Made by a program: the position numbers and the translations under genes
Notes under the pieces: generated by a model
Told to the model about the DNA's origin: nothing
The model's database searches: none
Seen by the model: the letters and a program-made list of their open reading frames with translations, nothing else
Assembly (NCBI GenBank): GCA_044892525.1
Contig: JBJFYX010000024.1
Coordinates: 248,001-312,000, forward strand
Origin: Schmidtea polychroa
Taxonomy: Eukaryota
Direction of reading: 5' to 3'
DNA: 64,000 bases
In this document: in pieces, positions 1 to 64,000 of the stretch
How positions within the stretch are numbered: the stretch's first letter is position 1
Layout: each line of letters opens with the position of its first letter

Positions 1-273
1 ACCATCTTTTGTGGCCAACTCGTCCACAATCTCCCCAAGTGTTAGCTTTGGAACATAATTGAAAATTGTTTTTTGTATTAACTCACTTGTGCTCGCAACA
101 GCTGTTCTTTTGCAAGAAATTTTGTGGATATTTCGCATGTGGTTTATCATACCAGAAGTCGATCCGTTCGAATTAGTTATTTCTACTCCACATTTATTAC
201 ATTTTGCTTTATTGTCGGATTTGTTTGATGCTGGTATTTTTATAAAATATTCCCAAACCGTTGATGACATCAT
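1..273 (-). CDS. hAT transposase N-terminus with BED zinc finger (partial, runs off window)
   Basis: Manual translation from ATG at 273: MMSSTVWEYFIKIP...KAKCNKCGVEITNSNGSTSGMINHMRNIH...ELATKDG; W-x-x-F, CxxC and HxxxxH BED pattern. Not in the ORF track. Confidence 0.8.
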   Translation of the reverse strand, partial: MMSSTVWEYFIKIPASNKSDNKAKCNKCGVEITNSNGSTSGMINHMRNIHKISCKRTAVASTSELIQKTIFNYVPKLTLGEIVDELATKDG

Positions 274-817
274 TTGAGGGTTTATTTGGCCACTGAAAGT
301 GTTTCAAAAATTTGTTTAGTAATACAAATCTATGTATTATCTTAAAAGAATTATATAAGTACATATTCAAAATTTTAATTACCTACTCACCTATAGTTTT
401 AAAACAATATATAATACGTATAAACAACCTATAATTTACATCAAATCATTCAATAAATTCAACAAGAATCAAAATAATTATCCAATTATACAATCCAAGA
501 AAGTAAATTAATGAATTATAAATTTTAATTTGTAATCAATTTTAAAGTTTTTACAAATTTATTTGACAGCTATAATTTTATAGTGGGCATGGATTCTGAC
601 TGGTGGGCATGGATTCCGACTTACTATAAAGTATGAAAAATTGCATACAATCAGGCAAAATTAATATTTTGAGAGAATTTTTTTATTTTACGTAGCTTTA
701 AATGAAATAATTTTTGAAAACTGAAAACCGCGGTTTCTGCAGACGGTTTCCGGTTACGGTTTTTTGAGACGAAAACCGTGGTTTCCGTTTCCGGTTAACC
801 GAACCGTGCAAACTCTA
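1..817 (-). mobile_element. Left arm of a hAT DNA transposon
   Basis: Terminus on minus strand TAGAGTTTGCACGGTTCGGTTAACCGG at 817, with clustered AAACCG/CGGTTT subterminal motifs at about 720-805, upstream of the BED ORF. Confidence 0.65.
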
Positions 818-1620
818 TATGGGAGGTATAATTGCTAAATGAAAAGGGAAATATACTGAGAAGTGTTATAGATAAAATGGAGATATATTAAGTATTGCAT
901 TTATTTAAAATTATTTCATAAAAATTATCACTTTAATAAAAATATTTAGTAAATTTGTTGATTTTTAAAAAAAATATTTGTCGGGAGCATATAGATGATT
1001 AGAAAATAATTAGTTGAAAATAAATATTACTTTAAATTACTTTAATTTTAAATTTTAGACCTTAATTTACTATCATTTAAAAATTTGACCTTTGATCACT
1101 TAATTTAATATTTAGACCCTAATTTACCTATTTAAAATTAATTTACTTATCCATAATATACATTAATTTACGTATTTTAGACCATTGATTACTTAATTTA
1201 AAAATTTAACCTTTAATTCACTTATTTGTCTTTAATTTACCTATTTATCTTTATTAACTTAGCTATAATTTACGTTAATTTAAAAATTTAAGCCCAAAAT
1301 TTAATTTAATTTTAGACCCTTAATTTACTTACTTAGCCTAATTTACTTTAATTTTAATTTTTATTACAAATTCTCGACATTTTTCAATTTTTATTACTTA
1401 AGTTTAAAATAAAGACCTTCATTTACTAAAATAAATATCATAAAAAATGAATAAAATTTAACTTTGCTAATTTTTTATCTTTTATTTTGAAACCACCAAA
1501 TAATATCACTAGTCTAATTAGTATCATTATTTAATTTTCTACTAGTGATACTATTTAAATATTATCACTGATACTATTTGGAGTTTTCCGTGATTAGCAT
1601 TCAAAATCGATGTACTTGTG

Positions 1621-1658
1621 TTGTCGAATATATTCGACAAAAACACGGAAAGGGTTAA
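1621..1658. mobile_element. Isolated piggyBac-like terminus
   Basis: Perfect 20-bp palindrome TTGTCGAATATATTCGACAA (1621-1640) followed by ...GGAAAGGG|TTAA; no partner end found. Confidence 0.4.
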
Positions 1659-1739
1659 TTTAAAAATATAGCCTTTAATTTACTTGATTACCAAATATAG
1701 ACACTTAATTTACCTATTTAAAATCATGACACATTAATT

Positions 1740-2090
1740 ACCATGCTTTTTTATTGAGGACCCTTTTTTTACATTGAAAATATCCTGAGATCTTAAACTA
1801 CGATACTTTTTTAATGTTGACCCCCTTTTGTATAGAAAATCCCAGGACCTAGTAGATCCATTTTAATCATACTTAGAAAAATCTATGCTTTTTTAGCGAG
1901 GATAATATTTTGTATTGGAAATCTCAGGACACATCGAGACCCCCTCACTATAATTAGAAATATCCATGCTTTTTATTGATAGTTGGATTTTGTATTGAAA
2001 ATCCTGGGACCTATCGAGACCCCTTCACTCTAGTCAGAACTCCTTGGCTTTTTTAGCGAGAGTCAGATTTTGTATTAAAAATCCCTCTGA
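1740..2090. repeat. Degenerate tandem repeat, about 80-90 bp unit, about 4 copies
   Basis: Recurring ATGCTTTTTT...TTTTGTATTGAAAATCC...GGACC...GAGACCCC blocks. Confidence 0.45.
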
Positions 2091-3486
2091 TCAAGAAATG
2101 CCTACGACAGCGAAATTTCTTCTAAGGGGGTGGATGTAGTGCACCGGATGGTCGTGCTTCTTGGAGCTACTAACTACCTACTCTCCATCTTTCTGGAACA
2201 CTTTTTGATTACTTCCTTCCCGAAGTTCTACCGCACACCCATCGGAGAATAAGCAGGTAGTCCAGAATCGCATAGGTTTATTGAGTAGACTCCTTGCCCA
2301 CGATACTCCTCTGGGTCTCTGAAGTTGTGTCAGCAACGGTCAACGGTCAGTCAATATCTTTAAACGACGAAGGTCTCGCTTGAATGTCTTTTAAAATTTC
2401 CCTTGTTATCTCCAACAGTTCACTTCTCGCTGTATTCCTACAATAAAAATAGTAAGCTTTCTTATCTAATACATCAAAACAATGAATATAATAAATTATA
2501 AGACGATATTACCTTAACTGTATTCCTAATTGCTACAATAGATACGGAAAACATCCCAGATATCCCATTTATGTGCTGATTTATGATTATTTTTTAATGT
2601 CTAGAATATTATCACACTTTTTTCCATGCTTGCAATGTGTTAAATAACCACAAACAAAAATATTACGAAATTAATCAAGTTAAACAAAAAAAATAATTAT
2701 ACATTTGAAATTAAATATGTTTTTGTGTAAATGTTCTCAATTCTGTTTTACGCACTGTAGTTAAAAATTTTTATATTATTGTACATTACTTCATTTTTAA
2801 ATATATAAAATCAAATTATTTAAGGTATATACATTTATTTAATTTCATTGATGTACATACTGTTGGGTCGTTTGAGGGCGATATCGAAAGATCGATAATT
2901 AAAACTAACCCATGTTTACCCACAGTAACAGATCATTTTGGTTCTGTACTCAGTGGCTGTGTTTGAGTAGACAGGTGAACTTCATTACCAAAACTACTAT
3001 CTCCTTGAGACCCATCTGTGACTATAGGTACGACATATCTTCAATCAGTGACTGTACTAACGCCAGAAGTTTTACTCTTGGTTGTGGCGACTTGAAATAA
3101 CCCTGAACGACTACGACAGAAAATCAATGGAACATGACATCAATCAAAACAAAATAAGTCGAGGGAAACTAAATTAAATCGAAATATACTATGACGAGTC
3201 AACACAAGAAAACACAATATCTTTCAAAAATTACGTATTTGAAATATTTTCCTCCTAGAATTTAAAAGTAGCCTAACAGGCTGATTTGGTAAATGTTAAA
3301 GTAGATACCAACAGCATTTTAAACCGCCTAAAAACTCACTTTTACATTTGCGTAAATAAATTCATATATATCTCATAAAGTAAGGTCAAATGGACTTTGG
3401 CATCATAGTACTCAATAATAAGTATTTTTAAATGGAAAAATTTACAATAATTTTTAATTTTAATGACTTTTTTTCAATGTTATCTA

Positions 3487-4036
3487 TGTTACAGTGAATT
3501 TGTATTACCAGTGAGAATATATTTTCACTGGTGAAAATATATTTTCGCTAAGCCGGTCAGTGAATGTATATCTAACAATGAAGATACAAATTCACTGGTT
3601 ACATTTAGTGAGTTTGTATTCATTGACAAGCGAGAATTCGCCGCGTGGAAATATTTGGCCGTAAGTGTCGATGTGTCACCCTACCAACTGTCAATTTGAA
3701 TTCGCTTCTCATCACGACTAAACTTTTCCATCATCGACGCTAACCTCTCTATTTTGAATAATAACGACCTTGCTGCTTTCGTCCACGGATTACCGACGAT
3801 CTGTCTTCGTCTAATACTATACATTTTAATACTCTCAAGGTATTCAATTAGGTTAATTATTATAGGTTAATTCAATTATAAGTTAGGGTAGAATACACAT
3901 TCACTAAAACTTGCTAGTGAAGTTGTATTTTCACAAGTAGAAATATATTTCCACTGGTGAAAACGTATTCGGATATGAATTCACTGAAACGTTAGTGAAA
4001 ATATATTCTCATTGATAATACAAATTCACTGTAACA
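3487..4036. mobile_element. 550-bp non-autonomous TIR element (MITE), Ginger-like termini
   Basis: About 43-bp TIR TGTTACAGTGAATTTGTATTA.CA.TGAGAATATATTTTCACT at both ends; 4-bp TSD TCTA (3483-3486 and 4037-4040); internal TTCACT/AGTGAA subterminal repeats. Confidence 0.75.
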
Positions 4037-4134
4037 TCTATATTAAATTTGTTTTCCAAGTTTTTAGAGGCTTCAAACTTATTTAATTTTAATTCAATTT
4101 TATTTTTAATTTCTTTCTTGCTAATAAATTTCAG

Positions 4135-4785
4135 ACACGAGGAAATTAGAATCCCAATTCCAAACGATGTTTTATCAGGAATAAATAAAAATAATCTTTA
4201 TCGCTCAATTAAAATAATTTTACATACTAATGATAAAGTCGAAACAAAAATTGCCCAGGCAACTATAGATTGGGATGAAATTAAAGTAAATTTGTATTAA
4301 TAGTTTAGACAAATAGGTTTTCTAAAAGGATTTAGATTTACAGATATTTAAAGAATATGATTTTCGAGGAGATATGGTTACGCCACCGCCATTGTCAGAT
4401 GAGAAACCATTTTTAAATCTTGAGCCAATGATGTTTCCTTTGTATGAATATTTTGAAAATGGTAATTCGGAAAGTTCATCAGCTCAAATAGGACAGTTAC
4501 CAATTAGCTGTTTTTATTCACGAAAAGAAAATCAAATATTGTTTCATAGATCAACTGGTACTATTATTTCTTTTTTTAATACTTTTTAACAATTTTAAAG
4601 AAACCCATCATGTTAACCGACTTGTAGAAGAATTAACTGGAATTAATCTCGACAAGATAACCAAAAATGAACTACAACAAGAAAAAGTTGATGAATCATT
4701 ATCTCCGCGTTTAGAAACTCCTGAACCAGTATGTGAAATTTGTTTTAACTCTAGAATGCGCCATTCTTATATGAGAAAAAAATAA
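4135..4785 (+). CDS. Three 3' exons of an unidentified spliced protein
   Basis: Exons 4135-4285, 4344-4557 and 4601-4785 join in frame across GT-AG introns of 58 and 43 nt, giving ...IDWDEIK|IFKEYDFRGDMVTPPPLSDEKPF...RST|ETHHVNRLVEELTG...CEICFNSRMRHSYMRKK*. No family recognised; the 5' part was not resolved. Confidence 0.55.
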
Positions 4786-5030
4786 AACTATTTAGTTATA
4801 AAATTTAAATTGATTGAGGTAAATGGAGTGATCCCTAATGGAACAGGTCTTCACTGTCGCAGACCCCTCTCCCTTCATGCTGAGGAAAAAAGCTAAACAA
4901 ATTTGCCTAATATTTTTGTAAGTAGTTCAAGTCATATTTAAGCTATAGCCCCCGCTAGAACAGTAATTTTATTATATATAGTTTTATTATATATAATACA
5001 CACACATAGTTTTATTAAATAAATAATCAC

Positions 5031-5395
5031 CTTCCGTGTTATCTTACCCCCAAAAATTAAATTAAAAAAGAACACATATAATTATTATATTTATTTTCCA
5101 AATCACAGTTACAAACTCAGCAAATGTTTGTAAAGAGTTTGTAAATGGTCATCCAGGTGGCCAGAAAACCACAATGTCGTTGAGAATAGTGTCGAACACA
5201 TCGGCACTGTTGCTTAGAACACGTTTGCGCCACATAAATTCACAATCACATAATCACATAAATCACAGATAGCCTTAATAAATTCATGTTCAATAATGTT
5301 CAATAATGTCATCAATAATGTAATCTCTCATTTTTTATATTGTTATTTTAATTGTATTTTATAATTTAATTTTTGGGGGTAAGATAACACGGAAG
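5031..5395. mobile_element. Small element bounded by 33-bp inverted repeats
   Basis: CTTCCGTGTTATCTTACCCCCAAAAATTAAATT (5031-5063) and its reverse complement (5363-5395); no TSD identified. Confidence 0.55.
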
Positions 5396-5856
5396 TACCT
5401 ATATATATATATATTTATTATGACATATTGGGTAAATTAGAACATGTATTACAAAAAATATGGAGAAATTATTGAATTTTTTGGTAGACTACTGGTGCCA
5501 TCTATTATTGAAATGGGTCACTACTTCCTGGATAACCATTATAGAAAAATATGAAATCACGCCTTTAACAAGTGCATCCATGTGAGTACAGTGGGATGTA
5601 ATGGGTTAAACATAGTTAGAACAGCGTATATCTAATATGTTGTTCATGTCAATTTTTATTTAAATATTGTCGATTTTATTAATTTTTGAATTTTCTTAAA
5701 ATGGAAGGGTTCAAAACATTTTATAATCACAATTTTTGACGTGTAGATAGAATAGTGTGTGCACTACATTTCCTCGTGCTATTTAGATCTCCTAGGGTTC
5801 AACAATGGTGAATCAAAGCCTTTAGAGAGTAAGAAAAATTTATTTTCACAAACATG

Positions 5857-6547
5857 ATTTTCGACTAAAAGATAGTCCTTGTCAATCTCCTGGAATTTAG
5901 CAATGTTCTTCTCCAAAATACCTTTCAATCTTTCTTTTATTTCCTTTCTCTTAATTCTCATTAGTTGTAAATATAATTAATTTTTTTATTAAAATCTTTT
6001 AAAATTTTTACATTTAAAATTCCAAAATGACACAAACTAAAAATTTTAAAATCTTTTTATACAGCTTCTATAATTAGTTTCTAGAAGCCTAATAAAATAT
6101 GTCAAAATATTCTAAATAAAGCCTCCAATAACCACATATATGCTATTTAAATATTTCAATAAATGTGTCAATTTTGATTTTCAAATCCTATTTTTAAAAA
6201 AAAAAAATTTAAAATTTTTTTAAAAATAGGATTTGAAAATCAAAATTGACACATTTATTGAAATATTTAAATAGCATATATAAGTGGTTATTGGAGGCTT
6301 TATTTTAGAATATTATGAAATATTTTATTAGGCTTCTAGAAGCTAATTATAGAAGCTGTATTTTTAGTTTGTGTCATTTTGGAATTTTAAATGTAAAAAT
6401 TTTAAAAGTTTTTAATAAAAAAATTCATTATATTTACAACCAATGAGAATTAAGAGAAAGTAAATAAAAGAAAGATTGAAAGGTATTTTGGAGATGAACA
6501 TTGCTAAATTCCAGGAGATTGACAAGGACTATCTTATAGTCGAAAAT
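5857..6547. repeat. About 690-bp imperfect palindrome (fold-back inverted duplication)
   Basis: Arm 5857-about 6205 is the reverse complement of about 6212-6547 with scattered substitutions and small indels. Confidence 0.9.
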
Positions 6548-6605
6548 TTTTTCATTAAATACATTATTTGCAGCAAAAGGCTTAAATTATCATTTTATTG
6601 GTTTA

Positions 6606-6687
<82 letters not shown>
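6606..6687. repeat. (AAT)n microsatellite
   Basis: Direct reading. Confidence 0.98.
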
Positions 6688-6690
<3 letters not shown>

Positions 6691-6929
6691 TACAAATCAA
6701 CTAAATAATAAATTAACCAAAATATTTTAACCCTATTATTAACAATAACAAATATCAATACCGACAACCAATAAAAGTAATTGATAATCAGTTTTACCTA
6801 ATAAATTGTAACCGATTGGCAGGTGGTGGAAAAAAGTTTTACAAATGAATTTTTATTTCATAATTAGTTATATTTTTTATTAATTCGTTTCACGATTTGT
6901 TGTGATTTCTTTGAAAATTAAAATTATTT

Positions 6930-7654
6930 CTCAAGAAACACTTAACGTAATTCAGGATTATATTTTTGACCCATTTTATTACAACTCTTTTAAGGCAACA
7001 GTTTTAAAATCTGAATTCGATGCTATTAAAAGTGAATTTGAAGAAAAATTAAATGCGATTCGTGAATATTATGAGTAAAAAGCTTCATAATTGTAAATAT
7101 TTTCGAACATTAATTTAGAAATAAAATAAGCGAAATTTCAGAATTTAATGTCAAACTATCTGAAAAGGAACCTACTAGACCACCAAGTGTATATCATAAA
7201 GATTGCTCTGTGAGCCCTATCTTTCCTTACAGATCTGTTCCAGGTAATACACGTTTAGAAAAACGAGAGATTCGGCAAGTTGATAATGTTAATGAAAATC
7301 ATTTCTCATCAAAAAGTCGTGATACATTATCCACTAGTGGGCCAGATGATCTAGTTTGTTTAAATTTTTAAGCATTTTAATGATTTATTAAAATTGATCA
7401 GAATGAAAATTTTAATACAACTTTTGATTTACCCGAGAAAACTAATTCTGCAAACAATTCAGTTTTCAAACCTAATTTACCTGAAGGTTTCCTTGACCGA
7501 GTATCATTTTTCTCTGAAAAATCAAATAAGTACAAAGAAGATTTGGCTAATAAAATCAAAACTGAAATTTCAAGAGTAATTGAAGATAAATTAACAGAAT
7601 TATATAAATTAAATTCTGATTTAACCGAAGAGGATGTTTCTCTGGCTCTTACCG
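6930..7654 (+). CDS. Internal exons of an unidentified spliced protein (coiled-coil-like)
   Basis: Frame is preserved across introns 7075-7118 and 7354-7401: ...KSEFEEKLNAIREYYE NKISEISEFNV...SGPDDL|NENFNTTFDLP...EEDVSLALT, then a GTATG donor at 7655. Start coordinate is approximate. Confidence 0.45.
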
Positions 7655-8181
7655 GTATGAAAATATTGTATATTTTATTCATTCATTTCTTATCAATAAA
7701 TTTAACGGATAATGACCATATTTTTAATAATATGAGGTGAGGTATGCTCCGGTTATTTTGACCAAATTTAACTTTTACTTCTTAAAAATACATCGAAAAA
7801 TATTTTCATCATAAAACGAACCAAGATCCTAAGAAAATTTAAATCCTAACCTTAGATACTTACAATTATAGATAAACCTATCCCCAATTACAAGGTGCTT
7901 ATTGTTATTATAAATAAAAGTTGTTGTTGATTAAGTTATTTATCATTAATATTTTTAATTATTGTAATTATTGTAACTTGAAAACCCAGCAAACATTCGC
8001 TAGTAACATACACACACCCCGATTGTCCCGCCACACTTTTTATCGGTGACTCTATCGGGTCCTTCAGATCTCATTTACATAAATTAACAAGACATAAATC
8101 AACATAAATTAACCACTATAATAGTATTTATATTATAAAAAGCCAAATCAATGTCCATTCGGTGATAATCAATTGGCAGTT

Positions 8182-8183
<2 letters not shown>

Positions 8184-8248
<65 letters not shown>
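8184..8248. repeat. (TA)n microsatellite
   Basis: Direct reading. Confidence 0.98.
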
Positions 8249-8252
<4 letters not shown>

Positions 8253-9210
8253 TAATATAGTTATTAAAAATTAATTTTAATTAGATATGTGTTTACCAGC
8301 AATGTTTATGCCATTCACTAATTCTACGGGAACAATTTATAATCCAAGAGCCCATCAATATTTTCATCCAATAGGATTTAAAAACTTTCGATTGTCTCAA
8401 GCACCTTCAATTTTTAAATTACCACCAATAAAAAATGTTAGTAAAATGGATTTTATAATTATTTTAAAAAATATTTTAGAATCAATTATCTATTCTCAAT
8501 TTATTTGAAATAGGAAATCATATGCAAATAAGAAATTACGAAAATGATTTCAATAATCCCATGATGAATAAGAAAACTTTAAATACATCAACAAAATTAG
8601 GCCAACAAGAAAGTGCAAAAATATTTTCCGCCGATAATTGAGTAATACTGCCAAAATAAATAATGTTGCTTTTATTTTAATTATTCTTTTATTTTAATTA
8701 TTCTTTTATTTTAATTTCTCTAAAATCTAATTAAGACTAAATGAAAGCTTTGTAGCTGATGATGATTTGCAGAGGAACTATCTTCACCATAACAAACCAT
8801 ATACACGATTTTCTCCAAAATCTCAAATAATTTACTCAAACTCATAATATGTGATTTTATAAATTATACAAAAGTTTTCATTGTTAAAGTGGTTCTCGAC
8901 GAAATTTGCAAAATCAAAACTACCTATTCGTTTGGCTACCGTGGAATTATGAAACTGTGATATTTTTATTATTTATTTTTTGGTGGGGTTTTTAATGACG
9001 AATGTGACGTCAGATAATCAACATTCAAGATGGTTTATTCAACATGAGAAATTATATATTTCATAAGCGTCCAGACGTTAAAATTACAGGATTTTAGGAT
9101 TTTATCCAAGTAGAGAAATGTGAGCTCATAGGAAAATTTAAAAATATAACAATTTTTATTATAAGAACTTTTTTTCTTCCAATTTCACCGCTGATTATTT
9201 TTTCCATTGA

Positions 9211-9387
9211 ATTTATTAAAAAGAGAGTTTGAAGACTATAAATCAGTAATATCTCGATGTTGGTTGATACTCACAAATTTTCGGCACTGCCTTTTCACTT
9301 GAAAAATGTAGACCCGAAAATTCGTGAGTATCAACAAACATCGATATATTACTGATTTATAGTCTTCAAACCCTGCTTTTAATAAAT
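9211..9387. repeat. 177-bp hairpin (about 73-bp arms, about 30-nt loop)
   Basis: 9211-9284 pairs with 9314-9387 (GTTTGAAGACTATAAATCAGTAATAT...ATATTACTGATTTATAGTCTTCAAAC). Confidence 0.85.
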
Positions 9388-11613
9388 AACAATTTTTATT
9401 ATTTTTTATTGATTTTCGAGTCAGTTCCTTTTGTTGGGCAAATACTAGGAAAACAAATAAATTGTTTAGTTGATCAAAAAAGATAACTAAAATGCCAGAA
9501 ATTCAATTTGAAAAGAAAAGATTAGGGGAAATACAGAAAATAAATAAAAATATAAAATAAACTAAGAAAGAAAAGAAAATATAGTGAAAATTTGATTAAG
9601 ACACAAAAATAGGCAAATAAGATAAAGATCAACAATTAAAATACAAGAAAATGAAAAATATCGAAACGCTAATGAAAACAAAAATTTAATAATCAAAAAA
9701 TAGAAAAATATCAAATACGACGTAATTAATGCCAATAAGTGGCAAATAAAATACGAAAAATAGTACGAAAGCAGGGGTGAATAAACGGATCACCTACACC
9801 AGCAAATTTGAGGAAAATTGGAATAAATGGAAGAATAAAAATAAAAAAAATTAACAGAAAAGGCTCGGAAAAACAATCGAAGATAGAGAAAGCAATTAAA
9901 GGATAGCGATATAAATATAGTTGAAAATTATAGATTTGCAATCGAAATACATTATTTATATAAATATGATAATTTTAAAAACATCATTTTAGCAAGTTAA
10001 AGTCTAAATATTTGTATAAGTATTTATAATATTAATTATTTTTTTTAATATTAAAATTTATAATATTAACCTATCCATCCGACCTTTTCCTTCCCTTTCT
10101 CAATAATATATTTTTAACTTCTTTGCATATACACACTCCGATCTCGTGAATCTGACACAAGCGGAGATTTCGCCGTGAAACGAAGTTGCAATTTTTGCCA
10201 ACCGGCCACACTCTTCTGGTCACCGAACTTCTCAAACTACGCCCAGATATCTATTCTTTTATGATCTGCGGGTTTAAATTTGCTTTTAGTTTTGAAATGT
10301 TTAATATTGGATACAGACTGTTAGTTTTGATTTTGAATTTTCTCCTGTGTTTTAGTGAGTCTGTGAGTGAGTCTGACTTTTGATATTAGTAATTTATTTT
10401 GATAATAAGTTTGTGTAGATTGAGTAAATTGTTACTATTTTGTGTGTGTAGAATGTGTTTTTGGGAAATCATTTTTGAGTGCTTGAGTTTGTTAGTGCCT
10501 AATTTTCTTTTTGCTCGGGTACTTATATTCGAGTTTTTAACTCAGGTACAAGTCCACGCCATATCGATCTGTCGTTTCAGAATCTACTTTTTATTAATGT
10601 TGAAAAATAACTTTATTAAAGTTCGAATAAAATAGCAATTTTTTATATTTAATTTAATTGATTTAATTAGTTAATTAATCTTATTTTTATTAAATTTAAC
10701 AATTTGATTTTATAAATTTTATGATTTAAATAATTTAAACTAATTTTATTTTAAGTAGATGGATATGTCCAATCCTCACCATGTCCTATCCACACCACTA
10801 CCCACCCCCTGGAGAATATCCAGGCCAACTCGGAATTTTATAACGGCCACGAAAAGATAAAGTCTTTATATAGAAAAATGCATAGATTCCATGGAAATGA
10901 CCTCCAAAGTCTCTAAATTTATGCCATAATTTAATAACTTCTATATATTATGGTCACACCAGTCTTATATTATAGAATTAAAATCGTATACTTCAACACA
11001 CGACGAGACAGTGAATAACATCAGCATCAAATGCCATAATATAACATCATTCATATATTATCAAACATAGAAAATCTTATATTATGGAAATAAAATCAAC
11101 AACATTCAACACACAGTGTGACAAAGATCAAAAGTTTAAAATTAATACTTATAAATTCTTTATATAAATATGAAAGTTCTTTAAAGTGAAAGTCAAACCA
11201 TTTGACTTAGAAAAAATTTTGAAAAATAAAAATGCCTGGATAAATTTTGGAAAATTTAGACTTAGAAATTTTTATATAAAAATACTTGAAAAAAATCAAC
11301 AAATTACTAGAAAAAATCACTTAGGATATTTACAAAATATTTCCCAACTCAAAATTTTCCCAAAATTAAAAAAGTTCCAAAATTAATTTTCCCAAATTTC
11401 CCTAACTCAAAAATTTCCCAAATTTTAAAAAGTCCGAAGGGGCAGGTGCGGTAGTTTGTAAATTTTTACAACCAGCCCCACTAGGGGCTGGAGGATTAAT
11501 TTTTATTTTATGTTTAACCAATCATATTCTTTTATTAATAATACATTTCAACAACAAAAATATAAATATACTAACATTTCAACAATTATTTATAAATGAT
11601 GCAAATAACATTT

Positions 11614-12115
11614 ATGATTGACTTGTTGAATGGTCTTGTCTCCAACAAAAAAACAAACGAGTTGATTAATAATCTACAATTCATTGTTAAGCTCACAGAA
11701 AAAGTCATTGAAGATAATTATATATAGTACAACACTATAATGAATTTGGAGACAGTCCAACAAAAGAAAAAATTATTCGAGGAAATATTTTATACATCAT
11801 TTGATGATGAAATTACATGGTCCCGAATTATTATAGGTTTCATGTGTATGAAACATATTTTAGAGAAATCGGGATCAGACTTTGAAAATTATTTTCAATG
11901 GTCTGTAGAGGTATCATTTTGATTGATCAAACTAACATCATCATTATTTAGATTAGTAAATCAAAAATTATGGGTGGATGGATTATGATGATTAGACTAC
12001 TAAAAAAGCAAAAGAAAATGATGCCAGATGTGAAAAATTAAAGAATTTATTGAAAATACTGATTGGGTTAGGAGTTGTATATACATGTATAAAAGTGTAT
12101 CAAAAACTATTATAA
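11614..12115 (+). pseudogene. Bcl-2 family homolog with one intron, one nonsense codon and one frameshift
   Basis: BH1-like FDDEITWSRIIIGF. A 41-nt intron (11911-11951; GT...ACTAAC...TAG) splices in frame to BH2-like KIMGGW. After a +1 shift comes a C-terminal hydrophobic anchor ILIGLGVVYTCIKVYQKLL*. About 150 aa when reconstructed. Confidence 0.7.
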
Positions 12116-13289
12116 TTCTTGGTAAATGTTGTTGATGTTTAAATAAAAGTATAAACAAAATTATTTTTCATTTTAAATTATTTTCAAACATGTTGGAAAA
12201 AGGTAAAATATGATCTTTTAAATGTTTTCAAGCATGAAGATGATCATGAATGTAATGATTTACCTATTGAAGAAATAAAGTCATCTATAGAGAATTTTAC
12301 AACCGATAAATCACTAAATGAACCTAAACAAAAAGATGAATCTAATGATTTTCCTAATTGTGTTGATCATATTGTTCAAAATATAATGAAGAGATTATAA
12401 AAATCAATGTGATGATTAATAAATTTTAAAACTTTAGTTATTTTATATTATTATTATTTAAAAACACCACATACTAATGAAGATGTATTTAAAAATTTAA
12501 AATATACAATGTTCATCATCAAATATTTCTTCAGCTTTTGTAATTTTCCAAATTGGTTTGGTTTTGTCTCTGCTTACATTATATCCCTGAATTAATACGT
12601 TTTTTTATTCATCTTGTCACCATTGGGAATCATATCCAAATCTCATTTGATAAACATATCTTCTTCGTTGAATTCAATATTTTTTTTCATTCTCTGAAAT
12701 AATTGTCCCAATATCATCTTATCGTTGAACTTGATTTTGGAAAATCGATCATTGTAGAAACATTTTTCCAAAGTTACTGGTTCCTAACAATAAATAATAA
12801 AATCCAAAGTAATTTATACAAACCTACCTTAAATATATAAGAAATTGGACAATACAAATAATTTAGTTTGTATTGCAAGAATTCTACTGGCTTTTATGTA
12901 TCCACTCGAACATTGCGCAAGGTTTCCTGGGATAATGTCGATTCATTAAATTTCCGAATTCCTAAGCGGCATCTGCTTTTTTCTCTTCAATACTCCTAAA
13001 TTAAAAAAACTACTAAATGGAATATTTTGCAAACGACAACAAACATGTAATTTGATGATCCATTTGTAGTTGTAATATTTAAAAAATTGAAACAGATATT
13101 TATACTAATTCAATTATAAACAAAGTTTCAAGTGACAGACATGATCAAAATGTGACCAACTATTTTATTTTATGCTAATTAACAAAGTCTGAAATGATTT
13201 ATGGTATACAAAGAAATTATTTTTAAATGTTATATATTAATTATGGTAATACTATCACAAAACAAATATAATTTATAATTTATATTTTA

Positions 13290-13586
13290 TTACAACAATA
13301 CATTTTCTTTGTAATTCCAACGTAATGCATGAATTATTTCTGTTTTCTGTAGATTCACAAAACATGTACAACTATCATCCCCACAAGTATTCCGTATATT
13401 ATTTTTACAAAAATCACAATTTTTAACATCATCAGTATAGCACGTAATCGTAGAATGATCCATATGAATTAATTTCATGATATTTATTCCAGTTATTTCA
13501 TAAATTTGGTAAAACACAACTTCTGGAGCACAATACATTATGGAATTGTTCAAATTCGGATAAAAATCTTCAATTTTATCAATCAA
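13290..13586 (-). CDS. Small Cys-rich hypothetical protein within the virus-like region
   Basis: 98-aa ORF with CDFC...C...CTC; no family recognised. Confidence 0.3.
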   Translation of the reverse strand: MIDKIEDFYPNLNNSIMYCAPEVVFYQIYEITGINIMKLIHMDHSTITCYTDDVKNCDFCKNNIRNTCGDDSCTCFVNLQKTEIIHALRWNYKENVLL

Positions 13587-13718
13587 AAAATTTAGTATAG
13601 TTTCTAAACAAAGTTCAACAAATTTAAAATAAAAAAACAGTTACCAGCATGTTCAGTCATTGTTGAATAAGTATTCAAGCAAATCCTCGTTACCTATACT
13701 TGTAGAAATTGTTAAAGA

Positions 13719-13987
13719 TCAAATTAAATCCTTTATATCTTTTATAATTCCTTCAACAATAGTATGAAAATCTAAATTTTTAATACTTAATACAATTATT
13801 TTATCACTCGAAAAAATATTTACACACAGTAGGTTATATTTTGTATAACGCAGAGCGGGTATAATTCAGGCTCATATATACAATCTCCATCTAATAACTT
13901 TGCTAAATTATTCAAATTAATACACTGTTCAACCTTGGTAGCTATAGTAAGACTTTGAACTTGAATATCTTTGATATTATATTGTTG
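13719..13987 (-). pseudogene. TATA-binding-protein-like domain (one TBP repeat, frameshifted, 5' part missing)
   Basis: IQVQSLTIATKVEQCINLNNLAKLLDGDCIYEPELYP, then after a 1-nt shift LRYTKYNLLCVNIFSSDKIIVLSIK; matches the TBP repeat pattern YEPELFPGLIY...IFxSGKIVxTG. Confidence 0.7.
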
Positions 13988-14127
13988 GCGCACCACCCAG
14001 CCGACACGTAAATTTATCCTTACTAGGCGAACTACTCTGTCCATGCATCACTGTTTTTATTTTTTCTTGCATTCGGCATGAGATAGCCTACGGCGTTTCG
14101 AAGTTGCTGGACGCACTGGGCTGGTAT

Positions 14128-14615
14128 TTACGGTGAGAGGTTTAGGAGTTTTCGGTACTGCCTGACTTGTGCCCGCGGATCCGGCTTTAGACGTCGACGG
14201 AGACAAATCGGAATCACACATTCTCGACAGGTTTTTCGAGGTGTTCCATGCGAACGATCTGAATGACTATGGTGAAAGGGGAAAATATTGTCCGCTTCTG
14301 CTATCGGAATGTCGACGATCTTCTTAGTCAAGGTAGCCTGGAGATAAACTTTATGTAAAGCTTCTGATTGCTCCTTGATCAACGTTCGTCAGGAGCAACT
14401 TTCCTCAATCAAGCTATCCCGGCAATGTTCGCTCCGGAATAGCTTCTTATGCATTTCTTTCATCTGAGATGGGAAAACCAAGTTCCCTCTAAATGGTCGA
14501 TCTTTTGTTTGAGAAGCCCTATTTGTTTCTGTAGGGTCTTGATAATCTCGTTCTTGTTTGCGCAAGAGAAGCAGGGTGCAAGGAGGACTTTAGTAGACTG
14601 TTTGGTGGTCATTTT
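14128..14615 (-). pseudogene. GC-richer degenerate ORF of unknown origin
   Basis: MTTKQSTKVLLAPCFSCANKNEIIKTLQKQIGLLKQKIDHL... (CxxC plus coiled coil), continuing through shifts into ORF 14128..14382 (CREC). Confidence 0.25.
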
Positions 14616-15249
14616 CTAGATTAAAAGAAAAAACTAAGAATCATACAAGAAAATATTCGGTGAGTGAATGACTAATTTAGATGTGGGTAGAGGACTCGAA
14701 GCATCGGAGGCAATCTGCATACTATGTCACTCTTGAAATTCGTTAATGTAATTTAAAATCACGTCGAAATTTTGTTGCTCATCTAAAATTTGTCTCATGC
14801 TAAGGCTCCGTCGACTTTTTCTGTCCACTGACTTTAAATCGAATCGTGATTTGCACCCTATGTTACTCGGAATCAGTCTATACGAGTTAACACTACACTG
14901 AATGTCGGGAATGTTTTTTTTTATTTGGAACCCCCCAAAATCGACTGAAGTTATTTGTAAATGTACTTTAAATTATAACAGTCCCGAATATGAATTACGG
15001 AAATGATTTCTCTGTCTTTCTAAAACCTACGGCCAGATTTTTTGACGGTATTGGTTTATTTATTTAATCATTTACCACAATAGTTAATATTTATTAGAAG
15101 ATTAATAGTACATCTAATTATTAAATTTATTTGATTTCCAACTGTCAAAAATTTATCATTTGCATTCCCTGCGCAGTTCACCTTATCGCAAGGGCATTCT
15201 CGATGTATCTGCCTTTTTTTCACTGCCTTGAACTTAAATATACTACTAT

Positions 15250-15625
15250 CTACACCTAATTCCAGATGTTAAAAGTCTCTATAATACACACTGGTGTGTT
15301 AATCAGTTGATGACTCACCATTTATAAGAATGTGAAGTTATTTACTTCATTTCATTTATTCAATTTTACAAGTTTTTTAATTTAAGTAACTTTTAAGGTT
15401 TGAATTTTTATTTTATAAAATTATGAGATCACTATTCAAGCTTTTAAATGTTACTTGTAGTCAATATTTTGAGTTTAAATTATTTTTAATTAATTTTCAG
15501 GTTTTTTTAGGATTTTTATAACTATGAATTTATTTGGAATTATTTCGATAAAATGTAAGTTAGATTAATATTTTTAACTATGAATAAATAAAGAAATCAC
15601 CAAAAATATTTATTTTTTTAAGACA
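15250..15625 (+). repeat. Interspersed repeat, copy 1 (copy 2 at 60628-61010)
   Basis: Shared blocks such as GACTCACCATTTATA and TGAATT(T)ATTTGGAATTATTTCGATAAAATGTAAGTTAGAT. Confidence 0.75.
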
Positions 15626-16534
15626 TTTAAGAAAGAAGTGGAGTAGTTTTTTAAGTTTTCGTAATGTTCTTTATCCAGCTCATTTATATGGCGAATTTTG
15701 TCATTTTATGTAATTCTATGAAATTATTATTTTTTTCAGATACAGTATACCCACCGGTCCGAGCATCCCGAAGATACCCCGAACTCGAGTATGCCATCCT
15801 CAACTCCGCTATCAGGTTGTTACATTCATAAATAGATATCTTTAATAGCATATATAATTTGTAGATTATGGTAAGCATAAATGAAAAACATTATTCAAAT
15901 GAAATCTTTGTGACTTTGTGGTGCATATGAAAAAGAAGAGAAAATGATTCTTAAAAATTTAATTAAAGCATTACAAATTTACTGATACATGTATAATATG
16001 AACATACAAAAAATTTACCGAATTGTCGAGAGGTGTTTCCGAAATAAATTGACTAAAAGAAATTCTAAGTTACTGGATATCGAATTATAACTGAAGTCTA
16101 CGAGTCACATTCGATTGGTGCTGAAATTGAAACTAGTAATCCTAAAATTCATTGAATTCGTCCGAGTAAAAATACTCGTCCTGAATTAAATGAAAAATAA
16201 CAGTGAAAAAAAATTGATTTTATTTTACTTGAATTAAGTGAAAAATGACAGTGAACAGATCGTGTTTGCTAGTTCTTTATACTTTCTCGGGTAAGATTTT
16301 CGACCAATCATAGTTGGCCTGAGTTATTTTATCTAGTTTATTTTGTGATTTTGCGGTTTTATCGATTCATTGGTTGAAATTTCAATTTTAATTATTTCGA
16401 TTTTACGTTTTTCAATCATGCTTTTGTGTTATTTTTCTGATTATTGAATATTGTTTTGTTTCGTTTGTTTTTTCTTATTTTCGTCTTTAGATCTTATTCA
16501 TTAATTATTTATTTATAATTCTACGTTGCTTATT

Positions 16535-16540
<6 letters not shown>

Positions 16541-16599
<59 letters not shown>
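16541..16599. repeat. (TA)n microsatellite
   Basis: Direct reading. Confidence 0.98.
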
Positions 16600-16603
<4 letters not shown>

Positions 16604-17141
16604 TAATTTAATTTCTACTTACCTGATTACTTTTAAATATTAAATTTCATCTTTCTCGATTGCTATTTTTATTATTATTGTTATTCATTGTTGTTTTTAT
16701 CCATCTCATTTTTTATTTGATTTTTATTTTTATTTTTCCTAGTTCTTTATTCCTTTTTTTTACACGACCCGTTCACTAATTTTCTTAATTTTTCCTTTAC
16801 TACAAGAAACAAAAAATATTTGGAAGAAGTTTATTATTTTCATTCAGTTTGTAAATATTGTAAATTCTCGAATTCGATAGGTTTTTCACAACCCAATATA
16901 CGACATTGACCATTTCCAGTTTTGTCAACATATTGTTGTGGCTGACACTTGGGGAAATTCATCATACCAACAGTTTCCAAAGATTCACGACCCCAATAAT
17001 TGATATTTGTCAATATATCTAATGAATATTTATAAAAATTCGAGTTATTAATTATTATAATTAATTATTAATTATTATAATAGCATAATTAAAACATCTT
17101 TACGATATAAACAATATTAATTTTTAAATATACATATTAAA

Positions 17142-17768
17142 ATGGAACTAATAAATCATGATGTTTATCAAATAGTCGGACCAAGTGGTAGTGGAAAAAC
17201 TTTGTTTGTTTGCAAATTTCTAAAATCACATTTATTCAAATCAAAATTTAACAGAATTTATTGGCATCGAGGTGTTGATGAAGAACACGGATTGACTCAC
17301 GATAATTTCTGTAAATTGAAAAATATAAAAATAGTTAATGGATTTGATTAAAAGTGGTACAGTAGACTAAAGAAGGGAGATGTCATAAATATTGATTATT
17401 TGTATCAAGAAGCTAATAAAAAAAAGAATTTCAATAATTCATTTACCAAAATCACTAGACACGTTGGTGTAACGATTATTTTTATGACTCAAAATGTATT
17501 TCGTCAGGGCGGTGCACATAGAAATCGTAATTTAAATGTTCAATATTTGGTCGTTTTTAAAAACTCTAGAGATGCAACAGTTATTGATTTTCTTGCAAGA
17601 CAGGTATATCCAAATAATTGTAATTTTCTAATAAATGCATTTCAAGATGCTACAAAACAACTTCATGGATATATATTTCTTGATTTCCCATAACAGTGTT
17701 CTGATGATTTACGAGTGAGAACCGATATTTTCAATATAGAAGGGTCAATGGTTTATAAACAAAGTTGA
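17142..17768 (+). pseudogene. Polinton/Maverick-type A32-like DNA packaging ATPase with two in-frame stops
   Basis: Walker A GPSGSGKT, degenerate Walker B (INIDYL for hhhhDDL), TRHVGVTIIFMTQNVF, LNVQYLVVFKNSRD and HGYIFLDF; a single frame with TAA at 17349 and 17691. Confidence 0.85.
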
Positions 17769-17802
17769 TCAAGCGAACCGATCATGTTTTTGAGAGCGAG
17801 AG

Positions 17803-18487
17803 TTAAAAGTTTTGAAAAGGTACTGAAAAAGAAAAAATTAAAGTTCGATTAAAGTTCATGTTCGATACAATTGCTTCAAAATTGGGACTTTTTGATGTAA
17901 GAGCGATTTGAATACAGTCTTCGGCGTTTAATCGATTTCTGTTCTTCGTTTTTATGTTCATTAGAGTGGAAAAGCCTTGTTCGCACAAATATCTTGTTCC
18001 AAATGGCAGCAATTTTTTAACCGCCTCTTCATGTGCAATTTTGAAAGCCTTTGCAGCTTTTGACATCCAAAAAGACGACAGATTTGGTTTACTCTCAAAT
18101 TGAATACGTGCTTCAGTATTAGATCGAAGTTCAAGAATTGCTTCTGCCAAACCTGTTCTGGTATCATAGCAATTTCACATTTAAAAGGATCTACAATCCA
18201 ACTGACAGTACGTGTATCAAGATCTGAGAAGTAATCTGAAAACCGCTTTTTAAGTTTGATTGTACAATTGTATCCTTGATGTCAGCAAAAGTAATATTTT
18301 CACAATCTTCCAAAAACAAAGCTAACCTTGAAAAAGAAGCTATCTTGTTCTGTTCTACTTTCTGTCTCCAATATTGCAGCTTTAATCCAAACGCTGACAC
18401 TATTTCTCTCGCTCAAATGATATTAATTTTCTTCTTTGTTTAATATATTTATACTCTCAAATATGTCCGCTAAATATGCGAGATATG
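17803..18487 (-). pseudogene. hAT (Buster/Charlie-like) transposase, C-terminal half
   Basis: YLAYLADIF... and LLPFGTRYLCEQGFSTLMNIKTKNRNRL (dimerisation domain); joins 38068-38640 across the Gypsy insertion. Confidence 0.85.
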
Positions 18488-19008
18488 TGTTAGATGATGA
18501 GGGTAGGCCCATCACTACATTTACCCTAGACAAATACTATAGGACAGGGCCCAAAAAATATAGAGTGAACGTGTACGCCGAAGAGCGTAGGTAGATAGAT
18601 GTTCCAACAAGCAACCCAATTCCAGGCAACCCAATTCAATCCAAAAACAATCCAGTAATCCGAAAAGTGACTAAACATTATCGTCGAACAATTTTATCTT
18701 TTATTCCAATTGACAATTTGTGTAAATATTATTGACTAAACAATCTGTGCATATTTTATCTTTTATTACTATTTTATTTTCTGAATATTTATGTAGAATG
18801 CTGTATGATCAATATTTTATCGGGTGTATGTATTTAATAGATTTTATTAGTTAACCTTTTAATATAATCGTATACAAGGGAAAAATATTTTAATAATTTT
18901 TAATTCGATATTTAATAACAATAAATTTTAAATTAACTTTAAATTCGATATTTTCTAATAACGATTTCTTTAATAAACAGCTGAAAAAATTTTTAGAATT
19001 AATAAGTG
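18488..19008 (+). repeat. Gypsy 5' LTR, left part
   Basis: 18737-19008 matches 37259-37555; begins TGTTAGATGATGAGGG. Confidence 0.9.
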
Positions 19009-19928
19009 TGTTTAATTCGAGGTTCGGGTCTGTGTGCGCCTTTTACTATCCTTGTGTTGTTGGCTGTGGGCGCACACAGACGCATATAGTTGTGGGTGTG
19101 GTTTGGCTTTTTTCTATCGCGTCTGTGTGCGCGGTCTGGTTAGACCGATTCTTGTTGGTGTGCGCACACAGACGCGAGAAGTAGGTTTTGATTAATTGTT
19201 AATTTTTATATGATAAATGGTTTTTGGCAGAAATTCTGGATTTTTAATTCGAATTGATTTGTTTTAAATTGGTTTGTGATTGGTGGAAGTTTAAAAAGGG
19301 CTTTCGGTTCTGGAACAAGTTTCTTTGTTAAAATGGCGTTTATTTCATGGATGAAATATCATTTTAGTGATGATTCTGATAGCAAAATTGAGATTTGTGC
19401 CAATCCTGAAGATTTTGAGATGTTTTTAAGAAAAATTCCATCAAATATTAATTACCCTTCTGTATTGTCAAATAATCGGACAGCAAATTGTGAGTTTGCG
19501 CTCCTCGTGGTCAAATGTAATCTACTACAATCTTCTGTAGAAATGCCTTCTAATACAAAATTGTTTTGGAATTTATTAGATGATAACAAAATTCAATATA
19601 TTGCCTCATCTATGGTTGATGTTGACGGATCTATGATTTACAAGTTACGCAATATTGCGAGTCTCAATCCATCATGAGTTCAATTAGCAAAGGAAACGAG
19701 ATATTTATGCATTGTGGCTACAGGAAGAATTTCTTCTACTATAACGAGCAATGTGATAAAATCAAACTTAGACTTTATGAAATCGGATTATGACTTAAGT
19801 GATGATGTTTATGTAAATTATGATTTCGAACAGATCATTCAATGCTGTGAAATTTTGTTGCCACATAGAGCCGACTCCATCGAGTCTATTTCAAATAAAA
19901 TTGTTATTCGTTCAATTCGATTAATACA
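19009..19928 (+). repeat. BEL 5' LTR
   Basis: TGTTTAATT...ATTAATACA; TATA-like motif near 19206 and AATAAA at 19894. Confidence 0.97.
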
Positions 19929-19946
19929 TGGTAGCAGAGCGTGGTT
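19929..19946 (+). promoter_or_regulatory. Primer-binding site, initiator tRNA-Met type
   Basis: TGGTAGCAGAGCGTGGTT immediately after the LTR, followed by an 8-bp hairpin TTCCGGCT-AGCC-AGCCGGAA. Confidence 0.85.
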
Positions 19947-20277
19947 CCGGCTAGCCAGCCGGAACAAGGTAATTAATATGTATTATAAAATGTCTTTTTT
20001 GGTTTTATATATATTATGTAAATATTATGTGTATTATGTGTTTAATAATATTTTTGTAATTAATAATATTTTGGTAATTAATATGTATTATAAAAAATCT
20101 TGTTTGTTGTCACGCATATTATGTATATATTATAATACTTTTGTAAAATTAAACATCCTCCCTTCCCTACCGAGCGTGGGAAAGTGCTGCTATGGGCCCC
20201 AGCACTCTTTTAAAGGGGGAAGCCAGGGGAACAGGGTAAAGAACAAAGCTGAGTCAAGGGTGAGGGCGAGCGGGGTA

Positions 20278-22218
20278 ATGGGTTTTGAGTTGCGATGGGA
20301 AAGTCAAATATTTGTCAAAACTCTTACTGGTAAGACAATTGCTCTGGACGTTAAATGGAAGGACACAATTGAAAAGATAAAAGGAAAAATCCAGGACAAA
20401 GAAGGAATTCCGGAAAATTATCAAATGTTAGTATACGCAGGAAAGCAGTTAGAAAATAAAAGAAGATTGAATGATTATAGGATACAAGTAGGGTCGACAC
20501 TTCATTTGTCACTCAGGCTGTGCGGGGGCAATGATAAAGAGATTTTAGAAGAAGGACTGTGGAAAAAGAGAATGAAAAAAGGAAAATTAACGAGATTAAG
20601 AAACAAGATTCTCAATGATATAAATGGGAAGGATGTTAGCGAATGGTTGGCGGAATATGAAGATCAAAAGGAGAGTCTAGATGAAGAATTAGGGGATCTG
20701 AGAACAATCAGTAAAAAATTGCAAAGATTGGACATCACTGCAATCTTAGATAAAGACCTGCAAGAGATCGAGGAAAAACATCAAATAATTGGGGCATTGA
20801 TGGAAAGAAGAGCAAATCAATCTTTTATGGAAGAGAAGGAAAATGTGAATGATGATACCATCAAGAAGAATAATTCCGGGCATAAAAGAAAACTGGAAAG
20901 TCTACAGAAAATTACAATCCCTGTTTTTGAAGGCAAGATGAAAGAGTACGAACCATGGAAAGCAGCTTTTACTGCATGTGTTGACGAAGCGGAAGGTGAT
21001 GAGGTTGAAAAGATGTTTCACCTGCACAAGTACCTTCACGGAGAGCCATTAAAGTTAATTGAAAATCTTGGATATTCGGCAGAGGCTTATCAAATGGCAA
21101 AAGAGAAGTTGGATAGGCGATATGGTGGGGATGAAAGGATATATTTATCAATGTTAGAGGAGATGGAACAGTTCAGGCCAATTCGAGAAGGAGATTTGAA
21201 GGATCTAGACTCATTTGTTGGATTATTAGAAACGGTCACCGTGCGATTTAAATCCACTGGGAAAGAATCCGAGTTAAAGACTGGCTATCTTTTTCAAAAG
21301 TGTTTGGGCAAGTTAACGACGAATCTTGTGTATAAATGGAAAAAAGACAAAATAGAAAAGGAATTGCGGGAGACGATAGAGGATTTGAGAAGATGGATAC
21401 AACAAGAAGCAGAGATCCTAAGGTCCACTAACGAGGTTGTGTATGGGACTTAACCAAGCACCAGGGCTTATGATGGGTCAAGAGTAGAAGGGGTGTCTAG
21501 GGGAAGAGAAAGATTCAATCCTGGAGGTCGGACGCATTTTACGGGGCAACCAGATGGCAGAGTTAAAAGTGGAACAGTTATACAGGTGAATAACTCTAAC
21601 GGCTATAGATCAGATTGTGTACACTGTGGTGGTCAACATTACCTAGACCAATGTGACAAGTTCAAGCAACTCACAATTCCTAAAAGGAAGAAAGTCATCG
21701 AAGAAAAGAAACTGTGCAGGAATTGCTTCAAAAGAAATCACATGGCCAAGGAATGTCGTAAAGAATCTTTCTGCAAGGTTACCGGATGTAAGCAAAGGCA
21801 CAACGAATTATTACATGAAAGACAAATTAGTGAGGAGAGTGAAAAAGGTAACAACACGATGCTGACCCAGAAAGGGATGAACGAAAAAAACCTAAGACCT
21901 TACCTTAGTTTAAGAACAATTCCAATCTACCTGGAAAATGGGAGCAAGAAAATAAAAGTCAATGCACTGTTAGATGATGCAAGCTCAGTAAGCTACATCA
22001 ATCTAAGAATTTTAAAGGAGCTTGGGTTAAAAGGGGTGGAAAAGAGGACACCGATAGGGGTTATCGGAGGTAATGTCCAACAAATGATGGCTACTCCAGT
22101 GACCATGAAGTTAATTAGTAATGACGGCCGATTGACGAAAAACTTCAACGCACTGGCCGTAACAAATATCACGGGAGAAATGAAGGTAGTAAATTGGGCC
22201 AGAGAAAAACATAAGTGA
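20278..22218 (+). pseudogene. Ubiquitin-Gag-protease part of the BEL polyprotein (stop at 21451)
   Basis: Ubiquitin domain 20305-20529 ([10 protein letters not shown]...LRLCGG), BEL Gag core ([20 protein letters not shown]), triple Cys-His knuckle, and aspartic protease ALLDDASS. Confidence 0.92.
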
Positions 22219-22245
22219 ACTCACCTGAAGGGCATCCATTTTCCG

Positions 22246-25200
22246 ATGCTAGACGAGAGACAGGCAGTTGAAGTGTTAATTGGCGCGGATTATTTTACGC
22301 TTCAACGAGCACTCAAAGAAATCGATGGTAAGTTGGATGAACCGATTGCCCGTTTAACGCCACTTGGCTGGACATGTGTGGGAAGAACCTCGGTGGGAAG
22401 AACTTGGAACCATCAAAGCAATTTCATACGAACGTTCTTCGGTAATGGCGAGGATTTGCAACGACAGATGGAGCGATTTTGGGAAATTGATGATAGCGGC
22501 TTAAAGGAAAATATATTTGCAGCGAAAGACCAAGCGATTTATGAGAAAACCAAATCTGAGATGAAGAAAGTAGACGGACATTTCGAGGTAAAAGTGCCAT
22601 GGAAAGAGTCACCAACAGCTTTGCTCAATAGTGAAAAAATGGCAGAAAGTCGACTGCGAAGTTTGGACAAGAGGCTTGAAAAGGAAGACTTACGAACTGA
22701 GTATCAGGATATTTTGAATGGTTACCTGAAAAAAGATTATATAAGTATTGTAAAAGAGAAAATGATGCCTGGAGATTCGGAATGGATATTACCACACTTT
22801 CCCGTGGTTAGAAGAGATAAGGACACCACGAAAGTGCGTATTGTGTTTGATGCGGCAGCCAGGTGTAATGGGGTGGGACTTAATGATATGGTGGAAGTTG
22901 GCCCAAAATTACAAAATGAAGTTTTTGATATTTTAATTCGTTTTCGTCGATTTTCCGTAGCTGTTGTTTGTGATATAGCAGAAATGTATCTGCAAATAAG
23001 AATGGCTCTTGAAGACAGGAAATATCATCGGTTTTTATGGTCAACTGGGGGGAAAATTATTAAGTATGAGTTTAATCGGTTAGTGTTTGGTCTTAATGCA
23101 TCTCCATTCCTTGCCCAGCTAGTCGCGCAAGAGAATGCAAAGAAATTTGAAAAGGACTACCCAAAAGTGACAGAATCTATTTGCAAGTCTACGTATATGG
23201 ACGACACCATGGACTCTGTTGATTCTGAAGAAGAAGGAATGAGGCTGAAAGAGGGGCTAGAAACAGTTTGGGGCAATGCCGGAATGCGGCCTAGAAAATG
23301 GCTGTCCAACTCGGAAAGAATTATGGCGACAATCCCAATTGAAGAACGAGCTAAAACACTGAATATTGAAAAGGAAACGACAATGGCCGTCAAGACCCTA
23401 GGTTTGAAATGGTACTCGGAAGACGATGAATTTAGTTTTCAAGTAGATCTGCCGAATGAGGAATGTTTATCGAAAAGAAAGGTATTGAGCATAGTGGCAA
23501 GAATCTTTGATCCATTGGGACTGGTAGGCCCATTCATAATCATAGGGAAAAAGATTATTCAGAAGTTGTGGTTGTCAGGGCTTGATTGGGACGAAAAGCT
23601 ACCTCCAAAGTTGAATAAAGAAATACACAAGTGGGTAGAGGACACAAATAATCTCGGAGATCTGCGAATTGCGAGATGTTTAAGGACTCAAATGAAAAAT
23701 GAATGGCAATTACATGTCTTCTCCGATGCGTCAAGCACCGCATATGGGTCAGCTATATATCTACGGGAAGAAACTATGGTGGGACCTAAAAGTGTGTTAA
23801 TTGCGTCAAGGGCAAAGGTAGCTCCAGTGCAAATTATAAGTATACCAAGGTTGGAAGTAATGGCCGCGTGTACTGGAGTTAAATTAGCAAGACGGGTTTC
23901 AGAAGTGCTCGGGAAACCGATGAGTGAGATATGGTTCTGGTCCGATAGTAAAGATGTAATACATTGGGTTCGAAATTATTCGAGACTATTCAAGCCATTC
24001 GTAGCTAATCGAATTGGGTTCATTCAAGAAATGACCAAACCTGGGCAATGGCATTATGTTCCAACAAGTGAAAATCCATCGGATTTGATCACAAGAGGAT
24101 TATCGGCATCGGATTTGATAAACAGCACCATGTGGTGGGAGGGACCGAAATTTCTACTAGAACCAAAAGGAAATTGGCCAGCGACGGAGTTAAACCAATC
24201 CAATGTAACAAAGGAGTTTGGAAAGGGAATAACAATGATGGCGTGTGTAGAGGGGCAAAGACGAATAGGGAACACGGACTGTTTCAAAGTAGAAACCTTT
24301 TCCTCATGGCAGAGATTGATCAGGGTGCGGGCCTGGGTGGAGCGATTTATTTTGAACACGAGAACGACACAGTCCCAAAGAACCACAGGGCAACTGACAA
24401 CTGAGGAGCTTAAAAGAATGGAACTCAATGTAATTAAAGGAGAGCAGGCGAAGTTTTTCTCTGAGGACCTGGCACGACTTATCAAGAATGAAAGGGTAGA
24501 TATCAGAAGCCGTTTGTTAAAGTTGACACCAGTTTTAGATGAGATGACTGTGTTACGAAATAATAGCCGCATAATTCATGCAAAGAATTTACCATGGGAG
24601 ACAAAATATCCAATAATTCTATCGGACAAGAGTTGGGTCACCAGACTAATCATCAAAGATTGCCATGAAAGTTTGAGCCATTATGCAGGAACTCAACATG
24701 TCTTAAGTGTGTTGAACGAAAAATATTGGATTTTGAAGGCCAAAGTAATGATCAAACAATGTGAGACAGATTGCGGAATGTGTAGAAAAAGAAAAGCTAA
24801 AGGAATGAGTCAAATAATGGCACCGTTACCGGCGTTCAGGGTTTCAGAACCTTTTAGAGCCTTTGTTCACTCGGCAGTAGATTTTGCAGGACCGTTTGAA
24901 ACTAAAGTAGGCAGAGGAAAGGTGAGAAATAAAAGGTACATTTGCCTATTCGTATGTTTAAAGTCACGGGCGGTGCATATTGAAATGGCATATGGGTTGG
25001 ACACAGACTCATTCATTCGAGCGTTTATGAGGTTTGCAGCGAGGCGGGGGATGCCAAAATTGATGATCTCAGACAATGGCACAAATTTCATAGGCGCCAC
25101 TTCTACAGTAAAGAATTTTGTAATCGACAACTATAAAACTCAAAGAGAGTTGTCGAAGCATCAATGTAGTTGGATCTTCAATCCTCCATCAGCACCGCAT

Positions 25201-25806
25201 TTTGGGGGAGTTTTTGAGTCCATGATCAAATCGGCAAAGCGAGCTATGAATGCCATACAGACAAGTGCAGATGTGACCGACGAAGAATTGGGAAATGTTT
25301 TGACAAGGGCTGAAATGTTGATAAATTCTCGGCCCTTAGTGGTTCAGGCAGTAGACAGTAAGGAAGACGCTGTGCTAACTCCAAATCATTTATTAATTGC
25401 CGGTTGGAAAGGAGAAGCTGTGGAAAATATAGAAGGGAAGAAAATGTCATGTACGGTGTTTCGGTGGAGACGAATTCAGGAGTTAACCGAGCACTTCTGG
25501 CGGCGATGGATGAAAGAATTGGTCCCGTGCTGGCGGCAAAGGGCGAAATGGAATAAGATAGAAGATGATGTCAAGACAGGGTCAACAGTGTGGGTTTTAG
25601 ACAAAAGGAATAAGTATGGGAAGTGGCCAATGGGGAGAGTAATCGAAGTGATACCGGGAGAAGACGGAAAGCTACGCGTGATGAGGATAAAATGTGAAGG
25701 AAAGGAGGTATTAAGATGCATGTCTAAATTATGCTTGATCACAAAAGAAGAAGTTAATGGGGATGTGAGATTGACACCAAAGTGTCAAGGGGGGGAGGAT
25801 GTTTAA
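22246..25806 (+). CDS. pol: BEL Pol: RT, RNase H and integrase (in frame with Gag; separated by TGA at 22216, probably formerly TGG)
   Basis: DIAEMYLQI, YMDD, LHVFSDAS, H-H-C-C, DFAGP, SDNGTNF, GGVFES and WRRIQELTEHFWRRW. Confidence 0.97.
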   Translation: MLDERQAVEVLIGADYFTLQRALKEIDGKLDEPIARLTPLGWTCVGRTSVGRTWNHQSNFIRTFFGNGEDLQRQMERFWEIDDSGLKENIFAAKDQAIYEKTKSEMKKVDGHFEVKVPWKESPTALLNSEKMAESRLRSLDKRLEKEDLRTEYQDILNGYLKKDYISIVKEKMMPGDSEWILPHFPVVRRDKDTTKVRIVFDAAARCNGVGLNDMVEVGPKLQNEVFDILIRFRRFSVAVVCDIAEMYLQIRMALEDRKYHRFLWSTGGKIIKYEFNRLVFGLNASPFLAQLVAQENAKKFEKDYPKVTESICKSTYMDDTMDSVDSEEEGMRLKEGLETVWGNAGMRPRKWLSNSERIMATIPIEERAKTLNIEKETTMAVKTLGLKWYSEDDEFSFQVDLPNEECLSKRKVLSIVARIFDPLGLVGPFIIIGKKIIQKLWLSGLDWDEKLPPKLNKEIHKWVEDTNNLGDLRIARCLRTQMKNEWQLHVFSDASSTAYGSAIYLREETMVGPKSVLIASRAKVAPVQIISIPRLEVMAACTGVKLARRVSEVLGKPMSEIWFWSDSKDVIHWVRNYSRLFKPFVANRIGFIQEMTKPGQWHYVPTSENPSDLITRGLSASDLINSTMWWEGPKFLLEPKGNWPATELNQSNVTKEFGKGITMMACVEGQRRIGNTDCFKVETFSSWQRLIRVRAWVERFILNTRTTQSQRTTGQLTTEELKRMELNVIKGEQAKFFSEDLARLIKNERVDIRSRLLKLTPVLDEMTVLRNNSRIIHAKNLPWETKYPIILSDKSWVTRLIIKDCHESLSHYAGTQHVLSVLNEKYWILKAKVMIKQCETDCGMCRKRKAKGMSQIMAPLPAFRVSEPFRAFVHSAVDFAGPFETKVGRGKVRNKRYICLFVCLKSRAVHIEMAYGLDTDSFIRAFMRFAARRGMPKLMISDNGTNFIGATSTVKNFVIDNYKTQRELSKHQCSWIFNPPSAPHFGGVFESMIKSAKRAMNAIQTSADVTDEELGNVLTRAEMLINSRPLVVQAVDSKEDAVLTPNHLLIAGWKGEAVENIEGKKMSCTVFRWRRIQELTEHFWRRWMKELVPCWRQRAKWNKIEDDVKTGSTVWVLDKRNKYGKWPMGRVIEVIPGEDGKLRVMRIKCEGKEVLRCMSKLCLITKEEVNGDVRLTPKCQGGEDV
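25787..25799 (+). promoter_or_regulatory. BEL polypurine tract
   Basis: A/G-only run (AAGG...GGAGGA) directly before the 3' LTR. Confidence 0.85.
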
Positions 25807-26719
25807 TTTGAGGTTCGGGTCTGTGTGCGCCTTTTACTATCCTTGTGTTGTTGGCTGTGGGCGCACACAGACGCATATAGTTGTGGGTGTGGTTTGGCTT
25901 TTTTCTATCGCGTCTGTGTGCGCGGTCTGGTTAGACCGATTCTTGTTGGTGTGCGCACACAGACGCGAGAAGTAGGTTTTGATTAATTGTTAATTTTTAT
26001 ATGATAAATGGTTTTTGGCAGAAATTCTGGATTTTTAATTCGAATTGATTTGTTTTAAATTGGTTTGTGATTGGTGGAAGTTTAAAAAGGGCTTTCGGTT
26101 CTGGAACAAGTTCCTTTGTTAAAATGGCGTTTATTTCATGGATGAAATATCATTTTAGTGATGATTCTGATAGCAAAATTGAGATTTGTGCCAATCCTGA
26201 AGATTTTGAGATGTTTTTAAGAAACATTCCATCAAATATTAATTACCCTTCTGTATTGTCAAATAATCGGACAGCAAATTGTGAGTTTGCGCTCCTCGTG
26301 GTCAAATGTAATCTACTACAATCTTCTGAAGAAATGCCTTCTAATACAAAATTGTTTTGGAATTTATTAGATGATAACAAAATTCAATATATTGCCTCAT
26401 CTATGGTTGATGTTGACGGATCTATGATTTACAAGTTACGCAATATTGCGAGTCTCAATCCATCAGGAGTTCAATTAGCAAAGGAAACGAGATATTTATG
26501 CATTGTGGCTACAGGAAGAATTTCTTCTACTATAACGAGCGATGTGATAAAATCAAACTTAGACTTTATGAAATCGGATTATGACTTAAGTGATGATGTT
26601 TATGTAAATTATGATTTCGAACAGATCATTCAATGCTGTGAAATTTTGTTGCCACATAGAGCCGACTCCATCGAGTCTATTTCAAATAAAATTGTTATTC
26701 GTTCAATTCGATTAATTCA
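25800..26719 (+). repeat. BEL 3' LTR, containing an uninterrupted ORF of about 200 codons from ATG 26124
   Basis: Direct repeat of 19009-19928; ORF track 26067..26747. Confidence 0.97.
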
Positions 26720-27236
26720 AAGTGTCTTAAGAACACTTTTGAAATAAAATAGAAAACTCAAAAATTACTAATTATTTAAAGTATGAAAATAAAACTCAAA
26801 ATAATAATTATAAGTATTATTAAAATATGCAAATAAAATATTAAATTAATTCTTGAAATAACAGCTGCCCTAAAAATTTGTATAAATAGCGACAAAAAAT
26901 TAGTTTTAGCCGCCCAAAAATCTTGCGAAGAAATTCTTATTCAAAGGTTAATCCTTCGAATAAATTAATAATTGAATCAGCACAGAAAGATTCACACACA
27001 AAAGAAACTTGCTAAGATATAACACGCATATATAACAAATAACAAAAACATATTTTTTTCACACGCATTTCAGTGGAGGATATTGATAGATAATTGTCAA
27101 CCCTTTTAGAATTGGAAAAATTGTGTAGATTTGGTAATTTTTGATCATAATAAATTTTTATATACACATATTTGTTCTGTTTTGATATATATAAGAACCA
27201 GCAAGTTGAGTGTTCCCGAATATCGAGACCTCAACA
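26720..27236 (+). repeat. Gypsy 5' LTR, right part
   Basis: Matches about 37551-38067 with 3 substitutions seen; ends GAGACCTCAACA. Confidence 0.95.
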
Positions 27237-27238
27237 TT

Positions 27239-27256
27239 TGGTGCCGCGAACCGGGA
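27239..27256 (+). promoter_or_regulatory. Gypsy primer-binding site (tRNA-Phe/His-like)
   Basis: TGGTGCCGCGAACCGGGA two bases after the LTR end; the cognate tRNA is uncertain. Confidence 0.75.
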
Positions 27257-27475
27257 CTTTAAAATCAATTATTGTTATTCACAATTTGGGGGATAGGAAT
27301 TGAGATCAGAGGGTTATAGTATTTTATATTGGGAAAATATATTTATAAAAACAATATCATTGATCAATTTTAAATAAATAAATTCAGTTTTGAAAATTAT
27401 TAAATAATTTATAAAGATAAAATAGATAATTAACCCGAAATAGTTTACAATCTCAGAAATAGAATAGTCTATAGG

Positions 27476-30106
27476 ATGAATAATAATAATAATTACATAA
27501 AAATTTTACCAGTAGAACCATATAGAGGAGAGCCTGAAAAGTTCGTTGATTTTTTCACTGAGATCGCTCAGTATGCAGAAGCTTGTGGTTGGACACCTGA
27601 TGAGTTAAAAATGAGAATCCCACTATATCTAAAAGGTTATGCGTTACAGGCATACAATAACTTAGAATGTAAAGGAAATAATTTTGATCAGCTCGTAAGA
27701 TATCTGAGAGCAGAAATAGTAATTGATAGCGATTTACAAAAGATAAATGTTCAAAAATTTAGAAACAGATACCAAGGTACTAGAGAATCAGTTGGTGAGT
27801 ATGTATATACGATTACGGAGTTAGCGAAAAAGGCATTTGGTGCAGGCGAGCACACAGCAAAATTAATTGAGGATCAGTTTTGGAATGGTATACAAAAATA
27901 ATATGGTAATTTAAATGAATTAGTTCATAAAGCTAAGCGTATAGAAGCAATACAACGAGATCGGTTTAGTTCACATGTAGATGCATTAGAAATCCAAAAA
28001 CCCATAGAGGTAAAATCTGAGTTGGGTAAGTCTGATGACAACATCCCCTGGGAGGAGATGAAACAACTATATTTGAACTTTGTAAAAAATAGACGAAGGG
28101 TAAGCCCGAGTCCGGATAGAAGTCAATCGCCTGAAAACAGGAGGAGATTTGATAATGCGAGAAACAGAAACTTTGAGAGTAGAAACAATAGAAATACTTT
28201 TGATTGAGACAATCGTTATGAATATAATAGAAACAATTATACGAGAGATAATCGAGTCGATTTTAGTAGAAATAATTTGAGAAATAATAAATATGATAGA
28301 AGTAATAGATATGATAATAGAGATAATACAAATGATTTGAGACGTAGACAGACAAGTCCATATAGACAGAATTCATATAGAGAAAGGCGAAGAAGCCCTT
28401 ATAATAATGATGGTAGAGATAAAGTAAATTTTAATGGACAGATCAAATGTTACAATTGCCAAAAATATGGTCACTTAGCTAAAGTATGTAATAATGCGCG
28501 AAGCGAATCGCCCAATAGAGTGAGATTCAAAAATGAGCCTGAGATAAAACAGATTAATAGTGCTGAGTTGATATCAGCTAATGATGAAATAAACAGTTTG
28601 AGAGAGGAATTAAAAGAATTTAAAACTCAATATGGGAGACTTATTGAGAGAAAGTTAGAAATGTCATTAAACGAGTTTCAGTGTTTCACCAATGATGTAG
28701 ATATAGATAATGATGAGTTTCGTGAAGCAAGAGAAGCGGATGAAAAATTTCTTGCAGAAGCAAATAGATGTAAAGAATTAAAAGAGGAATTAAAAGAGAC
28801 ATTACAAAAATGGCCTTATGATGATAATGAGACATTGCGTATAATAAATAGAGTTCAAGTCGAAGGAATTGACTTAGAATATTTGAGAAATTTGATACCA
28901 CTAATGGTAAAGAGACAAAATATGACAAGAGTATTTGAATTAGAAATAGAATTGAAAGAAATGATAAAATGTTATGGTGAATTTGTGAGAAAAAATCAGA
29001 AATTACATGAGTCATTGAATATAACTATTGAGGCAAAGGACCTTTCGAGATTATTTATGCGTAGTACAGGGGTACATGTTTGCACAAAAGTGAATAAAGT
29101 AAAACAGATGGCCAGAGCCAATTGGCCCGAGAAATTGGGAGATAATGATAAAATGAAACTGTATTTTAACGGGGTAGAAATGATGAATAACGAATACATA
29201 ATAGACTATGGGGTAAATGTTATTGATAACAATATTATTTCGGCCGTAATAGAAAGGCAAGAAAGTAAACAAATTGATACACCAACTCCATCAGTAGAAT
29301 TGAGTATAAACGATGAAAATGACTACGACAAATTATTTAGATTATGGGATGCTTCTTCAGGAGGAGCAATGAAGTCACCAACAGCTAGCGATGAAATCTT
29401 TAAACCTATTGATACTAAATATGATAATTTACATGAGACAATAGAAAAAATTGCGAAACAAGCAAATATGCAGGATGCAGAGACGATGAGACGAGGTAGA
29501 GGAAGGCCTCGAAAATCTGAAATAGCCGAAAAGTCAGATGACAGAAAGGCAGCAGAGCGTTTAAGAGATATTGCAAATAATATGAGACAGGAAGTCCCAA
29601 AAAATCAGGATAATGACAAAGATATAAAGATGATAACAGAGTTAGTTAAAGCAATGAATATGAGACGATTTCCGGAAGCAAAACCATCAGCGTTAATGGA
29701 AAATATAGTTAAAAAGATTAAATTAATGGAAAAAGAGATTAGAGAATTGAGTGCAGAGGAAGCGAATGAAGAGACAGTGTTAAAAATATTATTTACAACA
29801 GGAGTTAATCGGGATAAAGTGATTACGGCGATGGCATATCTAATAGCAAGATACAAGAAACTTTTGCGATTGAATCCAAAGAATCAGATAGAAAATATGA
29901 TATATGATAAATTAAAAATAGACGCTATGCCATGGATAAAATTAAAGGGAGGATGGAAAATACTGTATGATGAGAGTCTAATCGAAAGTGTTAAGGAAAG
30001 CGTAGGAGACAATATTAATGTAGAAATAGATGATACGGAGGAGACAGTAAAAAATCTAGTAAATAAAACAACTATGGGACCAAGTCAAAAAGAAAGGAAG
30101 TCGACA
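27476..30106 (+). pseudogene. gag: Gypsy Gag with CCHC knuckle plus long accessory spacer (UBL-like domain, AT-hook); in-frame stops at 27899 and 28205
   Basis: PYRGEPEKFVDFF...YLKGYALQAY capsid region, RS/RN-rich linker, CYNCQKYGHLAKVC and RRGRGRPRKS, all in one frame. Confidence 0.85.
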
Positions 30107-31230
30107 ATGTCAATAGTAATTATAGTAATAACGTTATTGTTAGATCTGATAAAAGGAAATAATGCGATCATAGCATATGACTGTCAGAATCCCAAGTGGG
30201 GACAGAAATATTCATTATTAGATGTAGAAAATTGCCCAGAGGCCAATCCAACAAAACTAATTGTTGCAGATCCAAAGATTTTTCACATATATCAAGAGTC
30301 TGACTTCATTCACACTGAGGCAGGAGAATGTATCGTTAAATATTCAGAGGAAAGTTTTGTATGTAATAAAATAGCGAGAACAATATTAACTCCAACATGG
30401 GCACCAGAAGCGATAATAATAGCACCAATCGAATGTGAAAATGCATTTAAGACAAAAAAGATAAAAACGCCGGATGGATTTGAATTAAATGCTCAGGTAG
30501 GAGCACGAGTAAGACAATTAGTAAATGTCGTCGGATGGTCATCAACAGGAGGATATTGTGAAGGAGGAACGTATAAAATATGGGGGCATGTAGCAGACAA
30601 TATTGTAGTAAGACGACAATATTACATTGAATTAAGGAAATTCAAGGCGTCATTTGATAGTTCATCAAAGAAAATGATGACACATAAGTTCTGTACATTA
30701 GATGAGACAAGCTGTGATACAGGTGAGTCAAGGATCATATACAAAGTAAATAAATACGAATGAGAATTAACTGAACTGTAAAAAAAGTTAGAATTTCAGG
30801 AAGTCAACGAAATGGATAACAATGGGATGTATACGAGAGAGGCGATAGAGAGCGCCAGAAAACATATGCTATTTCCTCATGAAAAAGAAAAAGTTCTTTC
30901 TATTATGGTAAACAAAATCATCGAGAATAGTTATGGAGGGAATTACAACTTTGATGTATTATTATCAAAAGAGCACTTCAAGAAAGTTGTATATAGAGTA
31001 TTATACAGCATATGGGGATATTTTGCGATTCTCGGAAATACGTTTTCCACTATTTTAGGTATATATTATACAGTAGCACTACTGAAAATGATTTGTTCAT
31101 CATTAGTTTCATTAAGACAACTGAGACAAGTTTTTGGTAATTCATATAAAATGATGGCATGTTTATGTCCATTCATAGCGAAATATCTGATCACTGCGAA
31201 GCACGACAAAGAAATCAAACGGATGAAAAG
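30107..31230 (+). pseudogene. Chuvirus-like envelope glycoprotein, internally deleted, in frame between Gag and protease
   Basis: Signal-like MSIVIIVITLLLDLIKG, then AIIAYDC...YSLLDVENC...CEGG...CTLDETSCDTG; C-terminal GMYTREAI...MLFPHEKEKVL...WGYFAILGNTFSTILGIYYTVALLKMI hydrophobic block; stops at 30761 and 30779. Confidence 0.75.
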
Positions 31231-31479
31231 TCGAAGGGAAGAGGGTGAAATAATGATCACCAATGAGAGAGATGACGAGGCAAACAAATCAGAAAATATT
31301 GAGCAACCACATATTGGGTTATATGATAATCAAAGAGAACAATTGACAGAATTGAGAAATAATATTGAAATTAGAATCCCAGGTGAAAATGGTAATTGTC
31401 ATTGTATTCCAAGGAAAACTTATGGATGTTACGGGTTAGAACTTGACGATTTATTAGAAGGGTTAAATGAAGCAAGACC

Positions 31480-34400
31480 TAAACTAAAAATAGTGATAAA
31501 CAATACGATAATAAAGGCATTATGTGACACAGGAGCAGCAGCTTCTATGATTCGTGAAGATCAGTTAACCGAAAATCAAAAGAAAAATATCGTGATTACA
31601 AGAGATAGAGTAATTTCATTATCATCACACTACATACCATTAAAAGGCGACATCGAATTAACAGTCCACTTTTCAGATCAAGTGATTGAACATGTCTTCA
31701 AGGTAGTAGCAGAATACAAATGCATGTGTGTCCTTGGGATAGACATACTCAAGAAGTTAAAAAACTGTGTAATCGATTTAACGGATAGTACAGTTAAACG
31801 GAAAGCAATATATCAAGACGCAAGATTTACTGAGGTAATTGTATTAGAGACATTCGAACTAGAATATCAAAGTGATCATATAATTCCAGTAAAAGTTAAT
31901 GTTAAAAGTGAGGACACTTTCATTTTCGAGCCTGAAACGGGAATATCACGAAATCATAATGTAATGTTAACAGACGAGTGTGTAATTCCAAATAATGGGA
32001 TAATTCCAATAAGAATCGCGAATTACGAAAGTAAAAATTCATAAAGGTACAAAATTGGGAAAGTTGTTCAAAGGTGAATTAGAGCAAACATTTGAAGTAT
32101 GTGAGATGTCGATGACGAGTGATGTCAGTGAAGGAATGGTCGAACAGAGTAGAACGAATAATATTAAATTTTATGATAAAATTAAAATAAATAATAATTA
32201 TCTAAACGAAAAACAACAGCTACAACTACAAATTTTACTTGACGAATATAGTGATGTTTTTGCAAAACACGAATTTGATTTAGGAGATACTGATATTATC
32301 AAACATGTAATTGAAACGGGGAATGCTAGACCAATAAAACAGAGACCCTATAGTGTACCATATAAACTGAGGGAAGAGATAAAACGACAAATTAAAGAAT
32401 TAAAAGAGGCAGGCGTAATAAAACAAAGTTTTTCACAATGGGCATCTCCTATTGTACCAGTTAGAAAGAAAGACGGGGAAATTCGAATGTGTATTGATTA
32501 TCGTAAATTAAACGATGTAACAGTAAAAGATTCTTACCCATTCCCGAGAGCACAAGAACAATATGATAAACTTAGGGATACTAAGTATTTCACAGTAATA
32601 GATGCAAATAAAGGTTACATGCAAATTCAAATGGAAGAGGGGGATGCGGAAAAAACTGCTTTTGTGATTGAGGATGGTTTATACGAATATACAAGATTAC
32701 CGTTTAAGTTAACTAATGCGCCAGCAACATTTCAACGTTTAATGAACACAGTATTAGTAGATGTACAACATTGCGCAGTATATATGGATGATATATTAAT
32801 TTCATCAAAAACATTTGAGGAACATCTAAAAGATATAGCTAATGTACTAGAAAGATTAAGAAAAGCTAAAATCAAAATAAAACCCACTAAATGTAAATGG
32901 GCAGAACCTTCAGCATTATTTTTAGGACACATAGTTACAGTAGATGGTATAATACCTAATCCCGATAAAATTGAAGTAGTTAAAAAATTTCCAGTTCCAA
33001 AAACATTACAACAAGTACAGGAATTTTTAGGTCTCACAGGATATTATCGTAAATTCATACAAGATTATGCAAAAATAGCAGCACCACTAATTGAATTAAC
33101 AAAAGGAGTCAAAACAAAGGGAGAGAGTAAGGGAGTGTTAATAGTACAGGAGATTAACGATAAAATTAACAAGCCACAAAAGAAATGGAAAGACGAACAT
33201 CAAAAAGCTTTTGATCAACTAAAAGAAAAATTAATAACAGCACCGATACTAAGGTACCCAGATTTTAAAAAACAGTTTATTGTCATGACAGACGCCAGCG
33301 GGAAGGCCGTAGGGGCAGTCTTAGGACAAGAAGAGGAAAAGGGTAAAGATTATGTAATAGGTTAAGCAAGCAAAACATTAAAAGGAGCACAGATTAAGTA
33401 CTCAACAATTGAGAAAGAGTGTTATGCTATAGTTTTTGCATTAAAACAATTTAAGCCATACATATATAAAACTGAAGTAGTAATTAGAACAGACCATAAG
33501 CCATTAGAAGGGTTATGGAAACATAAAGATACATCCAGCAGATTGTTAAAGTGGGCAATGAAAATACAAGACATGCACATAAAGATTGTATACAAACCAG
33601 GCAGAATAAACAGGAATGCAGATGCATTATCACGAATTCCAGAGTTGGGAGCACTAGAAGTTTTTGCATTAGTAACTGAAAAACCAATAGAAATGTATGA
33701 GGAACAAATGAAAGACCCAGAACTCTTCAAAATAAGAGAGGAAATAAAAAAGGGAACTAACCAAAAGTATAAAATCTGTAAGAAGTTAATTGTTATTGAG
33801 GATTTTAGCGGTAAACAATTAATAGTAGTACCACAAAGATTAAGACAAATTCTTCTATTACAATATCACGATGGTGCTCTAGGAGGTCATTTATCAAGTA
33901 GGAAAACAGCAAGCAGGTTGATGCAAAAATATTATTGGGACGATTTAAAAAAAGATGTTAAGAGATAGTGTAATGCATGCACAATATGCGCAACTAGAAA
34001 AAATACAGGAACAAAGACCTTTACATCCAATCCCAGCTACAACATCACCAATGGAACTGTGCGCAATGGATTTTTTGTGTAAACTACCCACAACAATTAA
34101 CGGGAATAAACACACTAGTTTTTAGCGATTACTTCACAAAATGGGCAGAGGCATTTCCTACTAAAGATGAAACAGCAGAAACAGTGGCAAAATTACTTGT
34201 AGAAAAAATAATCTTTAAAATCGGTACACCGAGAAAACTATTAACAGATAAAGGGAAAAATTTCATGAGCGAAACTATAAAAAGAGTAGCTAACATATTT
34301 AACATGCATAAAATAAACACTGATGGCTTAGTGGAAAGATTCAATGGGACATTGCTAAGTAGATTAGCCGTGTTTGTGGGAAAAAACCAAAATGATTGGG

Positions 34401-34912
34401 ATGAATACGTTAATCAATGCACATACATTCATAATATCACACCAAATGAGACAACGGGATATTCACCATATTTTTTAATGTTCTTAAGAGAGCCTGCAAC
34501 ACCGATTGATACAATTTTTGAACCTCGAGTATCACAATATTTAGATGCGCCAGATTATGTAACATTAATGCAAGAGAGACTACAAGATGTATACAAAGTT
34601 ACAAATTTAAAAGTTAAATTTAGACAAGAACAGTATAAGGCAGATTACGATAAAAATAGCAAACCTCATAATTTTAAAGTGGGAGATAAGGTTAGACTTA
34701 TGTCTCCACAAGTAGGTAAAGGTAAAACAACTAAATTAGCAAGACCATTTAAAGGACCATACGAGGTAGTAAAAGTAGTACATGAAAACCTGCATTTACA
34801 AAAACATAAAAATGAAGATCCTATAATAGTACATGTTAATAGATGCAAACTAGCAGAAACAGAGTTAGTAGAAAAACCACCTCACAAATATGGATTACGA
34901 TCACAAAAGGCA
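31480..34912 (+). pseudogene. pol: Gypsy protease-RT-RNase H-integrase, with several stops and frameshifts
   Basis: LCDTGA, WASPIVPVRKKDGEIRMCIDYRKLN, YMDD, TDAS, TDHKPL, HDGALGGH, LTDKGKNF, GLVERFN and FKGPY. Confidence 0.95.
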
Positions 34913-35743
34913 CTGATGATGGCAGCGACATTTTTAACAATTATAGGGTTGTGTAAATCAACTGAAGTAGAAAACAAGACCATACACTCAGTAGAATACA
35001 TGGCTGAAGATATTTTAATCAATATTTCACCGTATAAAATTAGAGTATATAACTTAAATAAATCACCAATAAGAGACTTGTATCTGGAAACTGGGGATAA
35101 TATACCCAAACTTATGAAAAAAATTGAAAATAGATCAACTAATGAATTTGAAAGAGGAGATAGTGTCGAATTCAGAGATCTACAACCCAACACCAATTAC
35201 ACACTTTGTGCACAATGGAATACATTAATTGACACATCACAGATAAGGTGCAAAAGAATAAAAACTACTAAAATAAACAGATTTAGAATAAGAAAACCAA
35301 AAAGAAAAAAGATATCAACAACCAGAAAAACAACTACTGTAAATTCAACACCCACACATCCTATATCACAAACGATAACGAATATATATAGAAAAACGAC
35401 ATTTAAAGCGATTAGACAAATATATAAAAAATTAATAATGAAAAATCCAAGACAGTCTGATAGGTAACTGATAAAATTACCTACAGGAAAACCGATAGTT
35501 ATAAATAACTGGAACGAATTACAAGTCTTTCAAAAGAAAACAAGTAAACCACAATGGCCCTTTTATGTAATAGCTACAAGTGTATTATTCGCGATTTTAG
35601 CAATTGTCACTAGTGTACAAGTTTATAAAAAGTACAGGTGGAAAAGGCAGCGGTATCGGCACCGACTGTTCAAGGAAGCACCAGGGCATTTTCACTTGGA
35701 CAAATATATCCCTGGACAATATACTCTGTCCACACTGGTATAA
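34913..35743 (+). pseudogene. Type I membrane protein module fused after integrase: signal-like segment, FN3-like domain, Thr-rich stalk, TM and basic tail (stop at 35465)
   Basis: LMMAATFLTIIGLCKS; FRDLQPNTNYTLCAQW; STTRKTTTVNSTPT; WPFYVIATSVLFAILAIVTSVQVY KKYRWKRQR; same frame as integrase. Confidence 0.6.
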
Positions 35744-37253
35744 TAACTTAAAAAAGTTTAATTATGTAAATTGGTCAATGATATATGATAAAAGTATATA
35801 TATTTATATAACTGCGTATAAGGTTAAACCTCAAATGCGCAACAAGCATAAATATTCATTGTTTGTTTTTAGAGTAATAATAAGAAGCCTATTCAGCCAA
35901 TTGAAGCAACTCAATCAAATCGATCTCCTAATAAACCAATCGAATCAGCCTAATCAAATAACCCAAATCAGTCAATCAAATCAATCCAATCAAGATAATA
36001 ATCATCTCTACCAAATCAATCTTCATACAAACAAATCAATGCACCCACATACGTCAGTTCACATGCATTCTCAAAGAACAAAACCTCAGCGAAATCCTGA
36101 AACTCAGAAAATAAGGCAATATGTGCCGATGTTACAGAAACACTACCACAGTTTCTATAAAAACCTGCAAAACAAGATCAGCACAGATGGCACTCCCATT
36201 ACTATTAGAAGCTTCCCCAACCAAGTATGCATTCCTAATGATATGAAAATCGAGATAGAAGAAAGGGAATTGCATCTCATCAAATTTAACGAAGCAAGAA
36301 GAGTCAAATTAAGAGAATTAATCGGGGCATATGACAGATTCCCCAATGCAGAGGAAGCTGCAAGAACTAGAAAGAAAGTACCCCATAGAATTTTATTTCA
36401 TATCACAAAAACAGAGGTAGCAATATGCCAACAGAGAATACCAATAATCACCACGAGCAATTGCACCATAACAATAAAAACTACAAAAAATGATCGAAGT
36501 GTCCCAAACGACTACAATGAATTGATAGTCCAAATGAACAGCCTACCCTGTGTCATAGCGATCGAAATATTATACATACCCACTATCCCAAATCCATTTC
36601 AGCAGTTGGAACTCATCAAGTCAAACATTTATATGCATGGAGATTTCATCAGAAAGAAAATGTCATTTACCCACAAAGAATTATCCACGGCAGAGAGACA
36701 TCATCTGATAATGTTTGTAGATGCAAATTTTGTATGCGACATCAACAATAACTTAAGGCCAGTGGAGGTCAGCATACGGAATTTTAAAGGTGTAACAATA
36801 TTTGATGAGAAAATTACACCTAGAACGAAAATCCTACATTATTATCCAGAGAAGACAAAGGCCAACAAGGAAAATATCATCGGAAATAAAGATGAATACG
36901 AAGCACTGGTCGAAATCCAACAGTTACTTTGCGGTAAAATAGTCGTAGAATTTGACATCATCGGGAAACTCAAAGCTCTCACATTAGATCTGTTGAATGT
37001 TATGGGAGTTAGAGAAATGTCGGAAGATATATTTATGTGCTCGTTCGTCAAAAACGTTGCGCCACACAAGATAAAATTGTCCAACCTGGCATACCAGGTA
37101 ATCAGACATCACAGAAGGTGGGACAAAGATAAACGTATCAATAGAATGATACGAGAACCAGAACCATTCCCAGCATGGCAAACCACAATGATCGTCAAAG
37201 TGATATACGCAATCGTAGAAAATCAATGGGAAGAAGTTGTTAAATGGGATTGA
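35604..37253 (+). CDS. Gypsy ORF3: Q/N-rich N-terminus and C-terminal DEDDh (REX4/ISG20-like) exonuclease-fold domain with degenerate catalytic residues
   Basis: 549-codon open frame (true start uncertain); IMFVDANFV...VEVSIRNFKGVTIFDEKITP...LVEIQQLLCGKIVVEFDI...LKAL parallels the REX4 family pattern. Confidence 0.6.
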   Translation: MSLVYKFIKSTGGKGSGIGTDCSRKHQGIFTWTNISLDNILCPHWYNNLKKFNYVNWSMIYDKSIYIYITAYKVKPQMRNKHKYSLFVFRVIIRSLFSQLKQLNQIDLLINQSNQPNQITQISQSNQSNQDNNHLYQINLHTNKSMHPHTSVHMHSQRTKPQRNPETQKIRQYVPMLQKHYHSFYKNLQNKISTDGTPITIRSFPNQVCIPNDMKIEIEERELHLIKFNEARRVKLRELIGAYDRFPNAEEAARTRKKVPHRILFHITKTEVAICQQRIPIITTSNCTITIKTTKNDRSVPNDYNELIVQMNSLPCVIAIEILYIPTIPNPFQQLELIKSNIYMHGDFIRKKMSFTHKELSTAERHHLIMFVDANFVCDINNNLRPVEVSIRNFKGVTIFDEKITPRTKILHYYPEKTKANKENIIGNKDEYEALVEIQQLLCGKIVVEFDIIGKLKALTLDLLNVMGVREMSEDIFMCSFVKNVAPHKIKLSNLAYQVIRHHRRWDKDKRINRMIREPEPFPAWQTTMIVKVIYAIVENQWEEVVKWD

Positions 37254-38067
37254 GAAGCCTAAACAATCTGTGCATATTTTATCTTTTATTACTATTTTAT
37301 TTTCTGAATATTTATGTAGAATGCTGTATGATCAATATTTTATCGGGTGTATGTATTTAATAGATTTTATTAGTTAACCTTTTAATATAATCGTATACAA
37401 GGGGAAAATATTTTAATAATTTTTAATTCGATATTTAATAACAATAAATTTTAAATTAACTTTAAATTCGATATTTTCTAATAACGATTTCTTTAATAAA
37501 CAGCTGAAAAATTTTATTCATAAACAGCTGAAAAAATTTTTAGAATTAATAAGTGTCTTAAGAACACTTTTGAAATAAAATAGAAAACTCAAAAATTACT
37601 AATTATTTAAAGTATGAAAATAAAACTCAAAATAATAATTATAAGTATTATTAAAATATGCAAATAAAATATTAAATTAATTCTTGAAATAACAGCTGCC
37701 CTAAAAATTTGTATAAATAGCGACAAAAAATTAGTTTTAGCCGCCCAAAAATCTTGCGAAGAAATTCTTATTCAAAGGTTAATCCTTCGAATAAATTAAT
37801 AATTGAATCAGCACAGAAAGATTCACACACTAAAGAAACTTGCTAAGATATAACACGCATATATAACAAATAACAAATACATATTTTTTTCACACGCATT
37901 TCAGTGGAGGATATTGATAGATAATTGTCAGCCCTTTTAGAATTGGAAAAATTGTGTAGATTTGGTAATTTTTGATCATAATAAATTTTTATATACACAT
38001 ATTTGTTCTGTTTTGATATATATAAGAACCAGCAAGTTGAGTGTTCCCGAATATCGAGACCTCAACA
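37238..38067 (+). repeat. Gypsy 3' LTR, lacking about 230 bp present at the start of the 5' LTR and carrying a 25-bp duplication
   Basis: Purine run GGGAAGAAG then TGTTA at 37238; homology to the 5' LTR starts at 37259. Confidence 0.85.
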
Positions 38068-38640
38068 TATGCAACCCAGGAAGAGTTTTTAAACTTATCT
38101 GCGAGACTATTTTTTTGATCAACCATAAAAATTTCGACTTCAGTTTTGAGAGTCCATACTCGATTTAGTACATTTCCGCGAGAGAGCCACCTTACTTCTG
38201 TATAATGAAGTAGGTCCATATATTCAGCTTCACCGTCCTGACATGATTCACGAAATAGCTGCGTGTTTAGTGCATGTCCCTTGATAAAATTTACAATCTT
38301 GATGACATCATGCATGACGGCTGCAGTGTAGGTTCTAAATACTTGACCATAAGGGCCTGGCGATGGATCATACCGTGAGTAATTTCAATATTTGGGTTAT
38401 TCTTTTTTACGAAAGCCGAAAAACAATTAATATGACCCAGCATAGCTGGAGCTCCATCCAAAGATACAGGAATACAGTTTTCCCATTTTAAACATTGCGC
38501 ATTAAAGTATTCATTTACTTTATTGTAAACATCAATTCCATGAAAACACACTGTGGTTTCATTGTACCATTGTCTTCTATTTGTGTAAAACCGTAATTAA
38601 GGAATTCGTCTTGTTATGTTCTTTTTCTATTTGCTGCCAT
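38068..38640 (-). pseudogene. hAT (Buster/Charlie-like) transposase, N-terminal half, internally deleted
   Basis: MAANRKRT*QDEFLNYGFT...KPQCV, SLDGAPAMLG, HGMIHRQAL, TEVRWLSRGNVL and SSWVAY at the junction. Confidence 0.85.
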
Positions 38641-39029
38641 CTGAAGGGCGACAGAAAATAATAGTTGTAAAATAATTGAATTAAATTTTAAATTCGGGCT
38701 TATCATGATCGATATATCGATGATTAATGATAAAATGGTAGTCTTGTCAGCAACTAACTAGTAAAAACTCGCTCAATGTATTTGTATCTTGACGGCATGG
38801 CACGGACTGAGCAGGTAGCTGGAGCTTTGCTTTACTGCGCAATGATATAACTCGAGAACACTCTAGTGGTGGGGAGTGAGATGGTGTAGCCTGCATATGT
38901 CGCTAAATTGTTTAAGTTGAAAAAAATACTAACAGGTTTATAAAATACCAAATTAAAAATATATACTTTTTACTCACAAAAGTTTCATTTTTACCCCCCA
39001 AAATTTCATTTTTACCCCATTTGAGGTAA

Positions 39030-39702
39030 TTTACTGATGCTGATTTTGAAATAGTTTCCTTAACAGTGTCCACGCTATTGCCAGTAAAGCTAGCAGTTGA
39101 GCCATGATGTCGTGAAGATGCAAACTTACTTTCTGCAGACACGACATTTAAATTTATGTTTAATAGTCTTAGTGAAATAAAGTCATCACTGAGCACATTA
39201 GTTCAAAGTGCCTTGATGAAACAAAGTGTTTGAAAAAAGTCTATTTGATAATGAAGGCGTGCGGGGAAAATAATTAGAACAAATTTAAAATCTACTTTTA
39301 ACTATTCGTTAAACTAGTGTTGAATATGAAAAGGCTTTTTCTGCTGCCGCTGTAATTTTAAACAAATTTCGATGCAGACTGGATGATAAAATTTATGGCG
39401 CTCTCTGTATTTTAAGAGGACATTTTAAAGGAAGCAGCAAATCTTCTTGAATTTTATGTTATTTATGAATCATGAATTTCATGTTTAATTAGTTTATTTC
39501 ATATTACTTTGTGTTTATTTTATCTTTAATTTGTGAATTATATAAAACATTTTTTATGTTTATTAAAAATTTATTATATAAATTTAACACTGAATTTTTA
39601 AAGTTTTTTTTCATAACCGGTTTTAATACCGGTATCAAGGTATTATCATTTTACAATAGCGAAATACCGGTATTGAGATTTCCTCCGGTATTGCATTCCC
39701 TA
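39030..39702 (+). mobile_element. 3' fragment of a second hAT transposon
   Basis: LLPVKLAVEP*CREDANLLSAD and TSVEYEKAFSAAAVILNKFRCRLDD...ALCIL remnants; ATACCGGT subterminal repeats and terminus ...GGTATTGCATTCCCTA at 39702. Confidence 0.75.
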
Positions 39703-41074
39703 GCTACATTACACTATCTAGCCCAAAACTTCTATGTATTTGCGAAGTATCGAGTAATAATCCAAAGTAATATTCCGATAATGAAATAATACGAGATATT
39801 TTCAATGACACGAATAATAAAACGAATAGAAATTATTTAAATTATAAAAATAGATTATTGTTAGTTTTGTCAGCCAATCAGGATTGATCATGCCTACGCG
39901 TTTTGAGCAATTCAATTTTTACTCGCGCTATATTAACTTCGCTGATGATTTTAACCTACTTTCCGTTATCGGATTTAGTTGAAATTTTGTCGAAAACACT
40001 CAATACATAAAAATTTCAAATCGATCTGATTACGGGAAGTGGGTTTATTTTAAAAATATTGACTTGCCAAATTTAGTGTTATTTCCGTATTTCAATATAA
40101 ATTTTTATCTATTTTCTAAAATATGTTGAAATTAAGAGTGAAATAAAGAGTTTCAAAAAACCATGTTTTATATGGTTATTTTTTTAATTTTCGATTTAAA
40201 TTATAATCAATTCGATTGGGTTTTTTAATTGTTGATTTCCTGTTTTTATTTTCCTTTTTTAACTTTATTAATTAATTGCTTGCGACGAGCATGTAGCGGT
40301 AGAATAAATAGTTATGCGGAGTTATTAATGTAAATGGGCACCAGCAATATATAACGATAACATGCAAAAAAAATTTTTCTTCTTTTAACCCACCACGAAT
40401 TTTTTCAAATTTTTAATATTTATTTAATTTTCAATCACGATTCTTTGCTGGGTCAAGTTTTATTATTTTTGACTCATTTTCGTTCATTATAATTTATTTA
40501 TTTAATTCCTTAAATTTATTTTGTTCGAATTCACTTCTCCAGGGTTACTTCTTGGAATTCGCAACTTTACAGATTATTCTTTATATTTAACTAATTTTTA
40601 TTTTATTATTAACTTATTACTGTCTTTCACGCTGCCACCAATTCATCTCACAAAAACCTTCGGTGAAAATTTATTTTTCTGCTTAACATCAGGATTAATC
40701 TTTGAGCACAGATATAAAGCCAAGCTGAAATGAGGAAGTTACTGTTATCGATTGTATTTCTAAATCATAAACATTATATTCATCATTAAAAATTGTTATT
40801 CAACAATAAATAAGTTGAAACAAAGATTTGTAAAAATTGTAACACGGTGTAATATTTTTCATAAATTATTTAGATACATTAAATCTAATCGCATAAAAAT
40901 TTGATTGATGAATTGCAATGCACCCAATTTATTAACAGCAAAATAAAATGAAATACAAATAGAATCTAATTGAAACATTGTAAAATGACAGTAGCTTTTT
41001 ACAAATATATATATATACATTGTCAGATCAATATTTATCTTAGTCAAAAATGCTGATTTTGCGAAAAAATATGT

Positions 41075-44000
41075 TCAGTTTAGTGTACCACGACAGCCGA
41101 CACTTCCACACAAACAAGGTATCTTATCTTCTTCGTAAGGAAATTTGTAGTCGTATGTGATTTCTTCCATAATGTTAATTTGACGTTTGGAGTATATAAC
41201 AATTTTCTTTTTCCCATCAACTGTAATTACTCTGGCTATACAATTAGGCTAAACACAACAAATTATAAATTTATTGGGGGCAAAATATTAAAGAAATATT
41301 ACTTGGCAACTGTGATTAATAAATCTGGCATTACTTCCATACATTGTTGCGTCAATAACTAAATCATCGTCTATGCGAAATAAGTAAGAACTTCCGATTC
41401 CCTTGTCTTCATACTTTTTTTCTCTATATTCAGCAAGAAATTTTCTTACTACTTGGCCGACATATTCAATAACCATTTCGTCAGGAGCAATTGTTTCTAA
41501 GGCAACTAGGCCCCACGCGTGAATTCCTGATTTTGCAAATGTCATCAATTTTTTTCTAGCCTAAACAATTTTATATTATTTGTTGAAAGTTTGCCAGCAG
41601 CCATTATGAATGCAAATGAAACTAATTTTTATAAAAAAACAAATGACAAAATATTTAATTATAATTTATTGAAATGTTAAAAAATATATAAATTTTAAAT
41701 TATAAATAAAAATTTCTAATAATCATTCTTTTTTAAAAACAATTTTCAATAATCAATTATATTTAAACTTAATTTATTGTTAATTATTGTTAATTGAAAG
41801 AGAGACTGTTGATAAGAGACTGTTGATAAATGTATGAATAATGCTAAGGATCGTAGTATGAATGAATGTAAATTGACCGATATGTCGAATGATGTAGTGA
41901 ATATGAATATTGATACTAACAAACAAGATGAGCCAAAATATACGATGGTATTGCCGTATTTTGAAGGATATAAAGATTTCAAAAGAAAGATTGTTAAACA
42001 GTTGGGTACTTTGAATTATAGAATTGTTTCAAAATCGTGCAAAGTACGAAGTATGTTTGTTAGTAAATCTCAAACGCCGGTTGGATTGTGTTCGGATCTC
42101 GGTTATCAATTCACATGTAATGGGTGTAATGCCACATACATTGGAGAGGCTTCCCGTCATCTCTGTACTCGAGTTTAAGAACACTGTCGACCGAAGGGAG
42201 TGTCCAATATGAGAGAGAATTATGAGAGAATTAGGAATGTCTGATTTTAAAATCTTATCAAAAAATTCTGATAATTGTTTTGAGCGTGTGATATGTGAAG
42301 CATTATTGATAAGAACTTTTAATCCTAAAATCAATGGGCAGAATGCAGTGTTGAATGTTTTTAATTAACTTTTTGTATGTTGATGTATATTAATAATAGT
42401 TATGTTAAATAATTAAAAAAAATAATTAAAATAATATTTTTAATAATTTTAAAAGTTTAAATATAGTTGATTATTTAAAATTGTTTTTAAAAAAGAATGA
42501 TTATTAGAAATTTTTATTTAAAATTTATATATTTTATAATTTGTTTATATATTATCAATATAGTGAATATATATAAAGTTGAACGTAGCCGCAGTAATTG
42601 TAGTAATTGGTGTACTTTTCCCCATCCTATGGTTTGTAAAATATAAATCCTTTAATTTTTAAAATAATTTATTACTCAACTTATAAGCTGTCCGTTATAA
42701 TCACTGTTTAATCAAATAAACAAATTATCATTAATGGGTATTGTTCATTCTCTTTTTATCGATAAAAACCCGGCAATAATTTTTTAAAATATCTGAAAAT
42801 ATCCTAGAATTAAATATATTTTGAATTTTCATTGCGATGTAATTCTGGATTAATAAATGAAAATGAATAAGTATACAACATACATAGCATACAAGCTGTG
42901 CCAAATTGTATTCAATTTCATATCTGTAAAAATGTAAAAGACCTACGAACCGAAAGCATTGTTTATCTTATATATTGAAAATAGAGTAATACTCAATTGT
43001 TAAATACAATTATTTTGAAATGAAGCTATGAATCCACCCAAAGAAATTTTTGTAAATCATATACTACAAATTTTAATTTCATAGAAAAGACGTATTTTTA
43101 AAATTGTAGGTTTATGTTTAAAAATTTTAAAAGTACTGAATAATATAAATTTTTTTTAGTTGTATCATGTACAAAATACTGAATTTTCATACATTTATAC
43201 CATTTCCCATTTAAAAGTAAATTTTTCCCATTTAAAAGTATAGTAATTTAAACAAAAATTATTTATTATAACAAGTAAATATAATTAAACAAATATTATT
43301 ACAAGGTTCATAAGTAAGCATTAAATTTTATTTACACGTGATGGTAAGGCAAACCTGCAGCTGCATTTGTTATATTTCTAGACATTAGCCTAAAATATCC
43401 TGCTGCATCATCAGAAGTCACTTGTGTTGATGCATTAGTAATCATTTGAGATAGATTTCCAACATTTTCTGTCCTTAACATTCCACGCACAATACTTTTT
43501 ATTTTCGAAAAAGCGGATTCAATCGGATTAAGCATGTAGGAATATGGTGAGAGAAAATGATAAGTATATCCAAAAGAAGCCACAATTCTTGCGAGATCAC
43601 ACGGTTTATGAATTCTTGCGTTGTCAAGAATTAAGCAAATATTATCCATCTTTTCACATTTTTCAATTGACAACACAATTCTTCAATGTATATTGAGAAA
43701 ATGTTACCTGTTACAGTTGAATTAGTAATTACTTTGTGGTAATGCATACCATTTATGCCCATACTTGCAAGCATACTCACAGATCTACCTCTCACAGTGG
43801 GAATTACAATATTTGCCAACTTTTGATCTCGCCATGGTTCTTTTTAAATGCAAATTGAACGACGACTCATCAATGAAAACAATTTTGTTGTGATCAACAC
43901 CATATGCCTCGTTGAACCAAATTGCATATTCCCTACGCTTTTCAATTGAAATTGTAGCATTTACTCGATCCAACTCACGATGAACCTTTTTCATCGTAAT

Positions 44001-47000
44001 TTGTAGCTGATTTAGACATCGACCCACAGAGCTTTTTGAAATGTTGACCGACTCCAAATCATTTCTCAGCTTAGCTTGAATTTGCAAGATTGTAAACTCT
44101 GGATATTCTTCCACTATTTCCTCAATTTTACAAATTATTTGAGGTGTAAGAACTGATTTTTCCCGTCCTAACTTTTGTTTTTTAATTTCTTTGCCGCTTC
44201 GCTCATATTCTGATATGATTTTCCAAGCTGTATTATACTTAATACCAACCGACTTTGCAGCAACACCAATATCCGAGCCTTGTTCGCATACCATTTTAAT
44301 AAGGACTTTACGGCTATCGTTAGAGATACTCGAATATTTTTTTTTGCTGGTTGTATTTTCTGTGTTAGCAGAGTCAAAAAATGAATCATGTCTGTTTGTT
44401 AAATTTTCTTCTTCCATTATGGTTTTAAAAACTTTAATATTAAACATAATATTAAAACACATTTTCAATTTAAAAACATACTATAAAAATAATTATTTTT
44501 TTAAATTTTAAATTAATTTATGTTATTTATGGTTGCAATTTAAAATTTACTTTTAATTGGGAAAAATTTACTTTTAAATGGGAAAAATTTACTTTTAATT
44601 GGTAAAAATTTATTTTTAATTGGTAAAAATTTACTTTTAATTGGTAAAAATTTACTTTTCTCTGGGAAATGGTATAAAATACGTTCTAAAATAAATGTAT
44701 TCATATTACTATTCATATCCCGCGCTACAGTGAGATAAAACAAAAAGGTAAAAATTCACTTTTTAATCAATATTTGCATTAAATCAATATATGAATTTCT
44801 ATTTTGAAAAATTTGCATTTAAAAATCAATAAATGCACTTTAAAATCAAAAAAAAAGTTAAATAATCGTGAAAATCAATAATAGCGACTTGACCTTGAAA
44901 AAAAATGAGGGGTAGGGGTCCTCTGTTGCTAACCAGTGCGCGGTAACTAATGGTGGCGTAAGAGGCTCACATCTACCTAACACTATAAGACACAAATTAA
45001 TATTACAAAATTTATAGCAGGATTTCCAAACAATGTTACACAGAAAAGTAATACATTCCTTCTTTACTCGGAAACGTAAAATATAAAAACGTTATATTAT
45101 ACGTAAATAGAAAAGTGATAAATTCTTCGATAAATACGATAAATTGGAAATTTTTTTTACAAAGATGTGTTCAAGAATGGTAAAAGTCCGAATCACGATG
45201 CGTGTAATTGCTAGAGAAAAAGAGAGATTTTGAATTAAAGTTCGATAATTTGACTAACTATCAGGATTCGTAAATGTATTCAATATATTAACACCAAGGT
45301 TTGACACATAGTATTGTATGTATAAACTCTTTACAAAAAATTATCTCACCAGATTATTATCCATTTTAATCAACATAATAAAAATCTTGTTAAAACAACT
45401 CAACAGCAAAAAAGCACAGTAATTTCAAATTCAAAATTTCAAAAAAAAATTTAATCAAAACTTTGATTTTAGCATACATGCTTTTGGTGTTCAGGTTTTA
45501 GCCAAATTAATCAAGATGTTATTCTATAACAAACTAAGTTAAAAAAATGGCATTTTCCAAATGTAATTGAGAATAGGTGAAAAATGATCTCCTGTATGAA
45601 TTATTATTTTAAAATAGCCCTGTTTTAGTAATATAACTTTAAATTCCATTGGTGTAAAACGTTCTTTAGTAATCTTTATATTCTGGTGAAAGGTTTCCAA
45701 TTAAATTACACGATGGGATGATCACACAAAAAATTATTAAAAAGTTATTAAAAATACTCATTTTGAGGTATAATTATTTTGAATATATTTTTAAATTTTA
45801 AAAAATAAATCATACATCAGGTAATTCTGATGAAGTATGACATTTTTCATGGTTACAAAATCCATTATCAATTTATTTATTGTTCAATGTAAATTCTGAT
45901 ATTGTTAAGTAATAGTCAAATGGAAACTATAGAAAAATCGTAAAAAATAATCGAAATTTTCTACCGATGAATTGGGAAATCAAAAGAAACATTCAATATT
46001 TTGAGAAAAAGCATATAATTAAACTAACAAAAATTCTTGGGTGTCAATTTAATGTTTATAATTAAAAAATGAATATTGTTATTTAATTTTTGGAAATGAT
46101 TCGTTGAATTAATATTAATACAAATTTACAAATTGTCATAACTTTTAATAATTTTGTCTCTACTTTTACTCTTTTTGTCTGTTGTTTTAATATATCATTA
46201 TAATTAACCCTAAATTGCATGATTTTTTTTTAATTATTTTGAATAAAATAAAATAACGTTTCTTTGACTGAATATTGACTGAGACTTGTGGTACATCTTG
46301 TGGTGAACAAATTCCGTTAAACAGCTTTGTAGCTCACAAGGAACACTATGAAATGGTAAGTTCTTATTTATTTTAGGTGAAATTCTGGTATGTTGCAAAT
46401 TTGCTTAACACAATTACAATATTTATTGTTTGAAAATTCATTTTATTAGAAATAGATGCTTATTACCTTTTGTAAATCTTTTTTAAAATTTATTTTTGAA
46501 AATAATTGTCGTATAAAAATTAATGAATAAAATTCATTTCGTTATAACACTTGTAGAAATTTAGTTCTACAAAATAATTTACCTCTTAGTTGAATAAGTT
46601 TAATTACCTCTTTGGTTGCAAAAGCCTATTCAATAATTCAATAATTCAATAGCTCTTTCGAGGGAAATAGAAGAGAAAAAGTATAGTGAAGTTGTCAATT
46701 TCTTTTAAAAATAACTATTTTACAGGGTTATTCCCTATTATAAAGCGACTATTCATAATTATAAATCATTTATTCAATATTCTAAATTAATTATTCAAAA
46801 TTTTAAATTAATTATTCAAAATTATAAATTAATCAAAATAAAATAAATTATTCTTATTATTTATTCTAAAAATTAATTTTGTCCATGAAGAAACATAAGA
46901 AAGCTACGACGACAGTGTATAACATTTATGTATTAATAGCAAACACATAACCACATAAACATGTCACAGATTGCATTGTAACACGCAGAGACGCAAGCAG

Positions 47001-50000
47001 TAGGTAAAAAACCCTTCGAGATTTGTCCTTTTTCAAGGATAATATTTAAAAAAGTATTAAAGTTAATTAAATATATTTATAAAAAAATATTAAACATCAA
47101 CATATTTAATAAAAAAACATCAAAATGTTAAAAGAATTCCCCGTTGTATGCAAAAACAAGGTATTCCCGCATTCTCTCATAATACAAGCCATATAATATA
47201 GACGGATCCACATTCATTTCAGCAATAACCCTGGCTACATTCTCCTTTATCATTACAGATGTCATTGGTTCGGGTCTAATTGCTGAATATCTGCTTTTAA
47301 TTGCTGAGAATATGTTTTCAATTGGATTTAGATCCGAACTATAAGGGGGTAAATATTTTATGATAATACTTTTTTCTACGCAAAAATATTTTACAATATC
47401 ACTATGGTGAAATCTTACATTATCCTTTACATTTATCCTTACATTAGCTTTTATTTGTTGTATATTATAAGCTTCATTTAAAAATTCCAACATTTTCTCA
47501 GCATTATATGCACCATCGATCAATTTAAAATGGTTTACCTTTTCATCGCAAATACATTTCTGCCTCGGTTAGCTCGGTTAGGATTGGACTCGTTCATCAT
47601 GAATTTTAAATCGTTTCTTTTTATTATTTTTAAAATGATCCAAAACAATAAATTAATTCTAAAATCATTTTATTAATTTATAATTTAGATTAATTAATTT
47701 AGAATTTAGAATATTGAATAAATGATTTAGAATATTGAATAAATGATTTATAATTATGAATAGTCGCTTTATAATAGGGAAATTTTAGTAATTTAGTAAA
47801 AAATTAAAAATGGAATAAATGATAACACATAAAACAATCAGATTAGGTTGTCATTATTAAGAAATACAATCAAACATACTCCTAGATGATTTATCCGTAA
47901 TAACTCTCCGGTGCTTTCCAGATTCTGGAAGCCAGTTTGCAGCCTCCTCTGTTCTGAGCGCGCTTCTCTTATTTGAGATCTTTGATTATCTTTTACATCC
48001 ATAGGAGAATCGTCTAGAATGAATGAATGAAATAATTAATAAAAAACTAATAAATATGAAAGCTACTTTCTGATTTTCGATCTAAAACATATTTTGCAGC
48101 AGTTGCTGGAACCAGTGGCATTCTGATATTTTTATTACTTGATAACAACATTGTCCCGTGAGCTGCCATTCTTTTTTCTGTGTCCGTTATTTGATAATAT
48201 CCCTGAGTTCTGGCAGATCCAGTTGTGTGAGTAGTTATTACATCTGTTGGATCATCATTGCAGCTAATCCCTTCTTTTAATTTCCGGCGTTTTTTGGTAA
48301 TTTTTTTATCATTTACTATATCAGTAATGCAATTATCATAGAGCCGTTTTCGAGAGAGAGGTCGATCTGTAATCTCTAATCTGATATCACCGGAATTACA
48401 TATGTATTTCAGTTCTGAAGGAGGGGGTACTTTCGTACATGGATAATCATCCCAATTTATGGAAGTGATTAATGAAATGTTATTATTGAGCGAATCATTT
48501 TCAGAATGTGATAATCTTTCTCGATCATTCAAATTTGTTACAATTCTTTTATAAGCAAATTGAAAGAATAATTTATCTTCAGCGTCAATTCCATTTATAA
48601 AAATTTGACTGAGAAATTTAGTTTGTGGAGTTAAGGCTTCTGAAGTAATTTCATTGCTTGATATTATACTTTTTTCCGCAAAAGAATTTTTAACTTCCTA
48701 TGTACAACAAAATATTAATACTTGTGACAACAAAAAAAATTTATAATACCTGTTGATCTATATTATGTACTTTATGCAATTTGAATTGAGATTTGCTAAC
48801 TTTTGTTTTATATTTTATACTAGTTCCAACTTTAGGTTCTTGGAAATAATTATGATCGTGAATAATAATTTGGTCCCATTTATAAATGTCATCAATAAAC
48901 TAATAAAAAAAATTAAGTTTTCAAAATCAAATAATGCATTTACATTTTCTAATTCAACTGATTCAGCATCTGCGCTATCAGTAGTATCTGCAGCTTCAAC
49001 ACTATTTGAATGTGAACGCGAGTTTGAAATCAAACGGGATGAAGGTTTAGACTGATTTGAAACGGAATTTTCTTTTCCATAAGGAATTAAATTTTGTTTC
49101 CTTCGATTAGGCACAGAGGAAGAAATTCTATTTGAAGACTGAATGCTGAAGATTTTATGTTGATTTGTTAATAAATTATATCCCGAGCTAGAATAGTGTT
49201 TATCAGAATTGTCTTCTAATTTATCCCAGAATGAAATATCTTGAAAATATAGCTCAGATTCATATGTCAAAGTATCCAAATTTGCTCCAAATTTAATTTC
49301 ATGAGTTTTCAATTGCTTTATATTATTACTAGAATTATCCCACATGTCTTCATCTAACTTTCGTTTTTTAGGTTTAATACATATACGACCTGCACTAGAT
49401 TCTTCTTCGTCATCATCACTCATTTTAACTGGTCGATGAATTGATTTACGTTCCGGCTTTCTTCGCAAAAGCTTGTCTTTTGAATAAAGGTTTAAAGATG
49501 ATAATTGTGATTTGTCATCTGAATCATCGTCTTCCTCGTCATCACTTATACTTCCACTTGATGACAAATCTTGTTTCTCACTGATGAATTTTTGTTTACT
49601 TTTATCATTATCAATTTTTTCAATTATTGATTGCTTTGGTGGACGACCTCGTTTTATGATTCTAACTTCAGTTTTTTCATTTACCTCTTTTTTCTCATTT
49701 TTTATTTCAATCTGCTTCTTAGTACTCACTGGTTTTTCCATTTTATCAGCTTTGAAATCCTGATTAAAACATTGTTTCTCATTAATTTTTACAATAGAAT
49801 TTTATTATAAATGTCAGAAAACTACAATTGACAGTAAGATAATTTTGATTTTTCCTAAAATTTATAAATATTTTACATATATATTCTTACACTAAAAGGG
49901 ATATGAATCTGACTAAAAAACATTTTAATAAGTAATTAATACCAAGAAAATTATTTATTATAAATTTCAAAAACTACTACAGAAGCCCGAAAAAATCAGC

Positions 50001-53000
50001 TGCAAGATCATTTCTGTAATATTGAGAAGGATTTTATCAAAAAATAGAGATATTTTTTGTATTCGGTACAGTGTAAAATTTAAAGTAAGGAGATATATGT
50101 TCAACTGTTCCGAAACATTTTCTGGTGTAATTTAAAGTCTTTAGGCAACTTTTGCTAGCTCAACTGTACTATAATTACTACATAATTACTTTAAAGTCAT
50201 TATACGACATTAACCAAAACAATTTTCATTTATGATGCATTGTTAAACATAAGTAAAATTGATGACAAAATGACGATAATGAGAAAGTAAGAAAATAATA
50301 ACAGCAATGAAAACACTAAAGGAAATGATCTTTCATAACATTTTTCTGTGAGTTATAGGTTTCCATCATAATGCCTTAAAAATTCACTTAACTGGAAACG
50401 CAATTTATTAACTATTCCAATAACAACGTTTGATTTCGAAAATAGTTTTTCAAAGGACGACACAAATTAATAAATGGTCTGTGTGTAGTGTGAAATTTAA
50501 TTTTAGAATTATTACAAGAGTTTGCTAGTTTTTAAAAACTGATTTTAGATATTAGACTAAGGCTGTCAGATTTAATTATAAATGTTATATGTGAAAAATA
50601 CATGAAATATTTTATAATATTATAATAAATCATATTTCTTAAAAATTGACAAACTTCAAATAGGAAATAAACCCGTAAACGTATGTAAACGTTCATTATA
50701 CCGACTACGAGGGTAAGTTTATATTATCAATGCTATACAATCTATAAGTCGATTAATCAAAAAGTTTGTAGTCAAACAGTCGTATTTTATATTTTATATT
50801 TTATTATTAACCTCCTAACACGGATAAGTACCAATAAGTGGCAAATTTGTTACAATACACTTGGCGATATCCTTTCACTGGAACTCATCCACCTTAAAAA
50901 AAGTTTACAATTACAATTTGCAATGTTTACTGCTGGCCTTAACCCCATATTAAGTGATTAATAATTATTATTATAAAATCAGTGATGAAATTGGAACAAA
51001 AAAGTTCTTTATAAATAAATTTATAATAATTCTTTTTCAAAGCAAATTACTCAATTTACCAAAATATTTCTTTGTTACTATAATTTTTTGTCTATAACAT
51101 CTTGACATTATTTAAGGAAAACTAAATATACCATTAAACTATCTGTGTCAGATAAGTTGCTTGATCTTCTCTTATTATTTGATGATAATTGTTTTATGTT
51201 ATGATTATCCTTGGCTGCCATAGTTTCAGTTTTATCAGTATCATCATCATCTTCATCATCATCATCACTGGAATTCCAAATCTTACTCACATCTGGTTTT
51301 AGCCTTTTGACTTCTTTTGGTAACGGTTTATCCGTTGAAAAATTGTTTTCCACGATACTTTAAGAAATTAAAAATAAAAATCATTTTACAAAATAAACCT
51401 GTCATGAGCGCTATCAATTTTCTTCATTGTGGATTCAGAATCTCTAAAATTTACTCCAATGTCAGAATCATCGGTTTCCGAAACAAATCCATCTGTCTTT
51501 TCATATCTTTTTTTTGTAACTCTAACTTCGTGTTTATCGTCACGTCTATTTTCATAATGATCATCACGATTATGGTGGTAATGATCCCTGTGCTTTTCAT
51601 AATGACGATAATAGCTATCTTTATTGGGTCTATAATAATGGCTGTCGATTTGACGATCACCACGGTGTTCTATGATACAATTAAAAACAGGCGGGACACG
51701 AATTTTCAATTCATACTAGTATACGAATCCCTGTGAGACCAATGATTATTTTTCTTATCAGAATTTGGGGACGCACGCGACCGGTGATAATTATTATCCT
51801 CTACTGGTGATGATTTCCTGGCTAATCTTTTAATTTTTGGTAAGCCAGTATAGTTAGTCAATTGTGCATGGAAGACGTTTGTTTTATCTCCGTGTCTTGG
51901 AACCAAGTTATCTGAAGAACCAAAATACGATTTGTGTTGAATATTTGATGTCCCAATTTCAGTATTAGAATCAGGCTTGTCCCCAATGGAGCTCTGAAAT
52001 CAACATTCATCACTTAATTCACTATCAATAATAATTCCTTAAATAATAGTGAAAAAATTAAACCGCCATTACAATTATTCACTGAACACTTATTTTAAAA
52101 TACGTTAAGAAAAATAATCACATTTAATTAAATCTATTTACCTTATTCTCATGTTCCTTGAAATCCCACCAATTATGAAATGATCCATATGCAGTTGTTT
52201 CAATCATTTTCTTACAGATATCCCGATGCAAAGTTTCCTTTAAATCGTCAATAAATTGACTTTTTAATTTTTCTAGAATTTCTTCAACTTCTTGGTCAGT
52301 TAACTTTTTTGGAGGGGTTTTTAATACCAAAACTCTCTGGTTAAGATGATAGGAACTGGTTTTGCTAGAATGCCTGCTTCTACAATGAGTAATTTCTTCT
52401 TGTTTATGATTAATAACATCTATATTTAACTTTTCCTCAGTATACTTTTTAATTTCGGGTTTATTATTACTATTTTGTTGATTGCATAACTCCTCATAAA
52501 GAAAGGGTTCAGTCGAAGAAGATATATCATTATTGTCAGTAGTGGGCTTAGATTTAGATTCAGAGCAAAGACTTGTGCCAGTCAATAACTTCTGAATTCT
52601 AATTTCTAAAGGCTCCAGTGGTTCATTGGTTAATGAACTGGCAACCATTCTACTTGGATCAATAGACGATGAAACAACACTGTTACTGTGTACATATTTT
52701 TGTCCGTGGCTATCATCACTACAATATTCAGAGCCACTATCAACATCATTATTTGGCTGAGTTGTAACATCTAAAACCGTCTCGATTTTAATCGTTGACT
52801 GACTTTGTATAATTGGTTTATTTTCTTCTGAGGATATTATATAATTATTTGGTGGAATATCTGGAGGATAATATCCCCATTGAACAGATTTAACTTCTGC
52901 TTCCGTATCAATTTGATTTACGACAGGATTCACTAGATTATTGAACATTTCGTTTCGAGTTTTTCCTGTTTAAAAAATAAATATGGAATCATACAAATTA

Positions 53001-53651
53001 TATATAATTATTGATATCAAAGGACAAAAAACGTTTGGAAAACATACCTAGTACATCTATTTTTACATCCATTATATTTCCCATTTTAGAAGTACTGTGA
53101 TATTTTTCGACACAATTCTTAGCACTACGAGAACTCCTAAACACAACCTAATTTCAAAAATTTTAATTTATAATAAAATATCTCTTTTATACTTTTGCCA
53201 AACCAAGGTGTCTATTTGTTTTAGGGTGATATAAAATTTTAATTTCTTCTACCGGTCCACAAATTCGACACATGTCTTCCAAATTTTTTTTATTTATATT
53301 ATCATTTAAATTGGAAAAGGTAACTTCTTTTTCTGGAGGTTCTCCTATAGAATTTTTATCGTACTAAATTTTACATGTTATGTGAAATAAATTATGAAAC
53401 TATATTAACCACAAATTGAGGAATAACTAAATCTATTTCATCTTTTCTGGTAACTATAAATATCTTCTTTCTAGGATCTCTAGGTTTATTTTCAATTTTT
53501 TCTTTCTAAAAGTAATTTAATTCTTATTGAAAAATAAATAAACAATTACTTTAATTGACTTGGATTCATATTGATATTCTTTCTTGTCTAATAAATCTTT
53601 GTCAGTTACTAATTTCAAAGTATCAATAGTCTTAGATCCATTTATATCCAT
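41075..53651 (-). CDS. SETD1: SETD1/Set1 histone H3K4 methyltransferase (multi-exon)
   Basis: N-terminal RRM ([10 protein letters not shown]...[12 protein letters not shown]|[10 protein letters not shown]...MGNI, about 53050-53360), long low-complexity middle exons, [14 protein letters not shown] (about 48200), [10 protein letters not shown] (about 47920), SET exon 41303-41560 (SGIHAWG...ARFINHSC) and last exon 41075-41248 (EEITYDYKF...[13 protein letters not shown]). Confidence 0.93.
41681..42535 (+). mobile_element. 5'-truncated Penelope-like element (GIY-YIG endonuclease remnant at 41834-42368) with inverted terminal copy
   Basis: [26 protein letters not shown] and [13 protein letters not shown]; 41681-41770 is an inverted copy of 42453-42535. 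Confidence 0.8.
43198..44674 (-). mobile_element. IS630/Tc1-family DD34E transposon, full length, two frameshifts
   Basis: FIDES, LDNARIH-(34)-NPIE; TIR TACCATTTCCCA flanked by TA; 21-bp subterminal repeats (2 left, 5 right at 44551-44655). Confidence 0.88.
46731..47781 (-). mobile_element. Deleted IS630/Tc1-type element retaining the transposase C-terminus (47128-47523)
   Basis: KDNVRFHH-(34)[13 protein letters not shown]; about 57-bp inverted repeats TTCCCTATTATAAAGCGACTATTC... at both ends; TSD unclear. Confidence 0.75.
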
Positions 53652-54479
53652 TTAGTTTAGTTAAAACTGATTCTATATTAAAGATTACCAAATTAAAACA
53701 TGAAAATTAATTAATTCAATTAAAAAGGAAAAACTAATATATTAAGCCATTAGATAATTTGAAATTTACATTTAAAAATTTTTATGATAAAACAAATTTA
53801 AATACATTATATATTAAAAACAAATCTTTATGTTAAGTATTATTTTATAAACAAATTATTTTAATTTTTATAACTTATAATTAATGTTTCAAAACTTTTC
53901 TAAAACATAATCTATTAGAATAAATAGTGGTTTTCGTAATGTAATTAAATAAATTCCTTCGCCTTGGTACTTATAAATGCATATATTTATATATAAAGTG
54001 TATGTCAAATTATTTTAAATTGAAAAATATTTTTTGTATTACATTTTTCATTTTATAGTATAATCGTGAAATTTAGTAGTTTAAATTGCTTATAAATTTT
54101 TTATTAATAATATTAATTTTTAATTAAAATGTGATTTGGTTTACCGATTAATGATTCAAAAACTTTAATTAACATACTTCGAACCAAAATTCACAGGTAA
54201 AACTGAAATTAGTAAAATTATATTGTTGGGTTTTATTAATTCAAATCGGTAACCTCTGACTCCAAGTGTCATTTTAATTGAAAATCACCACTAACAAACT
54301 ACCAGAAATATATTTGAATCACAAAAATATATTTCTCTCGAAAAAAAAACAATCAATAACCAAAATTTTATAAGTTTGACCGATCGACAAAAGATAATAT
54401 TCACCTTTTTATTCCCTAAGTTCTTTTGACCAACTCTTTCCATTTATATTCGATTTAATTCTTTTTCAAGTTTTACGTT

Positions 54480-56700
54480 TCTTCAGGTTCTATCTTTTCT
54501 TTTTCCCTAAACTTCCTAATTTGTCTTTTCCCTTTTCCTACACTCGCTTTCTTCGAATTCCTAGCTGAGACTAATTGCCGGTTTGCTCTGATTTCCCATG
54601 CCTTATATACTCTTCGAAATCGGGACGACAAATGGTTATTGCCAAGCCAATCTCTCTCCTGACATTCGACTCCACATATCTGCTTTGGCTGTCACCCAGA
54701 ATGGTCCGACGAACAAAGATAATTAATAGCCCTCCGGGCCTTTCTACACGCACTATCTTTTTCTTGGTCTTTTTCTATTAATCATTGTGACACAATAATG
54801 GGCCCAAATCTTTCTTCTATTTACTTTTTTCTTTGTTAATTATTCATTGATTAATTAAAAAATTGTATTTCCTTGTTTTTCATCCTTTACACACCTTTTC
54901 GCACTTTTCCTAGAACTTTGTAAAAATTCCGTTATCACTATGTTATTCCTCGCTGTCTGTTCTCCACATGACCAATTTCCCAGACTTTAATTCGAATTTA
55001 TGAATCTTTTATCAATTTCCTCAATTCACCTTTTTTGTGCTTTTCCCATCTACTGATGCACCTTCTCGAGCCTTTTAACCCATTTTATTTCTTCGTATTG
55101 TCACTTCTCTTCTTATCCACTCTTGAACCTCTCTCATTACAAATATAATTTTATTATATTTTTAATTATTTCATAACCTCAACGTATCTCCCCATTAAAA
55201 TTTTTTTTTCGTCCTCGAAATATATTTTTTTGGCTTTTATGCCCACATATATACCCATACATGTTTAGTCATTCCTTAATTTACATATATTTATTTTGAG
55301 GATCAAATTTTAACCTGTTCTAGTGTACAACCTAGATTTATNNNNNNNNNNNNNNNNNNNNNNNNNNNNNNNNNNNNNNNNNNNNNNNNNNNNNNNNNNN
55401 NNNNNNNNNNNNNNNNNNNNNNNNNNNNNNNNNNNNNNNNNNNNNNNNNNNNNNNNNNNNNNNNNNNNNNNNNNNNNNNNNNNNNNNNNNNNNNNNNNNN
55501 NNNNNNNNNNNNNNNNNNNNNNNNNNNNNNNNNNNNNNNNNNNNNNNNTTAAGTTATGATTTATTGGTAGCAGCATTTATTATTTAAAACAATAAAGTGA
55601 TTATTTAAGCCTTTTGCTGCGAATAATGTATTTAATGAAAATTTCGATGGTTTGATTTTCAATCTTGCATTTTTGAGCTGTTTAAATACGGTTTCTACAT
55701 CTTTGAAGTGTTCTACAAAATCATTTGAAAATATTATTATATCGTCAAAGTACACCAAAGCATGTCGAATATCTCGTATTACAAAATTCATTCCGCGTTG
55801 GAATGTGGCTGGGGCTCCTGTTAATCCAAATGGTAACACGTTGAATTCGTATAATCCTTTGCCATCAGAGAATGCCGTCTTTTTTCTATTTTTTTTCTAT
55901 TCTTTTTCTAATGCCATTGTTGTTTTATTCACTGTAATGTTTCTAATTAACTAAATGGTATGAAAATTTGAAACCATCTCTTGTATTTCGATACCTTTTT
56001 TCTCCTTTGGTTCGTCTGATTTCACGGTTGCCATCACCAATTTCCTTTTTCTATAATCATCCAAAAAGCATATTTTCTTGGCCATTCATTCATCACAGAC
56101 AATATCATCTTTCCATTGGCTTTCGATAGCCAAGTAAATTCTTCGAACTGCTTCTGTGTCTTCAAATTATTAAAGAATTATAAACATATTGCCAGTTGGA
56201 TCATTTGATTGTCCTCGTTGACCCCGTATTCTGAATCCATGGATATTACATGTTTTCTGATTTCCTTAGTGGTCAAAGGTTTACGCAGGAATGATTTTCG
56301 GTGCTTTAACATTTCTTCGGTAATCAGGAGCAAGGTACTTTCTTCTTCTATTGAGATGATTCGTTCCACTGCGTCACTTATTAGGACTTTCCTTCGGCAT
56401 TCCAATACCAACCACGAAGTTTCATCTACTGCTCGCCATGTTTCTTTAGTAATCTTCACTGACGAATTGTTTGGCATTGTTCCGTTTATGGTTCCTTCAT
56501 TGTCTACAATCTCAACTATTCCTTTAAATACATGTATCTCCTAACTTTCTTCATTTTTCCTCACTAACAATTCGGCTATCTTCACATTCGATTTCCACTC
56601 GATTTCTCCATTTGATTTTTCTTTATTTTCTTCGTTTTCTTCTGTCAAAATTTTGTTAAGTCGTCTGAAAACAACAATTCTCTTATATCCCAACTTTCAC
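54480..56700 (-). mobile_element. Heavily decayed Gypsy-type remnant spanning an assembly gap
   Basis: RT fragment at 55561-55880: KTAFSDGKGLYEFNVLPFGLTGAPATFQR...VYFDDII; flanking broken ORFs; boundaries approximate. Confidence 0.7.
55342..55548. other. Assembly gap
   Basis: Run of N. Confidence 1.
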
Positions 56701-57333
56701 ATCAGTAGTGTAACCGTTCAACCAATCAAATCACAGGAATGATAATTTAAATTAAGAACACAAATAATCACAATACAAGATCATTATTAGTTATTTTAAG
56801 CATTAATAATAAAGATATTCAGGAAAGAAATAGTATACGACATCAACGAAATCATTTTTTAATACACCCACATCTCTAACTGCTGCGGCTCAGAATATTG
56901 ATAGTCGCAGATAGAATCGTTATTGTCATCAGTTTTCATGATTAAAATAAAGTAGGTGAGTAAGATGCCGCTGGGTAGTGCCCCAATGATTCATATGAAG
57001 ATTAATTCAACACAATTGTTACTAGATGAGTTTTCTTTACAGTTTAATGAAGAGTTTTCATTTTTTGTACATGAGTTTTAATGGTGACGTAAGATTATGA
57101 TCATTTGTTCTTTCTTGTAAATTTTTACTTGTATTTAACAAAAGATTTTCTTTTATATAATGTTTCAATCGTATTGTTTTGGAAATCAATTCTGACTTTT
57201 TGTTGTTCTTCCGCTTTCTAATATGAATTTCAGTTATCATTGGTTCAATTTCAACAAAATATCTCCATTCTTTAGTCCAAATGTTAATTTGTATAAGGTT
57301 ATAAATTCTTTGAGTAGCGTTTGTTTGATACGC

Positions 57334-57515
57334 NNNNNNNNNNNNNNNNNNNNNNNNNNNNNNNNNNNNNNNNNNNNNNNNNNNNNNNNNNNNNNNNNNN
57401 NNNNNNNNNNNNNNNNNNNNNNNNNNNNNNNNNNNNNNNNNNNNNNNNNNNNNNNNNNNNNNNNNNNNNNNNNNNNNNNNNNNNNNNNNNNNNNNNNNNN
57501 NNNNNNNNNNNNNNN
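57334..57515. other. Assembly gap
   Basis: Run of N. Confidence 1.
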
Positions 57516-58217
57516 GGTTTTCTCATCATTCAACGTGACAAATAGTTCGAAAGGATTCAATAGATTGCTAACTTTTATTTGTTCTGATATTTCACAATGA
57601 TATGTCCACACAATACTTGTAAACGTTGAATATATATAAATTTTGTCCAATAATAGTACTTTTTCGACTGCATATGGTAGATTCATTGTCATTCCATTCG
57701 TATTTGATATGATATTTATAAAGACTGCAGTTATAAATAAAACTTTATTCGTATAACCCAATGGTGTAGGGTTTTTTAGAAAAACATACACACATACACA
57801 CATACACATATATACATAAAATAATGAAGCTTGGATAAAATGTATCAATATAAAATAATACTATAAAAAAAGTTTGGATAACTTATTTACTGACCAGTTA
57901 TTTACAAGGTTAGTATTAAAATAGTATTAAAATTTCAAGGTGTTTTTGAGTTTTTTAGATACATTAATAATCTATAATAATTTATGAAATTATGAAATTA
58001 TTTGTATTATGCATAAAAATGTTTTCGTATTTGATTTTCACTCTTATTATTTCTTCATATTTATTTTTGTGGTCAAATCACTGCAGGTAGGCGATTTTAT
58101 TTTATTCTGAAAATTGAAACTGGATTGCATATTGTTAAATATGTTTTAGATTTTTGCAGGTCACATTTAAGTAATATCTGGATTTTGTCTTAAGAAAAAT
58201 TGCTCAGTTAAAGCTTT

Positions 58218-58552
58218 TGTTGAGGTCTCGATATTTGAAACTTGTCTGGTTCTTATATAAATGCAAAATATAAAAACAAGTCTATATATAAATATTTATT
58301 GAATAACAAAAATTTACCCAAAATAAACACTCGAGTTGATAATTATTTCCTTTAGAACAAATCAAATATTCGATCACTTCTTGTTCTTAAATCTTCTCAA
58401 AATTACAACTATCGAACAATAATTCACCTATACGCTCGGAATAATATTTATAATATTAATATTTTATTATAATATTTCAATAGCAGATGTTCTTATAACT
58501 TGTTTTGATTGATTTATTTTTTTAACTTATGGCAGCAGATGTTTGCATGCTT

Positions 58553-58624
<72 letters not shown>

Positions 58625-58691
58625 TAATAATAATAATAATAATACTTACTGAGGGTGAATGTGGTGATGGGCCTACCCTCATGATCCAACA
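58218..58691 (-). mobile_element. Diverged, internally deleted solo LTR related to the 18488-38067 Gypsy family
   Basis: Minus strand starts TGTTGGATCATGAGGGTAGGCCCATCAC and ends AATATCGAGACCTCAACA like the Gypsy LTR; 4-bp TSD CTTT (58214-58217 and 58692-58695); contains (AAT)n at about 58554-58644. Confidence 0.85.
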
Positions 58692-59246
58692 CTTTAAAGA
58701 AAAACGAGATTATTAAGCCTGTAGAAGTTATAATTGTCGTAGTTATTTTGACTAAAGTGTAAATAAATAAGCATTAGTTTTTCCATATTTATTCACAAAT
58801 AGCTTGTGCTTGAATTCTTGTTGCATTGGCATATAATGAAACTTTCCTTTTTCTTTGCTTCTTTCTTTATTCTGTCAAATAAAACAGAACTCAAGAAATT
58901 TCCGCATAAGGAAGTTTAACATTTCGTCGAAGCTATGAATCTAAAATCATGTGGAAATCAGGACTTTGCTAGAACTCTTAAATTTTTCCTTTGGTCAGTT
59001 TGGAAAGGACATTTTTTATACATACACAACTATTGAAATAACTTTTTTATTGCCTGGCTAACTCAGGAAACAGATTATTCCTAATGCCTAAAAAGAAGAA
59101 TCAGTGTTTTGTGTAGGCTTGCCCTGTGTGTTGTTGATGATTGGCATTTTCCGTGCTAACAGTAATTTAAGGTGACACTGTTTTGGCACCCAGGATGTGT
59201 CATCTATTATAACAACCAAATCGTTAATTCTATAGATATATACAAA

Positions 59247-60156
59247 TATATAATACACCCGTTTGCACTCAATAAACGCACCTTTAATATAAAACAAAAA
59301 ATCAATATGTGTATATTATATAAACATACAAACTTACCTGTGTGTTTATTTTTATCGTTGCAATGAATAAACGCATTTAATATAGAAAGTGAGAAAGTGG
59401 TAGAAAAAATAAACTGACACACACAAACACAACACATAGTAAAAAATGCATGCAAATTTTCGATATATATATATTCGTTGCGATGAATAAACGCACTATA
59501 ATAAATCATTTACAGACATTTTTAGAATTTTTTAGAAAAAAATATATGAAAAAAATGAGTTCTATAGAATGAAGACATTATTTCGTAAGATTTATCTTAA
59601 ATTTTTATAGAATTTAATAGTTTTTTAGTATTTCACATTCCCCTGAAATCTCAACTTTCCGGTCCGATGTTGGGAATAAACTAGAAAATCGTAAATTTTA
59701 TTAACTTAAATTTAAAAATTAATATTTCTATAGAATTTCAGAACTTGCAAAATTAATAAACTGTATTTCTTACTTAATTACTTAATAAAATAATAATAAA
59801 ACTCACATTATATTAAAATAATTCCAAATAATAATAATAATAACATCTAAAACACATGAAAAATTAATTAAAAATAATTGATAAAAAGTCACATTTAAGA
59901 GCTTGAATGATGATCTCATATCTATAAAGTTTACTTTAAATAAAAAAATTACTTGAAAGCCATTTCTAAAATGGCTAAATACAAATAGTTAAAATAGCTA
60001 ATAAATAAATAAATCAATAAATAGTAGTTAAATTAAATGCATGTTCATGAGTAGTTACATGGATTTCAAAAAAGTTCATAAAGAATGACACATCTATAAT
60101 TGGTTGTACATACCAACCCATATTATAGATGCGTTTATTCCGTGCAAACGGGTGTA
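59247..60156. repeat. Segment bounded by about 28-bp inverted repeats, possible MITE
   Basis: TACACCCGTTTGCAC..AATAAACGCA at 59247 and inverted at about 60129-60156; the GAATAAACGCA motif recurs at about 59365 and about 59485. Confidence 0.4.
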
Positions 60157-60627
60157 CAAATTACAAATCAACACACACATACAGTCAACAGTACGTTACA
60201 CACTAGTAAGATCGAAATATGACTTGAAAATGTGTTACACATCAACCATTCCCTTCGTCAATTCACCCAAGTTAATCACTCCATACAAAATCTACCGCAC
60301 ACATACCTGGCCTGCACACTATGATTGAATGACGCTGTGCCGAGGTTTCATATTTTAACTTCACATTCTCGAAATTCACAGATCATTGCACACAAAACTA
60401 TGATACACCGCACATACACACATACATGCCCTTTACATAGTGAGGGCATTTCGGTTTAGTGCTTGACCCAAATCGCTAATGTGTGTGTACAACACGCACG
60501 TACTGAGAGGCACTGTAGTGGATGTGTGCGTGAGGAAATTTCCCTATCTAGGCAGAATTAGATGACTCCACCAGTCAAATTGATTTTCAGGTAACCAGAA
60601 TTTTGTGTGCATTGTTATTTTATATAT

Positions 60628-61010
60628 ACACTTAATTCCAAAAGTTAACATTGTCTATAATATACGTTGGTGTGCACAACAGTTGAGGTGACTCACCATT
60701 TATATGACAATGATTACTTAACTTCATTTTTGAAAAATCTTTTTCAGGTAATTTTTTTAAGTTTAAGTAATTTTTAAGATTTGAATTTTGATTTTATATA
60801 ATTATAAGATCATTATTCAAGTTCTTAAATATTACTTTTAGCCAGCATTTATATATAAAATATTTATAGTGAAATTTCAGGTGTTTTTTTAGGAATGTTA
60901 TGACATTTTATGAATTTATTTGGAATTATTTCGATAAAATGTAAGTTAGATATATTTTTAACAATAAATAAATAAAGTTATCACCGAAGACAACTATTTT
61001 TTTAATACAA
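60628..61010 (+). repeat. Interspersed repeat, copy 2 (see 15250-15625)
   Basis: Collinear similarity, clearly diverged. Confidence 0.75.
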
Positions 61011-61439
61011 ATAGTAAAGATAGTACAACTTCAAAAATATTTTATAAATAGATCTTACAATGTTTTATCGTCTTTTCTCTACAGATCAAAGTAGAGTTGT
61101 CCGATTCTAGATAAAAAAATTTCCCCCACCATTTTTTAATATATTAATAATAATAATAGGTTAACAATATGTTAATCAATGTTTAATTTCGGGAAAAAAC
61201 ACTATAATAAATTTGCATGCATTTTTCATTATGTGTTTTGTGTTGGTATGTTTAATTATTTTTCTGTCACTTTTTCAATTCCTATAATAAATATGTTAAC
61301 TTTCGAAGCATTAAATTTTTACACACATGTAAGTTTGTGAGTTCCTAAACTATAAATTTATTGATTTTTTTAGATTATAGACTATTTTAGCTTTCGGATT
61401 TAGGTGTAACTCTAGGTTATTTTGCAGTTGTCGCAGCAT

Positions 61440-61790
61440 TTTGACTAGTTGATCTTGGTTTCCTGAACGCATAATTAAGTGTTATTGGCAATCGAGAAAT
61501 GGTCTTGACGGTGAACTGTTTATTGAATGTACTTAGTTTTACAAAAAAGATCCATTAACTAATACAAATGTCAAGGTAGCTGGAGAAAACCTAACGGAAG
61601 AATCACTGAAGTGCCACTTTCGAGAATTTGGAAAAATTGATAGTATTAAAGTTGATCCAGAGAAAGGTCCTGCATTTATTAATTTCGTTACTCATGAACA
61701 GCTGTAAGAGCTATTCGTCAGCGACATGTATATAAAATAAATGATAAGGTGATTAAATGTAATTGGATAAAGAGAACTTTGTTATATCTG
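61440..61790 (+). pseudogene. RRM protein remnant, TIA-1/TIAR RRM3-like
   Basis: VKVAGENLTEESLKCHFREFGKIDSIKVDPEKGPAFINFVTHEQ, frameshift, then VRAIRQRHVYKINDKVIKCNW; an earlier IIKCYW suggests a preceding RRM. Confidence 0.6.
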
Positions 61791-61823
61791 CCAGTGCTCT
61801 GCCGCAATGGCAACCAGGGTAAG

Positions 61824-62047
61824 TGCAGTTTTAACTCAATCTGGAACCATTCAGCCTCTACCGTTTTATATTCTAAAGTCCTGCACAGCAATCTTATCCG
61901 TAGTTATGCATGGGAATATGATTTGATTTTTATCTAGATATTGAGTGCAGTTTTGACCCAATCTGGAGCCATTCAGCCTTTACCATTCTATATTCGAAAA
62001 ACCCTACACCGCAATCTTATCTGTAGTGATGTGTGAAAATATGATTG
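61824..62047 (+). repeat. Two diverged tandem copies of an about 120-bp unit
   Basis: AGTGCAGTTTT.AC.CAATCTGGA.CCATTCAGCCT...GCAATCTTATC.GTAG repeated at about 61824 and about 61944. Confidence 0.8.
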
Positions 62048-63305
62048 GATCTTACATTAATAAATAAAGTTTATCTTTACTTCATTATGTAATATATGAG
62101 TTAATGTTCAAAAGAATTTGTATTGATATTTTATTTCATTTTTGATTTTTTGATTTTTACTTCATGTCATGTAGATATTTTAATCGTTTACTTTGTCTAG
62201 ATATTGTGATATTCTTAATTGTTCGTATTTAATTTTCTATGTGACGTTCAACGTAACACCTATTTGGATTATTTGAATCAATAAACACATTAACTAAATC
62301 ATCCAGATCAACCACTGGTTCTACAATATCTACTCCAGATAAATCTTCAAAATCTCCTACTTTGTTCCTCAAGTCAACTATCTGAGAGCTGTCGTTCTCC
62401 GGTGGGCTAAAAAGTGTTACCTTCAATTACATGTATACATTTTTCCCAATTAGCATTAAGTGTTGATTGATAAATACTGGAAGAACATTATTATAACATT
62501 CGTACTTTTTAGTGTATAATCTAGCAATTTTCAGTTACCAGCAGTTGAATAATTCACACTAATCATTTAGATAGCACATCCACATTAAAATTAATGTATT
62601 AAACTAAATGTAAGATCATATAGGTTAGAACTATAGGTAGTAATTTATTAATGAACAATAGCATATTTTCGCAAGTTGAGGCATGGGAATTAATGATAGT
62701 ACTCGTTTTAACGCTCATAAAATTACACCTATTGGAATTAGTTCGGGGTACTTTGATTTTTAACAATTTTAAGAGGGGGCCTCTTTATCCAATATTATTG
62801 ATAGTTTAGAGTTAATTACGATTATCAATTACAAGCTTTATAGTGTGATCATATTGAGTCTGGGGTTCTGCCCCGTTTAATGTCCTAGTGTTTTGTCGTA
62901 GTAAATGACTTTGAATATACGTTTAGATATGTTATTATTGCATGGAAAAGGTCAAATTAACAAAAATATTTTTGCTTACTTTTGTGGCCACACTGTTCTC
63001 ACTACGATAAGCCATATTGTTATGTAAATAATGCAGCTACAGCCGAACCAAAAACCCCGTTGTAACCGCAAATAAATCAATTTGAAACATAGTTATCACC
63101 AAATAAGTTGGTCACCACGAAGTATTTTTAAGCAGATACATTACACCGTATACACAGGGCAGTCAACCGCCACTCCGGGTTGGTAAATCATTTTACTTCT
63201 TGCCTTTGCAGGTCGTGGACCTCATACACTAATATAGATGCTAGATTGGTTGGGATCTTGTGTTGAAGTCGTCAACAACGGGGATCTCAATCGATCCCTC
63301 TAAAT

Positions 63306-63706
63306 CAGCGTTTCCCAAAGTGGGTTCCGCGGAACCCTGGAGTTCCATGGACTGATAGCAGGGGTTCCACGAACTTTTTGTAAATAAATAATTTATAAAA
63401 AATATATATATAAATAAAGATTAGTAAATAATTCTCTATTTTATTCGATCAAATTTAAAATTAGTTTTAATAATATTTGATAAAAAGGTAAGTTATTTTT
63501 TCAATTTTTGATAATAATCGTATGAGTATATTTTTATTATCGATAAATTTTGTGAATAGTTAACCCAAATTTTTGTGATGATATTATTTGCGATGACAAT
63601 ATTAATATTCCCAATATTAAAATTCTAAGATTTTTGTAAATAGGGTTCCGTCAAAAATTTGAAATCAAAAGGGTGCCGGTGTGAAAAAAAACTTTGGGAA
63701 ACGCTG
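63306..63706. mobile_element. 401-bp hAT (Buster/Charlie-type) MITE
   Basis: TIR CAGCGTTTCCCAAA / TTTGGGAAACGCTG; perfect 8-bp TSD CTCTAAAT (63298-63305 and 63707-63714). Confidence 0.95.
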
Positions 63707-64000
63707 CTCTAAATCATTGATAAATATTTGAAAATAAAATTTAAAAAAAATCATATTAAATCATATATTAATAAGAAATTCCTTACTTCTTTCAAAACGG
63801 TTCACAAAATCGATTCAACAAAATAGTGCAATCTCAGTAACAAAGTGATTCGCTTTTGGCAAAAAGAGTGAGTTTCACTTTTGACACAAGGAGTTTCGCT
63901 CTTGACAAAAAGAAGAAGTGTTACTAAAAGTGTGACTAAAATGCATCGGTATATATACCTTATTTTTGGTGTGCGAGTTTGTGTGTATGTATTAGTGTAG

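Follow-up and report, generated by a model that had tools for sequence, protein, structure and literature searches.

Our study identified, in a 64,000-nt window of the Schmidtea polychroa genome (the whole stretch of contig JBJFYX010000024.1 that was analysed), an LTR retrotransposon of the BEL/Pao type in which both LTRs contain a fragment of a spliced host mRNA that shares one reading frame with ubiquitin, Gag and Pol. Translation of the polyprotein likely begins within the LTR, and cleavage by host deubiquitinases would release Gag from this replaceable leader; we hold this explanation, with moderate confidence, to be the probable one.

Results

The element and its reading frame

The element is assigned to BEL/Pao by its TG...CA LTRs, a target duplication of the 4-6 nt class, a PBS, a polypurine tract and a single Gag-Pol frame with the order Gag-PR-RT-RH-IN and Pao-type profiles (Table 1). 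Profile matches were obtained for DUF1759 (4e-13), Peptidase_A17 (5e-45), RVT_1 (5e-10) and DUF5641 (1e-22), and those for the protease, the zinc knuckle and H2C2 lie under their curated cut-offs. The two LTRs show 7 differences over 920 nt each.

Table 1. Features of the element, in window coordinates.
Feature	Position	Strand	Remarks
Target-site duplication	left copy 19004..19008, right copy 26720-26724	+	5 nt
5' LTR	19009..19928	+	920 nt, TG...CA
Constant LTR head, two hairpins	19009..19178	+	96% between A and B subfamilies
Variable T/G-rich leader	19179..19332	+	two upstream ATGs; contains TATA-like motif 19206
ATG opening long frame	19333..19335	+	host-derived part begins five codons later
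Cargo A	19348..19900	+	spliced 3' coding end of host gene; stop 19675, in this LTR only
AATAAA	19894..19899	+	35 nt before LTR end; doubles as shared sequence at 3' capture junction; predicted poly(A) signal
PBS	19929..19946	+	in-frame read-through; 18/18 nt complementary to 3' end plus CCA of tRNA-Met(CAT) of the same genome
Stop-free linker, variable length	19947..20301	+	AT-rich, then GC-rich; in-frame ATG 20278
5' splice-site-like motif AAG/GTA	19966..19974	+	conserved, 48/60 sites; putative
Ubiquitin unit without Met1	20302..20529	+	69% identity to polyubiquitin repeats; Gly-Gly end
Gag	20530..21830	+	DUF1759, zinc knuckles; stop 21451
Pol	21900..25806	+	protease, RT, RNase H (Peptidase_A17), integrase (H2C2, DUF5641); stop 22216
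Polypurine tract	25790..25799	+	read from sequence
3' LTR	25800..26719	+	920 nt; second cargo A copy, open 26124-26717, without own stop

The sequence-only reading had proposed that one frame begins inside the 5' LTR and runs through the PBS into the polyprotein, and our analysis confirms this: the frame extends from 19333 to 25806 (2157 codons), is interrupted solely by stops at 19675, 21451 and 22216, and crosses the PBS into ubiquitin-Gag-Pol in a layout that is kept across the family copies. The 3' LTR is open as had been claimed, for 198 codons from the ATG at 26124 to the LTR end, and its frame continues into the flanking DNA. The LTR ORF was stop-free in 0 of 20000 shuffles, and the AT-rich stretch after the PBS (19930-20277), also correctly described as stop-free, in 1 of 20000. 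Because the stops at 21451 and 22216 occur solely in the present copy and its near-identical duplicate L001 (53 and 27 copies cover these positions), they represent decay after insertion. Unbroken natural copies extend from the LTR deep into Pol or as far as its end, with 2121 and 2077 codons where the LTR ORF is the same (L004 and L006) and with 2189 codons where it is a different one (L009, L010 and L041).

The signals that had been suggested for transcription and splicing fared unequally. As the promoter, the TATA-like motif at 19206 found no support; it can be dispensed with, since 5 of 20 loci (L004, L005, L006, L019 and L020) lack the 53-nt stretch that holds it, and the region differs between the subfamilies. 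The promoter likely lies inside the constant head of the LTR (19009..19178), whose predicted fold has a z of -5.77, with 0 of 200 shuffles equally stable. Leaders across the family contain 0-18 upstream ATGs. The predicted poly(A) signal near the LTR end, the proposed AATAAA, is present at 40 of 60 sampled primer sites, in agreement with a long, coding R region. For the proposed 234-nt intron, the donor GT at 19969 and an in-frame CAG ending at 20202 are indeed present, but a retroposed copy without it was found nowhere, neither in 52 linkers nor as a junction match genome-wide; unpackaged RNA may still be spliced. In four contig sets presumed to be RNA two joints were listed, neither of them GT-AG; contigs of this kind cannot reveal a start, a level or an absence.

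Origin of the sequence captured in the LTR

The LTR ORF had been taken for an unknown 200-aa domain of the element's own. It is rather a recent capture, a spliced piece of a host gene that is swapped for unrelated pieces in relatives. The source of the piece in this copy, which we call cargo A, comprises six exons at G000:C1:217007003-217016512, and the host stop codon is omitted from the cargo. Cargo A shows 15 differences from these exons over 553 nt (97% identity) and lacks the five GT..AG introns of 3479, 3428, 46, 42 and 1962 nt, and an intron-free contig has host exon sequence ahead of it. By plain count, 11 of 12 nt at the 3' junction are common to the constant tail of the family, and at the 5' junction the similarity is weak.

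Cargo A has no match in Pfam or the PDB, and a relative was found in 0 of 43 candidates. In the ESM Atlas the best values were 0.83 for cargo A and 0.89 for a nearby host exon, which serve as leads only, and a single-sequence AlphaFold model reached a pLDDT of 33. Six matches among 1.84 billion representatives were rejected, as they are repeat-rich proteins of bacterial type that are similar over short stretches. The exons near cargo A in its host gene gave nothing beyond the cut-off. We also rejected a reading of this gene as nucleoside-diphosphate-kinase-like, which came from a by-eye resemblance to NDK repeats: the local PF00334 profile gave an E of 0.59, and C1:217.0 Mb is absent among the 29 listed matches to the NDK repeats of the genome.

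Cargo exchange across the family

The backbone of subfamily B is that of the same element (98-99% over element positions 885-6961, with Gag-Pol at about 99%), and its LTR positions 171-884 are replaced by four exon pieces of a different host gene at 94-100% identity, with three introns lost and 2189 codons unbroken. The exons of this second host gene have no Pfam match beyond the cut-off.

Exact PBS sites number 359 in the genome (control, 0), and our family sample consists of 60 of these primer sites, the first listed on one chromosome, related copies included. At least 100 open codons upstream of the PBS were found in the Gag frame at 41 of the 60 sites, compared with 0 and 1 for the remaining two frames, 4 of 12000 in a shuffle control, and 0, 2 and 2 long upstream ORFs in the antisense frames; counted by LTR-tail type, 18 of 34 have a long upstream ORF in the Gag frame. 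Of the 25 sites that have a second LTR, 23 show an ORF start within the verified LTR. Pfam matches occur in 27 of the 34 LTR ORFs that were scanned (proteasome, EAP30, DSPc, TCP-1, Ras, Adaptin_N, HSP70 and RING), and for the Adaptin_N cargo a split-exon host source was found as well. The cargoes are mosaics of proteasome, ESCRT, chaperonin, phosphatase, coatomer and other pieces, several of them fused in frame, and the phosphatase cargoes of L061 and L078 have lost, relative to L056, the stretch with the catalytic motif through an in-frame deletion.

Ubiquitin is present at 52 of the 60 sites; 36 of these 52 have it in frame and directly before Gag, with an LCGG end at 27 of the 36 lineage-1 sites that contain ubiquitin; 22 of the 60 sites are open from the LTR through ubiquitin. 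The layout recurs in a second lineage, with a Gag at about 31% identity and ubiquitin present as two units. We read the 19 of 60 sites without a long LTR ORF and the 16 of 52 out-of-frame ubiquitins as likely decay. It is important to consider that the ubiquitin tail has diverged (lineage 1 has a replacement at Arg74, and the last lineage-2 unit at both Arg72 and Arg74) and that cleavage is therefore not assured; judging from the sequence, host deubiquitinases would cut after ubiquitin and so release Gag from the leader. In a search for ubiquitin-Gag fusions in other organisms, polyubiquitins swamped the best 120 of 1134 matches.

Selection on the parts of the frame

The comparison of family copies that had been suggested as a check upheld the open frame in natural relatives but revealed a weaker constraint on the LTR ORF than on Gag and Pol. 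With kappa set to 1 and 3, respectively, dN/dS among shared variants was 0.14 and 0.18 for Pol, 0.25 and 0.35 for Gag, 0.33 and 0.44 for ubiquitin, 0.53 and 0.70 for the linker, and 0.57 and 0.77 for cargo A, the cargo values perhaps being biased downwards, since shared variants may include host alleles. Compared with Gag, pooled cargo is under weaker constraint (P=0.009). Shared and private variants differ for ubiquitin (P=0.003), and the same comparison for pooled cargo gave P=0.35. Shared stops show no significant depletion in cargo, with 2 in cargo A against 1.2-1.6 expected and 2 in pooled cargo against 4.4-5.7 expected.

Discussion

Proposed mechanism and alternatives

We propose that transcription begins within or close to the constant hairpin head and stops after AATAAA, in which case most of the LTR would be R and the cargo would lie at the 5' end of the RNA. 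During minus-strand synthesis from the tRNA-Met primer, the reverse transcriptase may hop to a co-packaged host mRNA at a short shared sequence and then back, so that the piece would end up in both LTRs. Because the first long frame starts upstream of the slot, captures would be filtered: only those that are sense, in frame and stop-free would still give Gag from their own RNA, or evade nonsense-mediated decay, and multiply. Ubiquitin would serve as a processing site through which Gag becomes insensitive to the sequence preceding it. The cargo would then be mainly a frame-filtered passenger, and its benefit, if any, is more likely small-RNA camouflage than a folded host protein.

It is very unlikely that Gag-Pol is made instead from an internal ATG before ubiquitin, or from a spliced RNA, with the LTR ORF as a by-product of captured coding sequence that is stop-free anyway. 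An in-frame ATG stands just ahead of ubiquitin at 22 of the 25 in-frame lineage-1 sites, so Gag could begin there, and the conserved donor (48 of 60) and the upstream ATGs of the leader also favour this reading; yet random capture predicts the Gag frame in 1/3 of cases and on either strand, against the observed 41:0:1, the AT-rich linker remains open (of its shared indels 6 are in frame and 2 shift the frame, with 0 shared stops), the spliced retrocopy was not found in linkers or in the genome junction search, and the ATG occurs at 0 of 7 lineage-2 sites. A different question is why host pieces are captured at all. That the purpose is camouflage or counter-silencing at the RNA level seems to us unlikely, though this idea would alter the reason for capture and not the anatomy, and is compatible with the explanation we prefer: host-identical LTR sequence would make small-RNA silencing costly or redirect it to host genes, and the frame would be kept solely for RNA stability. 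The youth of the cargo (97% to host), its turnover on one backbone and the capture of a single host gene as two adjoining pieces of differing age (93-96% and 94-100%) speak for it, as do the precedents of TART-nxf2 and piwi/aub captures (PMC13534243) and of camouflage in maize (PMC13317346); no known piRNA-pathway gene is found among the cargoes identified (host genes A and B not being among those), and camouflage alone leaves unexplained both the purifying selection on ubiquitin and the strict sense orientation.

The cargo proteins themselves might act, released cargo-ubiquitin fusions being decoys or dominant negatives (against the proteasome alpha ring, ESCRT-II, CCT, Hsp70 or coatomer) that protect Gag or help particle assembly. 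The named cargoes belong mostly to proteostasis and trafficking, with no ribosomal protein, actin or tubulin piece in the 34 ORFs scanned, and the proteasome cargo has a shared dN/dS of 0.48-0.60, which host alleles may have pulled down, and 0 shared stops against 2.4-3.0 expected. Against this stand the EAP30 cargo, with a dN/dS of 0.93-1.27, the interchangeability of cargoes on one backbone, and pieces that are partial, fused at arbitrary points and, in some phosphatase cargoes, without the catalytic stretch; we find an active role quite improbable. Somewhat less doubtful, as a tentative proposal on the unlikely side, is that the LTR is a standing expression cassette, in which host mRNAs would be sampled into R, translated as the head of the polyprotein and cut at the captured ubiquitin, with the cargo itself selected as decoys for proteasome, ESCRT, chaperonin or coatomer, or as piRNA shields.

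Relation to known systems

Protein-coding sequence within an LTR is also held by MMTV (sag) and HIV (nef), where it is U3-located, is expressed from the 3' LTR, ends in the LTR and consists of fixed viral genes. In Ty1, only a few Gag codons lie within the LTR, and neither host cargo nor ubiquitin is known. Ty1 resembles the present element in its tRNA-iMet primer and in a PBS inside the Gag frame (PMC4974528), and such a PBS is therefore not new by itself. The likeness to BEL/Pao elements (de la Chaux and Wagner 2011, PMC3118150) extends to the TG...CA LTRs, the 5-nt duplication, the single Gag-PR-RT-RH-IN frame, DUF1759, Peptidase_A17, DUF5641 and a length of about 7.7 kb, whereas the present frame starts about 600 nt inside the LTR, and host cargo and ubiquitin precede Gag. 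Two planarian families are included in the Flow superfamily of BEL/Pao (PMC3118150), and the word 'ubiquitin' is absent from the main text of that paper. In our literature search, which lay outside Repbase and genome papers, no description was found of host cargo in an LTR together with ubiquitin and Gag-Pol in frame.

Our element resembles LTR-mediated retroposition (Tan et al. 2016, PMC5131818) and also maize Bs1 in its intron-less pieces of host mRNA, multi-gene mosaics and later amplification, and tentatively in a short junction similarity. In Drosophila the retrocopy replaces internal ORFs in all cases (PMC5131818), whereas here the cargo lies in frame within both LTRs at most sampled members, the internal ORFs are complete, and the whole Gag-Pol can persist. 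The pestivirus BVDV CP Rit (PMC8310069) likewise combines a host fragment with a ubiquitin truncated at its N-terminus in its polyprotein, and host hydrolases cut at the ubiquitin to give an authentic downstream N-terminus; such insertions are sporadic and belong to an unrelated RNA virus, whereas the present ubiquitin is fixed in two lineages and its cleavage is predicted. TART and further telomeric elements of Drosophila that carry nxf2, piwi or aub fragments (PMC13534243), together with Pack-MULEs, also capture host pieces repeatedly into repeated or terminal parts; these are non-LTR or DNA elements, and their fragments of 140-235 bp work via piRNAs outside the element polyprotein frame.

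Biological significance

LTRs are usually regarded as non-coding, and gene capture normally cripples elements; here capture occurs inside the LTR, at most sampled members and under an apparent reading-frame filter, and Gag-Pol can stay complete, in a retrotransposon polyprotein with a predicted ubiquitin processing site. In the S. polychroa genome, RNAi, read mapping, small-RNA analysis and gene annotation can all be confounded by housekeeping-gene fragments that are nearly identical and number in the hundreds. If the expression-cassette reading were true, the solo LTRs, hundreds in number, would each provide a promoter and an open-ended chimeric ORF, and together they would form a genome-wide exon-shuffling engine. 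The family offers a natural, many-times-repeated test of whether a host gene taken up by a mobile element is passenger, camouflage or weapon.

Structure of the element and its polyprotein frame

The window element is assigned to BEL/Pao because of the Pfam domains in its polyprotein: ubiquitin, DUF1759, RVT_1, Peptidase_A17 and DUF5641 match above the cut-off; the matches to protease, knuckle and H2C2 fall short of it. As the sequence-only reading had stated, a single frame of 2157 codons, interrupted only by stops at 19675, 21451 and 22216, runs from ATG 19333 to 25806. The LTR open reading frame (ORF) is fully open in the 3' LTR (198 codons; stop-free in 0/20000 shuffles), and the AT-rich stretch after the primer-binding site (PBS) is free of stops, as were shuffles in 1/20000. 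The stops at 21451 and 22216 are private to the window copy and its duplicate L001 (G000:C2:12170251-12177961, G000 being the same genome) among the 53 and 27 copies covering them. Unbroken frames from LTR into Pol occur in other natural copies: 2121 and 2077 codons with the window's LTR ORF (cargo A), and 2189 codons with a different one. L001 is 99.97% identical to the window element, with the same three stops, and the window contig and this region of C2 may be duplicates of one another. The earlier observation is confirmed, and its interpretation proved partly right.

Features of the window (all positions refer to the window)
Feature	Position	Strand	Description
LTR retrotransposon	19009-26719	+	two 920-nt LTRs, 7 differences between them; 5-nt target duplication
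Primer site	starts 19929	+	18 nt complementary to the genome's tRNA-Met(CAT)
Polypurine tract	immediately ahead of 25800	+	from sequence
Larger LTR element, insertion host	18736-27240 and 37259-38071		LTRs 99% alike; window element in 5' LTR
Primer-like site of larger element	27240
Broken gag/pol-like frames of larger element	27434-37253
Palindromic element, 690 nt	5857-6547		188-nt arms, 97% complementary

The larger LTR element into which this copy has inserted is unrelated to it and looks Gypsy-like by eye. Broken minus-strand frames at 17803-18443 resemble a hAT transposase C-terminus by its motif. The tRNA-Met(CAT) matching the primer site is presumably the initiator, by its hallmarks; its genes form a 454-nt tandem array at L131 (G000:C1:79.33-79.39 Mb), with 1249 pattern matches genome-wide. 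Two loci about 0.86 Mb apart on C4 (L013, L014) hold family fragments whose inverted LTR pieces adjoin a DNA polymerase B frame (Polinton-like).

Host origin of the LTR reading frame

Sequence, profile, language-model and structure searches gave no name for the cargo A protein, and a resemblance to NDK did not hold on testing. A genome search with the LTR ORF returned 82 matches, and five pieces lie dispersed across G000:C1:217.007-217.017 Mb. Six host exons, when joined, correspond to window 19348-19900 (26139-26691 in the 3' LTR) and differ from it 15 times over 553 nt. The LTR lacks all five GT..AG host introns (3479, 3428, 46, 42 and 1962 nt), and cargo A excludes the host gene's stop codon. 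In 4/4 contig sets, whose RNA origin is a guess, contigs continue ahead of 19348 as host exon, not LTR, and one 4726-nt contig, from a set of similarly guessed origin, spans 19348-19906 gap-free. Because the six exons are joined without their introns and contigs place host exon ahead of them, what had been read as a dedicated 200-aa LTR domain of unclear fold is a C-terminal portion of one of the host's own proteins, taken up recently as spliced mRNA.

A swappable slot in the family

Subfamily B has an internal region 98-99% alike to that of the window element and shares the first 170 nt of its LTR; its LTR positions 171-884 are four exon pieces of another gene (C1:240.78 Mb), in frame (cargo B). 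At L063 and L080 the adjacent upstream piece of the same parent gene (G000:C1:240.781-240.785 Mb) was captured; set against L010, the two pieces differ in age.

Exact CA+PBS sites number 359 genome-wide (control: 0), and our sample comprises 60 of them, the first-listed C1 sites not among the loci studied before, omitting one inside another's stretch. At least 100 codons are open directly upstream in the PBS-read-through frame at 41/60 sites, compared with 0 and 1 in the other two frames, 4/12000 in shuffles, and 0, 2 and 2 in the antisense frames; when the sites are collapsed by LTR tail, such an ORF occurs in 18 of the 34 types. Where a second LTR is in view, the ORF begins within the LTR at 23/25 sites. 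Pfam matches were found in 27/34 LTR ORFs (32 from the sample, 2 from other loci), including proteasome subunit, EAP30, DSPc, TCP-1, Ras, Adaptin_N, HSP70 and RING, often fused (EAP30-proteasome, Ras-TCP-1). A split-exon host source was also located for the Adaptin_N cargo, and at L037-L039 cargo A sits behind a remnant of phosphatase cargo. Since full Pol lies within 8 kb at only 7/60 sites (partial at 7/60, absent at 46/60), most family members are non-autonomous; the copy in the window represents the autonomous type.

LTR signals, linker and ubiquitin

The constant part of the LTR is a head with two hairpins (fold z -5.77). At 40/60 sites the LTR has an AATAAA whose first base lies 20-45 nt from the LTR end (0-10 in other 25-nt bins), almost always at frame-preserving offsets; the signal is part of the constant tail of the element, and the same sequence is shared at the 3' junction of cargo A. 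This placement supports the long R region (the part repeated at both RNA ends) suggested earlier. The TATA-like motif proposed at 19206 does not hold, as it is deleted in 5/20 loci. As for in-frame removal of the proposed 234-nt intron from the linker (between PBS and ubiquitin), neither the family linkers nor a genome junction search yielded a copy without it. A donor-like AAG|GTA follows the PBS at 48/60 sites. In HIV-1, a donor site downstream of the 5' LTR suppresses its poly(A) signal, and by analogy the donor-like site may rather act as such a suppressor here.

Within the linker, 20172-20205 shows further complementarity to the tRNA-Met that matches the PBS, in the region of its anticodon arm and with one extra base, together with a partial PBS repeat, possibly part of a bipartite primer site as in Ty1/Ty3. 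The AT-rich part, 19969-20150, has a hydrophobic, Tyr/Ile/Val-rich translation in both lineages, possibly a membrane anchor. In lineage 2 a strong acceptor-like site, judged by eye, precedes ubiquitin (L039, L056, L085, L104) in a different frame from the donor; a cargo-only protein would therefore result from splicing at this site.

Ubiquitin is present at 52/60 sites and in the PBS frame at 36, with a continuous open frame from the LTR ORF at 22/60; in-frame linkers have 19 different lengths (158-395 nt). Lineage 2, whose Gag is ~31% identical to that of the window element's lineage 1, is laid out alike and carries two ubiquitin units. The first unit lacks Met1 in every case, and the window unit (69% identity to polyubiquitin) retains the Gly-Gly end, with Arg74 substituted.

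Selection on the cargo

Variants were compared with the commonest codon of each column and called shared if present in at least two loci, otherwise private. Shared dN/dS (ranges: kappa 1 and 3) is lowest in Pol, at 0.14-0.18, followed by Gag with 0.25-0.35, ubiquitin with 0.33-0.44 and the linker with 0.53-0.70; it is highest in cargo A, at 0.57-0.77 (9 synonymous and 19 nonsynonymous variants, 55 copies, 45 loci). Pooled cargo and Gag differ (P=0.009). Within pooled cargo, shared and private variants do not differ (P=0.35). A stop or frameshift in 13/55 cargo A copies, and shared stops in pooled cargo (2 seen, 4.4-5.7 expected, a depletion that is not significant), count against a frame filter, under which Gag would be made from an element's own RNA only if the capture is sense, in-frame and stop-free. 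What speaks for this filter is the frame count of 41:0:1, together with the fusions that keep the frame; these small counts do not carry the argument.

Known systems and proposed mechanism

Template-switch capture is already known, with retrocopies replacing internal ORFs (PMC5131818), whereas here the cargo lies inside both LTRs; the Ty1 PBS is located within GAG (PMC4974528); in BVDV a host fragment with truncated ubiquitin serves as a processing signal (PMC8310069); and planarian Burro elements carry additional domains in the internal polyprotein (PMC6431247). The main text of the BEL/Pao survey does not mention ubiquitin (PMC3118150). A description of host cargo within LTRs in frame with ubiquitin-Gag was not found in the literature searched; Repbase or subscription journals may already list the family.

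Captured host genes have a described anti-silencing role in telomeric elements (PMC13534243) and in plants (PMC13317346; PMC7264820); that the cargo here is camouflage from small RNAs seems to us unlikely, and that the cargo proteins are themselves active more doubtful still. The main alternative concerns the start of Gag, which could lie at an in-frame ATG ahead of ubiquitin; such an ATG exists at 22/25 lineage-1 sites but at 0/7 lineage-2 sites. We consider it moderately probable, and the likeliest account, that RNA would start close to the head with the two hairpins, and that the first long frame would begin within R; that reverse transcriptase would jump to a co-packaged host mRNA and then return, so that the captured piece enters both LTRs; and that only captures passing the frame filter would go on making Gag. 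Host enzymes would then cut at ubiquitin, and Gag would therefore tolerate any leader.

Follow-up and report, generated by a model that had tools for sequence, protein, structure and literature searches.

A decayed planarian Ty3/Gypsy element with a chuvirus-like glycoprotein between Gag and protease, from a young multicopy family of the GAG-ENV-POL kind

The arrangement in which a glycoprotein gene is placed between gag and pro-pol has already been published for flatworm retroelements. Arkhipova and Yushenova (2019; PMC6431247) described the planarian element Burro1, in which a SUMO-like domain, a BCL2 domain and an in-frame env precede the protease (PR), as the first case of an env located between gag and pol, and reported that this env resembles mononegavirus glycoproteins. 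Burro1 is described as transcribed upon loss of PIWI (PMC8532177). Chary and Hayashi (eLife 2026; PMC13524379) subsequently reported Ty3/gypsy elements with GAG-ENV-POL order and a gB-type envelope from Platyhelminthes, Nematoda and Bryozoa, including six from Schmidtea mediterranea. According to that paper, the GAG-ENV-POL groups do not form a single pol clade, and the mechanism by which gB-type elements enter cells, that is without gD, gH or gL, is called unknown. Non-canonical nematode metaviruses, whose env-pol order was flipped by capture of an RNA-virus glycoprotein (Sacco et al. 2022), share the flipped order with the family considered here but belong to another phylum. Chuvirus glycoproteins (G) are carried by the Anakin BEL/Pao elements (Dezordi 2020; PMC7642597), and BEL capture of G is also covered by Dezordi 2023. 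Rotifer Juno and Vesta LTR elements are described as possessing a DEDDy exonuclease or a small transmembrane (TM) ORF3 (Rodriguez 2017; PMC5408684).

The stretch of Schmidtea polychroa DNA analysed here (the window, 64,000 nt) contains one copy, no longer functional, of a young planarian Ty3/Gypsy family that is present in many copies and belongs to this GAG-ENV-POL, Burro-related kind. A first-pass annotation of the window had held that the env of Gypsy errantiviruses is a different protein situated after pol, a premise that PMC6431247 and PMC13524379 have made out of date; the novelty that it implied was likewise anticipated, by the in-frame env between BCL2 and PR of Burro in 2019 and by the six Schmidtea elements.

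The element occupies positions 18488-38067 on the forward strand, as do all features described below, and is flanked by a 4-bp target duplication, TATG (18484-18487 and 38068-38071). Its 5' LTR is split into a left piece (18488..19008), which begins with TGTT, and a right piece (26725..27236), which terminates in CA and is 99.4% alike to the 3' LTR. The interruption is a BEL/Pao element (19009..26719) with 920-bp LTRs that are 99.2% alike and a 5-bp duplication, AAGTG, and is not part of the Gypsy element. A TGG motif resembling a primer-binding site (PBS) is located at 27239..27256, with the same motif following the LTR in other copies; Rfam and tRNA scans of the 64-kb window gave no matches. 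A single frame begins with Gag (27476..28489, with two in-frame stops), which comprises a capsid-like region and, at 28448-28489, a CCHC zinc knuckle, and continues through a long cytosolic spacer (28490..30106), composed of a charged helical region, a weak SUMO-like match and a Bcl-2-like domain (~29693-29956; Pfam E 0.0074). There follow, in the same frame, an internal segment with the hydropathy of a signal peptide, presumably cleaved (30107..30172), the N-terminal part of the G ectodomain (30173..30763), which opens with AYDC and ends at a stop, the G stem, TM helix (31052-31108) and cytosolic tail (30782..31309), and an aspartic protease (31469..31762; RVP E 4.6e-7) with its DTG at 31526. 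YSLLDVENC follows AYDC, and the first-pass annotation had likewise assigned the signal-like segment, an ectodomain with AYDC and YSLLDVxxC, the hydrophobic block and DTG to the Gag frame. Downstream are the reverse transcriptase (RT; YMDD at 32781) and RNase H (RH) at 32460..33572, with a frame change ahead and a stop within in this copy, and a broken integrase (IN) with H2C2 zinc finger, core and C-terminal part (33828..34900). Fused after the integrase is a second membrane protein (34916..35698), the frame of which is broken here, consisting of a signal-like segment (34916), an FN3-like domain, a Thr-rich stalk, a TM segment (35555-35626) and a short tail. The element closes with ORF2 (35601..37253), which carries an ISG20-like exonuclease domain from ~36717 and is ~700 aa long in other copies but shortened here, and with a 3' LTR (37259..38067), the 5' part of which is lost along with the PPT.

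Both pieces of G are matched by the Pfam family PF24664 (Monjiviricetes_fusion), at positions 5-207 (E 1.5e-16) and 464-636 (E 1.1e-29), and comparison with all eight fetched copies identifies the gap as an in-frame deletion of 756 nt with a 15-nt overlap at 30763-30777. The middle of the glycoprotein is thus missing from this copy, as had been proposed. Among 20 loci compared, the short junction occurs only in the window copy and in L011, which seems to be the window locus assembled a second time, and another locus (L003) has the long form of G with both junction anchors present. The extent of the damage had, however, been understated. Stops in the Gag/G frame end at 27901, 28207, 30763 and 30781, pol contains additional stops and frame changes, and further losses have removed the end of ORF2, the PPT and the first part of the 3' LTR; the polyprotein cannot be produced from this copy. 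As the LTR pieces are 99.2-99.4% alike, yet stops and deletions have accumulated, the window copy is young but dead.

Other copies reveal the intact form of the element. In the 781 Mb of its own genome, the scoring of 150 among 2,108 candidates yielded 151 matches to G, and eight of eight fetched copies, chosen for long frames, harbour a single frame of 3051-3090 codons. Uninterrupted copies are ~13.5 kb long (13.4-13.8 kb, n=7), with 1.1-kb LTRs, and encode one gag-SUMO-Bcl2-G-PR-RT-RH-IN protein of ~3,030 aa (3,029 aa). Pfam recovered a zinc knuckle, Bcl-2-like domain, full G, PR, RT, RH and IN, in this order, in both of the copies scanned; the G of an uninterrupted copy covers positions 4-636 of the 653 of PF24664 (E 1.7e-87), whilst the spacer matches Bcl-2 (E 7.5e-6) and, weakly, the SUMO-like PF11976 (E 0.038). 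Among the best 99 of 150 RT matches, G lies upstream of RT in 92 and at the expected distance of 2.9-3.2 kb in 81, so that gag-G-pro-pol, the order read from the window, is the normal one of the family. The seven RT copies outside the 92 comprise four that are truncated with part of G, two with single large deletions and one that is degraded, with no clean empty site lacking G among them. LTR pairs are 97.9-100% alike in seven of seven copies, six of which have 4-bp duplications, the seventh being in tandem. Subfamilies at 87% and 73% G identity, and families at 38-39%, keep the gene order as far as they are preserved, and G is found at the same position in public relatives too. Of four contig runs compared, X1, which is RNA only by guess, covers 30 of 30 bins, with no G-skipping joint among those listed, and speaks neither for nor against expression of the family.

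The assignment to Ty3/Gypsy made by the first-pass annotation stands, on the basis of both LTR structure and pol domains. TG..CA LTRs, a short target duplication, a PBS and a PPT, the last retained in other copies, are present in the family, and its pol domains are of Gypsy type (RVP, RVT_1, RT_RNaseH_2, H2C2 and rve). Peptidase_A17 and DUF5641, both present in the neighbouring BEL element, are absent from the Pfam scan of uninterrupted copies. An RT phylogeny built without named reference elements, from which 18 rows had been removed beforehand as tandem gene models or as incomplete or distant sequences, and one restored, places the family among Gypsy-type polyproteins, far from BEL RT. It falls within a group of 26 rows (SH-aLRT 87), 23 of which have G before RT, the other three being N-terminally incomplete.

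In common with the GAG-ENV-POL elements as described in PMC13524379, the family combines this gene order with a gB-type envelope bearing a signal and TM, multiple near-identical uninterrupted copies and co-divergence of env and pol. Over the stretch of G compared, Smed_errantivirus_3 agrees with the family copy L022 at 203 of 246 residues by hand count (~83%) and is a sister of the family, not the same element; L059, from a second family in the same genome, agrees with Smed_errantivirus_2 at ~245 of 251 residues. This likeness to published elements points to a Schmidtea planarian as host. With the published Burro1/GYPSM1 and Burro2-4 elements of Schmidtea, the family shares a single polyprotein with a SUMO-like match (weak here, E 0.038), BCL2, in-frame env and PR-RT-RH-IN. 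Unlike Burro, which is reported at more than 30 kb and 4,873 aa, it is compact (~13.5 kb, 3,030 aa) and has one zinc knuckle. Pfam gave no match for MATH, BIR or ankyrin domains in family copies, nor for a dUTPase between PR and RT, a position at which a conserved stretch is present; the published calls of these domains were made by HHpred. The family is one more compact, recently active addition to the known GAG-ENV-POL set, and its ~13.5-kb size and the strong selection on G make it a small, tractable case for asking how entry proceeds without gD, gH or gL in a laboratory flatworm.

G is homologous to the Chuviridae glycoprotein across its full length, and a profile search with it recovers 2,559 relatives. 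An AlphaFold model of middling quality (pLDDT 65, pTM 0.43) has herpes gB as its best PDB match (Foldseek E 1.7e-12; whole-chain TM-score 0.21). VIA applied to the same model places gB at Z 6-7 (under 8) with an rmsd of 5-6 Å over ~220 residues and has rabies G and thogotovirus Gp among its further matches, and the best matches among viral models are the G of chu-, qin- and xinmoviruses (E 3e-35). A sequence search of the PDB using the G alignment gave no matches. As judged from the predicted structure, G is a homologue of the gB-like class III fusogens, the fold match being one at the level of domains. The similarity to chuvirus or Monjiviricetes glycoproteins, noticed from the sequence in the first-pass annotation, is thus upheld by profile search and by structure search alike.

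The history of G was approached through unrooted trees with few named viruses, the first including 45 of 117 stand-alone G and the second 15. Gypsy-borne G form a single group with support 99 in the first tree, and in the second they occupy one side of a 100/100 branch, apart from the 15 stand-alone G, two of them from named chuviruses; the BEL-borne P0013 also lies apart. G is homologous to that of this Anakin-type BEL protein (25% over 604 columns, probability 99.9), but the Anakin-type elements differ from the family in having a BEL/Pao pol, G behind the integrase and, in the tree, a position of that G among stand-alone proteins of chuvirus type. Of the capture independent of BEL/Pao elements that had been postulated, one part holds, in that G is apart from the one BEL/Pao-borne G sampled. 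'Chuvirus-like' is an appropriate description of G, but a specifically chuviral donor is not supported by these unrooted trees, in which Gypsy G stands apart, as a separate group, from the chuvirus G included.

G is maintained by purifying selection and is inherited with pol. The dN/dS of the ectodomain is 0.03-0.08 in four unsaturated pairs, compared with 0.00-0.07 for RT within the family, and the constraint on its ~530 codons, cysteines included, equals that on RT. Across 20 elements, the G tree contains all nine of the RT splits that have strong support and shows no strong conflict with them (Mantel 0.71), and this congruence implies an old association of G, inherited with pol. Taken with the 92 of 99 RT matches that have G, the selection and co-divergence identify G as a long-standing, functional component of the family and not a secondary insertion.

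The membrane topology of the polyprotein was read from hydropathy, as opposed to a trained predictor. Ahead of G, the same pattern of basic, hydrophobic and small residues precedes [AGV][YF]DC in 15 of the 15 proteins shown, and one TM separates G from PR across relatives. After the integrase, at least two hydrophobic segments are found in 18 of 20 G-bearing but only two of 22 G-less polyproteins among related sequences; in L022 the second signal falls under the hydropathy threshold. The hydropathy, with a signal before G and a TM before PR, is consistent with the membrane-threaded polyprotein that had been envisaged, for which four passes are predicted here. The FN3-like assignment of the post-integrase protein derives from a weak Pfam match, an Atlas lead (<0.9) and a low-confidence model (pLDDT 43) with Z ~8 to FN3 domains. 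This protein also has five sequons and a stalk rich in Thr; purifying selection acts on its signal and FN3 parts (dN/dS ~0.15-0.2), and it is mostly unalignable between families. Co-folding with G gave a score of 0.11 and a mark of 0.34, values that speak neither for nor against binding.

These features suggest, tentatively and with the balance of probability somewhat against it, a two-component envelope released from one four-pass polyprotein, in which a conserved class III fusogen ahead of the protease would be accompanied by a variable type I membrane protein after the integrase, in this family FN3-like with a mucin-like stalk, as attachment or tropism partner. Such a pair in Burro-type elements would parallel herpes gB with gD and gH-gL, and the processing of the polyprotein of a reverse-transcribing element would parallel the flavivirus-like use of signal peptidase. 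If true, a two-component envelope offers an answer to the question of cell entry by gB-only elements, with the post-integrase protein as an overlooked candidate partner of the fusogen. The literature searched held no description of a post-integrase signal-ectodomain-TM protein in these elements, although figures, supplements and further sources may hold one; the words fibronectin, exonuclease and polyprotein do not occur in the main text of PMC13524379.

The explanation that best accounts for these observations as a whole, and which we consider probable, is a working gag-G-pro-pol family with a threaded polyprotein and G-bearing enveloped particles. The polyprotein would cross the ER membrane four times, with Gag remaining cytosolic and the internal signal directing G to the lumen, where signal peptidase would liberate its N-terminus. 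The TM of G would then bring PR-Pol back to the cytosol, and the second signal/TM pair would yield a small, variable surface protein in the lumen; the protease of the element would afterwards free the cytosolic parts. Since Gag and Pol would be tethered at the G-carrying membrane, capsids would bud as enveloped particles, which G may fuse with further cells within that animal, e.g. stem or germ cells.

It could instead be that, the long frame being real, Gag-Pol and G are nevertheless made separately from spliced or internally initiated mRNAs, in the manner of retroviruses. Env is the product of a spliced mRNA in retroviruses and Drosophila errantiviruses, and the 1:1 output of Gag, Pol and Env that a single polyprotein entails would be unusual. 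Set against this, in 28 of 28 polyproteins with G before RT, the internal signal stands behind an in-frame Gag/Bcl-2 region and the tail of G leads in frame into PR; keeping the frame on both sides would be needless if G were spliced out, and we regard separate expression as unlikely. Slightly less likely again is that G has lost its role in entry and acts purely as an anchor in the ER, gathering Gag and Pol so that assembly takes place within the cell. The ectodomain of one copy, which contains 14 cysteines, lacks any N-glycosylation sequon, as might befit an anchor, and most or all of G is deleted from two copies, L090 and L091. These deletions, however, have different breakpoints and are confined to single copies that have not founded expanded subfamilies, and an anchor would not need a whole 530-codon ectodomain, with its cysteines, constrained like RT.

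Hardly any weight can be given to the notion that G is a stray piece of viral sequence that entered the window copy, or a few copies, at a later stage, although the G of the window copy is broken and fragments of chuvirus G beside LTR elements are reported as common in insects. G holds the same position in 92 of the best 99 of 150 RT matches, is kept in subfamilies at 87%, 73% and 38% identity and in public relatives, is under purifying selection and has a tree congruent with that of RT. Secondary insertion, the outcome against which the first-pass annotation had advised seeking intact family members, was rejected on the copy survey, as uninterrupted copies have G in place and none of the seven other RT copies is a clean empty site. 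A working family with a threaded polyprotein remains the preferred reading.

The second open reading frame of the element matches an ISG20-like domain (E 5.7e-4). Pfam found no families in ORF2 in three copies, and Atlas matches, all below 0.9, serve as leads only. Two positions that we take to be catalytic, namely the second acid of ExoI and the aspartate of ExoII, carry replacements, and the domain is therefore probably an inactive, nucleic-acid-binding one. An ISG20-like ORF in these elements was not described in the literature searched, of which figures, supplements and further sources may hold an account. In having exonuclease-like and small membrane ORFs after pol, the family is reminiscent of Juno and Vesta as published; unlike in those rotifer elements, its exonuclease is ISG20/REXO-like and apparently inactive, and its membrane protein is in frame with the integrase and stands beside a full fusogen. 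Selection analysis indicates that ORF2 is retained as a protein.

Synonymous divergence within the Gypsy family is distributed unevenly along the element. Between the G-bearing copy at locus L022 and those at L025 and L027, the distance is 0.25 in the chuvirus-like glycoprotein (G), 0.05 in the reverse transcriptase (RT) and 0.42-0.46 in the tail, and both ORF2 and the LTRs of the family occur as two types each. Together, this unevenness and the two types of ORF2 and LTR suggest recombination between Gypsy subfamilies.

A second family of G-bearing copies (L059-L063), at least 17 kb in length, carries a G stretch that, by hand count, is ~98% identical to that of the published Schmidtea mediterranea element Smed_errantivirus_2. 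The corresponding hand count for the family represented in the window, compared with Smed_errantivirus_3, gives ~83-85% identity. Should the host species differ from the published one, the likeness of L059-L063 to Smed_errantivirus_2 could hint at recent cross-species spread.

Six more distant Gypsy polyproteins from public records (P0046, P0057, P0067, P0099, P0117 and P0128) possess, directly upstream of the protease, a Cys-rich region that closes with a transmembrane segment. Five of the six are complete in this part, and in each of those five a signal-like segment comes before the Cys-rich region. The regions are similar to one another but match the G profile only weakly, and the RTs of all six fall outside the Burro-type group. 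These polyproteins probably represent the other GAG-ENV-POL clades of PMC13524379. In P0044, a Gypsy polyprotein with a chromodomain, the integrase is followed by an in-frame fusion domain of the rhabdovirus type (PF00974, E 7.5e-6). The relatives P0004, P0009, P0010 and P0016 each contain 2-7 aspartic-protease-like domains in a single polyprotein, some of them C-terminal to the integrase.

The window locus (G000:C24) is present a second time at G000:C2, near 12.17-12.19 Mb, with a 100% identical 3' LTR and an identical loss of G; this second occurrence is probably a duplicate haplotype contig. Nested within the Gypsy 5' LTR (window 19009-26719) is a young BEL/Pao element, whose LTR pair is 99.2% alike and whose Gag is preceded, in the same frame, by a ubiquitin domain (PF00240, E 3.9e-22). 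Elsewhere in the window, stretches at 48050-49801 and 52127-52969 on the reverse strand are probably host exons; their weak N-SET match points to a Set1-like gene. Also on the reverse strand, 43788-44480 holds a paired/HTH transposase-like fragment. Long inverted repeats at 5857-6547, 41681-42542 and 46731-47781 are probably MITE-like DNA elements.
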